Shown piece by piece: positions 1-64,000 of a stretch of DNA of 64,000 nt. Source of the stretch: Dipteris shenzhenensis (taxonomy: Eukaryota); the NCBI GenBank assembly GCA_047967505.1, contig CM106538.1; one strand, 5' to 3'. The notes beneath the pieces were generated by a model. That model searched no databases, was not told the DNA's origin, and saw only the letters and a list, made by a program, of their open reading frames with translations. A program made the position numbers and the translations under genes. Within the stretch, counting starts at the first letter, position 1, and every line of letters starts with the position of its first letter.

Positions 1-203
<203 letters not shown>

Positions 204-269
204 TTACAGACAGCCAACATCAGAGAAAAGCTGTGAATGAGAAGATAAAACACTGAAACCGCCCTTTAA

Positions 270-420
270 AGACCTTTAGGGTTTCCGAGATTAGGGCTAG
301 GGCTGTCCCGGTTAGGGTTTGGCTCTCATTATAGTTTTCTTCTTTTTTTGGGCTGCCGTTGCACCTTTAAAGCGCTTTAAGGGCTCTCATTATAGTTTTC
401 CCCCATTAAGGTTGGGCTCT
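270..420 (-). promoter_or_regulatory. Telo-box (AAACCCTA) and site II-like (TGGGCY) promoter motifs upstream of the ubiquitin gene
   Basis: TAGGGTTT at ~277 and ~313; TGGGCT at ~349 and ~413. This combination is typical of plant translation-machinery promoters. Confidence 0.6.
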
Positions 421-779
421 CATTCTTTTTTGGCCTGCCAAGTCTCAAGCTGAAGCCTAATTGATGGTGAAGCGGAAGCCTAATTGATGGCGGCCTAGCT
501 TGAAGAAGCGAATCCAATCCTTTTTTAATCCCCCCAAATTTCCACGTGATCTCCACCTTTATCTCCCAGCTTACTATTTCACTCCCTACTTTTCCTCTCT
601 CAACTGTTGGTGGACTCCCAACTTACTATTTCACCCATAGGACATGCCATTTGAATGACAGAAGTGATTCAACTTGTTTGGGATGCACATAACAAGGTAT
701 CATGATCAACAGTGGAGAAACACTCCCAGGATCGGACAACAGGCACCAATTGAGTGTTTTTAAAATATACAGTAGATCT

Positions 780-850
780 GTGGATGGTATGGTGGTTAGA
801 GCTCTGCTTTGTGGGGTTGCAAGTCACAGGTTTGATACCTGGGCGTGAGT
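780..850 (+). pseudogene. Degenerate tRNA-like or SINE-head sequence
   Basis: A-box-like TGGTATGGTGG and B-box-like GGTTTGATACC at tRNA-like spacing; stems pair poorly. Confidence 0.3.
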
Positions 851-1699
851 AATAGACAAGATGAGGCTCTCCTAATGGCTTGAAAAATTAAATTCATTTA
901 TTAGATCTATCACACTCTCCTAATTTCTCAATTAACCTTTGCTCTAAACCTAAGCATCGCTCCGCCACTCTACCTCTTTCCTCGCCCCACTACTCAACCC
1001 TCCGCTCAGTGTCTCTCTCCCCTCAGCGCTCCTCTTCCTTCAGCCCTCCCTTCCTTCCTTTGTGCTTTTAGCCTTTCTAGCCCTCCCCTTTCCCTCACCC
1101 TCCCCTGCTCTCCCCCTCCTCTCTACCTGGGCTCTCCCTACACTTCCCTCCTCTCTTATATATTCGCGTTGTGGCGGTAGAACCTTCTCGAATAGCAAAT
1201 TCACTGAAATCTAGAGACTTTAATGTTTTTCCAACGCTTACCTTAATTTTTCCAATGCCCCCGCCTCCATGACTAATTAAACAAATTTATTTTTGAGAAT
1301 ATTAGGGGCCCCTATTTGATAGGCCAAATAATTAACCACTTAACCCCCCCTTGAAAACTTTGGCATTGTGTTCAACATCCCAAATTGGAATCTCGCAGGC
1401 CGTTGATCATGATAGTTGGATATGTCATCAAATGGTTACGAGGGAGTTTTGACCAAGTTCACATCACCCGACCGGAAAGTGGAGTACAAGTTCGTCATCC
1501 TACTTCGCCCAATAAGTGAGATGGGCCGGACATTTATACAAAAGGATTGTATCTGCCATATGAAGGACACCCACTAAGCCCCCACTATGGCAACTAAATT
1601 TTTTTTGCCAAGGAACTGCATTGAGAGGTGACTGAACCTATGCCACCAATCATACATTGTATATTTAAATGGCAACCTAGATTATAAAACAAAGAAGGT

Positions 1700-2487
1700 G
1701 AAGGGGGATCATGGCAAACACCAAAGGCAAACAAGGAGACCAAGCAAACCTCAATCTCAACACATGAGCAAGAAGAAAGCTTGTATTACTCAAAGGTAGC
1801 ATACAACAATGAAGACCAAATCAACCACTTGGCCTTTTATACAAGTCATCTTTTGAAGGGAGGGCCAACCCTATTCTTTGTACCTCTCTCTCTCTCTCTA
1901 AAATTCTCTCTCTCTAGGATGTTAGATATCAATGCTCCACTCTTGTGTAACTATGCGGGAACCAGCTAACTCTACTTGTGAGCCCCCCATATGAGGAGAA
2001 GGCATTTGAGTAGCTAGGTTATCCAGTAGGTCCTAGTTTGGACACCAGATGGGAGCCAAGTGTGGCCTGATGGCTAGATGGCTTCAGATAGAGTGGGCAC
2101 ACTACCAACTAGGCTACATGCAAGTGCGGGAAGGCATCCCATGACTAACCGCACTAAGGGTAGATGGAGCATTTCTCGAGGCAGCCCACTCTCAGGTTGC
2201 GGGACCCGTATGGGATCCCAAATGATCCCGGATGGCTCTGGGCCAAACGGAGGTCGTAGGTTGATTGCTCTATTCTGCGCCACAATTCTAATGAGTGGTC
2301 AGTGGCCTATTTCGGGACCAACCTCTAGGCGACCGGTTTGGGCTGACTGAGTCGGTCTCTCGACTGGGTCTAATCGACTACGACTAGTGGCTATATAAGA
2401 GCAAGCCCGTGAAGCCCATAATTATCACTAGCTATAGCAACCCTAATTCCTTAGCATCCAACCTCCGTCCCCTATTGTTTCCAACAT
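1700..2487 (-). repeat. LTR-like sequence related to the LTRs at 8522-9211 and ~15890-16364
   Basis: Shares the block AGCTTGTATT...CATACAACAATGAAGACCAAA...TTTTATACAAGTCA...GAAGGGAGGGCCAACC; boundaries approximate. Confidence 0.6.
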
Positions 2488-2689
2488 GCCATTGAAGCTT
2501 CTCACACAGGAGTGCATGGCTGGGAAGGTAGCACCATCTATTGTACCAGTTCTACAGTAAATCAAAATTTTGATTCTCCATACTATCAGCTTTTCTCTCT
2601 TGCATACAAGATCCTGTTATCTATTGAGCACAGACGTTGTATTGTTTTCTTACATAGGAGAGGGTCTATATTAGATTCCAGTCCACAAT

Positions 2690-3845
2690 ATTCCACGTCC
2701 ACCTAGATGCCTCAAACTTTGCCATTAGATGTGTGTCAGCCCAACTAGGGGAGTACAACTTGGACTACCCGATGTGGCATCATTTACTTGCTGGCTGGCA
2801 AAGTGAGGTTATTTACACTACAACAGAGAGGGAAGGCATGGCCATGGTTTATGCAGTTAAGAAGTTTAGGCATTACTTGCTAGCCAACAAGTTCATCTTT
2901 TTTGTTGATCATCAAGCACTACTATACTTGGTTTAACAAGCCCTGCATGACAGGATGCATAATAAGGTGGATGCTGATCCTCCTGGACTTCGACTTCACA
3001 GTCGCGGTGCATAAAGGAAAGGCCCATATCCTAGCCAACCACCTCTCGAGGATTCCCAACGGAGAAGCTCCAATGGGAGTTGAGGATGACCTCCCAAGTG
3101 CTCCCTTATTTCTCATGACGTAATGGGAAGTCGAAATAGGCCACTACTTGGCAAACGGGTTACCTGTAGATAAAGTCCTCAAGAGGGACAGAGCCTGCAT
3201 TTATTAAAGATGCAATGCCATACTAGCTAATTGGAGGCCAACTCTACTGCATGGGCAAGGATGGCATCATGCGCAGGTGCATGTGTGAACATGAATATGT
3301 AGATGTGCTCGAAAAAGCCCATTTTGGGATAGCAAGTAGTCATTTCGCCTCTAACATTATGGCATGTAAGGTGTTATAGGCAGGCTTTTGGTGGCCAAAT
3401 CTCTTCAGAGATGCAGCCAAGTTTATCAAGCAATGCGATCCCTGCCAAAGAGTGAAAACCCCACATAAAGTGGATATGATGCCCCTAACGGGAATACTAA
3501 CCGCGATCAACCTTTTGAGAAGTGGGGCATAGATTTTATTGGTCCTATAAGCCCAGCGGCTAAAGGAACAGGGGGAAGATACATTATCCTAGCCACAAAT
3601 TATTTCACCAAATGGGTGGAGGGCCGAGTCGCAAAAAAAGTGGATGCGCGGTCCATAGCTAAGTTTTTATATGAGCAAGTCATTACACGGTTCGGGTGTC
3701 CCTTGGAGCTAGTTAGCGATTGAGGAACTCATTTCCTCAATGAAACGATAGTGATCCTGACTAGCGAATTCATGATCACACATAGGAAATCGATACCATA
3801 CTATCCCAGAGCAAACGGCTTGGCCGAAATCACGAACGAGGTGCT
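2690..3845 (+). mobile_element. Degenerate Ty3/gypsy RNase H-integrase segment, inverted relative to the adjacent RT
   Basis: TTEREGMAMVYAVKKFRHYLL, VDHQALLYL, FEKWGIDFIGPI and YYPRANGLAE motifs with stops and frameshifts. Confidence 0.9.
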
Positions 3846-6800
3846 GTAGCCAGAGCTATCTTGAGGGCTTCGAAGGATCTCTAGTCCACTCAAAGACTAC
3901 TAACAACTTGTACAATGAACAGGATATGTCTGTGTAGAATAGGATGAATCTTCGATAGTAACCCATATGACCTGTAAACTATTGCACTCCCTTAGCGTTT
4001 GTGGGGGGAGGCAACTCTAGAATGAGATTGATCTTATTGTAATCCATGGAGATACCATTCTTGGTCACTATGTGACTGAGAATCACGTCGTGTTTGATCC
4101 AAAATTGACACTTGAGAGGATTTAGGGATATCTGATACAACCTGCACCTCTCAAGGACTAGCTTCAAGTATTTCAGATGATCATCCCATCTTGAATTCAC
4201 GCACAAGTCATCCAAGAATTTTTCTATGAAGTCCCTTAGGTACTCCTTGAAGGTGGTGATCATCAGCCATTAAAATGTGGCAAGTGCATTGGTGAGTCCA
4301 AATATCATCACTTTGGCCGCATACACACCCCACTCTATTACAAAGGTAGTTTTATGTTGATCTTCTTAGCCAATGGATACCTGGTTGTAACCCAAAAACC
4401 CATCTAGGAAGCTGTAAGCTTCCTTCCTAGCTACTCTTTCTAGAACATGCTCTGTGAAAGGAAATGGGTAATGGTTGTGCCTTATAGCGACATTGGCCTT
4501 TTTCAAGTCTACACATACTCAGATCTTTCCATTCTTCTTCAGGACTATCACAATGGGTGACACCCAGTCTATATGCTCTATCTCATAGATCAATCATGCA
4601 TCTATGAGTTTTTGGATCTCCTCCCTCACTATGAGCGCATATTTGGGATTCATAGGATAGGGACTCTGTTGCACTGGCTTGATGTCAACTATCATGGGTA
4701 TAGTGTGCTAGACAACTTCAGTGGGCACACCCATCATGTCTGTGTATTTCCAAGCCATGCAGTCCTAGTACTCTCAAAGGAGGGCAATTAAGGTATGCTC
4801 CTCGTTGGGTGTGAGGTCATCTGGTATGTATACCAATTGTGGTTCCGCCCCTACCGGTACCAGGTTCACTTACTTTGGCTAGGCCGTTGTATCCTTGGAA
4901 GCACCCTACTTCGTGGGTTCTCTTGGCCTACTGGTATAAGATTTTGTAGTCCTCTATTGTGTAGGCCTTATAATGAGAAGGTACCTGTCAAAAGGTCCTC
5001 CTTTTCTTCATCCTCCTCCTCTACCCCCTTTTGGGTGGCTTCCTTCTTATCCCTGGTGGAAACCTTCAGACTTTTGGAACTTTGGAGCTTCGGACCTGAA
5101 GGGAGCTCTTCCATGGTACTCATGGATCCAACTGGAGTGGTAGTTCTACTCAGTCGAGATCCCCAATTGGAGGAAAAATCATGGTGAGCAGTTGTGGCAC
5201 CCACATATGTTAGCCAATGGAGGTCTGATTTGACTGCTCCCCTGCTCACCTCGTGGGGTTTGAGCATGTTAAACATTCTGAGGGGCACCATCGTATTCAA
5301 CTGTTCACGCTCAGGGGTTGTTATTTGGAACCCTATTCTTTCTAGGACATCAATGTTTGCTAGAATGTGCATCCAGTTTTGAGAGACCTCTAGATTGGGG
5401 AGAGGGGCATACCAAAACTCATCTGCCTCCTTCCCGTCACATTCATAGTGTTGGATTCCATGGCAAATAGGTGGCCTGACAGTGGGTGGGACTTGTATAT
5501 GCGCAGGTCCACTTGCACGATTTTCTCCTCATGACATAAATAGATGTTGTCCGTGCGCCAATCATATACAAGTCCGGACATTTGGGCCTACTTAGGATGG
5601 CTTCATATCCAGGCTGCTAGGTGAAGTCCATAACCACAAATTGAACGGGGTACGTGAAGCCAAACACCTTAATATTAATACCCGTGAGAACTCCCAAGGG
5701 TTTAGTAGTTCCGTTGTTTGGCTAGCTTTACTATAACAGATGGGTTCGCTCGAGGGAAGTCTTTCCCCACATTTCCCAACATTCTTTGGTGCATACACTC
5801 ACACTAGCTCCCCCATCTATGACGACATCAACCTTTTGGTTTTGATAGGTTATGGGGATAGCTGCATTAGTGTCATCACCTTCGAAGTATTGGCCTAACT
5901 TATTGATGGGGACCTTAGGTAGGTTCCAACCCTTCTCCTATGGTTAGTTGTCTTTGGGGTTGGAACTTGGTAGGACCTTGGGCCAGGATTTGTCCATTCA
6001 TCCTGTTTGAGAGGTCTCGCCAGAGGGTAGGATTCCCCCTTAACAAGGATACAATTGGCATCTTGACCTCTATGGAGAGGAAGGCAACTAACCCAGCAAT
6101 ATCATGTGGTTTGTGAGAGATCTCTCTCCCCACCGATAGTGGCTCCTCAAAGCCGTAGAGGTCTTCCTCCTCTCTTAGGTTCTACAGCACTGGGTCCTCT
6201 TGAAACATCCGTTGCATCAAGTCCAGAACTTCTAAGTTACTGGAGCTAGGTGGTTCCTCTTCTTCCACTCTCTCTGACACCCTAAGTGCCTTTGGCCCCC
6301 TACGAGTAGTCAGCTGGCCAGGGAGGATGGTATCTGACCCTCTGTTGACCTTGAGCCTATGCTTGAATTTCTCTTGGCATACCCATACCAAGTTCTGAGC
6401 GTTTATTAAGTGTTGTTTCTCTAAGGTTGGGTATGGATATGCTCCCTTATAAGATGGTGGAGATGTGAGGTCTTGGGCCTACACTGGCTTGTTTACATCC
6501 ACATATGGGGGCATACTAGGATCGTCCTGGGAAGGGGCTCATTCGCATTTAGAGGCGGTGGCAAGGGTGGTTGTCTCCTCATCTGAATTGTCTTGGATAA
6601 GCACTTGATTCATTCCATCACCCACCCCGGTGAGCTTCTTGGACGGGTTTGTAGGGGCACTTAGGAATTTGAGACATGGGACTCCTGTCCTTCCTTGCCT
6701 GCTTCTTCATTTGCTTGCCTAGGGCCTTTGCATGCATCCTTGTGATGACCTTCAAGGGCACTGCCTCTACTTGGCCTTGTTCAATGCTTGTAAATTGATG

Positions 6801-6920
6801 CTAGTGCTCTTGAGTGGGGTGTTCGGAGTCGCTGGGCTCCTTAGGGGACAATCCTTGAATAAATGCTCCACTCCACATCCAACACACAAGGGCATGGGAC
6901 CCGTTGTGGGCGAGACCACA
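3846..6920 (-). mobile_element. Degenerate Ty3/gypsy gag end-protease-RT segment (same family as 8522-16364)
   Basis: RT FLDDLCV and LNPLKCQF (3979-4263); protease IDGGASV near 5800 and YDWR near 5560; nucleotide similarity to 12290-13430. Confidence 0.88.
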
Positions 6921-7276
6921 GGGGTAAGATACTACTACTACCACTAGTACATGCTTGTTATCATTAGTAATATTTTTTTTCAATAGTAATATAAATAACA
7001 ATACCAATGGTGTTATTTCCCACCTAATTTACTTTTACTATTAGCAATTTAATTGGAAATAAAAATATATTTCTCATTGATAAAAGACTGTGTGTCGGTA
7101 CTAATAGATACAATACTCATAGTATCAGCTTGTTTCAAGTTTTCCAAATTGAGAATGTTTATGTATGTTTATGATGATGTTCATGTTTCAAGTTTTCAAG
7201 TTTTCCAATTTGAAAATGTTTATTTGTGATTATGTTGATGTTCACGAAAAAAATGCACATGATTATGTGAATATGG

Positions 7277-7460
7277 TGTGGGGGTTAAAGGTCACTATGC
7301 CTTTACCCCGGTTATGTACAATACTCAAACACATATATAAATGAATGAAAAAGAAAATAGGGTGGTTCTGCACCCACCAAACTTGTGTGGCTCTCTGTCT
7401 CTCTCTCTCCTTCTTCCGTTCTTGCTTCCATTGAGAGCACTCTCAACTGGTATCAGAGCC
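7277..7460 (+). mobile_element. Ty1/copia 5' LTR (7277-7445) with tRNA-iMet PBS; internal region lost
   Basis: TG...CA termini, TGGTATCAGAGC at 7448, and reverse-complement similarity to the LTR at 16770-16939. Confidence 0.85.
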
Positions 7461-8521
7461 CGGGTGATCTAGCTGAGCGTGCGTGAATGCTTGGAAGCTC
7501 AGTAGCTCTGTGGGAGGAAGGAGAAGCTTTGTGGGAAGCTTTGTGGGTGACTTTACTTGCATCCGAGTGTGCAGAGACCTTGGAGAAATCTTTGGAAAAG
7601 TCACTTTGGCTTTGCGAAGCGGTTTTGAGAGCCTGTTAAGAGCTTTCAAAAAAAAAAAAAAGTCATTTATTACAAGCTATTCCCCATTTTGTCTAACTCT
7701 TTGCCCATTAGATCATCAGTGGGGAGATTAGTTTGTTTGAATCATTTGCCTTTGGCATTATCCAAATCCCCGAAACATCAATTACCAAGGTTCAACATTG
7801 GCCCCAACTTTGCTTTGAGCTATGTCCTCATGGTTTGGATTTCCCTTTGTGCTCATGGAACTGACATCATGTGTTGCCTTACCATAATGGAATTAGAGGG
7901 TTGTTATACTTGCAAAACAAATCATAGATCCTGGCGGCCTCATGCATGTGGTAGTATATGTCTTTGCCCATGTTGAGTCCCATGATCAACTCATGTGTGC
8001 CCTTTGGATCTTGAAGCCATGAGAGGGTGGCCAATGTTTCTAGCAATAAGGTCTAATGGTTTGCCACCACCTCTTCAATCTTGGTCTCCTTTTTTAGCCT
8101 TAGCTTGATCACTCGATTCCATGCTTACTTTATGTTGAATGATATGTATAAGGAAATGGAGAGATGACTTCACGCATTTGTGATCTACTATTTTCAAGTT
8201 GGTTCCTTTTCAGAATCATCTATCATTTGATCCTTGGTGGTGTAAAGGTCATGACCTTCAAGCTCTAATTCAATAGGCTTCTCATTTGGGGATGTCTACA
8301 CAGGGTCTACACACTTTTTCCCCCCAAAATCTGTAAATTGTCTCTGCTTAGCCCTACGTATCAATCAACTTTGCTACCCATGCCACTTGCTTCTCCTCCC
8401 TCTCTGCCTGCTCCTTCACTTCTCAACCTACTTGTGTGTTGTCTTATTTAGCATCTCGTTTCCTTGCTTCATCTACTACCTAGTTTTCTACTTCATTGGC
8501 AACTCACTTGTTTGATTTCCT

Positions 8522-11500
8522 TGTGTAGTCTCAACAGTGACTCACGTGTCGTAGGGCTCTTGAAGGAATGCCGATGGAGCCTCTAGTCCACACTAATCCT
8601 TGTGAGATCAATGCAAAGCATGAGCCATCCACAATTATCACTCAAGCAGCTCCCGAATTGTTGCAATGTGTTTCCATGAGAGAAAGAGGGAAAGGGGAGA
8701 TGGGAGAAGAGAGGGAGAGGGGGAGGAGAAGAGGAGAATGAAGGGGGATGGAGTGGCAAGCACAAAGGCACTATAATGAAACAAGAGAACACCCAAAGAA
8801 ACTCTTGAAAGAGAAGAGGGAGCTTGTATTCCAAACTTGTGCATACAACAATGAAGACCAAAGTCAAAAATTTCGCATTTTATACAAGTCACGTTTTGAA
8901 GGGAGGGCCAACCCTTTTCCTTATACCACTCTCTCTCGTCTCTCTTTTGTTATACAACCACTTGGGCCCATATGGCACCAAGGCACATGCTAATTCTCTC
9001 AACCTCCTCTTTGTCTTCAAGTGGCTCTTGTGTTATCCATATACGGGATCCAATGGCTCTTGTTATCCTTGCCACTTTGGATGATCCCGATGACTACCTC
9101 GGTTCTAAGCCATTTGAGGCTCAAAACCTGCATGACTAGATCGATCCTAAGCCATTTGCAGCTCAAAACCAATAGGGCTAGATCCATCAAGATGCACCAT
9201 GGATGTTGACATGCCCCCCTTCCTGTTGCTAAGCTACCGCCCTCCGATCAGTAGCATTGGAGTAGGTGAGTAGAGAGGATTGTCTATAGGACTACATAGC
9301 AGTCCAAGTGCCGGGGGGTGATCGGTGTGGAATAAGATTGGTACTTCCAGAAGTGGGTGGCATGCATGTCCTCGAATGTTCGAATGTGATGGCTATGGAG
9401 GTTGCGGACCCAAAGGTAGAGGCATAAGTCTTGGAATTGGGAGGGACCGGTGTCGAGGTTGAAGACAATCTGGTTGTTGAGGTTATGTAGTTTGTCGTTA
9501 ATGGGCTGAATGTGGACGGGGAGATCGCAAAGCAACAAAAGGATAAGGCAGTTAAAGTGTACTGCTACAACCACCGCAGGGTCGAGGATCGAGCCATAGG
9601 TATCCTTGAATGACTGGAGGCAAAAGAAAAATGCCTCCTGAGTCATTTCCTTAGGGAAGTTGTACTTTAGGAAATTGAAGATAAGATTGGGATCCTTTTA
9701 TGGAGATCCCAGAATTGAGCCTAGATCCATCCTCTTTCCATAAGCATGTAGAGGGGATGGATTCATTGCTCGAGGTGTGTGCTGCAATAGTAGCACCAAA
9801 ATTACTCCTTTTTCAAAAAGGGGATGCACCAACAAGGTTGAAGGCCGACGTCCGTGTCGGTGAGGAGAATGGGCATGTCAGCGGCTAAGTGGCAACCACC
9901 ATGTGTGTGCTTTGGGCGGGTTCTCCTCTAGTCATTGAACGGTTGTGTGATAAAATGAGTTTATCAAGATTAGGACTTTGAGCTACCTTTGTATGGGTTT
10001 CCTTTTGAGGATCGGACCAAGGTGCACTGCTTTTGGAGCTTTGGAATCGCCTTCATTTAAAATTTCCTTTCCTCTTGTGGGGCAGGTGGTTGTACTGTGG
10101 GGGTAGTGGAATGAACTTTACAGAGTAGGATTACTACAGTTCTCCCCCATATGTGAGAGTTGCAGTCTCCAGTCAATTTGATAGTTCATGGCATAGCACC
10201 AAGTCCTTCCCAATATCATTTGCTCGTTGATCATCTTTATGGGAAGAACATAAAAATGAATCTCTACCAATAATTAGTTTCAAGTCTACATACCCCAGTG
10301 TACTTAAGAGCTGACCGTTGATAAACTGAAGCAACAGTAAGGGCTAGGGATACTTGTAGTGCCTCCTATACTTCACGGGAGATGAAATTATGGCTCGCTC
10401 CTGGATCCACGAGTGCCTTGATGCTTGTACTTAGACCTTGTAATTGGACACTCAATCTAGCTGGATCGACTGCTAATTCATTGGTTGGCCCTAGGTGTTC
10501 TACTATTGCCTTAAACAAGGCCATTTGCTTTCGTTGTTTGATTTTGGCATTACATGCCTTAGCTTCTTCGATGGCTTGGCATTTCATCCGTCGGGCAACC
10601 TTGGCCTTGAGTTCATTTTCCCTATGTATGTCTTGGAGGATTGGTAGCTATTTGACATGCACCTTGTGAAGTAATCCCTACTATGTGGTTGAGACCCATG
10701 CCCCTATATTTAAGTTTGCACTTGGGGTTACGGATGCTATAAAGGAGTGCTAAGTCTCCCTCCTTGAGGTTTGTTCTTGAGGTTGCGGTCGAACCATTTT
10801 TTACACCTTGCCTTCACTCGAAGGAGGCAACAGGTTGCATGCAATCTCATTTCATCTAGTCGTTCAAGATCAATTAAGCGCTCCACCAAAGCATTTTTGG
10901 TGGCACTTTCCTTGACCGTGATGCGAAGGCTAGGTACTACATACTCCATTGGCATAACTTCTTCCACTAAACTAAAGGGGATGCAGTTCGTTGTGCCACT
11001 TTGTAAGATGTTCGATAGGCCCACAATGTTGCAATGAGCTTGTATTCCTAGTTGGTACGATTGGCTTTCACTGTACAAGTTATAATCTTGCAGGACATTT
11101 TGTTCAAGCTCTCAGCCTAGCTGTTTGCCCTTGGATAGTATGGTGTTGAATTCCTATGTATGATCATGAATTCTCTAGTCAGGATGGCTATGGTTTCATT
11201 GAGGAAATGAGTTCCTCGATTGCTAACTAATTCCAAGGGACACCCAAACCATGTAATGACTTGTTTGTATAAAAACCTAGTTGTGGATCATGCATCATAT
11301 TTTTTTATGGCTCACCCCTCCACCCATTTTGTGAAATAATATGTGGCTAGGATAACGTATTTGGCCCCTATTCCTTTAGCTGCTAGGTTTATCGGACCAA
11401 TAAAATATATGCCACATTTCTCAAAGGGCTGATCCGTTAATATTCCCATTAGGGACATCATGTCCACTTTATGTGGGACTTGTACTCTTTGGCAGGGATC

Positions 11501-14500
11501 GCATAGCTTGATAAAATTGGCTACATCTCTGAAGAGAGTTGGCCACTAGAGGCATGCCTATAATGCTTTACATGCTATAGCATTAGTGGGGGGAAGTGAC
11601 CACCTGCTATCTCGAAATGGGCTTCTTCGAGTATGTCGATATATTCGTGTTCGCACATGCACCTGCGCATGATGCCATCCTTGCCCATGCGGTAGAGTTG
11701 GGCTACAATTAGCTGATACAGTGCTGCATCCTTAATGAGTTTGTGGGCTCTGTCCTTCTTGAGGGCTTTGTGCAGGGGTAACCTGTTTGCCAAGTAGTGG
11801 CCAATTTTGGTTGCCCATTTCGGAATTATGTTAATGAGAAATAGGGGAGCATCTAGGAGGTCATCCTTGACTCCTATTGGAGCTTCCCCATTGGGAATCC
11901 TTGAGAGATGGTTAGCTAGGACGTGGTTCTTTCCTTTACGCACCGCGACTATGAAGCCAAACTCTATAAGGATTAGCATCCACCTTGTTATGTGTCTCGT
12001 CATTCAAGGCTTGTTAATTTAAGTATAGTAATGCTTGATTATCAATAAAAAAGACAAACCTGTTGGCTAGCAAGTAATGCTTGAACTTTTTAACTACATA
12101 GACCATGGCCAAGCCTTCCCTCTCTGGTGTAGTGTAATTAACCTCGGCATCACTTAATTGCCAGCTAGCAAAGTACACCAGGTAGTCCATGTTGTACTCC
12201 CTTGGTTGGGCTAACACACATCCGATGGCAAATTTTGACGTATCTATGTGGACGTGGAATATTAGATTTCAGTCCAAGGCCCACAATACCCGTGCTATGG
12301 CAAGAGCTACCTTGAGGGCTTCAAAGGATTTCTAACATTACTCGGTCCACTCAAAGACTACTAATAGCTTGTACAATGGCTAGGATATGTCTGTGTAAAA
12401 TAGGATGAACCTTTGTTAGTAACTCGTATGGCCTATAAACCGCTGCACTTCCTTGGCATTCGTGGGGGGGTAACTCTCGAATAAGCTTGATCTTGCTATA
12501 ATCCATGGAGATGCCATTCTTGGACACTATGTGACTGAGAATCATGCCGTGTTTGACCCAAAATTAACACTTGAAAGGATTTAGGGATTGGCATCTTGAC
12601 CTCTGTGAGAGGAGGGATGCTAACCTGGCAATATTGCAGTTCCTGAGAGGTCCCCCTCCCTACTGATAGTGGATCCTCAAGGCCGTAGAGGTTGCCTTCC
12701 TCTCTTAGGTTATGCAACAATGGGTCCTTTTGGAACATCCTTTGCATCAAGTCTAGAGCCTGTGAGTTACCGGAGCTACGTAGCTCCTCTTCTTCCACCC
12801 TCTGTAGTCAGGTGGTCTAGGTGGATGGTATCGGACCGTTTGTTGGCCTTGCGCCTATGCTCAAATTTCGCTTGGCATTCCTGTACCAAGTTCTAAGCAT
12901 CTATTAAGCATTGTTTCTCTAAGGCTAGGTCTAATATGTTCTCTTATAAGAAGGTGGAGATATGAGGCCTTGGGCTTGCACTGGCTTGTCTACATGCGGG
13001 TACGAGGGCATACTCAGATTGTCCTGAGAAGGGGCTCATTTAGAGGTAGAGGAGGTACTAAGAGTGGCTTCTCCTCATCTGAACCGTCTTGGATGAGCAC
13101 TTGGTTCATTCCTTTATGTGGCCACCCTAGTGACCTTCTTAGACCTAGCCGGCAAGGGTTGGGGTGCCTCGATATTTTGCGACATAGACGTTTTGTCCTT
13201 CCTTGCCTACTCTTCATTTCCTTACCTATGGCCCTGGCCTACATCCTTGTGATGACCTTCAAGGGCTCTGCCGCTACTTAACCTTGCTCAACAAATTGAT
13301 GCTAGCACTCTTGGGCGGGTTGGGCATAGTTGCTGGTCTCCTCAAGGGGCAATCCTTGAATAAATGCTCCACTCCGCACCAACGCACAAGGGCGTGGGAC
13401 CTATTGTGGGAGGAACCACCGAGGTAACATCCCTATATGGACAATCCTTTAAAAAATGCAGCCCTTGGCATTAAAAACATGGCACGGGAGGGTCCATCGT
13501 GCCCTTATACAGGCATTTTCTTGCCCTATGTGGACCTTGTCATGTATAGCATTGGATTGGGGCCCTTCATGCCAAAGAGGTAGGGGTGATTGCAGACCCA
13601 GTATGGGTGGTGATAATGGAGCTTGTTGTGCCCTATATTGCCTTGGATTGTCTAGAGGGACTTCTTGTGCATTCATCAGGTTGGGGGGGAACATCAAGGC
13701 TATTTGGGGCCTCAGCTGGTAGATCAATTGGGGAAGGACCTTTGGAAATCGGCTTTGGGAGGTGTCATGGTTTTCCCATCTATAGCAGTGTGCACAATAG
13801 AGGGCTTGCCTTGCCCTGAGGTAGGGGCACTCATTGGAGGGGTAATTGCAGTTGCATACCCCACACCAAACATTGTCCCTCCTGGGGAATCAGTGGAGTT
13901 ACTCAGTTTTTCCTTGGAAGTTCCTGACTTCCCACTGCTAGCCTAGGTGATTCGAAACATTAGAGGCCAACTCGCTCATATCTAAACCCTTAGGTTCTTT
14001 GTACTCCTTGTTGGTAGGCTCTATACTAGAAGACCTTACTGATTGTGATACCTTGGATGGAGTTGTAGTTTTGTCCTAGACAACCTTATCCATCATATTA
14101 TCACTTATACATATGGTTACTTTGCTGTAGAGTTCAAAGGAAGTGGGATTCATAACCATTAAGTGGTCATGTAGCTTTAGGTCTGCCAATCCGATGAGGA
14201 AGTGTGGCAACAGGCATTCGTCACTCATCCTCTCATGTGGTTCGTAGCGGGAATTCATGTGTTTGATCCTAGTGATGTAATCTCAGAGGGATTCCTTATC
14301 ATTCTATTTCACCTCATATAACTGATTAATCGGGCTCCACTTATGACCACTAGGGGTGAGCCCTACGATGAAGGCCTTCGTAATGCCTCCTAGTTGACCT
14401 TCTCCTCTAGACTAACGGCCCTGTACCATTGGCCTACCTTGCCATCCAAGCTGAGGCCAAATGCATTAACTATTTCTAGATCTCCGGTAGCACCAAATGC

Positions 14501-16364
14501 TTTGCATATTTGCTCAAATCTCTCCTTGTGGGAGACTGGGTCTCCTTCCCCAAGAAATTTAGTTATCAATTTGGAGATGGTTATGGGTCAACTCCTAGAG
14601 GGATTGGTGATCCCTGCTAGGAATACAAGTGCGGTCGAGGGTGGGGTGGCCCCCCTTCCTAATGTACCCACTAGGATGCACATTGCCTCATCTGATAGCA
14701 CTATTTGGGAAGCTTGTGGAGGCAGCACTTTTGTGGACCTAATGGGTTGTAGAGGTAGCCTCAAGCCTTGCCCTAGTCGAGGGATCCATTGGGTCGCTAG
14801 TACCGATGTTGGGGCTATGAAGCTTGCTCCCCCATACACCAAGGATGCAGTTGTGGGAGTAAACTATTGGCCTCGAAGAGGAAGTGGGTGACCAAGCATA
14901 TGCATGGATGTTCCTTGCATTGGTCTATAAGGTGGAGCTTACAAGAGGAGGCAAATGTTGGGGGCCTTAGAAGTCTTGTGCATTTCCTCAGCCAGGGTTT
15001 TGCCCTGCAAAGTCCCTCATCCATGGTTCTTCATCCTCCATGCGCTAAGAGACAGGGTGCCATGTGAAGACTGTGGGTCTTGATTCCGCAAAGGTGGCCT
15101 TAGTCCCTATCTGTGGCTCAAGCACTAGTTGTCATCACTGGCCTCCCCTTTCTGTGGACATACTGGCAAAGCGGTTCTCCATTTCTGCGGAAACCATTCG
15201 GCCCAACCATCCAAACATGTTGGGCATTGTCCCTCTTAACCTGGAGACTAGGGAAGGAGTAGGAGAATGAGGTGGAGCTAGGTTGGTATAGGTGGCTTCA
15301 AAAGCCCTCGAGCGGGGTCCTGCATTTCCTTGTTCAAGCTCTTGGTCTCATTGAAGCTAGAGAGATCCCCACGTGGAGGCCCTAACATGGAGCGAGAGTT
15401 GGGAATTGAGCTCCTTGTTGGAGCTGACCCCAAACTTGAACAAAAGGTGGGCTGTGCATAGTTCGAAATACTGTCCTCACACTCAGGTTCCTTGGACAAA
15501 ATTCTTCTAGACCTCAACTGTGTGTATGAGGTCTCTGCAGGCCTCGAATTCAATTCTCTATTTTTTATAGAGAATCTATTCCTAGAGCTATCCCAACAGT
15601 CAGAGGGTTAGTTGGTAAGCTGACAAGACATAGGGATAGACTTAAGGCAATAGTCGAAGGGTTAGCAATAAAGCAATGATCAATGGGATGGTTGCCTCAG
15701 AGGGATACCAGGATGGCAACAGTCGTACGGTTAACAATATGGTGACAACGGACCATGGGGATAGACTTAAGGCCATAGGACAATGCCTGTTAGACTAGTG
15801 GGATAACAAACCCTGACACATCATAAATAAGGTAGCAGATTAGGTGTCTGATAGGTGTCAAGTCATGGGGATAGCGAGCTAAAGTGATGGGTCGTGGGGA
15901 TAGAAGGCACTACAAGGGAAACAAGAGAACACCCAAAGACACTCTTGGAAGGGAAGAGGGAGCTTGTATTCCAAACTTGTGCATACAACAATGAAGACCA
16001 AAGTCAACCATTTGGCCTTTTATACAAGTCACCTTTTGAAGGAAGGACCAACCCATTTGGCTCTTGTGTTATCCTTGCCAATTTGGACGATCCTGGCAAC
16101 TACCTTGGTCCTAAGCCATTTGAGGATCAAAACCCACAGGACCAAATCAACCCAAAGTCAACCATTTGGCCTTTTATACAAGTTCCTTTGAAGGAAGGGC
16201 CAACCCATTTGGCTCTTGTGTTATCCTTGCCAATTTGGATGATCTCGCTGACTACCTTGGTCCTAATCCATTTAAGGATCAAAACCCATAGGACCAACCT
16301 TGAGCCATTTATGACTCAAAACCCATAGGTCTAGATCCGTCAACGTGCTCCATGGCTAATAACA
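8522..16364 (-). mobile_element. Degenerate non-chromoviral Ty3/gypsy LTR retrotransposon with internal deletion and an extra 3' protease
   Basis: TSD TTCCT (8517-8521 and 16365-16369); 3' LTR 8522-9211 with PPT at ~9214-9224; 5' LTR ~15890-16364; gag remnants ~14000-14600; RT end, RNase H and integrase 10700-12590. The canonical protease and most of RT are deleted at the ~12588 junction. Confidence 0.9.
10145..10620 (-). pseudogene. Second retropepsin-like aspartic protease downstream of integrase
   Basis: ALVDPGASHNFIS, then (across frameshifts) FINGQLLSTLGYVDL and FYVLP...MILGRTW...IDWR. Confidence 0.8.
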
Positions 16365-16769
16365 TTCCTTAATTGCCTTGCTTTATGTTTTATTAGTAGG
16401 TTGCTTTGCTATAATTTTGATTTCTTGGGTTTCTTCAACCATTGGTTTATCTTCCTTTTTTGCAACTCTATCTCATCCATCTTCAGCCCCTTACTTGTGT
16501 TGTCCCCCTTGTCCTTTGGTTTCTTCAATGTAAGCCCTTTGATCTTTATGCCCTTCCACTTTGGTGCTATTTGATTCCATATGGCACCACCCATATGTGA
16601 TGCTACAGTTTTCTTCATCACTCCCAAGTGGGGCACTATGTGTAATACAAGCATTCTATCTTTGAGGACTCATTTCTTGATGTGGCAGTCATGCCAGACC
16701 CTAAAGTCTAGCCCTACCTCAAAGCAGTTGGGCTTATGCACTTAGTTAACCACTTGCCCTGCTATCTTG

Positions 16770-19700
16770 TGAGAGTGCTCTCAACAGAAGTGGAACGGAA
16801 GAGGGAGAGAGAGAAACATAGAGCCACACAAGATTTTGGTGGGTGTAGAACACCCTAATCTTCTTTTTCATTCATTTATATATGTGTTTAAGTATTGTAC
16901 ATAACCGGGGTAAAGGCACACTGACCTTTAACCCCCACAACCTCCCACTAAAAGGACAATGTGCCTTTAAGGAAGAACAACCAGTGAGCATACTATCCAA
17001 TGCCCATCAATACTCAAACCGCTGACTAGGTAGACTCTTCGTCAGCATATATGTAGGGTTATCCTCTGTATGAACCTTGACAAGCTCTATGTGCTTGTCC
17101 TCAAGTACCTCCCTGATGAAATGGTACCTGACCTCAATATGTTTGCTCTTTGCATGAAAGATCGGATTTTGTTTGTGCTAGCTGAATAGCACTCATGGAA
17201 TCACTATCAATGTCGGTACACCTGTATGAATCCCCAAATCTCCCACTAGTCGATCAAGCCATATAGCCTCCTTGCAACCCTCTATTGCTGCAACATACTC
17301 AGCCTCTGTGGTAGACAAAGCAACACACTTCTGTGCATGAGACATCCACGACACTGCACCACCTGCAAAGTTGAACACATAACCAAAAAAGGATCTCCTA
17401 CTATCCACATGCCTTGCATAGTCTGAATCTATATACCCAAGTACACGCATGTCTCCTCTACCAAAGCAAATGCACATCTCCTTGGTACCCTTCATGTACC
17501 TCATGATGCACTTAACTGCCTCCCAATGCCTCTTTCTTGGATTAGCCATATACCAGCTAACAAGTCCCACTCCAAATGCAATGTCTGGTCTAGTAGCTAT
17601 CATACCATACATAAGACTCCCAACCACTGATGCATAAGGAACCTTGGCCATCATGGCCCTCTCCTCATCTGATTTCGGACTATCTGTATGACTCAGTTTC
17701 ACATATGGAGGCAATGGAGTACTTACTGCCTTCCCTCCCTCCATATTGAAACGCCGCAATACTTTTGTAACATACTCCTTCTGTGAAAGTCAAAGGAGTT
17801 TCCCACTCTGATCACGCATGATGCGCATACCAAGAATATGACTTGCAAGTCCCAAATCCTTCATATCAAAGGCCTCATGCAACTTGGACTTTAATGCATC
17901 TAGCTCATAAGTATCCTTGCTAGCCAATAGCATATCATCCACATATAGTGCCAGGAGTATCAGGCTATTATCCTTAGCCCTTTTAGTGTAGAGGCAGTGA
18001 TCAATTTCACTCCTTCTAAAACCCTAGGACCGAATGAAAGCATCAAACTTCTGATACCATTCTCTAGGTGCTTGCTTAAGACCATAGAGACTCTTCTTTA
18101 GCTTGCAAAACTAAATGCTCTTTGCCCTTTTCTTCAAAGCCTTCCGGCTGCACCATGTAAATTTCCTCATGCAGATCCCCATGCAAGAAAGCTGTCTTGA
18201 CATCCATCTGCATAAGCTCCATATCCTCTGTTGCCACTAGGCCAAGCATGCATCTAAGTGTGGTCATCTTCACAATAAGAGAGAAAATCTCATCAAAGTC
18301 CACACCCTTCTCTTGCTTGAACCCTTTAGTGACCAAACGGGCCTTGTACCTAGGCACATCATCACTTGTGACCTTCATCTTGTAGACCCATTTACATGGC
18401 AATGCTTTCATTCCATGTGACAAAGAAACCAAGTCCCAAGTCTTATTCTTCATAAGTGAACTCATCTCTGATTGCATAGCATACTCCCACTTGCGTTGAT
18501 CCTCGCGCATCATAGCCTCTCTGTAGCAAGAAGGCTCCCCGCAATCAGTAAGCATCACATAGTCTACCCCTAGAACAAACCTATCAGGTGATCTAGACAC
18601 TCTAGATGATCTTCTCAAAGGCATTTCATCTTGCTGTCCGACCTACATATCAACCACATTTCGCTCATCATTTCCACCAATAGATGATCCATCATCTACC
18701 GTTGATTGTATACCTATGGGAGTGCTTGGTGGTACCATTTCTTGCACATTTGGTGCATGGATAGCTTGCTGTCTATCAACATATGCAGGTGGATTCACAT
18801 CCTGGAAAGTGATTCTCCTCATTTCCACATCCCTCATGGGTGCCTTATGCATCTTCTTCTCATTGAAGGCTACATCATGGCTGTGTATGATCTTCTTTGC
18901 TTCAAGATCCCAGAGACGATAGCCCATCTCTCCACTTTCACCATAACCCAGAAAGATGCATTTCCTAGACTTATGATCTAGCTTCTTTTGAAGCTCTCTT
19001 TGCACATGTGCATATGCCTCACACCCAAATATACACAAATGAGAGTAAGAGGGCTTCTTACCACTCCATGCCTCTTCAGGAATACCACCATCCAAACTTT
19101 TACTAGGTGATCTATTGATCACGTGCACTGCAGTCTTCATTGCCTCAGCCCAAAAACCACCAGAAAGACTTGCGTTGGAAAGCATACATTGCAACCTTTC
19201 TTGAATGGTATGGTTCATCTTTTCTGCAATTGGATTTTGCTCTAGAGTATGAGGGGATGTGAGCTTCCTCTTAATCCCACATGTATCACAGAAATGCTAA
19301 AAGTCATGAGAGAGAAACTCTCCACCATTGTCAGTTTGTAGGAATTTAAGTGTTCTACGTGACTGATTCTCAACCAAGGCCAACCATTTCTAAAATACCT
19401 AGAACACATCACTCTTTCAAGCTATAGCATAAGCCCACACTTTCCTAGTTGCATCATCAATGAATGTCACATACTATTTAGCCCTGTCTAATGACCGTGT
19501 AGGCATGGGACCACATACGTCTGAATGCACCAAATCAAGCTTTTCAAACTCTTTCTTTCCCCTTCTTTTATGGGCTGATTTAGTTTGCTTCCCATAGAGA
19601 TAGTGCTCATAAATTTCAAAATCAGAGAAACTTAAATGCGGTACATACCCCAAATGGCATAAGAGTTTCATCCCATTTTGGCTCATATGGCCCAACTAGC

Positions 19701-20070
19701 AATGCCATAAAGAAGTGCTTGGCTACTAGGTTATTGCAACAACATGATCAAACACCCCTGATACATGTAAGGGATACAAAGTCCCGCACTTGGCACACTT
19801 GGCACCCCTGGCCAAAAGCATAGAGCCCTTCTGAATTTTCCAACTCCCAGAACCAAAGATGGTCTGAAAACCAGGATCATCTAGCTGACTCATTGAAATG
19901 AGACTCTTGGTCAGCTTAGGCACATGTCTCACATTTTTCAAAATAAATGCAGACCCATTTGCAAAAGAAAACTTTATTTCACCTACTCCCACTATGTCAC
20001 ATGCATAGTCATTTCCAAGATGCACACAACCTGTCTTTCCACTGTCATAAGTGGAGAACCATTGCTATGG
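16770..20070 (-). mobile_element. 5'-truncated Ty1/copia element (protease, integrase, RT, RNase H, PPT, 3' LTR)
   Basis: LVHSDVCGPM, GGFWAEA, QMDVKTAFLHG, YIDSDYA and ALSTTEAEY motifs in copia order; PPT AGTGGGAGG at ~16941-16949; LTR 16770-16939. Confidence 0.95.
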
Positions 20071-20575
20071 ACTTGTCTTTGATTGTGCATTCACCTTAAT
20101 AGAAGATGACTTGCTAGTTGTGTTTTGTCATCTGACAAGAGGTTCTTGTTGAGCTTTGGAATATAGAGTGCACCTTTCACAAATCCTTTCATACAAGTGA
20201 AATTGTTCATAGGGACAATGCCTTTTCCTTGAATTGGATTTGGTGTGTTATCTATAGTGTAGATAACGTTCTTTGGTCCTTCTACATGATTCCAAGTACA
20301 TAAGCATGACTAGTTTCATTGTTGTTGCAGAAACTCTGGTTGATTTGGCTTTTCAGTATGAGAATCTTGGATGTATTCTTAGACTCATAAAGAGCTGCGA
20401 ACATTTCCCATGCTTCTTTGGATGTCTTCATTATGTTGATCTGTCAAAGCATGATATCTTGCACATTTTGCTTAATAAAATGATATGCATATTTGTCTTT
20501 CTACTACTTGTGCTCAGGCAATGGTAATAGGTGTGAGCTTTATTGGTGCATGTGTAGACCCTTTTTGGATATTTT

Positions 20576-20860
20576 AAACACTTATACATGTGATCCATGG
20601 TCAAAACCTAGGAAATATGCATTCCAAACCATGAAAATGATGTCTTATCCACATAAATTTTTTTAAGAACATAGATATTATTCAAGTTAAGTGCTCTACA
20701 AAGTAGCATACCTTTGGACACATACACATATTCTAGAAGCCCATCAATGCATACATTTTAACACTTATGCATGATGCATGGTCAAAAAACTAGGAAATAT
20801 GCACAACCATGAAAGTGACATCCAAACCAAATCAATAATTTGAGCACATGGCTATTACTA
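20576..20860. repeat. Two diverged ~180-bp units related to the array at 29385-30472
   Basis: ACACTTAT...CATGGTCAAAA...TAGGAAATATGCA...CCATGAAA recurs at ~181-bp spacing. Confidence 0.6.
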
Positions 20861-21599
20861 AAACTAGCACCACGGATGTCAACAATTCAATGAGATGCCA
20901 GCACCAACAAGGAACACCACGAGCAATAGACAAGAGATGATCCAGCACCACTTCAGAGACACAAACCATAGCCAGAGCAGATCATGAGACAACCAGAACT
21001 GATGGTGCTAGTGATGGATGTATTTAGCAAGTTGACAAAATCTTACAATTCTGATGGAATCTTCTTGGCATCCCAACCTCCACAACTGACTGCCACATGT
21101 CACATAGGATTAACAAGTGGTAGGTCATCCACAAGATAGCCACATCAGTACTTTGCACTTTAGATACATGGCATACCCTATCTTCCATGCCACCTTATCA
21201 CTCCACATCAACATCTTAGCTGTCCACATTATCATGCAATGCCACAGTTGCACACTTGAGCTAATTAGCCACCTCAGCAAGCCACAACACTGGCACATCA
21301 TCAAGCCTCGTCACCAAGCCACATCATCATTGCCATGTCAGTAGACCTTATCCAGTGCCGCATCAGTAGACCTTATCCAATGCCATGTCATCAAATCCAC
21401 CTCAGCTCTACCACATCACCAAGCCACCATTAGCATGCCACATCATCATGCCACCTTAGCCTTGCCATGTGGCATAGCCCCTGTTAGTAGGTACAATAAC
21501 CCTTTAGAAGCACACATTGTATATTTCATGTGCACCTAGCAACCACCACACACACAATGCTCCATAGACATACCTCTTACTAGCCACAGTTTTCATGTG

Positions 21600-23880
21600 A
21601 ATACAATTGCCACATCATTTCTCCTATTTTTCCACTCCACCTGGATCAAGTTGTATCTCTTGGTCTAGAAGAATTTGAGAGTGCACTCATAACATCATGC
21701 ACACATTTTGGCACTTGTGTCACATACTTTTTAGCCTCGGCATCAAATCCACTTCTTGTGTACATCCAACCTCTACATCGTACACTGGGTACTCAGCTTC
21801 ATAATCAAAATGTGAATCCACTTACTCAGCTTAAAGTTGTTGTATTGGAATTGTTGGACGAGTTGGATCTGGTGCTCTTGGATATTGTTGTGGATTTGGA
21901 TTTTGAGTAATTGCGAGACTTGGGTTCGGACTAGAATAGGACTCATCCTCGAAGTTGGTGGTGCTTGTGCAAGTGCTGGTTGCTTGTACACTAGGATGGG
22001 TATCGGTTGATATTATTGAGGTCGGGGCAGATTGTTGTGCATGTTGAAGATGCAACTATTTTCATCATGCCCATTGACTACAAAGATGTGGCACCACAAC
22101 CTTAGTTGTGTGTTGGCTTGTGCATGAATCCTGGCTCTTAGAGAGGGACATTCATTTGCTGTATGATTGGTCATGCAATGCGGGCACCATACATTTTCTC
22201 ACCTTGGATAAGTCAGAGGTGGTGGTAGTTGAGACATGTGAAGCTTTTGTTCCATAGCATTCATCATTTCTTCTCTTAGTTTCATGGTCATATCTTCATT
22301 ATATGTTTCTTCAGTTAACTTGGCTTTGCCCTTTTTAGAGTGCTTATCTCGCACACTTGCTCTTCCATCATCAGTGCTGGTGTCAGAATCTATCATTCCA
22401 TCCTCTATGTCAATTGCTGCTGCATGAGTAGCACTAAATGTTTCATAGCTGCTTATCTTTTTCATGTCCTTGCAGATCTTCTTCCTAAGGCGTGGAATGA
22501 ACTAGGCTATCAGGTACTTATCATTAGGACATGGTCGCACTTTGCAATTAGATGCTCTATAACCTAGGTACATGCGTGCATCCTCCCTCCGATCTTGTTT
22601 GAGCTTGCTCAGTAGAAGAGTAGGATCATCTTGAAGTCTTTCCATTTGGAACCACCTTTTGAATTTGATTTGCAACAGGTCCCATGTGGCTCGTTCTTCC
22701 ACTAGCAGGTCAAGGTACCATTCAGAGGCCATGGCGGACCATGTGACCTTGGTGCTGGAGGAATCCTACTGGATCACCCCGTCCATTGCATTTTGGAAGT
22801 TCTAGTTTGCCTTGATTGTTATTGTGTCAGTCATAGCTATTGTGATGGTGAAAGAAATCATCCCCATCCGCTTCTAGGTCAAGGTCACCATGATCGCGAC
22901 AATGATCGGCCATGTTGTGACTGGGAGGAGTCAAATGGATTGGATGAATTTCAAGGGGGGAATTTGGTGTAGAGGGTGGTCAAGTAGAGACATTAGCCGG
23001 AGCATAGTTGCATGCAGAATTGTGGAGAGGTTGATTAGGTACCTTCTCCTCAAGTCCAGATGGTGATGTATGTGTGGTAGGGGGATTAGAGAGGCGTTAG
23101 TGTATTAGGGACCATCATGTTGTAATTGTGCCTAGGATTGTCTCCCTTGAGTGCGGGAATGTGCTAGTGTAGGCGGTTCATCAATTGGAGGTCACGAGTG
23201 AAAGTTATGAGCGAATTAGTGTGAAAATTAGCCCACATGGGGGTACGAATTAACGAGTGTGAGGGATTCCAAAATGTTATGTATTGGGAACTAAACTAAG
23301 TCTAGTGATATGACTAAGTAGTTAGTCAAATTGTTCGGTTAAAATAACTATCCAATTAGCCTAGTTGACTAGTGAGTTCAACTAACTAATGGTCAATTAA
23401 CTCAACCTAGCATTGGTTAATGTAACCTAATTGTGGTTAAACTAACCTCACTCTAGTTAGTGTAATCGAACTACGGTTAACGAACAACAGTTAAACTAAC
23501 CTAATGACCCTAAAACCTAACCTAACGAAGCAAACCTAGGTTGGTGGGTTGGGTTGGTTTTAGGGTTAGTTTTTTTTAAAAATCTAAATAGGGGTGGGCA
23601 ACGACCACCACCAGCCGGGTGGGAGAGGCAGAGGGTGGAGGGGGATGGGACGTGAGGGGGGAAGGGATGTGTGGAGGGGGGTGAGGGGATGTTGTGGGGA
23701 GTGGAGGGGGAAGGAGGGCGGAATGTGAGGGCGCGAGGAGGACACGGTGGAGGGGCATGGCACAGTGAAGGGCGGTTGGAGGTGGCATCTACTGGTGCCT
23801 CGAGGATGCAAAAGCCTAACAGAGTACAACGACCATGATGCTTCAACCCCCAAGCATCTGCGTTCAAGCAATGCCTTGTC
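21600..23880 (-). mobile_element. Degenerate LTR-retrotransposon gag and 5' UTR fragment
   Basis: ASEWYLDL...TWDLLQIKFKRWF gag-like motif; CxxC..H....C knuckle near 22150-22190; AACCTAA-rich leader like that at 59000-59200. Confidence 0.65.
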
Positions 23881-23885
23881 CAAGT

Positions 23886-24346
23886 TGTTATATGTGGATC
23901 CTCATCCTTTTTTAGAGATTGTTTTTTTGCCGTGCTTTGGACCTAGGCATGCTTGTACCCATTCTATGAAGGGGGGGTAGGGGGGGGGCAACGCCCCCCC
24001 TAGGATGTCGCCAAGGGGTTCCAAGGGGGGATGGCGGGGGTTCAAGGGCAGCGCCCTTGAAGCAAAAATAAATGAAAATTGGTGCATGAGTTGCTTATCA
24101 GTTGTGTGGTCAAAATTGTAAGATAAGGGAGTGGCTCAAATAGCAAAAACGCAATGGATATACTACTCGTATCTTGAATCTTCTTGCTTGCTGGATAAGA
24201 AAGACACAGGATGGCTATTTCTCCTTGGACGTAGCCCACAATAGGTGAACCACATATATCGGTGTCTCTTTGTCAGTTCCATTCTACACGCTTTTTGTAT
24301 TGTGTATTTTATGCATTCTACTTCCGTTATCATGTTGCTCCCAACA
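23886..24346 (+). mobile_element. Solo LTR
   Basis: TGTT...AACA termini with flanks CAAGT and CAAGC (4 of 5 TSD match). Confidence 0.75.
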
Positions 24347-25401
24347 CAAGCTAGCCTAGAACTGTGATAGTAGTCTGGTGCAGAGGGTAGCGACTTGAGG
24401 TCACCCCCACTAATACCGAGCAGTGGTCTAGCAACCGCTCAGACTCTTAATAGAAATAAGAAAGTTTTGACACAAATGAGAGGAACCTTATCTCTAGCTT
24501 GCTAGGTTAGGAGTTGCTAGCAGTGCAGTTCAAGCCAGGGTGGCTTCATTGTAAATATATATATTTTTTAATAAAAGTTTTTATTGCTTCAATTGTCTTC
24601 ATTGTTCCGTTTACTTTGTATACTTAATCCCCCCTCATTGTATGGTTTCCCCTTACAATAGCAACCCCGACGGTTTCCCCTTACAATAGCAACCCCGACC
24701 TCAATTTTATTAATATTACACCCGAGCACATGTACACATTGCAAGAAGGCATCTTCAACTAGAGCACTGCACCGGCTGGGTGAGTGTGCAACACCGAGCA
24801 CCCATAAGTTAACAACACTAAAATTCAAGAAGAGTGAGTAAATTAGGCTGACAACATTTCATTATAATTTGTCAAGGGAAAAGAAAACCTTTTATTCACA
24901 CATGCTCGAACTGAAGTTTGAGCATTCACCAAGCTGGTTCACAAAGATGTCTCTATAGATATACACATTTAGTATAGTATTTACCAAACCAGACCCTCAA
25001 TATTTTGTGACCTTAAATGTATTAGATTGACAAGGGGATTGCAAACCATTTTATCCACACATGCTTGAACTTAAGTTTGAGCATTCTCCAGGCTAATTCA
25101 CAAAGGTGTCAATATAGATGCTTAACTACAACTATTTTAGTATAGTAGCCCTAATATCATGAGTTTAATTAATATTCCTCACCAAAAAAGTTATCAATAA
25201 TAGCCTTACTATAGCCCCGAAAGGTCACAAGGGTTCAACTACCAAAATTGTCAACCCTGGATTGCAGAATCCATGACTCAAGGGTGGCCATCACTCTGTT
25301 GTAACCAATCACCTACACAAGCTCTTCCACATGCAAGAGATATTCTTGATTTGATACATACAAAGGTATGCTATGGGTTATGTACAGACCCACAGCATTG
25401 A

Positions 25402-25623
25402 GCTCCTTTCACCGCACCAGCGAGTATGCCTGGAGTTGGCTTGGGTTTATATGGCAGCCAACACCCCTGGGAGAGAGGTCAGTCCTCTTCTCAGCCCTTT
25501 GGTATGCCATCATTTCGGAGAGATGCATTGGCAGAGAGACCCAGCTCGAGGTTCATGCACCTCTCGCTTCGCCAGCGAGCACATATAGCTAGACGCAGCT
25601 AGCGCATCAGATGGCAGTGGCTT
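25402..25623 (+). mobile_element. Fragment of the gag-region sequence of the family at 53172-60271
   Basis: Close reverse-complement match to ~57867-58089. Confidence 0.85.
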
Positions 25624-28600
25624 TCAATGGTTCACTTTCCTACTTTACCTTAATCAACGACTATAACAAATATTGTTGGGTCTTTTTTTGGAAGGAGAAA
25701 TCTAAAGTCTTTTCTAGATTTCAAGAATCAAAAGCCATGGTAGAGAACCAGACAGGCATAAGACCAAAGTCATGAGATCAGATAGAGGAGGTGAATACAT
25801 GTCTTTAGCATTCATGAACTTTTGTACAAGTAAATGGCATTTGAAGACATTTCACATGTGTAGATACTCCTCAGTGTAGGATGTAGTAGCTGAAAGGAAG
25901 AATGGGACTTTAGAAGTCAGTGCTAGAGCAATGTGCTCAATGAGAAGCATCTTCCAAATCAAGATTGGGCAGAAGCAATTGCCAACTACAAACTACTTAC
26001 TTAATTGGCTTTCAACCAAACCAATTCAAGGTATGACACCTTATGAGAAATTCACTAGTTACAAGCCATGCATTGGACATCTCCGCATATTTGGGTCCAT
26101 AGCATATGCCCACATATATGATGATCACTGCAAAAAGTTGGTTGTTAAGTCACGTCAATGCATCATGGTTGGCTACATTGAAGAGAGCAAAGCATACAAG
26201 TTGTATATCACATCAATTAAAAGGTCAGAATCTCTAGAGATGTACTCTTTGATGAAGAATCAGAATGGTAAACATAAAATACACAGGCTTGATTAGTGAG
26301 TCACCTATAAAGAAGGTTGATGAACAAGGGTAAGAATTGCCAAAGGATCCACCTGCAAAGCTGCAGCTCAGATAGTCTATGAGACGCTTTGAACCTTGAA
26401 ATCAAGATTGATTCTATAGAGAGAAGGAGAAAACTGAAATACAATAGAAGGAGACTTTTTATTGAATCAAAACCGTTTACAATCAATCCTCGAGTCACAT
26501 TACTCCATGTACGGAGCTCGAACCGACCGACCACCCCCAAGCTATTCTCTCTCACTCACTCGCATCAGATTTCTCACTCTCTCTGACACCAAGGTGTTGC
26601 AATGAATCTCACTTTCATTCAAGATGATACAATCATAGATGGAAGATGAATCTCACTCTCACTTGTACTCTCACTCTCAATCTCGGAGCTTCTCGAATAT
26701 GCTACCTTGCTGCCTCTGCGTATTCTGAGTTTTCGACTTAATAGATCGTCGAATTTGGTCTCGACCTCTTCTGTAAAGGTGTAGATCTCAATCTCAGCTT
26801 TGTAAAAACAAAAGAGCTCCTTAATTTGATTTTGGATCAAAAGTTATGGTCGAAATAGTGACTAGTATTTTTACCCAAGAAAGGTGGGACCTGCTTTTCC
26901 CTACTTTTAGCTAGCTTTTCCACTTTATCTTGCTTTTCTTGCCCTTCACGACCAATTTGCTCCATTCCTGGACCATTCTAGCAATAACTTTATTCTTTTT
27001 AAATCAATCACTCCTGTCCAAGTTCTCCTTTAGAATCCGCAAAGCTGGAGCCTCCTTTAAACTTGCAAACTCTCGATACAACTACCATGCATACTTTTTT
27101 TTTGTGGATTTGTTAAATCTCAAATTACTTATTAGTATTTTCAAAACTCAAAATTGACATGAAAATAAATTTCACAAATGACTACTACTAATAAAACTAA
27201 AAAGAAATTTATACACAAAATATGGAGCATCGCATAAAAATGTGAAGCGTCACAGTCTACTAGAGAAAGCAGACCACCAACCAGATTGACATATGCTAAA
27301 AAAGCAAAGAAATTCATATTGAAACCACCAATTATTCTCTTATGACTACCATCATGTCTATAGAAGAGCCAGTATACTCCGAAGATGCAGTTGATAAGAT
27401 GGAATGGCAAGCTGGAATGAATGAAGAAATGGATACTTCGTACAAAAACAACACTTGGGATTTATGTGACATTCCACTAGGAAAGAAGGCCATTGCATCC
27501 AAATGGTTTACAAAGTAAAGTACAATCCATATGGAAGCATTGAAAGATACAAAGCCAAACTAGTTGCAAATGTTTTTGCATATCAATACCGTCAAGATTA
27601 TGATGAGACTTATGCTCCAGTAGAAAAGATGAATTCCATAATATTTTTGACATCACTATAGCGACACTCAGCAAATGGAATGTGTACCAGCTAGATTTCA
27701 AAAGACGAGAAAGTATACATGTAGCAACCAATAGGGTACGTTGAACCAAAAAAAGAACTCAAGTTTGCCATCTCAAGAAATGTCTCTATGGCTTAAAGCA
27801 AGCACCCAAAAGTTGGTATAGCAGCATCAACAAGTATTTTGCTAATCTGGAATACATCAAGTTCATTGCAGATCATACTCTCTACTACAAAGTTCAATGG
27901 GAAGACATTACTATTGCATTTTTGTATGTAGATGATCTGATTGTGACAAGAAGCACTAATAGCTTCATTAGCAAGATGAAACAAGACTTATCTATAGAGT
28001 TCAACATAAAAGATCTTGGACTTATGCGCTATTGTCTTGGAACTGAGATTTGGAGAGACTCAAACAGCATCTTCATGAGCCAGCAAAAATCTATGGATAG
28101 TCTCCTAAAGAAGTTTCATATGGCACATTGCAAGATTGTAGCTACTCACATGGAACAGAGTTTGAAACTTACAAAATGTCCAAAAAAGCCTACACTCAAT
28201 GGTAAGTACTACCGTCAGCTCATTTGACCTCTTATATATCTAACTATTATAAGGCCATATATTTATTATTTAGTAAGCTCACTAGCATAAATTATGGCCA
28301 ACCCAAAACAATCTCACTGGAGCATAGCCAAGAGAGCCTTGAGATACATCAGAGCTACAAGAAAATTTGGAATAGAGTACAAAGGAAGTCATGCAAGGTT
28401 GCATGGTTACTATGAGAGTGACTGTGCAGGAGATCATGAGACTAGAAGATCCACACAAGATATGCACTTTTCCTTGGTCAAGGTGCTATATCATGGTTGT
28501 TAAACAAGCATCCAATTGTTTCTTTGTCTTCAATAGAAGAAGAATATAGGACACTCACAATAGGTACATGTGAAACTATATGGCTCGAAAGTGGCAGAAA

Positions 28601-28880
28601 CATATTACTTTGATGAGTCGAATCCAACATTAATATATTGTGATAATCAATTGGCTCAAGCATTAGCCAAGAATCCAATATATCACTCCAAGACAAAGCA
28701 CATTAATGTCAAAGAGCACTTCATCAAAGAAAGAGTGTTACTTAAGGGTATCACATTGCAACAACAAAGAGAATGTTGCAGATATCTTTACCAAACCACT
28801 TGGAAAAGAGCTTTTTGAGAAGCATTGACAAGCTCTTGGTTTGACCCAAAGGAAGAACATTCCCATTAAAGGAGTGTGAT
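25624..28880 (+). mobile_element. Highly degenerate Ty1/copia pol (integrase, RT, RNase H), interrupted by unrelated sequence at ~26300-27140
   Basis: RSDRGGEY, HLRIFGSIAY, YVDDLIV, IYCDNQ and HSKTKHI motifs; purine tract at ~28868. Confidence 0.88.
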
Positions 28881-29384
28881 GGAATGTAATGTTTGGTCTT
28901 TCTTCCATTCCTCATAATCAACATCTTGATGGAAGACACTTCATGATGTTGATCTTGAGGGAAGGTGTTGAGGATTCATCTCAACATCATGTGTTATCAT
29001 ATGTGCATAGCTTGAAACTTTTATGTGGGTAGGATGTTCTTCGGGTGTGGAGACAAAGAACAAAAAGACCATTCTTCTAAAGGGTCTGCCATCCAAATAC
29101 TCTGAGACGGAGAGAATATTAAGGCTCAATAACAATACTGATTATCTTGATTGTGTGACCCTTCTATTGAGTAAGGAGAAACGTGATGGCTTATTGCAAC
29201 TATTTGGTGATACTGCTTATATAGCAAAAGATAAAAAGCGACCATCAGGGAGTCACCAAGTAGCACTCTTTCTCTGATAAAGTGCTCTCTGACATCAATG
29301 TATTTTGTCCTGGAGTGATATACTAAATTCTTGACCAATCTGCATGCAAATTTCTTCCTTTTGGCCATGTCATTTACAAGTATT

Positions 29385-30472
29385 ACCATATGTGTCTATG
29401 TGCAATAGGTGTTAGTTTTCTAAGTGATTAGTTTAAGATTCATGTGCTCACAAATTATGATTTGGTTCGCATATCATTTTCATAGTTTGTCATGTATATG
29501 TCCTTGTTTGGGACCATGCATCATACATAATTGATAAAAAATATGCATCGATGGGCTTTTACCATATGTGTGCCCAATGGATATGCTAGTTTGCAAATTC
29601 CTTAATGTGAATAAGATTAATGTGTGTGAAAATTTTCATGTGCTTCGAATATCATTTACATATCACATTTCTTTGTTTTTTACCATGCATTTTGCAAGTG
29701 TTAAAAAATAAGCATCAATGGGCTCCTACTTACTTGTGTTTTCAATGGGTATGATACTTTATAGAGTTTTTAATGTCAGTAATATTCATGTTCCCACAAC
29801 TTTCAATGTGATTCATATATCATTTTTATTCTTTGGGATAAGTTTGGGATGTTGTTTCCTTGTTTTTTACAATGTATCATGCATATGTTAAAAAATATGC
29901 ATCGGTGGGATCCTATGATATGTGTATCTGTCCAATGGATATGATACTTTTCAAATCCCTTACTATGAATAATATTCATGTCGTTGTAATGTTTTATGTG
30001 GATCAAATATCATTACCATGATTGGACATGCATATTTTCTTGTTTTAATCATGCATCATGCATAAATGTTTAAAAATATGCATCAGTGAGCTTCTACCAT
30101 ATGTGTGTCTCCTATGGGTATGATACTTTGTAGAGGCCTTGACTAAGATTCATGTGCTCACAAATTTTAATATGGAAGAAAATATGCATGCCCAACCATG
30201 CCAATGATATCCAAACCACATAAAACTTTTGCAAGCATATGAATCTTACTCTCATTAAGTCCTCTTAACATTGACATACCCATCAGATACACACATATGG
30301 TAAAAGCTGATTGATGTATGTTTTTTAACACATGCATGATACATGGTCAAAAACAAGGATATATGTATGTCCAACCATTCAAATCATACTCAAACTGCTC
30401 AAAACTTTATGAGCACATCAATATCAATCATATTAGGTCCTCTAGAAATTATGATACCTATCAGACATAGAC
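29385..30472. repeat. Diverged ~175-185-bp tandem array whose orientation flips at ~30178
   Basis: ACCATATGTGT-like anchors at ~29385, 29561, 29730, 29916 and 30096; 30180-30472 is the reverse complement of the unit. Confidence 0.7.
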
Positions 30473-32835
30473 CGTGTAGAGTGTGTGTTTGAAGTAACTC
30501 ATAAGGTACAATGTATCATCACAAACAAAGCAACATCATAAGAGAATCAAGTAACTCAACGATGACTTGTGTTTACTTAAAGATGGCCCAAGCTCTAAAC
30601 AATAGATTACATAGGTCACAACAAAAACAGAGATTCATATACATCATTACAAGCAAAATGGAAAAAGAAGTTAAGGGTGTTAGCTAACCTCCAAATTTGG
30701 GTGCAAAAAGCCATGCAAGATAATAGATGAGCATGTTTGAGAAATTTTAAGGAGAAAAACTAGGAAGATCACCATATTCAAGTGGAACTTTAGGACGAGC
30801 AACAAAAGGGCTAGCAATACTTATCACAATAGATTGAGTGCCATACCAATCTAACCAGACTGTTTCTTCAAGGAAGCCATTGAAGAGCTCAACTAAATGT
30901 GCAACAAGCAAGCTACTAAAAGTCATTCCTAGTTAATACATAGAAAAATTCAAAGTAACCCAACAAGTCATTACTTACAAGGAAGCCGACCTAGCAAAAA
31001 GCAGATCCCCCCTCCCCCACAAAAAAGAACTAGAAAAGAACTTTCTATCAATGCTTAGGAAAAAAGGAAAAAGAAGAGATCGCTCCTCACCTTGTAGCAA
31101 CGTCAAATCCCAAACAAGTCGAACTCCACGACCATCTAAGTCATCAAAGAGCGGAGAAGTTCCTTGCTATGGCAAACCAAGGCTCACTAATCACCCAAGA
31201 TACAAAGGTGGCCGAGAATGGCCTAGAATCAAGTTTTATTACATAGGAGGAAAAAGATGATGCCCAAGTTAATTGCGGACCTAGCCGAGTGTCACAAATC
31301 GAAGCAAAGGCGAAGGAGGAGATTGGCCAAGAAATACCAACCAATAGCAAGCATTTAGAGGTTACTATAGAAACACAATCAAGAAATATTGGGAAAAATT
31401 CAACACCATGCCCTAACCCAACCCCAAGGTATCACATTGACGTACAAACAACTTATGCAACAAAGCAAGTACCACTTATACTTTTGAGCTATTTGCCAAC
31501 GACAATCAATCTCTTTACACTTATGTAGTTGCGCTAAACACTTGAGGAAGCTACTTTCTCAACCAAAGCTAAGACACAATTTTAGAGTACACCACTGAAG
31601 ACACTAAATCTGCGAGCAAAAGCCTAAACTTGCACTCACACTAGCAAGGCCAAGCGCAAGCAATCATGATGATAGGACAAGTCTAGATTTGGGCCACGTT
31701 ATGAAACAACTATAGCAATTGCCCCACTTGAGAAGTCTCGATTCAAGCCACAATGAAAGTTCATGGAGCTTACTGCAAGCACATGCCAAAGAGAGAACCC
31801 CCGCACTAAGCCTCGCCCGTGAAGCAATCTTCTCCACAATTGGATGTTCACACCCTTGTGATAACTAGCCACAAATATCCTTCAAGGTTCACCGCATGAG
31901 ACCATGGTGGTTCAAGAGGAGTGTACTCCCAAACATAAGACCAAGTCCTTCAATTGAGAGCGACATAAGGAGTGGCATAGGCTGAGGCACATACGAGGGT
32001 GTCAACAAGTAAAGGCTAAGAGAGTATGAGCAGAAAAGGTGCTATCACCGAATGGACAACCGTTAAGGAAACTGCTGAGATAGATACCTTGGAGAAAGCA
32101 TAATCTAAATTGACTATTCCACTTGTGCAGCCAGCTTGGTTAAAGCATTTGTTGAAGACAATACGTTGTCTACAACACGTGGTTGCCTTTACACGTCAAT
32201 ATAGGCTATTTGCTCCATGCATCATTTCCAGGGTTCATGATACAATGTTTTGCACTACACCCATCGTTGCATATCCAGCCTGCTTTGTTTTTCTTACTAA
32301 TTGGCACAGCTAGTCATAAATTATTGTTCTCAAAAACCAAGCTTACTCTGTAGGTGCTAGCCCAAATTTCTTGTACATTTGTTGGTTCTTTCCAAAAGCT
32401 GTAATCTGATAGTTGTAAGGGGGGGGGAAATGTTGTTAAGCAAGCACAAGAGCTTTTTAAAAAGCTCAAGAGGCCTTGCATCTCCAAATGAAGGTTCAGA
32501 AGCTGTGTGAATCTGCAATCAATGGACTACCTCAATTCTGTGCTGGTTTGCACTCTTCTCAAAAGTCTCTGGGGACGTTATCATAAAGCCCAAAAAAGGA
32601 AATAAACACATGGTTTTCTAATGCCATCATTCTGCATTTCAATAACCAAACAGCTGGTACCTTCCTTGCCATAGTGCTGTTATGCGTGCAAATGATAAGA
32701 GGGGTGTATGCCCTGAATGCACATTAGTTTTGCAGGTGCTTGAGTTCATGACATAATGACCTGCTGCTTCCAACAGAAATTCCCATACACATGTATTATT
32801 ACAGATTGTCAGCAGACCAGCTCCTAGTTTGACTT

Positions 32836-32918
32836 TCAAACTTCAGCACAATATGGCTCATCAAGGTTTTCATTCTCAAACTTTGATGATGCAATCTGAT
32901 CAGAAACCTCGCTTTTTC
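32836..32918 (-). CDS. PARN: Putative last coding exon of PARN-like gene
   Basis: TGCAG acceptor, phase-compatible with the donor after 33208; reads GKSEVSDQIASSKFENENLDEPYCAEV-stop. No strong homology support. Confidence 0.45.
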
Positions 32919-33207
32919 CTGCACATTTGAAGGAACCCATTGCATTCAGGCATTAGATGGACTAAATTCGCGATGACGTTATGGAATACAATTCTAAAGC
33001 CAATTGATATGAGTTACTTAGGGGGTTGAAATTGAAATTCTAGTTGTGCCTGCTTGTCAATATCACATCTCTAGCCGTTCACGAGTCCGGGGTCTCGATT
33101 GTACCCTAGCCACAGATTTCTCGGAGTCCCTTCCCAAATTACATTGACATTATATGGCCAGCTGAAAATTTAGAACATGGACAAATACTAGCAGAAAGTC
33201 CAATTAC

Positions 33208-33434
33208 CTTCTCTTGTTTCTTTTTCTGCCCTTAAATCGAAAGCCATGTGTCCAAGATTTAGTAAATTCATGTGTTCTGCAATTCCTGAAGCTTTTTCAG
33301 CTTTGCCAGGGGAGAGAGATTGAAGAGTCTTAACATCAACATGCAGAAGACGGCAGATCTGCGCAAATACAGATCCCGTCATGAATGCATCATAACCAGC
33401 TTCATGTAATAAATTACCATCAGAGTCTTGGTAC
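33208..33434 (-). CDS. PARN: PARN/CAF1-family deadenylase exon with catalytic HEAGYD motif
   Basis: LHEAGYDAFMTGSVFAQIC; CAG acceptor and GT donor in phase. Confidence 0.9.
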
Positions 33435-33558
33435 CTGCAGTGATGCACCGCCACACAATCAGCCTTCAAACATTCACTGGCTTGATTTGGATGAGCAGCC
33501 TTTTACACCCCAAAAAAATAAGAAGGCATGTCTCGTCAGAGAGTTTGAAACCACCCAC

Positions 33559-33844
33559 CTCTTGAATCCAGTCATAATTTCTATTTCAACTTTTTGAGAA
33601 AGCCGATTGAGGCTTCTTGCAAATCTGGCAGCCCCAGTGTTCACATCCTTTGGTTTGCACAAGTAAGAGTATACAGCACTCAATGAAGTATGTCTTTGTG
33701 CCCATGATGCACGAAGGGTCTGCTCAAATTTCATAAGATACTTTGTATCTATGATATAGGGGAAGTGAGTTAAAAGCGAAGCCGAAAATTCTGCAGCTGT
33801 CGTAGGGAGTGGTGCAATGAACTTGCTATATATATGGGCTAAAT
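33559..33844 (-). CDS. PARN: PARN/CAF1-family exon
   Basis: DLAHIYSKFIAPLP...FPYIIDTKYLM...TSLS; AG/GT borders in phase. Confidence 0.9.
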
Positions 33845-34027
33845 CTGCACCATTGAAAAGCAAAAAGTAGGTGGGCAACTGTCAGTCTGTTGCAATATAG
33901 TCAAATTATTCTTGTGCGAGTTCTCTGTACCTTGCAAACAGCCTAGCTCTGAGATAAACTCTCAGAGATGTCATTAGATTGCAACTACCCCAAGGACAAA
34001 AGCAAACATAAGCATGTCGACCATTAC

Positions 34028-34154
34028 CAAGAGCACAATTATGTCCAACAACAGGCTTTCTGGACATCACCAATGCATCAATGACATGCCGAAAACCAAT
34101 CGCTTCATTTATCAAGACCTCCTGAGATGGGTTACTTCCTTTTTCCAATCCATT
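34028..34154 (-). CDS. PARN: PARN/CAF1-family exon
   Basis: EAIGFRHVIDAL...KPVVGHNCAL(D); AG/GT borders in phase. Confidence 0.9.
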
Positions 34155-34486
34155 CTGCATTTTTAACATTAAGAAGCCTTGAGAAGTCAACCTGAGACAA
34201 AAAGTCCTTACCTCAAAAAGGTAGAACACCCTAAACGTTTTAAAATTCCATAAAGAGAGAACACCCTGAACCTTTGAAGATATAACACCTTAAATGGAAT
34301 GATAAAGGAAGGATGCAAGGGATTAAGCTCATCAAGCAAGCCATCAGCATTAACAGAAGTCTCACCGTTTTTCTACATAGCAAAAACAGACATTTTATAG
34401 ACATCTTCCCATCATCATTTTTTGCCTTGCAGACCACAAAACTCCCCACAGCAACACTAGCACCTTTCTGACAAGACCGCACTGAC

Positions 34487-34606
34487 CTTCAATAACACCA
34501 AGTCCTCTCTTGAGCTCGTAAATATAATTGTAATCTCAAGCGGTGGACTAGGCACAGAGGCAATCCTTACGACCGGAACAAGATCCTGGAAATGCTTGTC
34601 TAAAAC
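34487..34606 (-). CDS. PARN: PARN/CAF1-family exon
   Basis: VLDKHFQDLV...IIFTSSREDL; 120 nt, phase 0/0, AG/GT borders. Confidence 0.75.
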
Positions 34607-34969
34607 CTGCACAGTCCTTTAGAACTTTCAATAAACACCTCTGACCTGTGACATGAGAATGAATTCAAAGAGTACAAAAGAGAAAATCTTGTGTTGAAAC
34701 ATATGCAACTTTATAAAATGCTCACTTATATGGCATTATGACCAACTGCCATTTGCTTGAAAAGGTAGACACTGTTAAATCTGATGAGATTTCTGTTTCC
34801 CTTCCTTTTGGTGTTATTTGAAAATGTATTTATGAAACAAAGAAAGAAATAGAAATAGAAATTTACATCTGCTAAAGAAAATGCAACAAATTGGTCTCAA
34901 CACTTAGATAGAACTCCACCACACAGACTGCTAAAACAGAGAAAACCAGATGTAGGATTGATGAATCAC

Positions 34970-35355
34970 CTGTTGGGCAAGACAAACTTGATGGTGATTT
35001 TCCAGTCGAAGAGTAAAAGATGGGCGTCCACCTAAAATTTGACAGCCTGATAATTTCTCCGCGTGTGGAACTGTAGCTTGGAATCCATCCAACGTGGGGG
35101 CGGTTCCAGATATATCAGCAGATGTTTTGATCAAGTGAATTTCATCATCCCCAAGAGAATTCCAATCTAGACTGCAGCTTTTAAGTTTTTTACGCCATTT
35201 TGCCAGTTCGACACGCAACTTTTCAAAAAATATAACATCAGAAGTGCTGCTCAAAGTTGTTGTACTTCTAAACTGCTCCACTTTAGGAGGACTACATTCA
35301 CTGACCAGCCGAAGCCTTGCTTCTGCCTCTTGCGGCTTTGATAAGTACGATATCC
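34970..35355 (-). CDS. PARN: PARN/CAF1-family exon
   Basis: GISYLSKPQE...; open frame, TGCAG acceptor, phase 1 matching the exon at 62750-62880. Confidence 0.88.
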
Positions 35356-35480
35356 CTGCAATAAATTAAAACATATATGCATTAGACACATTGCTCCATT
35401 TGCTTCTAGGCTGAGACTCATAGTTCCTGAACTCTAAAGGAAGTAATCTTAAACAAACAGTCAATAAAGTCAGACCAGCC

Positions 35481-36700
35481 TGTTGGAGATATCATAGTCA
35501 AAGAGTGTGTTAGTGTGTAGTACTAGGAGATCTAGTACTAGTCTATGTGAGTGAGTCTTGTGTGAGTGTGTCATCATGGGACTTATCCCATATGCACTAG
35601 GTGCTGGTGTGTGAGTGAGTAGCCTATATAAGGCTTGTACTTCACTTGTCTTGTTACACTTGATGAATAAATGAAAGCCTTTGTCATGTCTTCATTTGAG
35701 CATCATTTCCTCACACCAACCTTCTCTCTCTCTCTCTCTCTCCCTTCACCATGTTTCTAACATGGTATCAGAGCCACCTTCCATAGCTGCTGCCACATCA
35801 CCCTTGCCCTAACCCTATTTCTGCTTCAGCCCTTCTTCCTGCAGCCTGCAGCCGCCTCAGCCCTTCTTCGTTTCGCCCTGTTTTACCTCCATTTTCTAGC
35901 TGTTTGCACCCGGCTAGAGCCTCTCCACAGCCTGCCTTCATTGCCGCCTCCATTCAGGAGTTTTTGGAGCTTTAGGCGCCCTTGGCAGCCTATTACTTGC
36001 TGGTCATCTCATTGTGCCTGCACGTGTGGACCTTTCAGGGCTGTTTCGAAGTTCATCACCAAAATCGACTTTTAATGTGCTGCTGCTGCATAGCCGCCTT
36101 CAACAGAGCCACTTCCGAGCTATTTCCAGCGCTCCAGCATACATATACCAGCCGACTTTTACTATGGTGACCTGCTGCAGCAGTTTGGAGTGCCTTGCTG
36201 AGCCGCTTTGCAGATTTCGAGACCCACCTTTGCCTCTGGAGCACCTACAGCCGACTTTGGACTTTGGGCCCTGCTGCGTGTATTTTAGAGCATTTACAGC
36301 CACCGCCTATCTGCTGCGAACATCTACAAGAGCTCTGAAGCATTCAAAGCTGTTCCAGGGAGCTGCTTTTCACTTTGGAGCTGTCCTGCATCATTTCGAG
36401 GTGTAATCTTGCTGCTTTTTTATCAGGGTTTGCCTTTCTAGACACCCTCTTGCTGCATTTTGATCAGGGTTTACATTTTGGAGCCTCCAAGGCTCTTCTT
36501 CGCATTCGGTGACTCTCCGATCGGCACATTGAGAGTCATGACATGATGTCCCTTGGTAGCTGCTCCTATGGCCTTCATCGACACATCATTCGAGGGCATC
36601 CTCGCCTAGTTCTATTCGAGGGCATCCTTGCCTAGTTCTTCACCGACATACCTCTTCGCATCAGGATGTGCACACTCTTGTGCGGTAGCTACTTCGGGAT
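35481..36700 (+). mobile_element. Truncated LTR element: 5' LTR (35481-35762), tRNA-iMet PBS and leader
   Basis: TGTT...AACA with an internal TATA box, followed by TGGTATCAGAGCC; no matching second LTR found. Confidence 0.75.
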
Positions 36701-37033
36701 CATGGGTTCTCTGCCCTTGCTATGCATAAAATGAATGAAAATATTTCTATGTTTGTGTTGAGTCACATAAAGGTTCTCAGCCTTGAGTTGTCCCTCTAAA
36801 TTGAATGTATTTGGAGTCAATAAGAGGTACTCTACCCTGGGTTGTCCCCAAAAAAGATTGTATAGTGTTTCACTTTGGTTGATGGTTTTGACCACCCAGT
36901 TCAAAGTAAGGGGGGATGACGAGTGATGGTTTGCCCTTGCCGGTCGCAAGCTAACTGAGAAGTCACTATCACACGGGAGGTGTTTGATAGTTGGACTTGC
37001 TCTTTGCAGTATTGCAGTGGAGGGAGATAGGAG

Positions 37034-40000
37034 GGGGCCTTCTAAACTTCACATGTGTGTTTTTCTCTCTCATCTTCTCCCTTTGTTGAGATTTCGGACT
37101 GGTTTTTCAGCCTCCTTCAGCTGAATTCCGTTTTTCTTCATAACTCCTCACCCGTTTGGATTCCTCAACTTCCGTTTGGCCCAATGGCTTCCCCTCTGCC
37201 TCCCCTTCGTAGTGATATGCTTTTCCCTCCGTGCGTTTGGTAGAACGGGCAGAGCTGAGCACTTCTTTTGCTGGTCGAATTTGCAAAAGTGGCTTTTTCT
37301 GGACCTTTTTTCTTCTACCGCCTCCTGGGCCTCTCCTCTTGCAAAGCTACAGCTTTCTGTTGAATTTCGAGTGGTTCGACGCGCTGGTTGACTGGTTTTT
37401 CTCAGTTTTGGAGGACATTCCGGCGATGAAACTTCTCCAAAACCTTCTCAATGCATTCCTCTCTGAAGCACGCTTCTTTTGAGCCCAAGAACTCCCACTT
37501 CTTCGCGACAGAAGTGTTTCTTTTCGCATTTTTCAGTGGAATTCTTGCTGGTCGGCTCTTGTAAATGCTCTTTCTTCGTGCCTTTGCACTCCTCTTTGGC
37601 TGAGAATGCAATTGGGCATTGGCTACTATGTCCTCTTGGCGATTGAGGACTTGGTTCGAGTCTTCAGGGCTTGGTGAGTTGTGATTTTGCTACTGCAATT
37701 TCTTTTTGCCATAAGCTATTGGTTGGCCTCGTGTGCCGCCTCTTTCTTGGCTCACAGGTGCCCAGGCAGTGCTATATGAGTCATTCTTTGGTTGGGTACT
37801 TTGCTGATTTTATTTTGGAGCTTTGAAAAGCTTTGTGAATGCCATCTGGAAACCACTCAAAGAGAGTGCAACTGGGGTGCAGTGTGATTGCATCTGGACA
37901 GCCAATGGAATTGCACTCGGAAAAGAGAATGCCTTTGGGTTGAGCCTACGGGTTAAGTGCACTTATGTGATGGTGTTATATGCTTGAAAGCCTTGCGAAG
38001 GCTTAGTGAATTGGGGCTGCGTGCTCGATTGCAGGGAAGGTCTCCCAGATGCAACTTGTAATCATTTCACTGTGAAATATAAAGAAATACCGAAAGGGGC
38101 GCCACGGTGTTTGGGGCCAATCGGGTGCACTTGTCTATGTCTGTTGAGCAGGGGCATTCTAGCCTCCATCCCTTTTTCAGTGGTTTTGTTTGTGAACAAA
38201 TGGGTAAATGCCAAATGGTGATCATGCAATGGTTAATGGTTGTGATATATGCTTTGTGAGCTGTAAATAAGTGCTGAAGTGATTAAAGGTTTAGTTCCAC
38301 TGTCCTCTGAGTGATTAGAGGCCGGTTTCATTGGTTCCATTGCCGGGATACCACACACTCGTTCTCAAGAGGTGGGCCTCGGTAGTTTGGTGGAAGGATA
38401 TCTTTGCTGCACTTTTTGACAGCTGAATATTACAACCATAAACATGGTGAGTACCCATGAGCAAGAGAGCTCCACAACTCCTCAAAGGAGAAGGCAGGAA
38501 AGCCTTAACGATCCAGCTAGTGTACAGCTGCAAGAAGCACAACAAATGCCTTTTGAGCAGGCCACACATGAAGCTACAACTGAGCTCAACGGTGATACTA
38601 GTTCTAGCAGTGAGTCAGATGATGCTACTATGTTGAATGCACAGCTTGCAAGTGCAGTGACTGCTTTGACTCAGCTGGCTCAAAATTTGGCTCAGATTGT
38701 GCAAACAAATGCCAAGAAGAAGAAGAAATCAAGAAAGCACAAGCAGAGAAAGAGTGAGTACACACATGCATCAGCTTCTCATGGCGGACCGCACACTCAT
38801 GCATCAGTTTCCCATGAGGGACAGCCATCTAAAATGACTCAGAAAGTGACTTCCAAGAGAGAGGAATCGCCCAAAAGAGCACTTAAGAAAGAGGTACAAA
38901 AAGTACAGCCAGTGCAACAGTATGAGCAGCCAGCACAAGGCCTTGGTTTGGGTATTTCTACTCCTCAAAATAATAATGTGCAGTCCATAAATGTGGCTCA
39001 ACCACCTCAGCCATATTTGAGGCAGCAACCTGAATATTTTGGTACAGATTCGATCTTTGATGCTATGTTGATTTCACCGCCAATTGGGCATAGAAAACAA
39101 GTCATGTATGACAATGTGGGAGCCAAGCATGGCTCTCCCTAGTGAAGGGAATGCTGCAAATATACAGCCATCTTTGGGACAGCCAATATCAAATGTATAT
39201 AAAGAATTTAAGGATGGTGGTTCTCATGTCAAGTTTGATACATATAATGGAGTACGGGACAGGTACAAAGCCCTCACATTCCTTCAACAGTTTGATGCTG
39301 CATTTCTTGGGGGTTTGTTTACAGAAGCATCCAAGATGAGGAAGGTTGCCACATTTTTGAAAGGCAATGCACTTAAGTGGTACACCAACCTTATGCTTCA
39401 TGGAGATGCACCTACTACTTGGCTGGAATTTAAGCAAGTGTTCTCTTCTACTTGGCTTACTCCAACTTTTGAAGTTGAAGTACTTTCACACTGGCATGAC
39501 TTGTCATACAAACTTTGCAAGAATCTTGATGATTACACCCAGAGGTTTTGGGATGTTTTGCTGCCATTGAGCTCTTACAGGCATGTTTCTTTGAAAGAGC
39601 AAATAGAGAGGTACTGTTGTGGATTGCCTAGTGAGCTACGTGATTATTGCATCAAAACCAAGGTGGGTTCTATAACTCAATTAATTGAGAATGCAAGGAC
39701 AGCATATGCATGGATGCAGGAGAAGAATTTGGGCTTTATGGACAGCAAGAAAGAAGACAACAAACGGGCTGCCAAACACCAAGATAAGGACATCAAATCT
39801 GAAAATAAAAATTATGACAAACGACCGTTTCAAAAGGGAGGAAAAGCCCAATTCAAAGCTGGTCAAAGGCGTGGACAGCCTAATAAACAGCCCCGTACCA
39901 AGTTATCTGATGAAGAGAAAAAGTCACTCATGGAGCAAAACAAATGTTTTATATGCAAAGGAGAGGGACACCGCTCTTATGATTGCCCATTCAAGAAAAG

Positions 40001-43000
40001 AGACAGGTCACATGATGATAAGAATGGTGATAAACAGGCTGATCGGAAGGGCAAAAAGCCTAAACCTTCTGCAGGACTTCTTCCAGATGTGATAGGGAGT
40101 TTGCCACATGCACATGATGAAGAGGAAATGAAAAAGACTGAGATGTGCAGAGCATGGGGAAAAATCAGAAATCAAAATTGTTTGTTTTTCTTTGATTCTG
40201 GGACAAAGGCAAATTTCATAACTCCTGATATGGCAGGAAGGCTTGGCATTGAGCCTGAGGAAATGGGGCCATCCGGCATGTGTGATATGGCCAACCCTGA
40301 ACTCAACACACCTGTCACTCCTATCATTGGCAAGTTGAGGATGCATATCCAGGGATATCAGGATGCAGAGGACTTCTACATTATGCCTTTGCCAGAGTGT
40401 GATGCTTTGCTTGGGATGCCTTGGATGTACAGGGTGGGGGCTGATGTGCAGATGAGAAACAAGAAGATTTCTTTAACTCATAGAGGCAAAAATCATGTAC
40501 TTGATGTAAATTTGAAAGGGGAGTCCATCCCTCTAGTTTCAGCTTCTTGTATTTCCAATGTAATAAAGCGTCATATTTCAGCGTACTTGATTTTTGTCAA
40601 AGAGGACAGCCAACCAGTTCAGGAAGGTTCTACTCTTTCTGCTTTAGATAGAGAAAGGGCTGCTTTTATTTCAGATTTTCAGGATTGTTTCTCAGATGCA
40701 CTTCCTCAAGAATTACCTCCCAAGAGGCCCGAGGATCATCAAATTGATTCTTGGAAAAGGAATTAATACAGCCAAGTAATTCTCCTTACTGTTCCCCTGT
40801 GTTGCTTGTGCAAAAGAAGGATGGCAGTTGGAGAATGTGTATTGATTATAGGGCTTTGAATAAAGTCACAATTAAGAACCGTTTTCCAATTCCACGCATT
40901 GATGATATATTGGATCGGTTGGAAGGTCCCTCAATGTTCAGTCGTATTGACCTTAAAAGTGGATACCATCAGATAAGGATACGGCCTGAAGATGTCTACA
41001 AGACTGCCTTCCGCACTTCATTTGGCTTATATGAGTTCCTTGTGATGCCTTTTGGTTTGACTAATGCACCTGCCACTTTCAATAGAATGATGGACAGAAT
41101 TTTTAGAGCACACAGAAAGTTTGTGGGCACTTTCTTCGATGACATCATTGTGTTCTCTAAAAATGAGCAGGAGCACAGGAAACACCTCACTATTGTGTTT
41201 CAAGAATAAACACCAAGAAAAGTGAGTTCTTTATGCATGAGATTCATTTTCTCGGTCATATAGTGTCAAAGGATGGAGTCAAGATGGATCCTGCAAAAGT
41301 TGAGGCCATGAGGAGTTGGCCAATTTTGAAAAATCTGCATGAAGTCAGAAGCTTTCTTGGGTTTTGTTCATACTATCGGAGGTTTATAAAGTACTTTGCA
41401 GAAATTGCTTCTCCCTTGCATGCTTTACAAAAGAAAGCTGTACCGTTTCGGTGGGGACCAAAGGAAAATGCAGCTTTTGAAGAGCTGAAGCAAAAGTTGT
41501 GTTCTGAACCCGTTATTATCTTGCCAGATCTTGCAAAACCCTTTGCTGTAACTTGTGATGCATGTGGAAACAGCATAGGAGGCACTTTGATGCAGGATGG
41601 CAGAGTGGTTGCATATGAGAGTAGAGTTCTCAAAGATGCTGAATTGTACTTGCAGATATACGAGAAGGAAATGTTAGCAGTGATACATGCTTTGACCACA
41701 TGGAAACATTACCTTCTTGGAGCTGATTTTTATGTGCAGACAGATCATCAGTCACTTAGATATTTTCTCACGCAGAGAAAATTATCTGAAAAGCACATGA
41801 GATGGGCTAACTTCCTCTCAATGTTTCATTTTCAAATTGTACATGTGCCGGGTAACAAAAATGTCATGGCTGATGCACTTTCCAGGAAACCACAGCCTGA
41901 AGCAGTCTCCAAGAAACCCAGTGTTTCAGCAGTGAGCATTGCTTACAACAATGTGTTAGATGTGATGAAAGATCAGTATGTTAATGACGTTGATTTTTCA
42001 GCTATTTATGAACGGCTTTCTGATGGTCAAAGGCATGATCACTATATGTTGAAAGAGGGTTTCATTTTGATGCATGGACGACTCTGTGTCACTGATCAGA
42101 TGCGACAAAAAGTCATAATGGAAAGTCATGCTCCTCCATATGCAGGACATAGGGGAATTACAGCAACAATTACAGCAGTGGAGCAATACTTTTATTGGCC
42201 ATCTTTGAGGAAAGATGTGGAAGAATATGTGAGAACATGCATGGTTTGTCAGAAAGTAAAGTTTGACAGGCAGAAGGCACCTGGGTTGTTACACCCTTTG
42301 CCAATTCCGGATAGACCATGGCAAAGCATAGCTATGGATTTTGTGTATGATCTTCCACGTACTCCTACTGGACATGATGGATTGTGGACAATAATTTGCA
42401 GGTTTAGCAAACAAGCCCACTTTGTGCCAGTAAGAAAGAAAATTACAGCAGATCAAATGGCCAAATTGTTTTTGCAGCATGTCTTTAAGTATCATGGGAT
42501 GCCTGAATCCATAATCAGTGATAGAGATCCAAGGATGACCAGCCTCTTTTGGAGAGGACTGTTTGAAAATATGGGCACTACGCTGAATTTTTCGTCATCT
42601 TTTCACCCTCAGTCTGATGGACAATCGGAGCAGGAAAACTCTACCATCTTGGATATGTTTAAATGCTATGTCTCAGACCACAAAAGCAAATGGGAGCATT
42701 ATTTACCTTTGCTGGAATATGCTTACAATAATACGGTGCACACATCCACAGGTAAAGCACCTTTTGAAATAGTGGAAGGTGCTAGGAAGATACCTCCCAT
42801 TTTGCATACAAAAGAGAAAATCTTCGAAGCTGATCGTTTTGTGGAAAGCCTTGAAGAGGCTTACAAGAAGATCAAATATGCCTTGCAAAGAAGTCAAGTG
42901 CTGCGTTTTCAGAAGGCAAGGCTGAAAAATAAGAAAGGCAAGGAAAGGTTGCACACAAAGCTGAACATGCGTTACTATGGTCCTTTCCAGGTTTCTGAAA

Positions 43001-45339
43001 AGATAAACGAGGTAGCTTATAGGCTGAAGTTGCCTCCGCATTGGAAGATACATAATGCCTTTCATGTGAGCTTACTAAAGCAATATCATGGAGATATTCC
43101 CGAGGATGTATCTGATGAGGTGCAGCCTGAAGTGGAAGAACAGGATGAACTTCTGGTCCCAGAGCAGATTCTGGCACACAGAGATAGAAAGCTCAAGGGT
43201 AAAGTTATCCGTCGCTACTTGGTAAAATTTCAAAATTACCCATCACTTGATGCGAAATGGATGGAGGAAGGTGAACTCGCAGATTCACCTGGGATATTGC
43301 AGCTTTACCTTGATGCTTTCCAATTAGAGCCGACTGCGGTCCGGGCTCCTACAGGTAGTTCAGCAGAGCGAGCGTCTGGAGCATTACCTGATGTTCGAGA
43401 GGGGGGTAGCACCTCCACTCCCTCAGTACAGACGGGAACTCACTAAGATTTCATCAGGTCGCTTGATGACACTGTATGTTTCATCCGAGATACTGAGCTG
43501 ACAGTATTTCTGCTGTGAGACTTCATGATATTGATGCATCTTGACTATTGATCGCCGAGGATCACATAGATTTTGAGTAGTATATATGGATGGATGCATG
43601 CCTCTCCTAGCCATATTTTTACTATCTCTGTATACTATAGCTGCGGCTTTCTTGTATACTCTTTTATGCTATATTTCATGCTCGCTCCTGTGTTTTGGGG
43701 CAGCAAACTGTGGTTTGCTGTTTCAAGAGAGGGGTATGTCACGGGGGCGTGAAATTCTAGGTACTTTAATGTACTACAAGACCGTGACAACTTTGGTTTT
43801 AAAAGTCCAAGCGTGGGCTTAATAATGTGTAATTAAACGCGGCATGGTGCCTAGCACATAAGCGTAATTAATCCCTAGGCCCAAAGGCATTCCAAGGAAT
43901 TAAAAGAGTGGTTGTTGGGAAATGATGACGTGGCATTTTTAATGGGCCCCCTAGAGGGCCATGTACCTTCAGTGGCCCCCCTAGAGTTCCAGGTGGCTCT
44001 AGTGCCTTCTACATGCTCCTTTGCCATTCTTGGACCTTCCTGGGCCTTCTAAACTTCACATGTGTGGTTTTCTCTCTCATCTTCTCCCTTTGTTGAGATT
44101 TTGGACTGGTTTTTCAGCCTCCTTCAGCTGAATTCCGTTTTTCTTCATAACTCCTCACCCGTTTAGATTCCTCGACTTCCGTTTGGCCCGATGGCTTCCC
44201 CTCTGCCTCCCCTTCGTAGTGATATGCTTTTCCCTCCGTGCGTTTGGTAGAACGGGCAGAGCTGAGCACTTCTTTTGCTGGTCGAATTTGCAAAAGTGGC
44301 TTTTTCTGGACCTTTTTTCTTCTACCGCCTCCTGGGCCTCTCCTCTTGCAAAGCTACAGCTTTCTGTTGAATTTCGAGTGGTTTGACGCGCTGGTTGACT
44401 GGTTTTTCTCAGTTTTGGAGGACATTCCGGCGATGAAACTTCTCCAAAACCTTCTCAATGCATTCCTCTCTGAAGCACGCTTCTTTTGAGCCCAAGAACT
44501 CCCACTTCTTCGTGACAGAAGTGTTTCTTTTCGCATTTTTCAGTGGAATTCTTGCTGGTCGGCTCTTGTAAATGCTCTTTCTTCGTGCCTTTGCACTCCT
44601 CTATGGCTGAGAATGCAATTGGGCATTGGCTACTATGTCCTCTTGGCGATTGAGGACTTGGTTCGAGTCTTCAGGGCTTGGTGAGTTGTGATTTTGCTAT
44701 TGCAATTTCTTTTTGCCATAAGCTATTGGTTGGCCTCGTGTGCCGCGTCTTTCTTGGCTCACAGGTGCCCAGGCAGTGCTATATGAGTCATTCTTTGGTT
44801 GGGTACTTTGCTGATTTTATTTTGGAGCTTTGAAAAGCTTTGTGAATGCCATCTGGAAACCACTCAAAGAGAGTGCAGCTGGGGTGCACTGTGTGATTGC
44901 ATCTGGACAGCCAATGGAATTGCACTCGGAAAAGAGAATGCCTTTGGGTTGAGCCTACGGGTTAAGTGCACTTATGTGATGGTGTTATATGCTTGAAAGC
45001 CTTGCGAAGGCTTAGTGAATTGGGGCTGCGTGCTCGATTGCAGGGAAGGTCTCCCAGATGCAACTTGTAATCATTTCACTGTGAAATATAAAGAAATACC
45101 GAAAGGGGCGCCACGGTGTTTGGGGCCAATCGGGTGCACTTGTCTATGTCTGTTGAGCAGGGGCATTCTAGCCTCCATCCCTTTTTCAGTGGTTTTGTTT
45201 GTGAACAAATGGGTAAATGCCAAATGGTGATCATGCAATGGTTAATGGTTGTGATATATGCTTTGTGAGCTGTAAATAAGTGCTGAAGTGATTAAAGGTT
45301 TAGTTCCACTGCCCTCTGAGTGATTAGAGGCCGGTTTCA
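37034..45339 (+). mobile_element. Young Ty3/gypsy chromovirus with long LTRs and tRNA-Glu PBS
   Basis: 5' LTR 37034-38330 (lacks the first ~305 bp) is nearly identical to 3' LTR 43737-45339; PBS TGGTTCCATTGCCGGGA at 38332; PPT GAGAGGGG before 43737. Confidence 0.95.
38444..43446 (+). pseudogene. gag-pol polyprotein (gag, zinc knuckle, protease, RT, RNase H, integrase, chromodomain), broken by a frameshift and small deletions
   Basis: [49 protein letters not shown] and PEQILAHR...YLVKFQNY...AKW motifs across four ORF pieces. Confidence 0.93.
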
Positions 45340-46547
45340 TGTTCTTCAACACCAATCATCCACGTCTAAACTATAGGATTATTATCATCAACAAATGTTA
45401 TCTCTGTAGCTTCTCATTAACAACTTCGCAATTTACAAATAAAGATTATCATTTTACTCTTCATGAACTCAAGGAGCTCATTATTAACCTGAGCCAAACT
45501 CAGCTCATTTACGATAGGCATTCGACTCAACTCATAAGCCACCAAATAATACTTTTCTTTGATATTTCAACTAGTTATCTAACTCTTGCATTAATTCAAC
45601 CCACCTAGCCTTTCGACCTTTTCCTATTCAGGCTGATTGTGCAACCACTTGATATACAAACAGAATTTCAATCTTACCACTATACCAAAAAAGGGCCTCT
45701 ATGTTTTCAAAGCATGGGTAATACTGAATAATTTTTTCTTGACTACAAATATTTTTCTAAGCTGGGTCTAGTTTCTTACTTTCAAAAGTGATTGGTCGCT
45801 ACCTTGGATCAGCACCCACAATTCCATTTTTTGCATTAGTTTCAAGTACAAAAAGTTCATTATGATCAACCACTTTTCATACTAGATTGATTTAATAAGC
45901 TGATAGCTTCTTTTAGCTTCCTCAACCCAAGCAAAGGTACTTTCATTTTCCTTCAGCTACTCCATCATAGGTACTGCCAACTTAGTATAATCCTTGACAA
46001 ATCTCCGGTAACGACGAGAGAGCAAGAGATACGTGCAACTCTTCTAAAGTAGCCGCACTAGGTCACTCTAAATAGCTTTCGTTTTTTTTGAATTCATACG
46101 TATTCCTTCTACAGAAACAATATGGCTAGATACTTGACTTTCTTACAAAAGAAATCACAGGACTTAGGCATAAAACTTATGCTACCAAAAAAACATCCAA
46201 AGGCTAACTTTGAATGCTCCAAACGCTCTTGCCTGGCCTTATTTACACCTATCGCGCCCCCACGTAGAGCTTGCAAAGGGAAAAAACACCCTACGCATTT
46301 GGTGGGAAGGGCCTTGATGTGTGTATGCTCCTCTGCAGCCCGGGCACGGGCTAGGCTAGTTGGGCCGGGAGGCAGCTGGCGGCGCCAAAGGAGAGGCGGG
46401 GGACGCAACTGATGCGCATTCTTGAAACAAGGCGGAGCTACCACGCACAGCCCTGCAAGGGCACGAAAGCAGGACAGCCCCTGCTGGGGCTCAAGGCAAC
46501 AACGCGGGGTGAGGGAGAAGTACGGGGGGTTGAGGAGGGAAGGGGGG

Positions 46548-46709
46548 GGGCAGCTCACAGGTTCGAGCTAAGCCCCCGCAACCAATACTCTCTTGTCTTA
46601 CTATGCCTCACCTTTGAGAGGGGGGGGGGGGGGGGGGGGGAGCAGCTCACAGGTTCGAGCTAAGCTCCCGCAACCAATACTCTCTTGTCTTACTATGCCT
46701 CACCTTTGA
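46548..46709. repeat. ~70-bp direct duplication separated by a G run
   Basis: CAGCTCACAGGTTCGAGCTAAG...CTCACCTTTGA occurs twice. Confidence 0.85.
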
Positions 46710-47010
46710 ACTGAAAACCATGATATTAACTAAAGGTCTCTTAGACACATTCTTCCATCCGTCCACAACAATGCAAGTTGTCTTCTCAATGTCATCATAA
46801 ACAACTTGATGAACCTTGAGTTTCATTTTTTCATAATAGTTGTTCTACACATTTTTGAATGGCATGTATGATGGATAGTAAAGCTAGGACCATCTCTTGT
46901 CATGGAAGCCATGGCCTTTTCCCAATGGGGGCTTTGCACCATGTTCACAGGATAGCCAATGTCACAAATAGCCTCCAAAATATATTGTTGCACCTATTCC
47001 TTGTATTATG
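46710..47010 (-). mobile_element. hAT-like transposase remnant
   Basis: GYPVNMVQSPHWEKAM and a downstream DGW..V...PL.NIM-like segment; heavily decayed. Confidence 0.5.
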
Positions 47011-47499
47011 ATTTAAAAATATGCTTCTAATGTTCATAGGTAAAATCATGATTGTCAATGGGACACATTGCTACCATGTGCACTACTAGTTTGATCCATG
47101 CTACTTGGCACAGCAAGACAATTTGAAATAGGGTAGCTCTTGGCACTAATTCTATCCTATGATCAACTACCCTCTCTAGGGGAAACGATCAAGAACATCC
47201 TCAAGCAAAATTCAACAAATTCATACAGCAAAACTTGAGCCTTTTAGTTTTTCTTTGCATACAAATGCAAAGAACTTTTACCAACTAAAAATATATCACA
47301 AAGAAAAACCTAGACATCGAGTACTCTAACTGTATACAACTCCTTGAAGGTGAATCAACTGTCAATCCTTCTAAAAAATAATAAAGTTATTCAAATAACT
47401 CCTCTAAAGGTTATGATGCAATATTTTTTGTCCAAGACCGCATCGGCCACTGTCAAGGTGCATAATTTAAAAATCAAGAGTATCTTTTTCTTTTGGCAA

Positions 47500-48510
47500 A
47501 AAGAGACTTGTGTTAACTATGAAAGACATTTCGAGAGCAAAGCTCAATGTAGAAGTCCGTCATGTGAGGTATGAGAGATAAAACCCAAATAGGGTAAAAT
47601 CAAGCTCATGTAATAGAGCGAGAATTTAACCAAGGTTGAGACCGATAGTGCCATCTCAATTCTGTGGGGGCTAGCAAGAAGAATGGGAAGCCGCTCCACA
47701 TTCCTCCTGGTTGAGGCTGCTCCTAAAGACCTCAACCATCCAAATGGCTAACAAATGGCTAGCAAAGTGTGTACCGGGTCCATCCAAATACTAGCCAATG
47801 TGTGTGTGGCATGGACTTGGGAATCATCCAAAGCCTCTATAGATCTCGATCTCCAAATATGCCACGCTGATATGAGCGCCAAAATCTCCCACACAGTTAT
47901 CTAGAGATGCATTTGCATGTCTATACCGAAAGCCAAGAGCCTCGTCCAAAGAACATGACTCAACCAAATGTCGTCAAATTGAAAGAGCCCAAGAAGAGTC
48001 ATGTCTCTTGTAGAACACCTGAGGCAGTGAAAGAGAGCGCCATGCTATGGGCCCCATGTCATGAAGAAAGGAGAACACATAAAGGTGCTCAATAGTCTAG
48101 CAATCCCCTTCCAACTATTTGCAAACCCATAGGCAATGGTGAATAGATTCATCAGCACAGAGAGGCAAGGAGAACATGTGAAATCTGCCCCAAACCTCGA
48201 CCTTCCGCTAGTTCACGGTAGAAAGACAAAAGAAAAGAGTGATTTTTATAATTCTCAGGGATTTCCAGAGTCTCTTCCAAAAGGATTTCTAAGATCAAAT
48301 CTGAAAATTCTTCCAATGAGGAGCTCTGGTGAACTTCCAACCTTTAAGGCCAAGCTGGAACCTCTTGAGATTACTAAACGTGTATCGAATGGAGAGGAGG
48401 CTCTTCTCTCGGTGCCCTGCATCAATCCATTCCCACTCCCCGGGGTCCCACTGCAAATACTTTACGGGGACACTTCCATAGAGCCAAAGCCTCCATGAGC
48501 CCAAGGAATA
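47500..48510 (-). mobile_element. LINE ORF2 C-terminal remnant
   Basis: LWLYGSV...LQWDPGEWEW and a decayed Cys-rich segment resembling the post-RT region of plant LINEs. Confidence 0.45.
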
Positions 48511-49568
48511 TGTGACCTAGGTTAGGGCGTAGGCAACCCGACTCCAAAAAACATTGTTCCACGTGACCTACAATGCTGACAAGCTGAAATGCAATATACA
48601 TAAGAATATTATCCGTAGATCTAGATAACCTGCCCCAACATGAACATCAAAGACCAAGGCATCCCCGTTTGACCCTCATAGTCCCACAACTTGAAGTCGG
48701 ATCCTTACAAGAACTTGTATTATTGTGCTGAACTCCTTGTCCTAGGCATACTTGCCTTTAAAGGGGTCCAGATATGTCAACAAAAAGTGTAGTGACTAGT
48801 ATAGCGAAGGCTAGGGGTGACCCGCCAAGGGCATCTGCAACCACATTGTTGAATGCACCTAATGGTGATATGAAAGTTGGCCAGAGATTCTAACTAGCGT
48901 GCTTGTCGAGCATTCATGACTCACTGAGTAAAGATATACTTCAGCGAGTAATGATACATTTTTACCACGACATGGCTCCCATGAGATTATGTTTTCATGT
49001 GCTGTAAGCATGTCCAATCGCCCGCAACTCTTTATCATACACCAAATACCTAGACGATGTCACAATGTTTATTGGTGTCGAATGTCAAAACTTTGCTTGT
49101 TGCATCAAGCTTGCTCCAGTAGCAATAATTTATCACCTCAAATGGATGATTCGGGTCAGTAAGATCCATGATCCATGTCTTGTAAGTGCCTACTCTATTG
49201 CTGGATACTATACTATGTTTGTAGTAGCCACGAAAAAGCTGCGCCTACTCTATTGCTGGATACTATACTATGTTTGTAGTAGCCACAAAAAAGCTGTGCT
49301 TTTCAATCTCTGATATAACTTGGTAAGATAGAAGTTTGCCAAATTACCGAAAAAAGCATACATCATGAATATTCCTTGAAGTCTTTATCATACACTAAAT
49401 ACCTAGATGATGTCACAATATACCTTTGTAAGACTAGAATAAGTCCAATCATACAAATTTAGAATTTTTTTTTGTTCTAAAGATCAAAAATCTACAAAGA
49501 AAATAAAAGAGAAAATGAAAGAGAAGAAAAAAGAGGTAAACAAAAACTTTTATGAAAAGCAAAAGGAA

Positions 49569-49691
49569 GACATACTTAGCAAGCAAAGCAACACTTATGT
49601 CGTCATCAGTGCCCAAGCATAAGCAGCTATACTGGGTTTCTAAAGACCCGCGGAGTCTCTTGGGCAAACCCAGTGCTTGCTAAAATACGTC
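49569..49691 (-). ncRNA. Candidate pseudoknotted (ribozyme-like) RNA structure in the PLE 3' UTR
   Basis: Outer stem 49576-85/49674-83; crossing stems 49610-17/49659-66 and 49631-38/49667-74; hairpin 49644-58; CUGAUGA on the sense strand at 49603-49609. Confidence 0.55.
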
Positions 49692-49797
49692 AAATAAACA
49701 AAAGAGAATGAAAACAAGAAATAAAGAAGAAACGAAGCAGGTGACTTAAGCAAAAATAAACAAGCAAGTCAAGAAACAAAAACTTCCAAAAAACTAG

Positions 49798-49799
<2 letters not shown>

Positions 49800-49831
<32 letters not shown>
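49800..49831. repeat. (TC)n microsatellite in the PLE 3' UTR
   Basis: Perfect dinucleotide run. Confidence 0.9.
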
Positions 49832-49835
<4 letters not shown>

Positions 49836-49949
49836 AAAACACAAAAAGTTAAAAGGCACTTTACACTTATGTCTCGTTTCTGCAAAGAGGCAAAAATACA
49901 TTTCTAACTTAGAAAGCACAAGTATACTCAAGCAAACTCTCTTTTGAAA

Positions 49950-52152
49950 CTAAAAGAAAAACGGGCTATTCAGCTCCCCGCTTTTTGTTTTCAGCTTAAG
50001 TTCAATCATTCTAAACAAACCTAAGGCCGAAACACCATAGATAAAAGACTTCATATCTAAGAATGTGCGAACTTTTTTCATTATTTTCCTTGGATTATAC
50101 CTCTTGTGTAATAGTAAAGTGATCAAATTACTACAATGAGTGATAAAAGACTCCTTAGTTGTACAAAGGCGGGAAAATCTATGGAATTGGGAAGAAATGA
50201 CTCCATATTTTGCCAAATCAGAAATGTTTGAGTCAATGTGAGGCATTTTTATAATGTGTAAACCACTATATTCAGGTTGTTCACGTTTATCGTATATATC
50301 AACCTCTAATCCTATGGTAGAATGAGAAAGTCTAAGATCTAAGAAAACACAAGAATCCCCTTTTGAAGTGCAGTTCAGTTCACAAGAGTCACGAGGATAG
50401 ATTCCTTCTCCAAAAGCTCTAGCGTCTTTGTACATAAAGTCTTGAAAGTTAGGAACATCTGGTACAAATAAATCATCTATAAAACGCCTAACTTGACTAA
50501 GCTTATGTAAAATGATAGGGCAGGTATTGATAGAAATAAGACGTTGCATAAACTCAAATTCATAAGTGAAAAGATAAAAGTTTGCTAAAAAGACGGCACA
50601 ATTAGTGCCCATGGGGATTCCTATAACTTGTTGAAACAAAGAATCACCTATTGTGATGTAAAGATTATCTAAAAGAAAATCTATCCAAGAGCAAACATCT
50701 TCTACACTTACTACCTTTGTGTATCTTTTCTTTTTAGAACCTATGTCATGATCTTTATTTTTTAGCCACAAAAAGTCAAAGCATAAGGCTGTTTTCTCAA
50801 CTTTTAGCACTTTGCATCTATCTTTGTCAAATCTCAGCTTGAAAACTTCAGCCACTAGCTTTTTAATTCTAAACTTCAGGTCTTCCAGCTCAATCTTTGT
50901 GTAAAGCGTCGTAAAATCATAGGTTTGAAGGAGAATAGGAGACTCTTTTTCCTGAATGCTTCGAGAGGAATTAAAAAATTTTACAACAGGAATCACTCCT
51001 ACAGAGTCATTTAAAATCCAGCTTGAGTTCGAGGGGACATCTGCCTCTTTTAATAAGTCCCTCCAAAGTTCATGGACACTAGGCAACATGGCTTTGAAGC
51101 AGTAGCTTAGCCATTTAGAGATATTCGTCAAAGTAGTCTCACAAGCAGCTGCAATAAATCTTGGCTTTTTTGGAGTTTTGTGAAACTTCCAAGCAGCACA
51201 AAGAAAAGGTATGCTTGGATTGCAAACAAACCCAGAAGACTTACAAAAACTCTGATGTTTTGAGATCAAATCTTTTTGAGAAACTAAGGCGGGGGCGTAA
51301 GTTTTGGCAGACGAGTTCACTTCTCTCAAAAGACATTCTAAGTAAAACTTTTTGCAAATAAAAACAAAGTTATTGGAACATTTGTCCACATAAGAAATGA
51401 CAAAATTCCTATGGAATTTTCGAAGAAGAGTTTCATCTTCTTTCGAAAGATGGTTACTTTTCTTTGAGCAAATAACCGAAGGGACTTCTTCTAGTTTCAA
51501 AGTAACTTTCTTCAAAATCTTCCCCTTCCATTCTGATAAGATATTTTTAACTCCTAAACATTCTTCTAATTGCAAAACAAACTTTGAGATTCCCTTATCG
51601 ATAGCTTTTAAAAGGCAAGACTCTTTAAAAGAGTACAATCGAAATTTTGTGCCTTTCATGAAAAGGTCTCTTAGGTTACTAGAAAGCAAAATTGAGGTAT
51701 CAGTTGTGACTACATGTCCTAAATCAGCATCAATAAAGCTTTGGAATCTCTTACTTTTACAACAACAAGGTTCTTTAAGGATAGAAGATTTTGAATGCTC
51801 TGAAAGCCTTTTACCTATCTCTCCATAGTTGAAAGCCTTTTGTCCTAAAGTTTTTACATACTTCCAAGCTACTACTGGATGCTTCCAAATTCTTCTCACA
51901 AAACGAGGGAGAGAATCCATTACTTCAGGAGACTTCAAAATGGAGTTTAAGCCTATCTTGTCAAGTGAGGGAGAAGTAAAAATACAAATCAAGAGTTCCT
52001 TATTTAGATAGACTTCTTTGCTTTGAAATGAAGCTTTTACTTTTAAGAAGCGATCCAACGAAGTTTTAAGTTGTATATAATGGAGCTTATTTAGATTCAA
52101 ATCCTCAAAAGAGAAGTTTTCCAAGGTGTATTGAAGTTTAAAAAGAACTTTG
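49950..52152 (-). CDS. Penelope-like reverse transcriptase; frame open to the 5' truncation point, no ATG start, no endonuclease domain in this copy
   Basis: KFHKTPKKPRFIAA, TYDFTTLYTKI, QVIGIPMGTNCAVFLAN, RRFIDDLF, VFLDL, IYDKR and thumb YGVISSQFHRFSRLC; linker PCCC...GHVVTTD. Confidence 0.9.
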
Positions 52153-52765
52153 ACCTAGATGATGTCACAATGTTTATTGGTGTCGAATGTCAAAACTTTG
52201 CTTGTTGCATCAAGCTTGCTCCAGTAGCAATCTCGGAAGCATCATTTATCACCTCAAATGGATGATTCGGGTCAATAAGAGCCACGATCCACGTCTTGTA
52301 AGTGCCTACTCTACTGCTGGATACTATACTATGTTTGTAGTAGCCACAAAAAAGCTGTGCTTTTCAATCTCTGATATAACTTGGTAAGACAGAAGTCTGC
52401 CAAATTACCGAAAAAAGCATACATCATGAATATTCCTTGAAGTCAGCTAGTTGCGGATTATCACGATCGTCTTGGGATTTACTATCATGCCTCCAAAGAA
52501 ATAACATGTCCCAAATGCTCCAGGATGGTGCGAAAAAATTAAGTCTTTTCAACATTGATGTAGAGCAAATTCTTCTCTAAAAACATTAAATTCCTGTCAG
52601 AGATGTTGGTTGTGTTCAATCAAGGATCTCTTGAAAACCAGAATGTCATTTAATAGATCATTAAAAACTTATCCAGCCATGGCTGAAAGATGTCGTTCAT
52701 TAATGTCATCAATGTGGCCAGGGCATTAATAAACCCACAAGGCATGACTAAACAATCATAGTATC

Positions 52766-55700
52766 TGTATTTTGTGCAAAAGATCACTCATTCAAGGGCT
52801 CGCAGGTGGGGAGGTGACAAGTCTAATCCAACACCCCCAATCTGACCCACTGTGGGCCACAGTCTGTCACATGAACCCCTTATGTCAGGTGCATAGTGAC
52901 ACATCTGACTGGCTCAGACCGAGGACCTCTGTCCAGAGAAGGGAAGAACAGCAGCGGAACGAGGCCATTCAAAGCCCAAGAGCAGGGCAACACAGTTGCC
53001 ATACAGGGGCCCTTCAGTCCGAGCAGATCTGGTCAGACCAGGGCAGTCAACCGACCAGCCAGGTCGGCCTAACCTGGTCAGTCAACTGTCTGACCCAGTC
53101 AGGCCAGATCAAGGCTATATAAGGTGCCTCAGCCCCCCATTTCAGTCACACAGTTTCGGGGCCAGTTCTCTTGTAGAGAAGGGGTAGGGACAGATTTGGA
53201 GAAAGGGGGATAGAGGAGCAGAAGGGAGAGACAGAGAGAGGGGAAGAGGGAGGGAAAAGGGTAGGAGAGAGAGAATGAAGTAGGACAGAGAGGGAGAGAT
53301 TGAGACGGAGTGGGGAAGAGAGAGAGAGAGAGTGAGCGAGCGTAGGCAGGAAGGAGGAAGGGAGAGTAGATGGAATTAGATGTCACATCAAAAAGTACAT
53401 AGTAGGGGGTGGATGGAGACTTATATAGTCCCTCCACATTCCCCCCCTAAAAGGCCTCTAACTTGGCCTCTTTTTCCCCTTCATTACAGCCATCCCTTAA
53501 CATAGAATTTTTCCCTCAAAATTTCATATGCGGGCTGTTAAATAGGTGCAGCAAACAGCAAATAATAATCAGTCCGGTAGGAGATAGGGGTTGTCCTGGA
53601 CAATGCTCTCTGGCTGCCATGAGTTCTCATCCTCAGGGAGTCCTTGCCACTTGATAAGATACTCGGTGTACTCTTTGTTTTGGAGTACATGATCCCTGAA
53701 ACCCATGATGCACTCCAGAACATAGAGTATGTGGCCCTCCTCATCCATAGGTGGTAGCTCAGGAAGAACTTGGGCATGCTGTCCAACATGTGCCTTCAGC
53801 AAGGACACATGGAAAACATTATGAATCCTGGAGGTCCTAGGTAGCTCCAACTCATACACCACCTCGCCAACTTTGCGGATGATCCTGTAGGGACCGTAAT
53901 ACTTGTGAGCAAGCTTCATGTTGGTGTTACCCTTCAGCGAGGCATAACGGTTCTTATGGAGGCGTAAGTGCACATAATCCCCTTCTTCAAAAGACAGATA
54001 CCTCCTACGTTCATCCGCATACTTCTTCTCCTTGGCTTGGGCATCTTGCATTTTCTTTTTAGCCAATTGCAGAAAGGCATCCATACTCTCCAAGTCATTT
54101 CTTGCTTGCTGATTTTTCACAGCCATGTCTACAACTATGGCATACCCACTCTGTAACCATACATAGCCTCGAATGGGCTCATGCCAATAGAGATGTGCTT
54201 GGTACTGTTGTAACAAAATTCAGCAAGTGCCAACCACTTATCCCAAGACTTCTATGTGTCATGACAGAAATGCCTATAATACTCCTCCAGCCATTTGTTC
54301 ACCCTTTCTGACTGTCCATCCGTCTCAGGGTGGTAAGCAGTGCTAGGTGTAAGAGAAGTACCCACTGCTGTAAATAATTCCTGCCAAAAGTGACGCATAA
54401 ATTTCTGTCTCGCTGACAATCTCCTGAGGGCAACCATGATGCTTAAATACATGCTCACTGAACTGTCAAGCAGCCTGTGATGCTGAATAACGGTCTTAGT
54501 GGGTATGAAATGGGCCTGCTTTGACATTCTGTCAACCACCACAAAAATGCTATCCCATCCCCGCTCTATGGAAGGCAACCCTGTGATGAAATCCATAGCA
54601 ATGTGAGTCCATTTGCCTTCTGGAATAGGTAATGGCTGCAAGAAACCCGCGGGTAACCGGCTGTCCACTTTATTTTGCTGGCAGGGCAAACATTCATTGA
54701 CAAATTTAACTACATCCCGCCACAAGCCATCCCAAATAAAGCTCTGTTTGAACTTTTCATATGTCTTAGTAATACCAGCATGTCCTGCCATAGGAGATGA
54801 ATGCATTTCCTGTAAGACCAGCAGTCGGTACTTTGAATCTGGCACCAAATAAATTCTGTCCTTGCACCACAACAGCACCACAACAGCCCATTATGCAGCT
54901 TAAATTCAGCATGCCCCTGGCTCGATGGCCTCTGTAACTCCACAAATATGGAAGTTGCCTTAGAATCCTGCATGTATTCTTCCTGAATACCATGAATCCA
55001 CTCCTGGTAGATGGTAGAAATGGCAAACAAACTGCAAGCCCACATATGGGATAAGGCATCTGCAACCACGTTTTCTTTCCCTTTCCTGTACTCGATGTCG
55101 AAATCATAAGATTGAACCTTAGCCAGCCATCTCTTCTGCTTCATTGACAAGTTCGGCTGCGTAAGGAAGTACCTGAGTGTCCTATGATCTGTCTTAACCT
55201 TGATTTTGCTACCATACCGGTAGTGGTGCCATTTTTAGAAAGCATGGATGGAGGATAGCCAACATTTCCTGATCATACACATGATAATCTAGTTCCTTGG
55301 CATCCAATTTCCTGCTTTCAAAAGCAATTACCCCGTGTTCCTATCTTAGCATAGCCCCTAATCCTTTGCCACTGGCATCTACCTCTACAATGAAAGTACG
55401 TGAAAAATCAGGGCATACCAACACAGGAGCATGAGTGAGGGCAAATTTCAGGTCTTCAAAGCTGCGCTATGCATCTGTAGACCACATAAAAGCATCCTTC
55501 TTCAAAAGGTCTGTCAGAAGGGGCTGCCCTCTTGGCAAACTTGCGAATAAAGCGCCTGTAGAAGGAAGCAAGACCTAGGAATCCCCTCAACTGAGTAGGG
55601 TTGTGTGGCTGCGGCCAATCCTCAATGCATTTCACCTTTGCAGGATCCACTCAAATGCCAGAGCTCAAATCTGATGATAGCCGGAGCTCAAATCAATGTT

Positions 55701-58700
55701 AGTGGAAAACTGAGCACTCTTGAGTTCATCCAACAGGTCATCTATCCTGGGAAATGGAAACCTGTTTTTTATGGTGACCTTATTCAAGTCTCTATAGTCA
55801 ATGCACAGACGGTAAGAACCATCCTTCTTTTTCACCAGGAGTACAGGGGATGCAAAAGGAGAAGTGCTATGAGTGATGAAACTCTTCTGAAGTAAGTCCC
55901 TCACTTGAGTTGCCACTTCTTCCCATTCTACCTTAGAGAGTCGGTATGGGGCCTTATTGATTGGCTTACTGCTAGGTTCCAAGACTATGGCATGATCTAC
56001 ATCTCTTCTCAGAGGCAACTGTGATGGCAAATCAGCAAACACATCTGCAAACTCTGAGAGCAATCTCTGCATATCACAATCATCAACACGGGGAGTGCCA
56101 CCCTCTTTAGTTACTTACACATTTAATGCATATACGGCGCTGCCCCTCTTGAGCTCTCTGGCCAACTGCCTTGCTGAAATGACCTGCAATTTAGGAGCTG
56201 TAATACCATGCAATGTAACTGATCCATCCTTGTGGACAAAGCTGAGTGTTAAGGCATTAAAATCCATGCTGATTTTTCCCAATGATTGCAACCAATCACA
56301 GCCCAAGACAACATCTATTGGGCCCATGTCAATTGCCAAGAGATCACCTGCAAATGTATAGTCATCAGAGAACTTAATCCTTGCATCTTGGCAACAAGAT
56401 CTGCTGATCATATGTTGTCCATTGGCCACTTCTACTCTCAGCCCATGGTCTCAGTAGCAATCAGTCCAACCCTCTGTAAGGTCTTGTAGTTAACAAAATT
56501 GTGGGTGCTACCACTGTCCACATGCACAATCCTCCCATTAATCATCCCTGTTAATCTGATAGTATCAGCACTTTTGGCACCCATCAAGGCATGCATGGAA
56601 ATAGTATAAAGTGTTGGCTGAGCATCCCAATAAACCTCACCCTCGTTCACGGGAGCATTACCACTTGCATCTTCACGTGCATAAAAAGGTACCGCATCCT
56701 AATGCTCCACAGAAAAGAGTGTTGGCCTACAGCCTCTCATGCCACCAGTGGGCAGAATATCATACAAATGCGAAGCATGAGTGTCATGCGCAGTCGCACC
56801 ACCAGGATCAAAAGGCAAGTCGGTGCCCTTCGTGGCTCTAGTGTCAAAAGCCTCATCTGCATCATGTGTATTTGCCATCTCATCCTGAGACGTATCCAAA
56901 GAACCTGGGGCATCAAACAATTCCTCGTCATCTGAGAGGTTAATGATCATGCTAAGTTTGGCAGCACCATTGTTGCGCATCTTGCACACATTCCTATGCT
57001 CAGGAGTCCATTTCTCGCCACATTTAAAACTTTCTGCTGTCCATTATTGCCCATGTATGCTGTTTTATGTCAACCTGCTCATTTCCAGCAATAGGCTTGC
57101 CTCCAGGCTTGGCATCAGGATACTTGTAAGGCCTGGCATACGGCATCTTACTACCCGAGATAGTAGGAAAGCGAGGAAATGGTGCTGCTGCAAATTTCTT
57201 GTCAGTCCACTCAACAAACTTACCCCATAGCATGCGAGCTGCCCATGGCATTTCTGTGCTTGCCAGCATATTTAGGCTCGAATACTTCTGCAAGCTGAGC
57301 TGCCCTCTCAATTGTTTGAGGGTTATGTGCCTTCACATCTGCAGTGAGAGAAGAACTTAACCCATGGATGAAATGCAACAGCTTTCCCTTTACACATACA
57401 TCGTGCACAAACAGGGAAAGCCTCCAAAAGCGTTGCAAGTACTCTTGGACCGTACCGGTCTCTGACAAGGCATAAAATTCAGCCAAGTATTGATCCAATA
57501 CAAGTGGAGATACAAATGTAGTGACCATCAATTCTTTGAAACCCCTCCAAGTGGTTGGTTTCTGAGGCGAATCCCTCAAGCGGAAATAGTCTTCCAGCTT
57601 CGTGAGCCACTCCTCCAACTCATTGGGAGTGCGAGTGTCCCCTTTAAATTTATGCACTGTGAGTTTGTCCTTCATATCCTTGGCTGCATAATTCTTGTGT
57701 GTGTGACCTCCAAAAGTGCAGGCATCATCACGCTTGAGGTTCACATAATCGGAGAAGGACATCTCAAGTTTGATGGCCTCAGGTAGGGCCCTGTAAGAAC
57801 GCAAAGAATCTGCCAACATGTCATCAAAAGTGGCTTGTTGCCCACCACCAACCCCCTACTGCGTAGAAGCTGCTACCATCTGATGCACTGGCTGTGTCTG
57901 GCTATATGTGCTCGCTGGCGGAGCGATAGGTGCATGAACTCTGGGCTGGGTCTCTCTACCAAATGCATCTCTTCGAAATGATGGCATACCAAAGGGCTGA
58001 GAAGAGGACTGACCTCTCTCCCAAGGGTGTGAGCTGCCATATAAACCCAAGCCAACTCCAGGCATACTCGCTGGTGTGGTGAAAGGAGCACTAGCCGGAG
58101 AACACCAACGCCTCGGCCCAAAAGAGACGGCTCAGCCTGTATAGATGCAGAAATCTAAGAGCCAAAAGATGGCCTGACATCCTACAAGAAGGTACTCTGT
58201 GGCATAGAAAATGCATCATCTATGTCCAGATAATCCCCAAGCTGGGGTACATGCAATGGTCCAGAAGACTGATGCTCATAGGCACGACAGGCATCTGCCA
58301 TAAAACCCCTGCGTGGAGCAGACAAAACATCCTGACTGTTTGAATGGTCCCCTTACTAGGGTGCGGGCTGCTTACCCTTATCCTGCATAGCAATGGCAGA
58401 TGTGATCTGCTGACCAATCTGATGTCCCATTTGGACAAGAGCCGTATCATGCATAGTCATGGCTGTGGTAAGCTGCTGGCTGAACTCCTGTCCTATCTCG
58501 TGGAAAGCACCCTAGAGCATCGAGGAAAGAGCATCCAGAAACTATGTCTGTGCTGCTTGCACTTCTCGGGATGCAGGAGAGAGGCTGAGTGAAAGGAACC
58601 TCTGCACCACCAATGGATGCAACCACTGTGGCAGGCACTTGCTCATACTGAGCAGCCTCATCAGAGTCATGCGATATATCACGAGGAACCGCTTCGGTGC

Positions 58701-60601
58701 CATGGTGACAGGCCCTGGAGAGAGGAGCTCGAATGTAGGCAAGGAGAAATGGATAACAAAAGCCCTGCTGTAATGAGCCCCTGAGATAGTGCGTGGAAAA
58801 CACGAAAATGTCAATGGAGAGGCTCAGAAGAACGGTCGTCGAAGAAGCTTCAAAACGGAGCCAAAATGGCTCCAAACGAGCTCTGAAAGGCCCCTAAAAA
58901 GAGGCTGAAAGTGAACTATTTACCCTCTTTTTTTTCTTTTCTTTTTTTGTTGGGAGGGGGTACCTAAGTCACCTAGGACAGTTAGTACAGCAATAATCTA
59001 AGACTTCTAAGGCAATTAGGACTGTTGGTTAGTCTAACCTAACCAACCCATGAGGTACTCGATCCTAGTAAATTTGACCCAACCTAACCAGACCAAACTA
59101 ATTAAACCTAAACAAGGTAACTTAACCCACTAACTAGCTAGACCTAACCAAACCTAAACTAACCTAACCAACTAGCAAATCCCACTAACCCACTATAGTC
59201 AGGAACCTTAGAGGCTAAGGTTGTAGGTGGGTGTGGACGGCGGCGCACGAGCGTAGACTGGCGCGAAATGGGTGGCGAGGCATGTAGACGGGCGGGGGGT
59301 GGCACGACGGCGACGCAAGAAGCAGCAACGGGCTACGTAGGGCTTGGACGAAGGGCTAACGGCAATAGCGACGGCTGGACATGCGAAGGGTTGGAGAGGA
59401 GCGGGAGACGCAGGTTGGAGAGGAGAGACGATAGGATCCGGAGATTGAAGGTCTCCAGACGGGATTGAAGGCGTCCGATTGGGTTGGGTTTGAAGTAGTA
59501 AAGGGGAAGCGTCAATTTCCCAAACACATGCTGCTTGCAGGCGACGGTCTACACTCGACGGTCTTGCAGGATGTGTTGGGCTGCATGAGGCGCGACGAAC
59601 GATTCAGGTTAAGCAAGCATTTGTCGTTGACATTGGAGTTGAGATTGAGCACCACTTATTGAGTTCGTCTTGTCAGGCAGCTGGTCTAGGATAGGCTGAG
59701 CAATTTGCTGTAGGAAGGGAAGAGCATCAATGACTGTTCTGCTCCCTGCTTGTCTGCTTGCTCCTATGTCATTTATCCCCCACAATCGTGAACCTTGATA
59801 GTCGATCAGACTTTGCGTTGGACGTCAGACTCTCACGTTGGTCTACACGATGGATACGACTCCTAACTCTTGCGTTGGTCTACTTTTGGAGTCCGGAATG
59901 AAAGTGAATGGGAAAAACAATGGTGCTAGGGTCGGAGCTCTGATACCAATGTAGAGAAGGGATAGGGACAGATTTGGAGAAAGGGGGATAGAGGAGCAGA
60001 AGGGAGAGAGAGAGAGAGAGAGGGGAAGAGGGAGGGAAAAGGGTAGGAGAGAGAGAATGAAGTAGGAAAGAGAGGGAGAGATTGAGAGGGAGTAGGGAAG
60101 AGAGAGAGAGAGAGAGAGTGAGTGACCGTAGGCAGGAAGGAGGAAGGGAGAGTAGATGGGATTAGATGTCACATCAAAAAGTACATAGTGGGTGGATGGA
60201 AACTTTTATATTCCCTCCACATTCCCCCCCTAAAGGGCCTCTAACTTGGCCTCTTTTTCCCCTTCATTACATCTCTCTAGTTTCTCCCAGCATGCAGTTC
60301 CAACTCCCACTCCTGGCCATTTCACCTGCAGTTCAGAGCAGGCATCCATTCAATTGTTATCAATTCCAGGCTGCAGCAGTAGCAGTTCATGGCCTGCAGC
60401 TAGACGCAGCAGATCCAGTGTACCCAGGAGCCATACCAATTGGCACACATGTACAGACAGTTGTTATGGCACCTTTGGCCAGCATTTATAATACATAACT
60501 AAGCATGTTACAGTATTTAGGAAGATCTTCGATAGCCATTGTGATTGAGGTCTGTTGCACACATTCATGTACACACATTCAGTATACTTCCGCACATCAC
60601 A
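52766..60601 (+). mobile_element. Probable solo LTR (52766-53171 plus 60272-60601) split by a nested element
   Basis: TG start, TATATAA near 53116, ACTTCCGCACATCACA end; host RT remnant appears to resume beyond 60601; TSD poor. Confidence 0.55.
53172..60271 (-). mobile_element. Ty3/gypsy chromovirus (Reina-like) with short LTRs, defective
   Basis: LTRs 53172-53488 and 59950-60271; TSD TCTCT; PBS TGGTATCAGAGC at 59937-59948; gag, VDSGSTHNF, RT with core deleted at ~55650, integrase and chromodomain EYLIKWQGLP..ENSW. Confidence 0.95.
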
Positions 60602-61922
60602 GTAGATGGTCTCGCATGCCACATTGGAGTCCCAAGCATGGCATGGCAGTAAGTCCCCGCATGTTAGACAGTCACTTGACAATGGAGATGCTCCATCAGC
60701 CTCATGGAGAAGCTCTCAGGGACAATGAAGGTATCCTCGATCTAGGGTCAGCACCTGCTCCTCGATCTATGGTCAGCTCCTGCTCCTCCAAATACTAGCA
60801 AACCACCCTGGAACACAGGTACCATCCATGCAGCACCACATGTCCCACACACCAACATCCCAGCTTCGTCGTGCACTCCAAGTACCATCAATAAGTTCAT
60901 TCACAAAGACAACACTTCGTCAACTCCGCACATGCCAGGACAACAATCATCCATCTTACAGATGATCATCCAGCTGTCCCCCTCAAAAACTGAGAACAAC
61001 CTTGATCCTGCAAAGCATCTTGCTTCGTGATGTTTCCAACCCAACTATGTGCCGCACCATCTGCAATCAGGTCCATGAAACCTTGTGCAAGGAAATCCTT
61101 GTCATGCTCCACAAAGATCCCCACAGGCAGGAATACCTCCAATTGTCACCAAAGAGATTCCACTGACACAATCATCCTCCTCTGATCCTCCAGATCCCCA
61201 GTCTCCACCTAAAAGGCTTTGACAAATCACCACCTGGTCCTTCTAGCATCATGCCGGTAGGCCAACCTAGAGAGCAGCCTCCTCACCTTCATTGGTTAGC
61301 AACTTGAACTTACCAAAATCTTTGTCACCAACCCTAGGGCAAGCACCGAAAGCCTCCGCAATGAGAAAGAGCTTTCTGTCTGTATGGAAGGCTTTCTCCC
61401 TCCAATCTTCAACCATGCATTCCTCTACAAACGACCATCCAAAGCAATCTACTTAATAAAATAAATTGAGAAAACATACGCTGGGAATTCAGCCCAATGT
61501 TGCCATTGCAACAAGCCAGGTACACCCATAAGTACCATCATCTTCAGCATCCATGTGTAACTCTGTAAGCATGCCCCCCCTCGTAAACTCTAGCTCATCA
61601 TGCTTCACCTCTGAATGAGCACCTCCATCTCTGCCAGTGGTACTGGACTTGTCCTAAGATCCAATACTGAGCCACCTGCCATCTCCACCATGGTCAAGGT
61701 CTGTGCACCACTCCTTGATGTCTGCCATGAACACCGTCACGCTTGGGTCTACAGACCCTATCTTGGTGAGAGTCATTACCAAGAAAAGTTTCTCCATTGC
61801 CAGATTCTGTCTTTGATTGGTCCTCCTCCTTTGCTTGGTCAGCACTCTTCTTCTTGCACTCCTTTGCAAAATGTCCAAGCCTGCAATAGAAGCACTTCTT
61901 CTTGCTTAGCCCATCAAAAGAT

Positions 61923-62225
61923 ATACCTATCTAAGACTAGAATATGTCCAATCATACAAATTTAGATTTTTTGTTGTTCTAAAGACCAAAAATTAGCTGT
62001 TGGGGCTTCTGCACCCGCGTAAGATAAATTGATGTAGTTGAACAGCTGATCACCAGTGGGCGAAAATTCAAGAATTTGCATGTCCGCTAAGGTGATAGAA
62101 AAATATACCTTTGTAAGACTAGAATATGTCCAATCATACAAATTTAGATTTTTTGTTGTTCTAAAGACCAAAAATTAGCTGTTGGGGCTTCCCCGCGCAG
62201 GATAAATCGATGTAGTTGAACAGCT
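61923..62225 (-). mobile_element. Short non-coding, ~1.7-unit tandem element (182-bp period) sharing the PLE 3' terminus; putative non-autonomous PLE partner
   Basis: Units start at 61923 and 62105; the first ~70 nt of each match 49420-49491 with few differences; the remainder forms hairpins. Confidence 0.75.
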
Positions 62226-62749
62226 TTTTAAGAGTCCCTATCATCTTTTTAATCCCTAGCACCCTTCTTTTAATGGGCCTTACCTTTGATGGGCTTCTAC
62301 CCCATCAAAAGAGCCCCTATCATTTTTTTAATCCCTAGGACCCTTCTTTTAATGGGCCTTACCTTTGCCAAACTTGCCCTTGTCCATAAAGACGCATTGT
62401 CAGTGTCGTTCCCTTCATATAGATTCATTTGCACTTCCTCCATTCAAAAAATAAGTCCATGCTGCTTTGCACTTTTGCACGTGGCAATCCCACGGTCCCA
62501 AGAAAATTATGACTCCTTCACATAAACCCAAGGTTGACCAAGCTTACTACCCTACTACCGCTTCAGTTACAAGTTTCAGCACTGAAATTACAGAAACATA
62601 TAAATGAAAAACTGTGAAGCAGGTTTTCCACAAAAAAAGAATCCTTATAAAATTCACATTCTTTAGTTCCCAGATCTGATGAAAACTGCTCATCAGTTCA
62701 GCAACAAGAGTCCCCAGGTCACATCCAAATGCCTATGTTCAGTGTTTAC

Positions 62750-62880
62750 CATCTTGAAAGCACAAGTTGAAGTTGAACCCATGTGATGCCAGAAACTCCA
62801 AAGACGAAGCCTCGCAGGAAAAGGTAGACGTAGGTAGGTCAAGTGAGAGTTCGTCTCGAGGAAAAAGGTAAAAATTGTAC
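62750..62880 (-). CDS. PARN: PARN/CAF1-family exon upstream of the giant intron; earlier exons not found in this window
   Basis: YNFYLFPRDEL...FSCEASSLEFLASHGFNFNLCFQD(G); AG/GT borders. Confidence 0.88.
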
Positions 62881-63637
62881 CTTTAACATAAAGAGAGCAC
62901 TTTTTAGAAGCAGATAAAACTGCGAATTTTCCACACACACAAACAAATGTCATGAACAGTTGCCAACCTCTCCATATGCATTATGATACGTGTCACCTCC
63001 AAACAGAGAGATTGTGTCATCCACAAAATACAATTCAAAACTTTACAGTTTGCCTCAAGCCATCTAAATGATAACATCTATGCCTGGACTATCTTTGATA
63101 TTCCTGAAACCCAACTGTCAGTAAAGCATATCAGTGAACAGCTTAGTTAAAACTTTACACAGCAACAAAATATCTGTATATGCACTCCATCAGAGTCCAT
63201 ATCAAAAGCAGCAGACCCTATGGTCTTCCATTGTAGGATGCTTACAAGCTTCTTCAAACCTCACAAGTGCCAAAAAGTAGGTTGCAGATACAACTATTCC
63301 AAACACACAGCAGCATGCACCACTGCATTATACTAGTTTCCTTTGACAGAACCATAGGAAGGTCATCTTCTTTTCCATTGAGTTGGAACTCCGCATCACA
63401 AGAGGAATCCATCTTTCTAAGTATACATATAAGGCGTCACAGAAAATGCATTAAGATCAAGGCTTTTGAAAAGCAAGTCATGCACCCCCTTTGTAACAGG
63501 GAGATAGACTGACTCACTCTCTCTGCTGCTCAATACTAACTGAACTGAATAATGCTGCACTCAAACACAAGTGATGCTGTGGATTTGAGTGTGAGAATCA
63601 GAGGGAGAGAATATAGCGGGAAATGAATTATAGACAA

Positions 63638-64000
63638 TGTCTAGACCAGAGGGCTAAATACAACTGTAAATAAACAAGTATTGTAACAAAAGAGAGAACT
63701 AAAGACTGCTGTACCTGACTGAACCGGATGAGGACTAACTGAATGAGGGCTGGAAGGGACTGCTGGGCTGCTGCAGACTCTCCTGCCTTGATCCTGATCC
63801 TTGGAGCTGCTGCTGCTGAGGGCTAGAGTACTAGAAGACTTGGATGAAGAATGAAGCCAAGGGGCTGGCCTTATATAGGCTTTTAGGGCAGGTTGACCGA
63901 CCTGGTTGGCTGGCCAACACATCCCGTTGACCAGGTCAGCCAAAAGTCAACGTTGTTTAAAAGCCGACGCATTGATTTTTTTGACCAAAAAGTCAAACCT
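63638..64000 (-). repeat. LTR-like sequence running off the window
   Basis: TG boundary at 63638, TATA-like CTATATAAGG on the minus strand, and resemblance to 53040-53125. Confidence 0.45.

Follow-up and report, generated by a model that had tools for sequence, protein, structure and literature searches.

Canonical hammerhead ribozymes of Penelope-like retroelements (PLEs) are circular type I motifs with the block order C-G-S; their helix III is often minimal, in which case dimers are required (PMC4209133). Naiad elements and most Chlamys elements, two subclades excepted, are stated to be without canonical hammerheads; nine Naiads are flagged ‘HHR_core’ and eight ‘HHR_half_core’ (PMC8557442). 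Non-circular permutations were first reported in 2023 (Eckert et al., PMC10085705), the order S-G-C (HRIMA-1 and the SGC variants) from metatranscriptomes, with none in genomes of known organisms, and the order CSG from two metagenome sequences, in neither case with a host or a genetic context. Type SGC with its I helix cleaves in vitro at 0.007–0.13 per min, and the published search pattern for it consists of CGAAA, CUGAUGA(U)G, a stem II of 2–6 bp and a linker of 0–8 nt (PMC10085705).

Here we compare these systems with a structured island in the 3' UTR of a PLE that lies in the window, i.e., the whole 64-kb stretch of DNA that was analyzed. Judging from its letters and those of its relatives, the island is almost certainly a hammerhead-derived conserved fold. 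It is also probably a hammerhead ribozyme, non-circularly permuted in the order S-G-C, which selection has maintained in the 3' UTR of a Penelope element of Chlamys-like type. On this identification a hammerhead of the order SGC, whose cut site can be predicted precisely, would belong to a retrotransposon in the genomic DNA of a eukaryote. This would also offer an answer to a stated puzzle, namely that Naiad and Chlamys elements are without canonical hammerheads yet contain unfitted ‘core’ and ‘half core’ words (PMC8557442). In the literature searched, a non-circular hammerhead is reported neither from a retroelement nor from a plant genome (subscription papers and bioRxiv supplements may mention one), and the accessible text of a 2026 retrozyme preprint and of PMC13725137 makes no mention of one.

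Fold and block order of the island

The sense strand of the island is the minus strand, on which it lies (49691-49569) 260–380 nt 3' of a 734-aa open reading frame. A sequence-only reading of the window had described a GC-richer island in the UTR, in which one continuous strand pairs in turn with four partners and which contains hammerhead core words, and all of this is borne out. The GC content is 47%, compared with 23% and 31% in the flanks, and the island folds on the minus strand with z = −4.3, none of 200 shuffles folding equally well. In the pair list the strand 49691-49653 pairs successively with all four partners: the closing helix P0 (Table 1), a stem III of 7 bp (49674-49668 with 49631-49637), a stem I that crosses stem III (49666-49659 with 49610-49617), and the hairpin P2 (49660-49653 with 49642-49649). 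A fifth helix of 8 bp, the I helix (49625-49618 with 49592-49599), had been missed.

Along the sense strand the order is thus stem III strand, U16.1, U17 and stem I strand; the hairpin; an A, GAAA and the second stem III strand; a linker; an I helix strand, the second stem I strand, CUGAUGA, three bases and the other I helix strand, with P0 enclosing everything. CUGAUGA (49609-49603) directly follows the 5–8 bp of stem I, as expected for CUGANGA, and GAAA (49640-49637) leads into the 7-bp stem III with the pair A15.1-U16.1. The N-U-H cut site stands between stems III and I and is GUU in the window copy; the predicted cut would fall 3' of 49667, between 49667 and 49666. All 12 scored core positions are consistent with the hammerhead consensus, with the blocks ordered S-G-C. 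Since this order is unreachable by circular permutation, the permutation is a non-circular one.

Table 1. Positions of the motif, of its host element and of the neighboring features in the window
Feature	Positions	Strand	Remarks
Closing helix P0, 5' strand	49675..49691	-	7 + 8 bp; adjoins stem III; 49691-49685 pair with 49569-49575, 49682-49675 with 49577-49584
Closing helix P0, 3' strand	49569..49584	-	
Block S	49662..49674	-	stem III strand 49674-49668 (U16.1 = 49668); H17 = U 49667; stem I strand 49666-49662 (extendable to 49659)
Inserted hairpin P2	49642..49660	-	8 bp with a loop of 3 nt; separates stem I from block G; last two bases can alternatively form a 2-bp stem II
Block G	49631..49641	-	A11.1 49641; G12-A13-A14-A15.1 49640-49637; stem III strand 49637-49631
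I helix, 5' strand	49618..49625	-	in type SGC the I helix ties stems I and II
Block C	49600..49617	-	stem I strand 49614-49610 (extendable to 49617); C3-A9 CUGAUGA 49609-49603; 10.1-10.3 = 49602-49600
I helix, 3' strand	49592..49599	-	
Penelope-like retroelement, Naiad/Chlamys type	49420..52152	-	5'-truncated; from truncation point to 3' end; bounded by 19-bp direct repeat
Open reading frame, 734 aa (P0001)	49950..52154	-	CxC-like motif, RT and thumb; N-terminal endonuclease lost via truncation
Target-site duplication, 5' copy	52153..52171	-	19 bp
Target-site duplication, 3' copy	49401..49419	-	19 bp
Hairpin within last codons of frame	49960..49985	-	z −2.0; counterpart in L001 at ~3668-3698, z −0.9, weak
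3'-terminal hairpin right before element end	49425..49457	-	z −3.2; counterpart with different letters in L012 at ~4556-4586, z −2.5

We searched with a descriptor that takes the three hammerhead blocks in any order and leaves stem II optional, and obtained a single match on both strands of the 64-kb window, the island motif. Under strict thresholds (stem I at least 5, stem III at least 6, fifth helix at least 7), which were chosen after the motif was seen, dinucleotide shuffles gave a match in 0/20000 cases for the island and in 10/20000 for the 527-nt UTR, the latter becoming 0/20000 when stem I was set to at least 8. Rfam, the search of which had been proposed together with the sequence-only reading, gave no match anywhere in the window at gathering thresholds; with the limit relaxed to E 10, the UTR of the window (both strands) and L012 showed chance-level matches only, none of them of the hammerhead or HDV type. 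The canonical minimal type I hammerhead of PLEs (C-G-S, no pseudoknot) was accordingly rejected, the order being different and an Rfam hammerhead match being absent.

The motif has several properties in common with type SGC (PMC10085705): the blocks come in the order S-G-C, stem I crosses stem III, the I helix connects the far side of stem I to that of stem II, the core is conserved and, in the related family described below, stem I has 5 bp. It differs in that it lacks the pair G10.1-C11.1 and has a stem II of at most 2 bp under a mismatch, in that an 18-nt hairpin takes the place of a linker of approximately 3 nt, in that the I helix lies only 3 nt from A9 and an additional closing helix is present, and in that it stands in the DNA of a eukaryotic retrotransposon and not in metatranscriptomes. 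Comparing the published SGC pattern by eye with the window pair list, we find an A before GAAA, a C after CUGAUGA and an 18-nt linker, none of which fits. With the order of type SGC and a stem II that fails its pattern, the window motif is most probably a hammerhead variant rather than a member of type SGC. The sequence-only reading had set the motif apart from canonical hammerheads, rightly as regards the absence of the C-G-S order and the deficient stem II (at most two pairs); what it had called a wrong strand order is the order already described for type SGC (PMC10085705). For the same reason its proposal of a variant or new self-cleaving motif holds for the variant and not for a new ribozyme class.

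With canonical PLE hammerheads the motif shares its place in the 3' UTR, upstream of the element end, and the extra nucleotides atop stem II (PMC4209133; PMC8557442 File S2), whereas it is unlike them in having a pseudoknot and a complete stem III, and in its deficient stem II. With the pseudoknot hammerhead (Zhan et al., 2024, PMC11300833) and with pistol it shares that the role of helix II is taken by another helical element. Membership in either group was rejected by the text and construct of PMC11300833: the pseudoknot hammerhead has CUGAUGA before GAAA and keeps G10.1-C11.1, whereas in the window motif GAAA comes first and the pair is absent.

Stem II of hammerheads is closed by a pair at 10.1-11.1. 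This pair is usually G-C, but is a C.A mismatch in the window and A.A in the related family, where 44/48 copies have A at 10.1 and 46/48 have A at 11.1. Below the mismatch two pairs are possible, G-U and A-U in the window and G-C and U-G in the related family. Because the related family is mismatched at the same place, we reject the explanation that the mismatch is a decay of the window copy. It also has a precedent in PLEs, since a canonical hammerhead predicted for PLE-X1_cBra has the same extra C and A atop stem II (PMC8557442 File S2). The bases of the possible 2-bp stem II can close hairpin P2 instead, both forms being compatible with the data, and the extension of stem I competes with P2 for 49660-49659. 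A further competing fold is possible in the window copy through pairing of U17 with A14 and of U1.1 with A13; in a nested model this fold is 3.3 kcal/mol more stable, and it would block the core. GUU is a weaker hammerhead cut site than GUC, a difference of which the searched text of PMC1636495 makes no mention, and since GUU allows this blocking fold the window copy may be slow.

The host element

The retroelement runs from 52152 to approximately 49420 and is inserted inside a Gypsy-like fragment. Its target-site duplications can be recognized; for the PLE group with an N-terminal endonuclease such duplications were often not discernible to Craig et al. (PMC8557442). The fragment interrupted by the insertion, a Gypsy-like RT/RNase H sequence (49026-49419 and 52153-52444), is tandemly duplicated, with an internal 41-bp repeat. 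Elsewhere in the window there are ordinary frames of Gypsy-type LTR retrotransposons with a chromodomain integrase, plus a frame with a retroviral-type SH3 domain (38420-43446 on the plus strand, 53569-57855 and 18643-19296 on the minus strand).

Pfam gives no match for the 734-aa frame. Its best named relative is a Ceratopteris richardii protein with 63% identity; other relatives are unnamed proteins with 40–65% identity, and a further set has 22–29%. A profile built from this last set, several members of which have an N-terminal GIY-YIG domain, matches the frame with E 6e-135. Judged by these relatives, the host is probably a fern. The GIY-YIG domain is also found upstream of the RT in full-length copies of the related family (L001, L010, L015, L065 and L006); in L001 it was detected with a home-made profile (E 1e-7), and the translation is without Cys pairs, i.e., without Zn-finger cysteines. 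The combination that characterizes Chlamys, an N-terminal GIY-YIG without CCHH Zn fingers, is thus present in the related family, the window copy being truncated before the domain. By the domain pattern of Craig et al. (2021), and with the likeness to Chlamys-1_cBra judged by eye, the window element looks Chlamys-like. Because full-length relatives have the N-terminal GIY-YIG, we reject an assignment to the endonuclease-less PLE-X1 type, which is also disfavored by the RT motifs of Selaginella PLE-X1, different by eye. The element thus shares with Chlamys and Naiad PLEs the N-terminal GIY-YIG of its full-length relatives, the absence of Zn fingers (as in Chlamys) and a CxC-like motif; unlike these elements as published, which the text searched there does not describe from ferns, the window family carries a probable permuted hammerhead (PMC8557442).

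As regards a pseudo-LTR or tandem arrangement as in Chlamys, there is no second UTR copy within the 64-kb window. In L001 and L010, degraded UTR copies upstream of the start of the frame are older and divergent. The 3' end of the element is sharp and common to many copies, which stop approximately 250–300 nt beyond the predicted cut site. The 3'-terminal hairpin, which both families have directly before the element end (AAAG-G/A then TA), is a candidate RT-binding or initiation signal.

Among viral contigs no relative of the element was found with either of two alignments, and a collection of prokaryote genomes gave distant PLE contigs only. The contigs L081-L090, within three prokaryote genome records (G001, G002 and G003), carry eukaryotic Penelope-like RTs and are probably contamination. 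The descriptor has no match in L085-L090, L007 and L013, eight contigs of which only L086-L089 extend well past the end of the frame.

Conservation in a related family and in closer relatives

A scan of metagenome contigs confirmed 270 relatives, the best 80 of which were analyzed. These are mostly 39–58% identical (one short contig reaches 64%), and the family has approximately 50% protein identity to the window element. Of the 80, 58 extend to the C-terminal part of the frame, leaving 46 UTRs after short and identical ones were removed. The descriptor finds the order SGC in 17/46 of these distinct UTRs and another order in 3, while 29/46 no longer fit it through decay or truncation. By comparison, approximately 890 kb outside the UTRs (both strands) contain three descriptor matches at 5/5, one of which is a true UTR copy. 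An upstream match in L031 was set aside as background.

The related family agrees with the window motif in block order and in spacing: in both, U16.1 and G12 are 28 nt apart and a spacer of 3 nt separates A9 from the I helix. In a plain sequence alignment of the window motif to L001 the blocks fall out of register, so that a structural comparison is needed; we ran it from the core outward. For the five helices (III, I, P2, the I helix and P0) 33/33 pairs are standard in both families, in line with the pseudoknot that the sequence-only reading had placed in the 3' UTR of a PLE. The covariation check proposed with that reading also comes out in its favor: 18 of the 33 pairs have changed on both sides between the families, with 2 changed on one side and 13 unchanged, a hand count in hand-set registers from two families only, i.e., two data points and not a statistical test. 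At the P0 site the related family has a 10-bp helix with different letters. The counterpart of P2 has 5 bp, with 4/5 pairs changed on both sides among the copies of the family. The I helix has 8 bp in the window and 7 bp in the related family, where 4/7 pairs have changed on both sides between the families and only one-sided variation is found among the 48 related-family copies.

Counts at the level of these 48 distinct copies likewise exceed shuffles. Overall 90% of the helix cells pair, compared with 32–55% in slid controls. Cells changed on both sides number 30, as against 12 ± 3 in shuffles (0/500 reach the observed value), and pairs with a two-sided change number 12 (reached in 9/500 shuffles), both counts being uncorrected for relatedness; 11 of the 30 cells represent one inherited change in P0. 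The core is conserved at the level of single positions, with CUGANGA kept in 44–48 copies per position and GAAA in 45–48, and in the cut-site triplet H17 is C (GUC) in 44 copies and U in 3, with a gap in 1. The 12 core positions show 20 changes where 67 would be expected from the same bases elsewhere (column-permutation P 0.0002, uncorrected for relatedness). In particular, the catalytically important G5, G8, G12, U16.1 and H17 are kept between families whose helices have been rewritten, and are the least variable among the copies. A covariance model built from related-family copies only ranked the window motif first in the 64 kb, with a rough E of approximately 0.04 and three blocks in register.

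Two additional linker hairpins are present in L012, at ~4312-4345 (between stem III and the I helix) and ~4372-4400 (before P0), the window motif having neither; by eye, one of them shows a G-C to A-U swap between subfamilies. Older, divergent UTR copies also occur apart from the matched frame (L009:4184-4327, L053:1508-1650, L035:6468-6623, L046:2407-2564, L024:6031-6193, L043:287-435 and L079:1820-1962). Two of these seven stray copies stand directly behind the 3' end of a younger copy, and they are possibly short non-autonomous derivatives or insertions into earlier copies.

Closer relatives were obtained as contigs from 4 of 16 listed sequencing runs, with four organism labels, and aligned to the UTR. 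One of these runs, X1, may represent the window's own species. In run X9 the depth is high at 49581-49684 but falls almost to zero in the A-rich 3' flank. Among the differences listed, the X9 majority keeps the pairs at 49688 (G-U to A-U) and 49634 (G-C to G-U), and the change at 49679 (C-G to U-G), which also keeps its pair, occurs in all four runs. Within the I helix, 49593 goes from G-U to G-C in most of X9, and the X9 majority change at 49592, among the differences listed, would lose the terminal G-U unless its partner changes too. In run X6, G5 is changed to A in about half of the depth (3 contigs).

Mechanism, alternatives and the wider group of elements

In the mechanism that we propose, stems I and III would fold across each other and so bring CUGAUGA, GAAA and the N-U-H site into a standard core. 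Hammerhead chemistry uses G12 as the base and the 2'-OH of G8 as the acid, acting on the bond after position 17. Helix II would be split, its GAAA side held by the inserted hairpin P2 and its CUGAUGA side by the I helix, with the two halves joined by at most two pairs under the C.A or A.A mismatch. The strands that normally belong to helix II would be held by P2 and the I helix, each anchored to the far end of stem I, and the closing helix P0 would clamp the knot. The family is likely to self-cleave at the predicted site; for the window copy with its GUU site we lean slightly toward expecting measurable self-cleavage there. The likely role, proposed also for other PLE hammerheads (PMC4209133), would be the cutting of transcripts that are read-through, multimeric or tandem. 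Because inserted copies keep the approximately 250–300 nt beyond the cut site, uncut RNA would serve as the template for insertion, as in the Anolis element (PMC11167929).

The same retention of sequence 3' of the cut would also be expected if the fold, derived from a hammerhead, cleaved very slowly or not at all and now served as a site for RT binding or positioning or as a decay barrier. The loss of helix II would then mark the loss of catalysis, which fits the missing G10.1-C11.1 pair and, in the window copy, the GUU site with its blocking alternative pairing. Likewise, the Anolis PLE inserts in vitro without needing hammerhead cleavage, but its motif is nevertheless cleavage-active (PMC11167929). 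The fold may have an RT-binding role, but such a role would not by itself explain why the catalytic nucleotides G5 to H17 are conserved between the families and least variable among copies while the helices are rewritten, and we consider it unlikely that the fold has ceased to cleave. Cleavage could also depend on help, either from a dimer or tandem transcript that supplies helix II or resolves the blocking fold, or from a protein chaperone. Such help has been proposed for minimal PLE hammerheads, which have no activity as monomers and little as dimers (PMC4209133), and the stem II deficit common to both families would be in keeping with it. However, helix II would not be restored in a dimer, as an identical second copy brings the same mismatch; a single copy contains the whole of stems I and III, and the window holds no second copy of the UTR. 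Assisted cleavage therefore appears quite improbable.

Least probable is that the island represents a ribozyme other than a hammerhead, HDV-like or otherwise, or that a repeat-rich UTR has produced the arrangement by chance. The sequence-only reading had likened a loop to L3 of HDV, and its letters are indeed present, but the likeness is not conserved: the loop is different in the related family and varies among the related runs, at the loop positions 49650, 49652 and 49653, and in Rfam neither strand matches an HDV-type model with E up to 10. Similarly, looser descriptor thresholds (4/4, no fifth helix) match 166/5000 UTR shuffles, whereas none of 20000 shuffles of the island passes the strict ones, and the same architecture is found in an independent family.

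If, as we prefer to think, the motif is a permuted hammerhead that cleaves, it would do so without G10.1-C11.1 and would widen the tolerance of the hammerhead fold; genome-wide hammerhead counts from circular descriptors would then be too low. It also suggests that a branch of PLEs has ribozymes missed by earlier searches. In this regard we looked at six published Naiad records, chosen for their core or half-core flags, of which the last approximately 600 letters were judged by eye. Four of the six 3' ends (Naiad_Parc, Naiad-2_Nbra, Naiad-3_Nbra and the record before Naiad_Lpol) read in this way as complete type-CSG hammerheads, all four having GUC as the cut site, an I helix and a stem II closed by G-C. 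The record before Naiad-4_Dst has, by eye, A-GAAA, an I-like helix and CUGACGA, with a 3-nt spacer as in the window and no complete S block, and that before Naiad-4_Chem shows no hammerhead motif by eye. No such motif was seen in the three Chara records, the Selaginella PLE-X1_sMoe UTR or the distant contigs, so it is not universal in the group. On these readings it seems an evenly balanced proposition that PLEs with an N-terminal endonuclease are not without hammerheads, and that many of theirs are non-circular and hence invisible to canonical descriptors: CSG in animal Naiads, and, in the window's Chlamys-like family, an active SGC form with a new architecture, in which an inserted hairpin and a core-proximal I helix divide helix II between them. 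If true, retrotransposons would be a principal genomic location for permutations otherwise known from environmental sequence alone.

Two further observations concern the published records themselves. The ‘HHRs’ listed for Selaginella PLE-X1_sMoe and PLE-X1_sTam (PMC8557442 File S2) are located in the 5' coding region; they are flagged there as deviating, and we consider them doubtful. The 3' ends of the three Chara records (PMC8557442 supplement) share a GC-rich, structured-looking motif of approximately 100 nt without hammerhead core words, which may be another ribozyme type.
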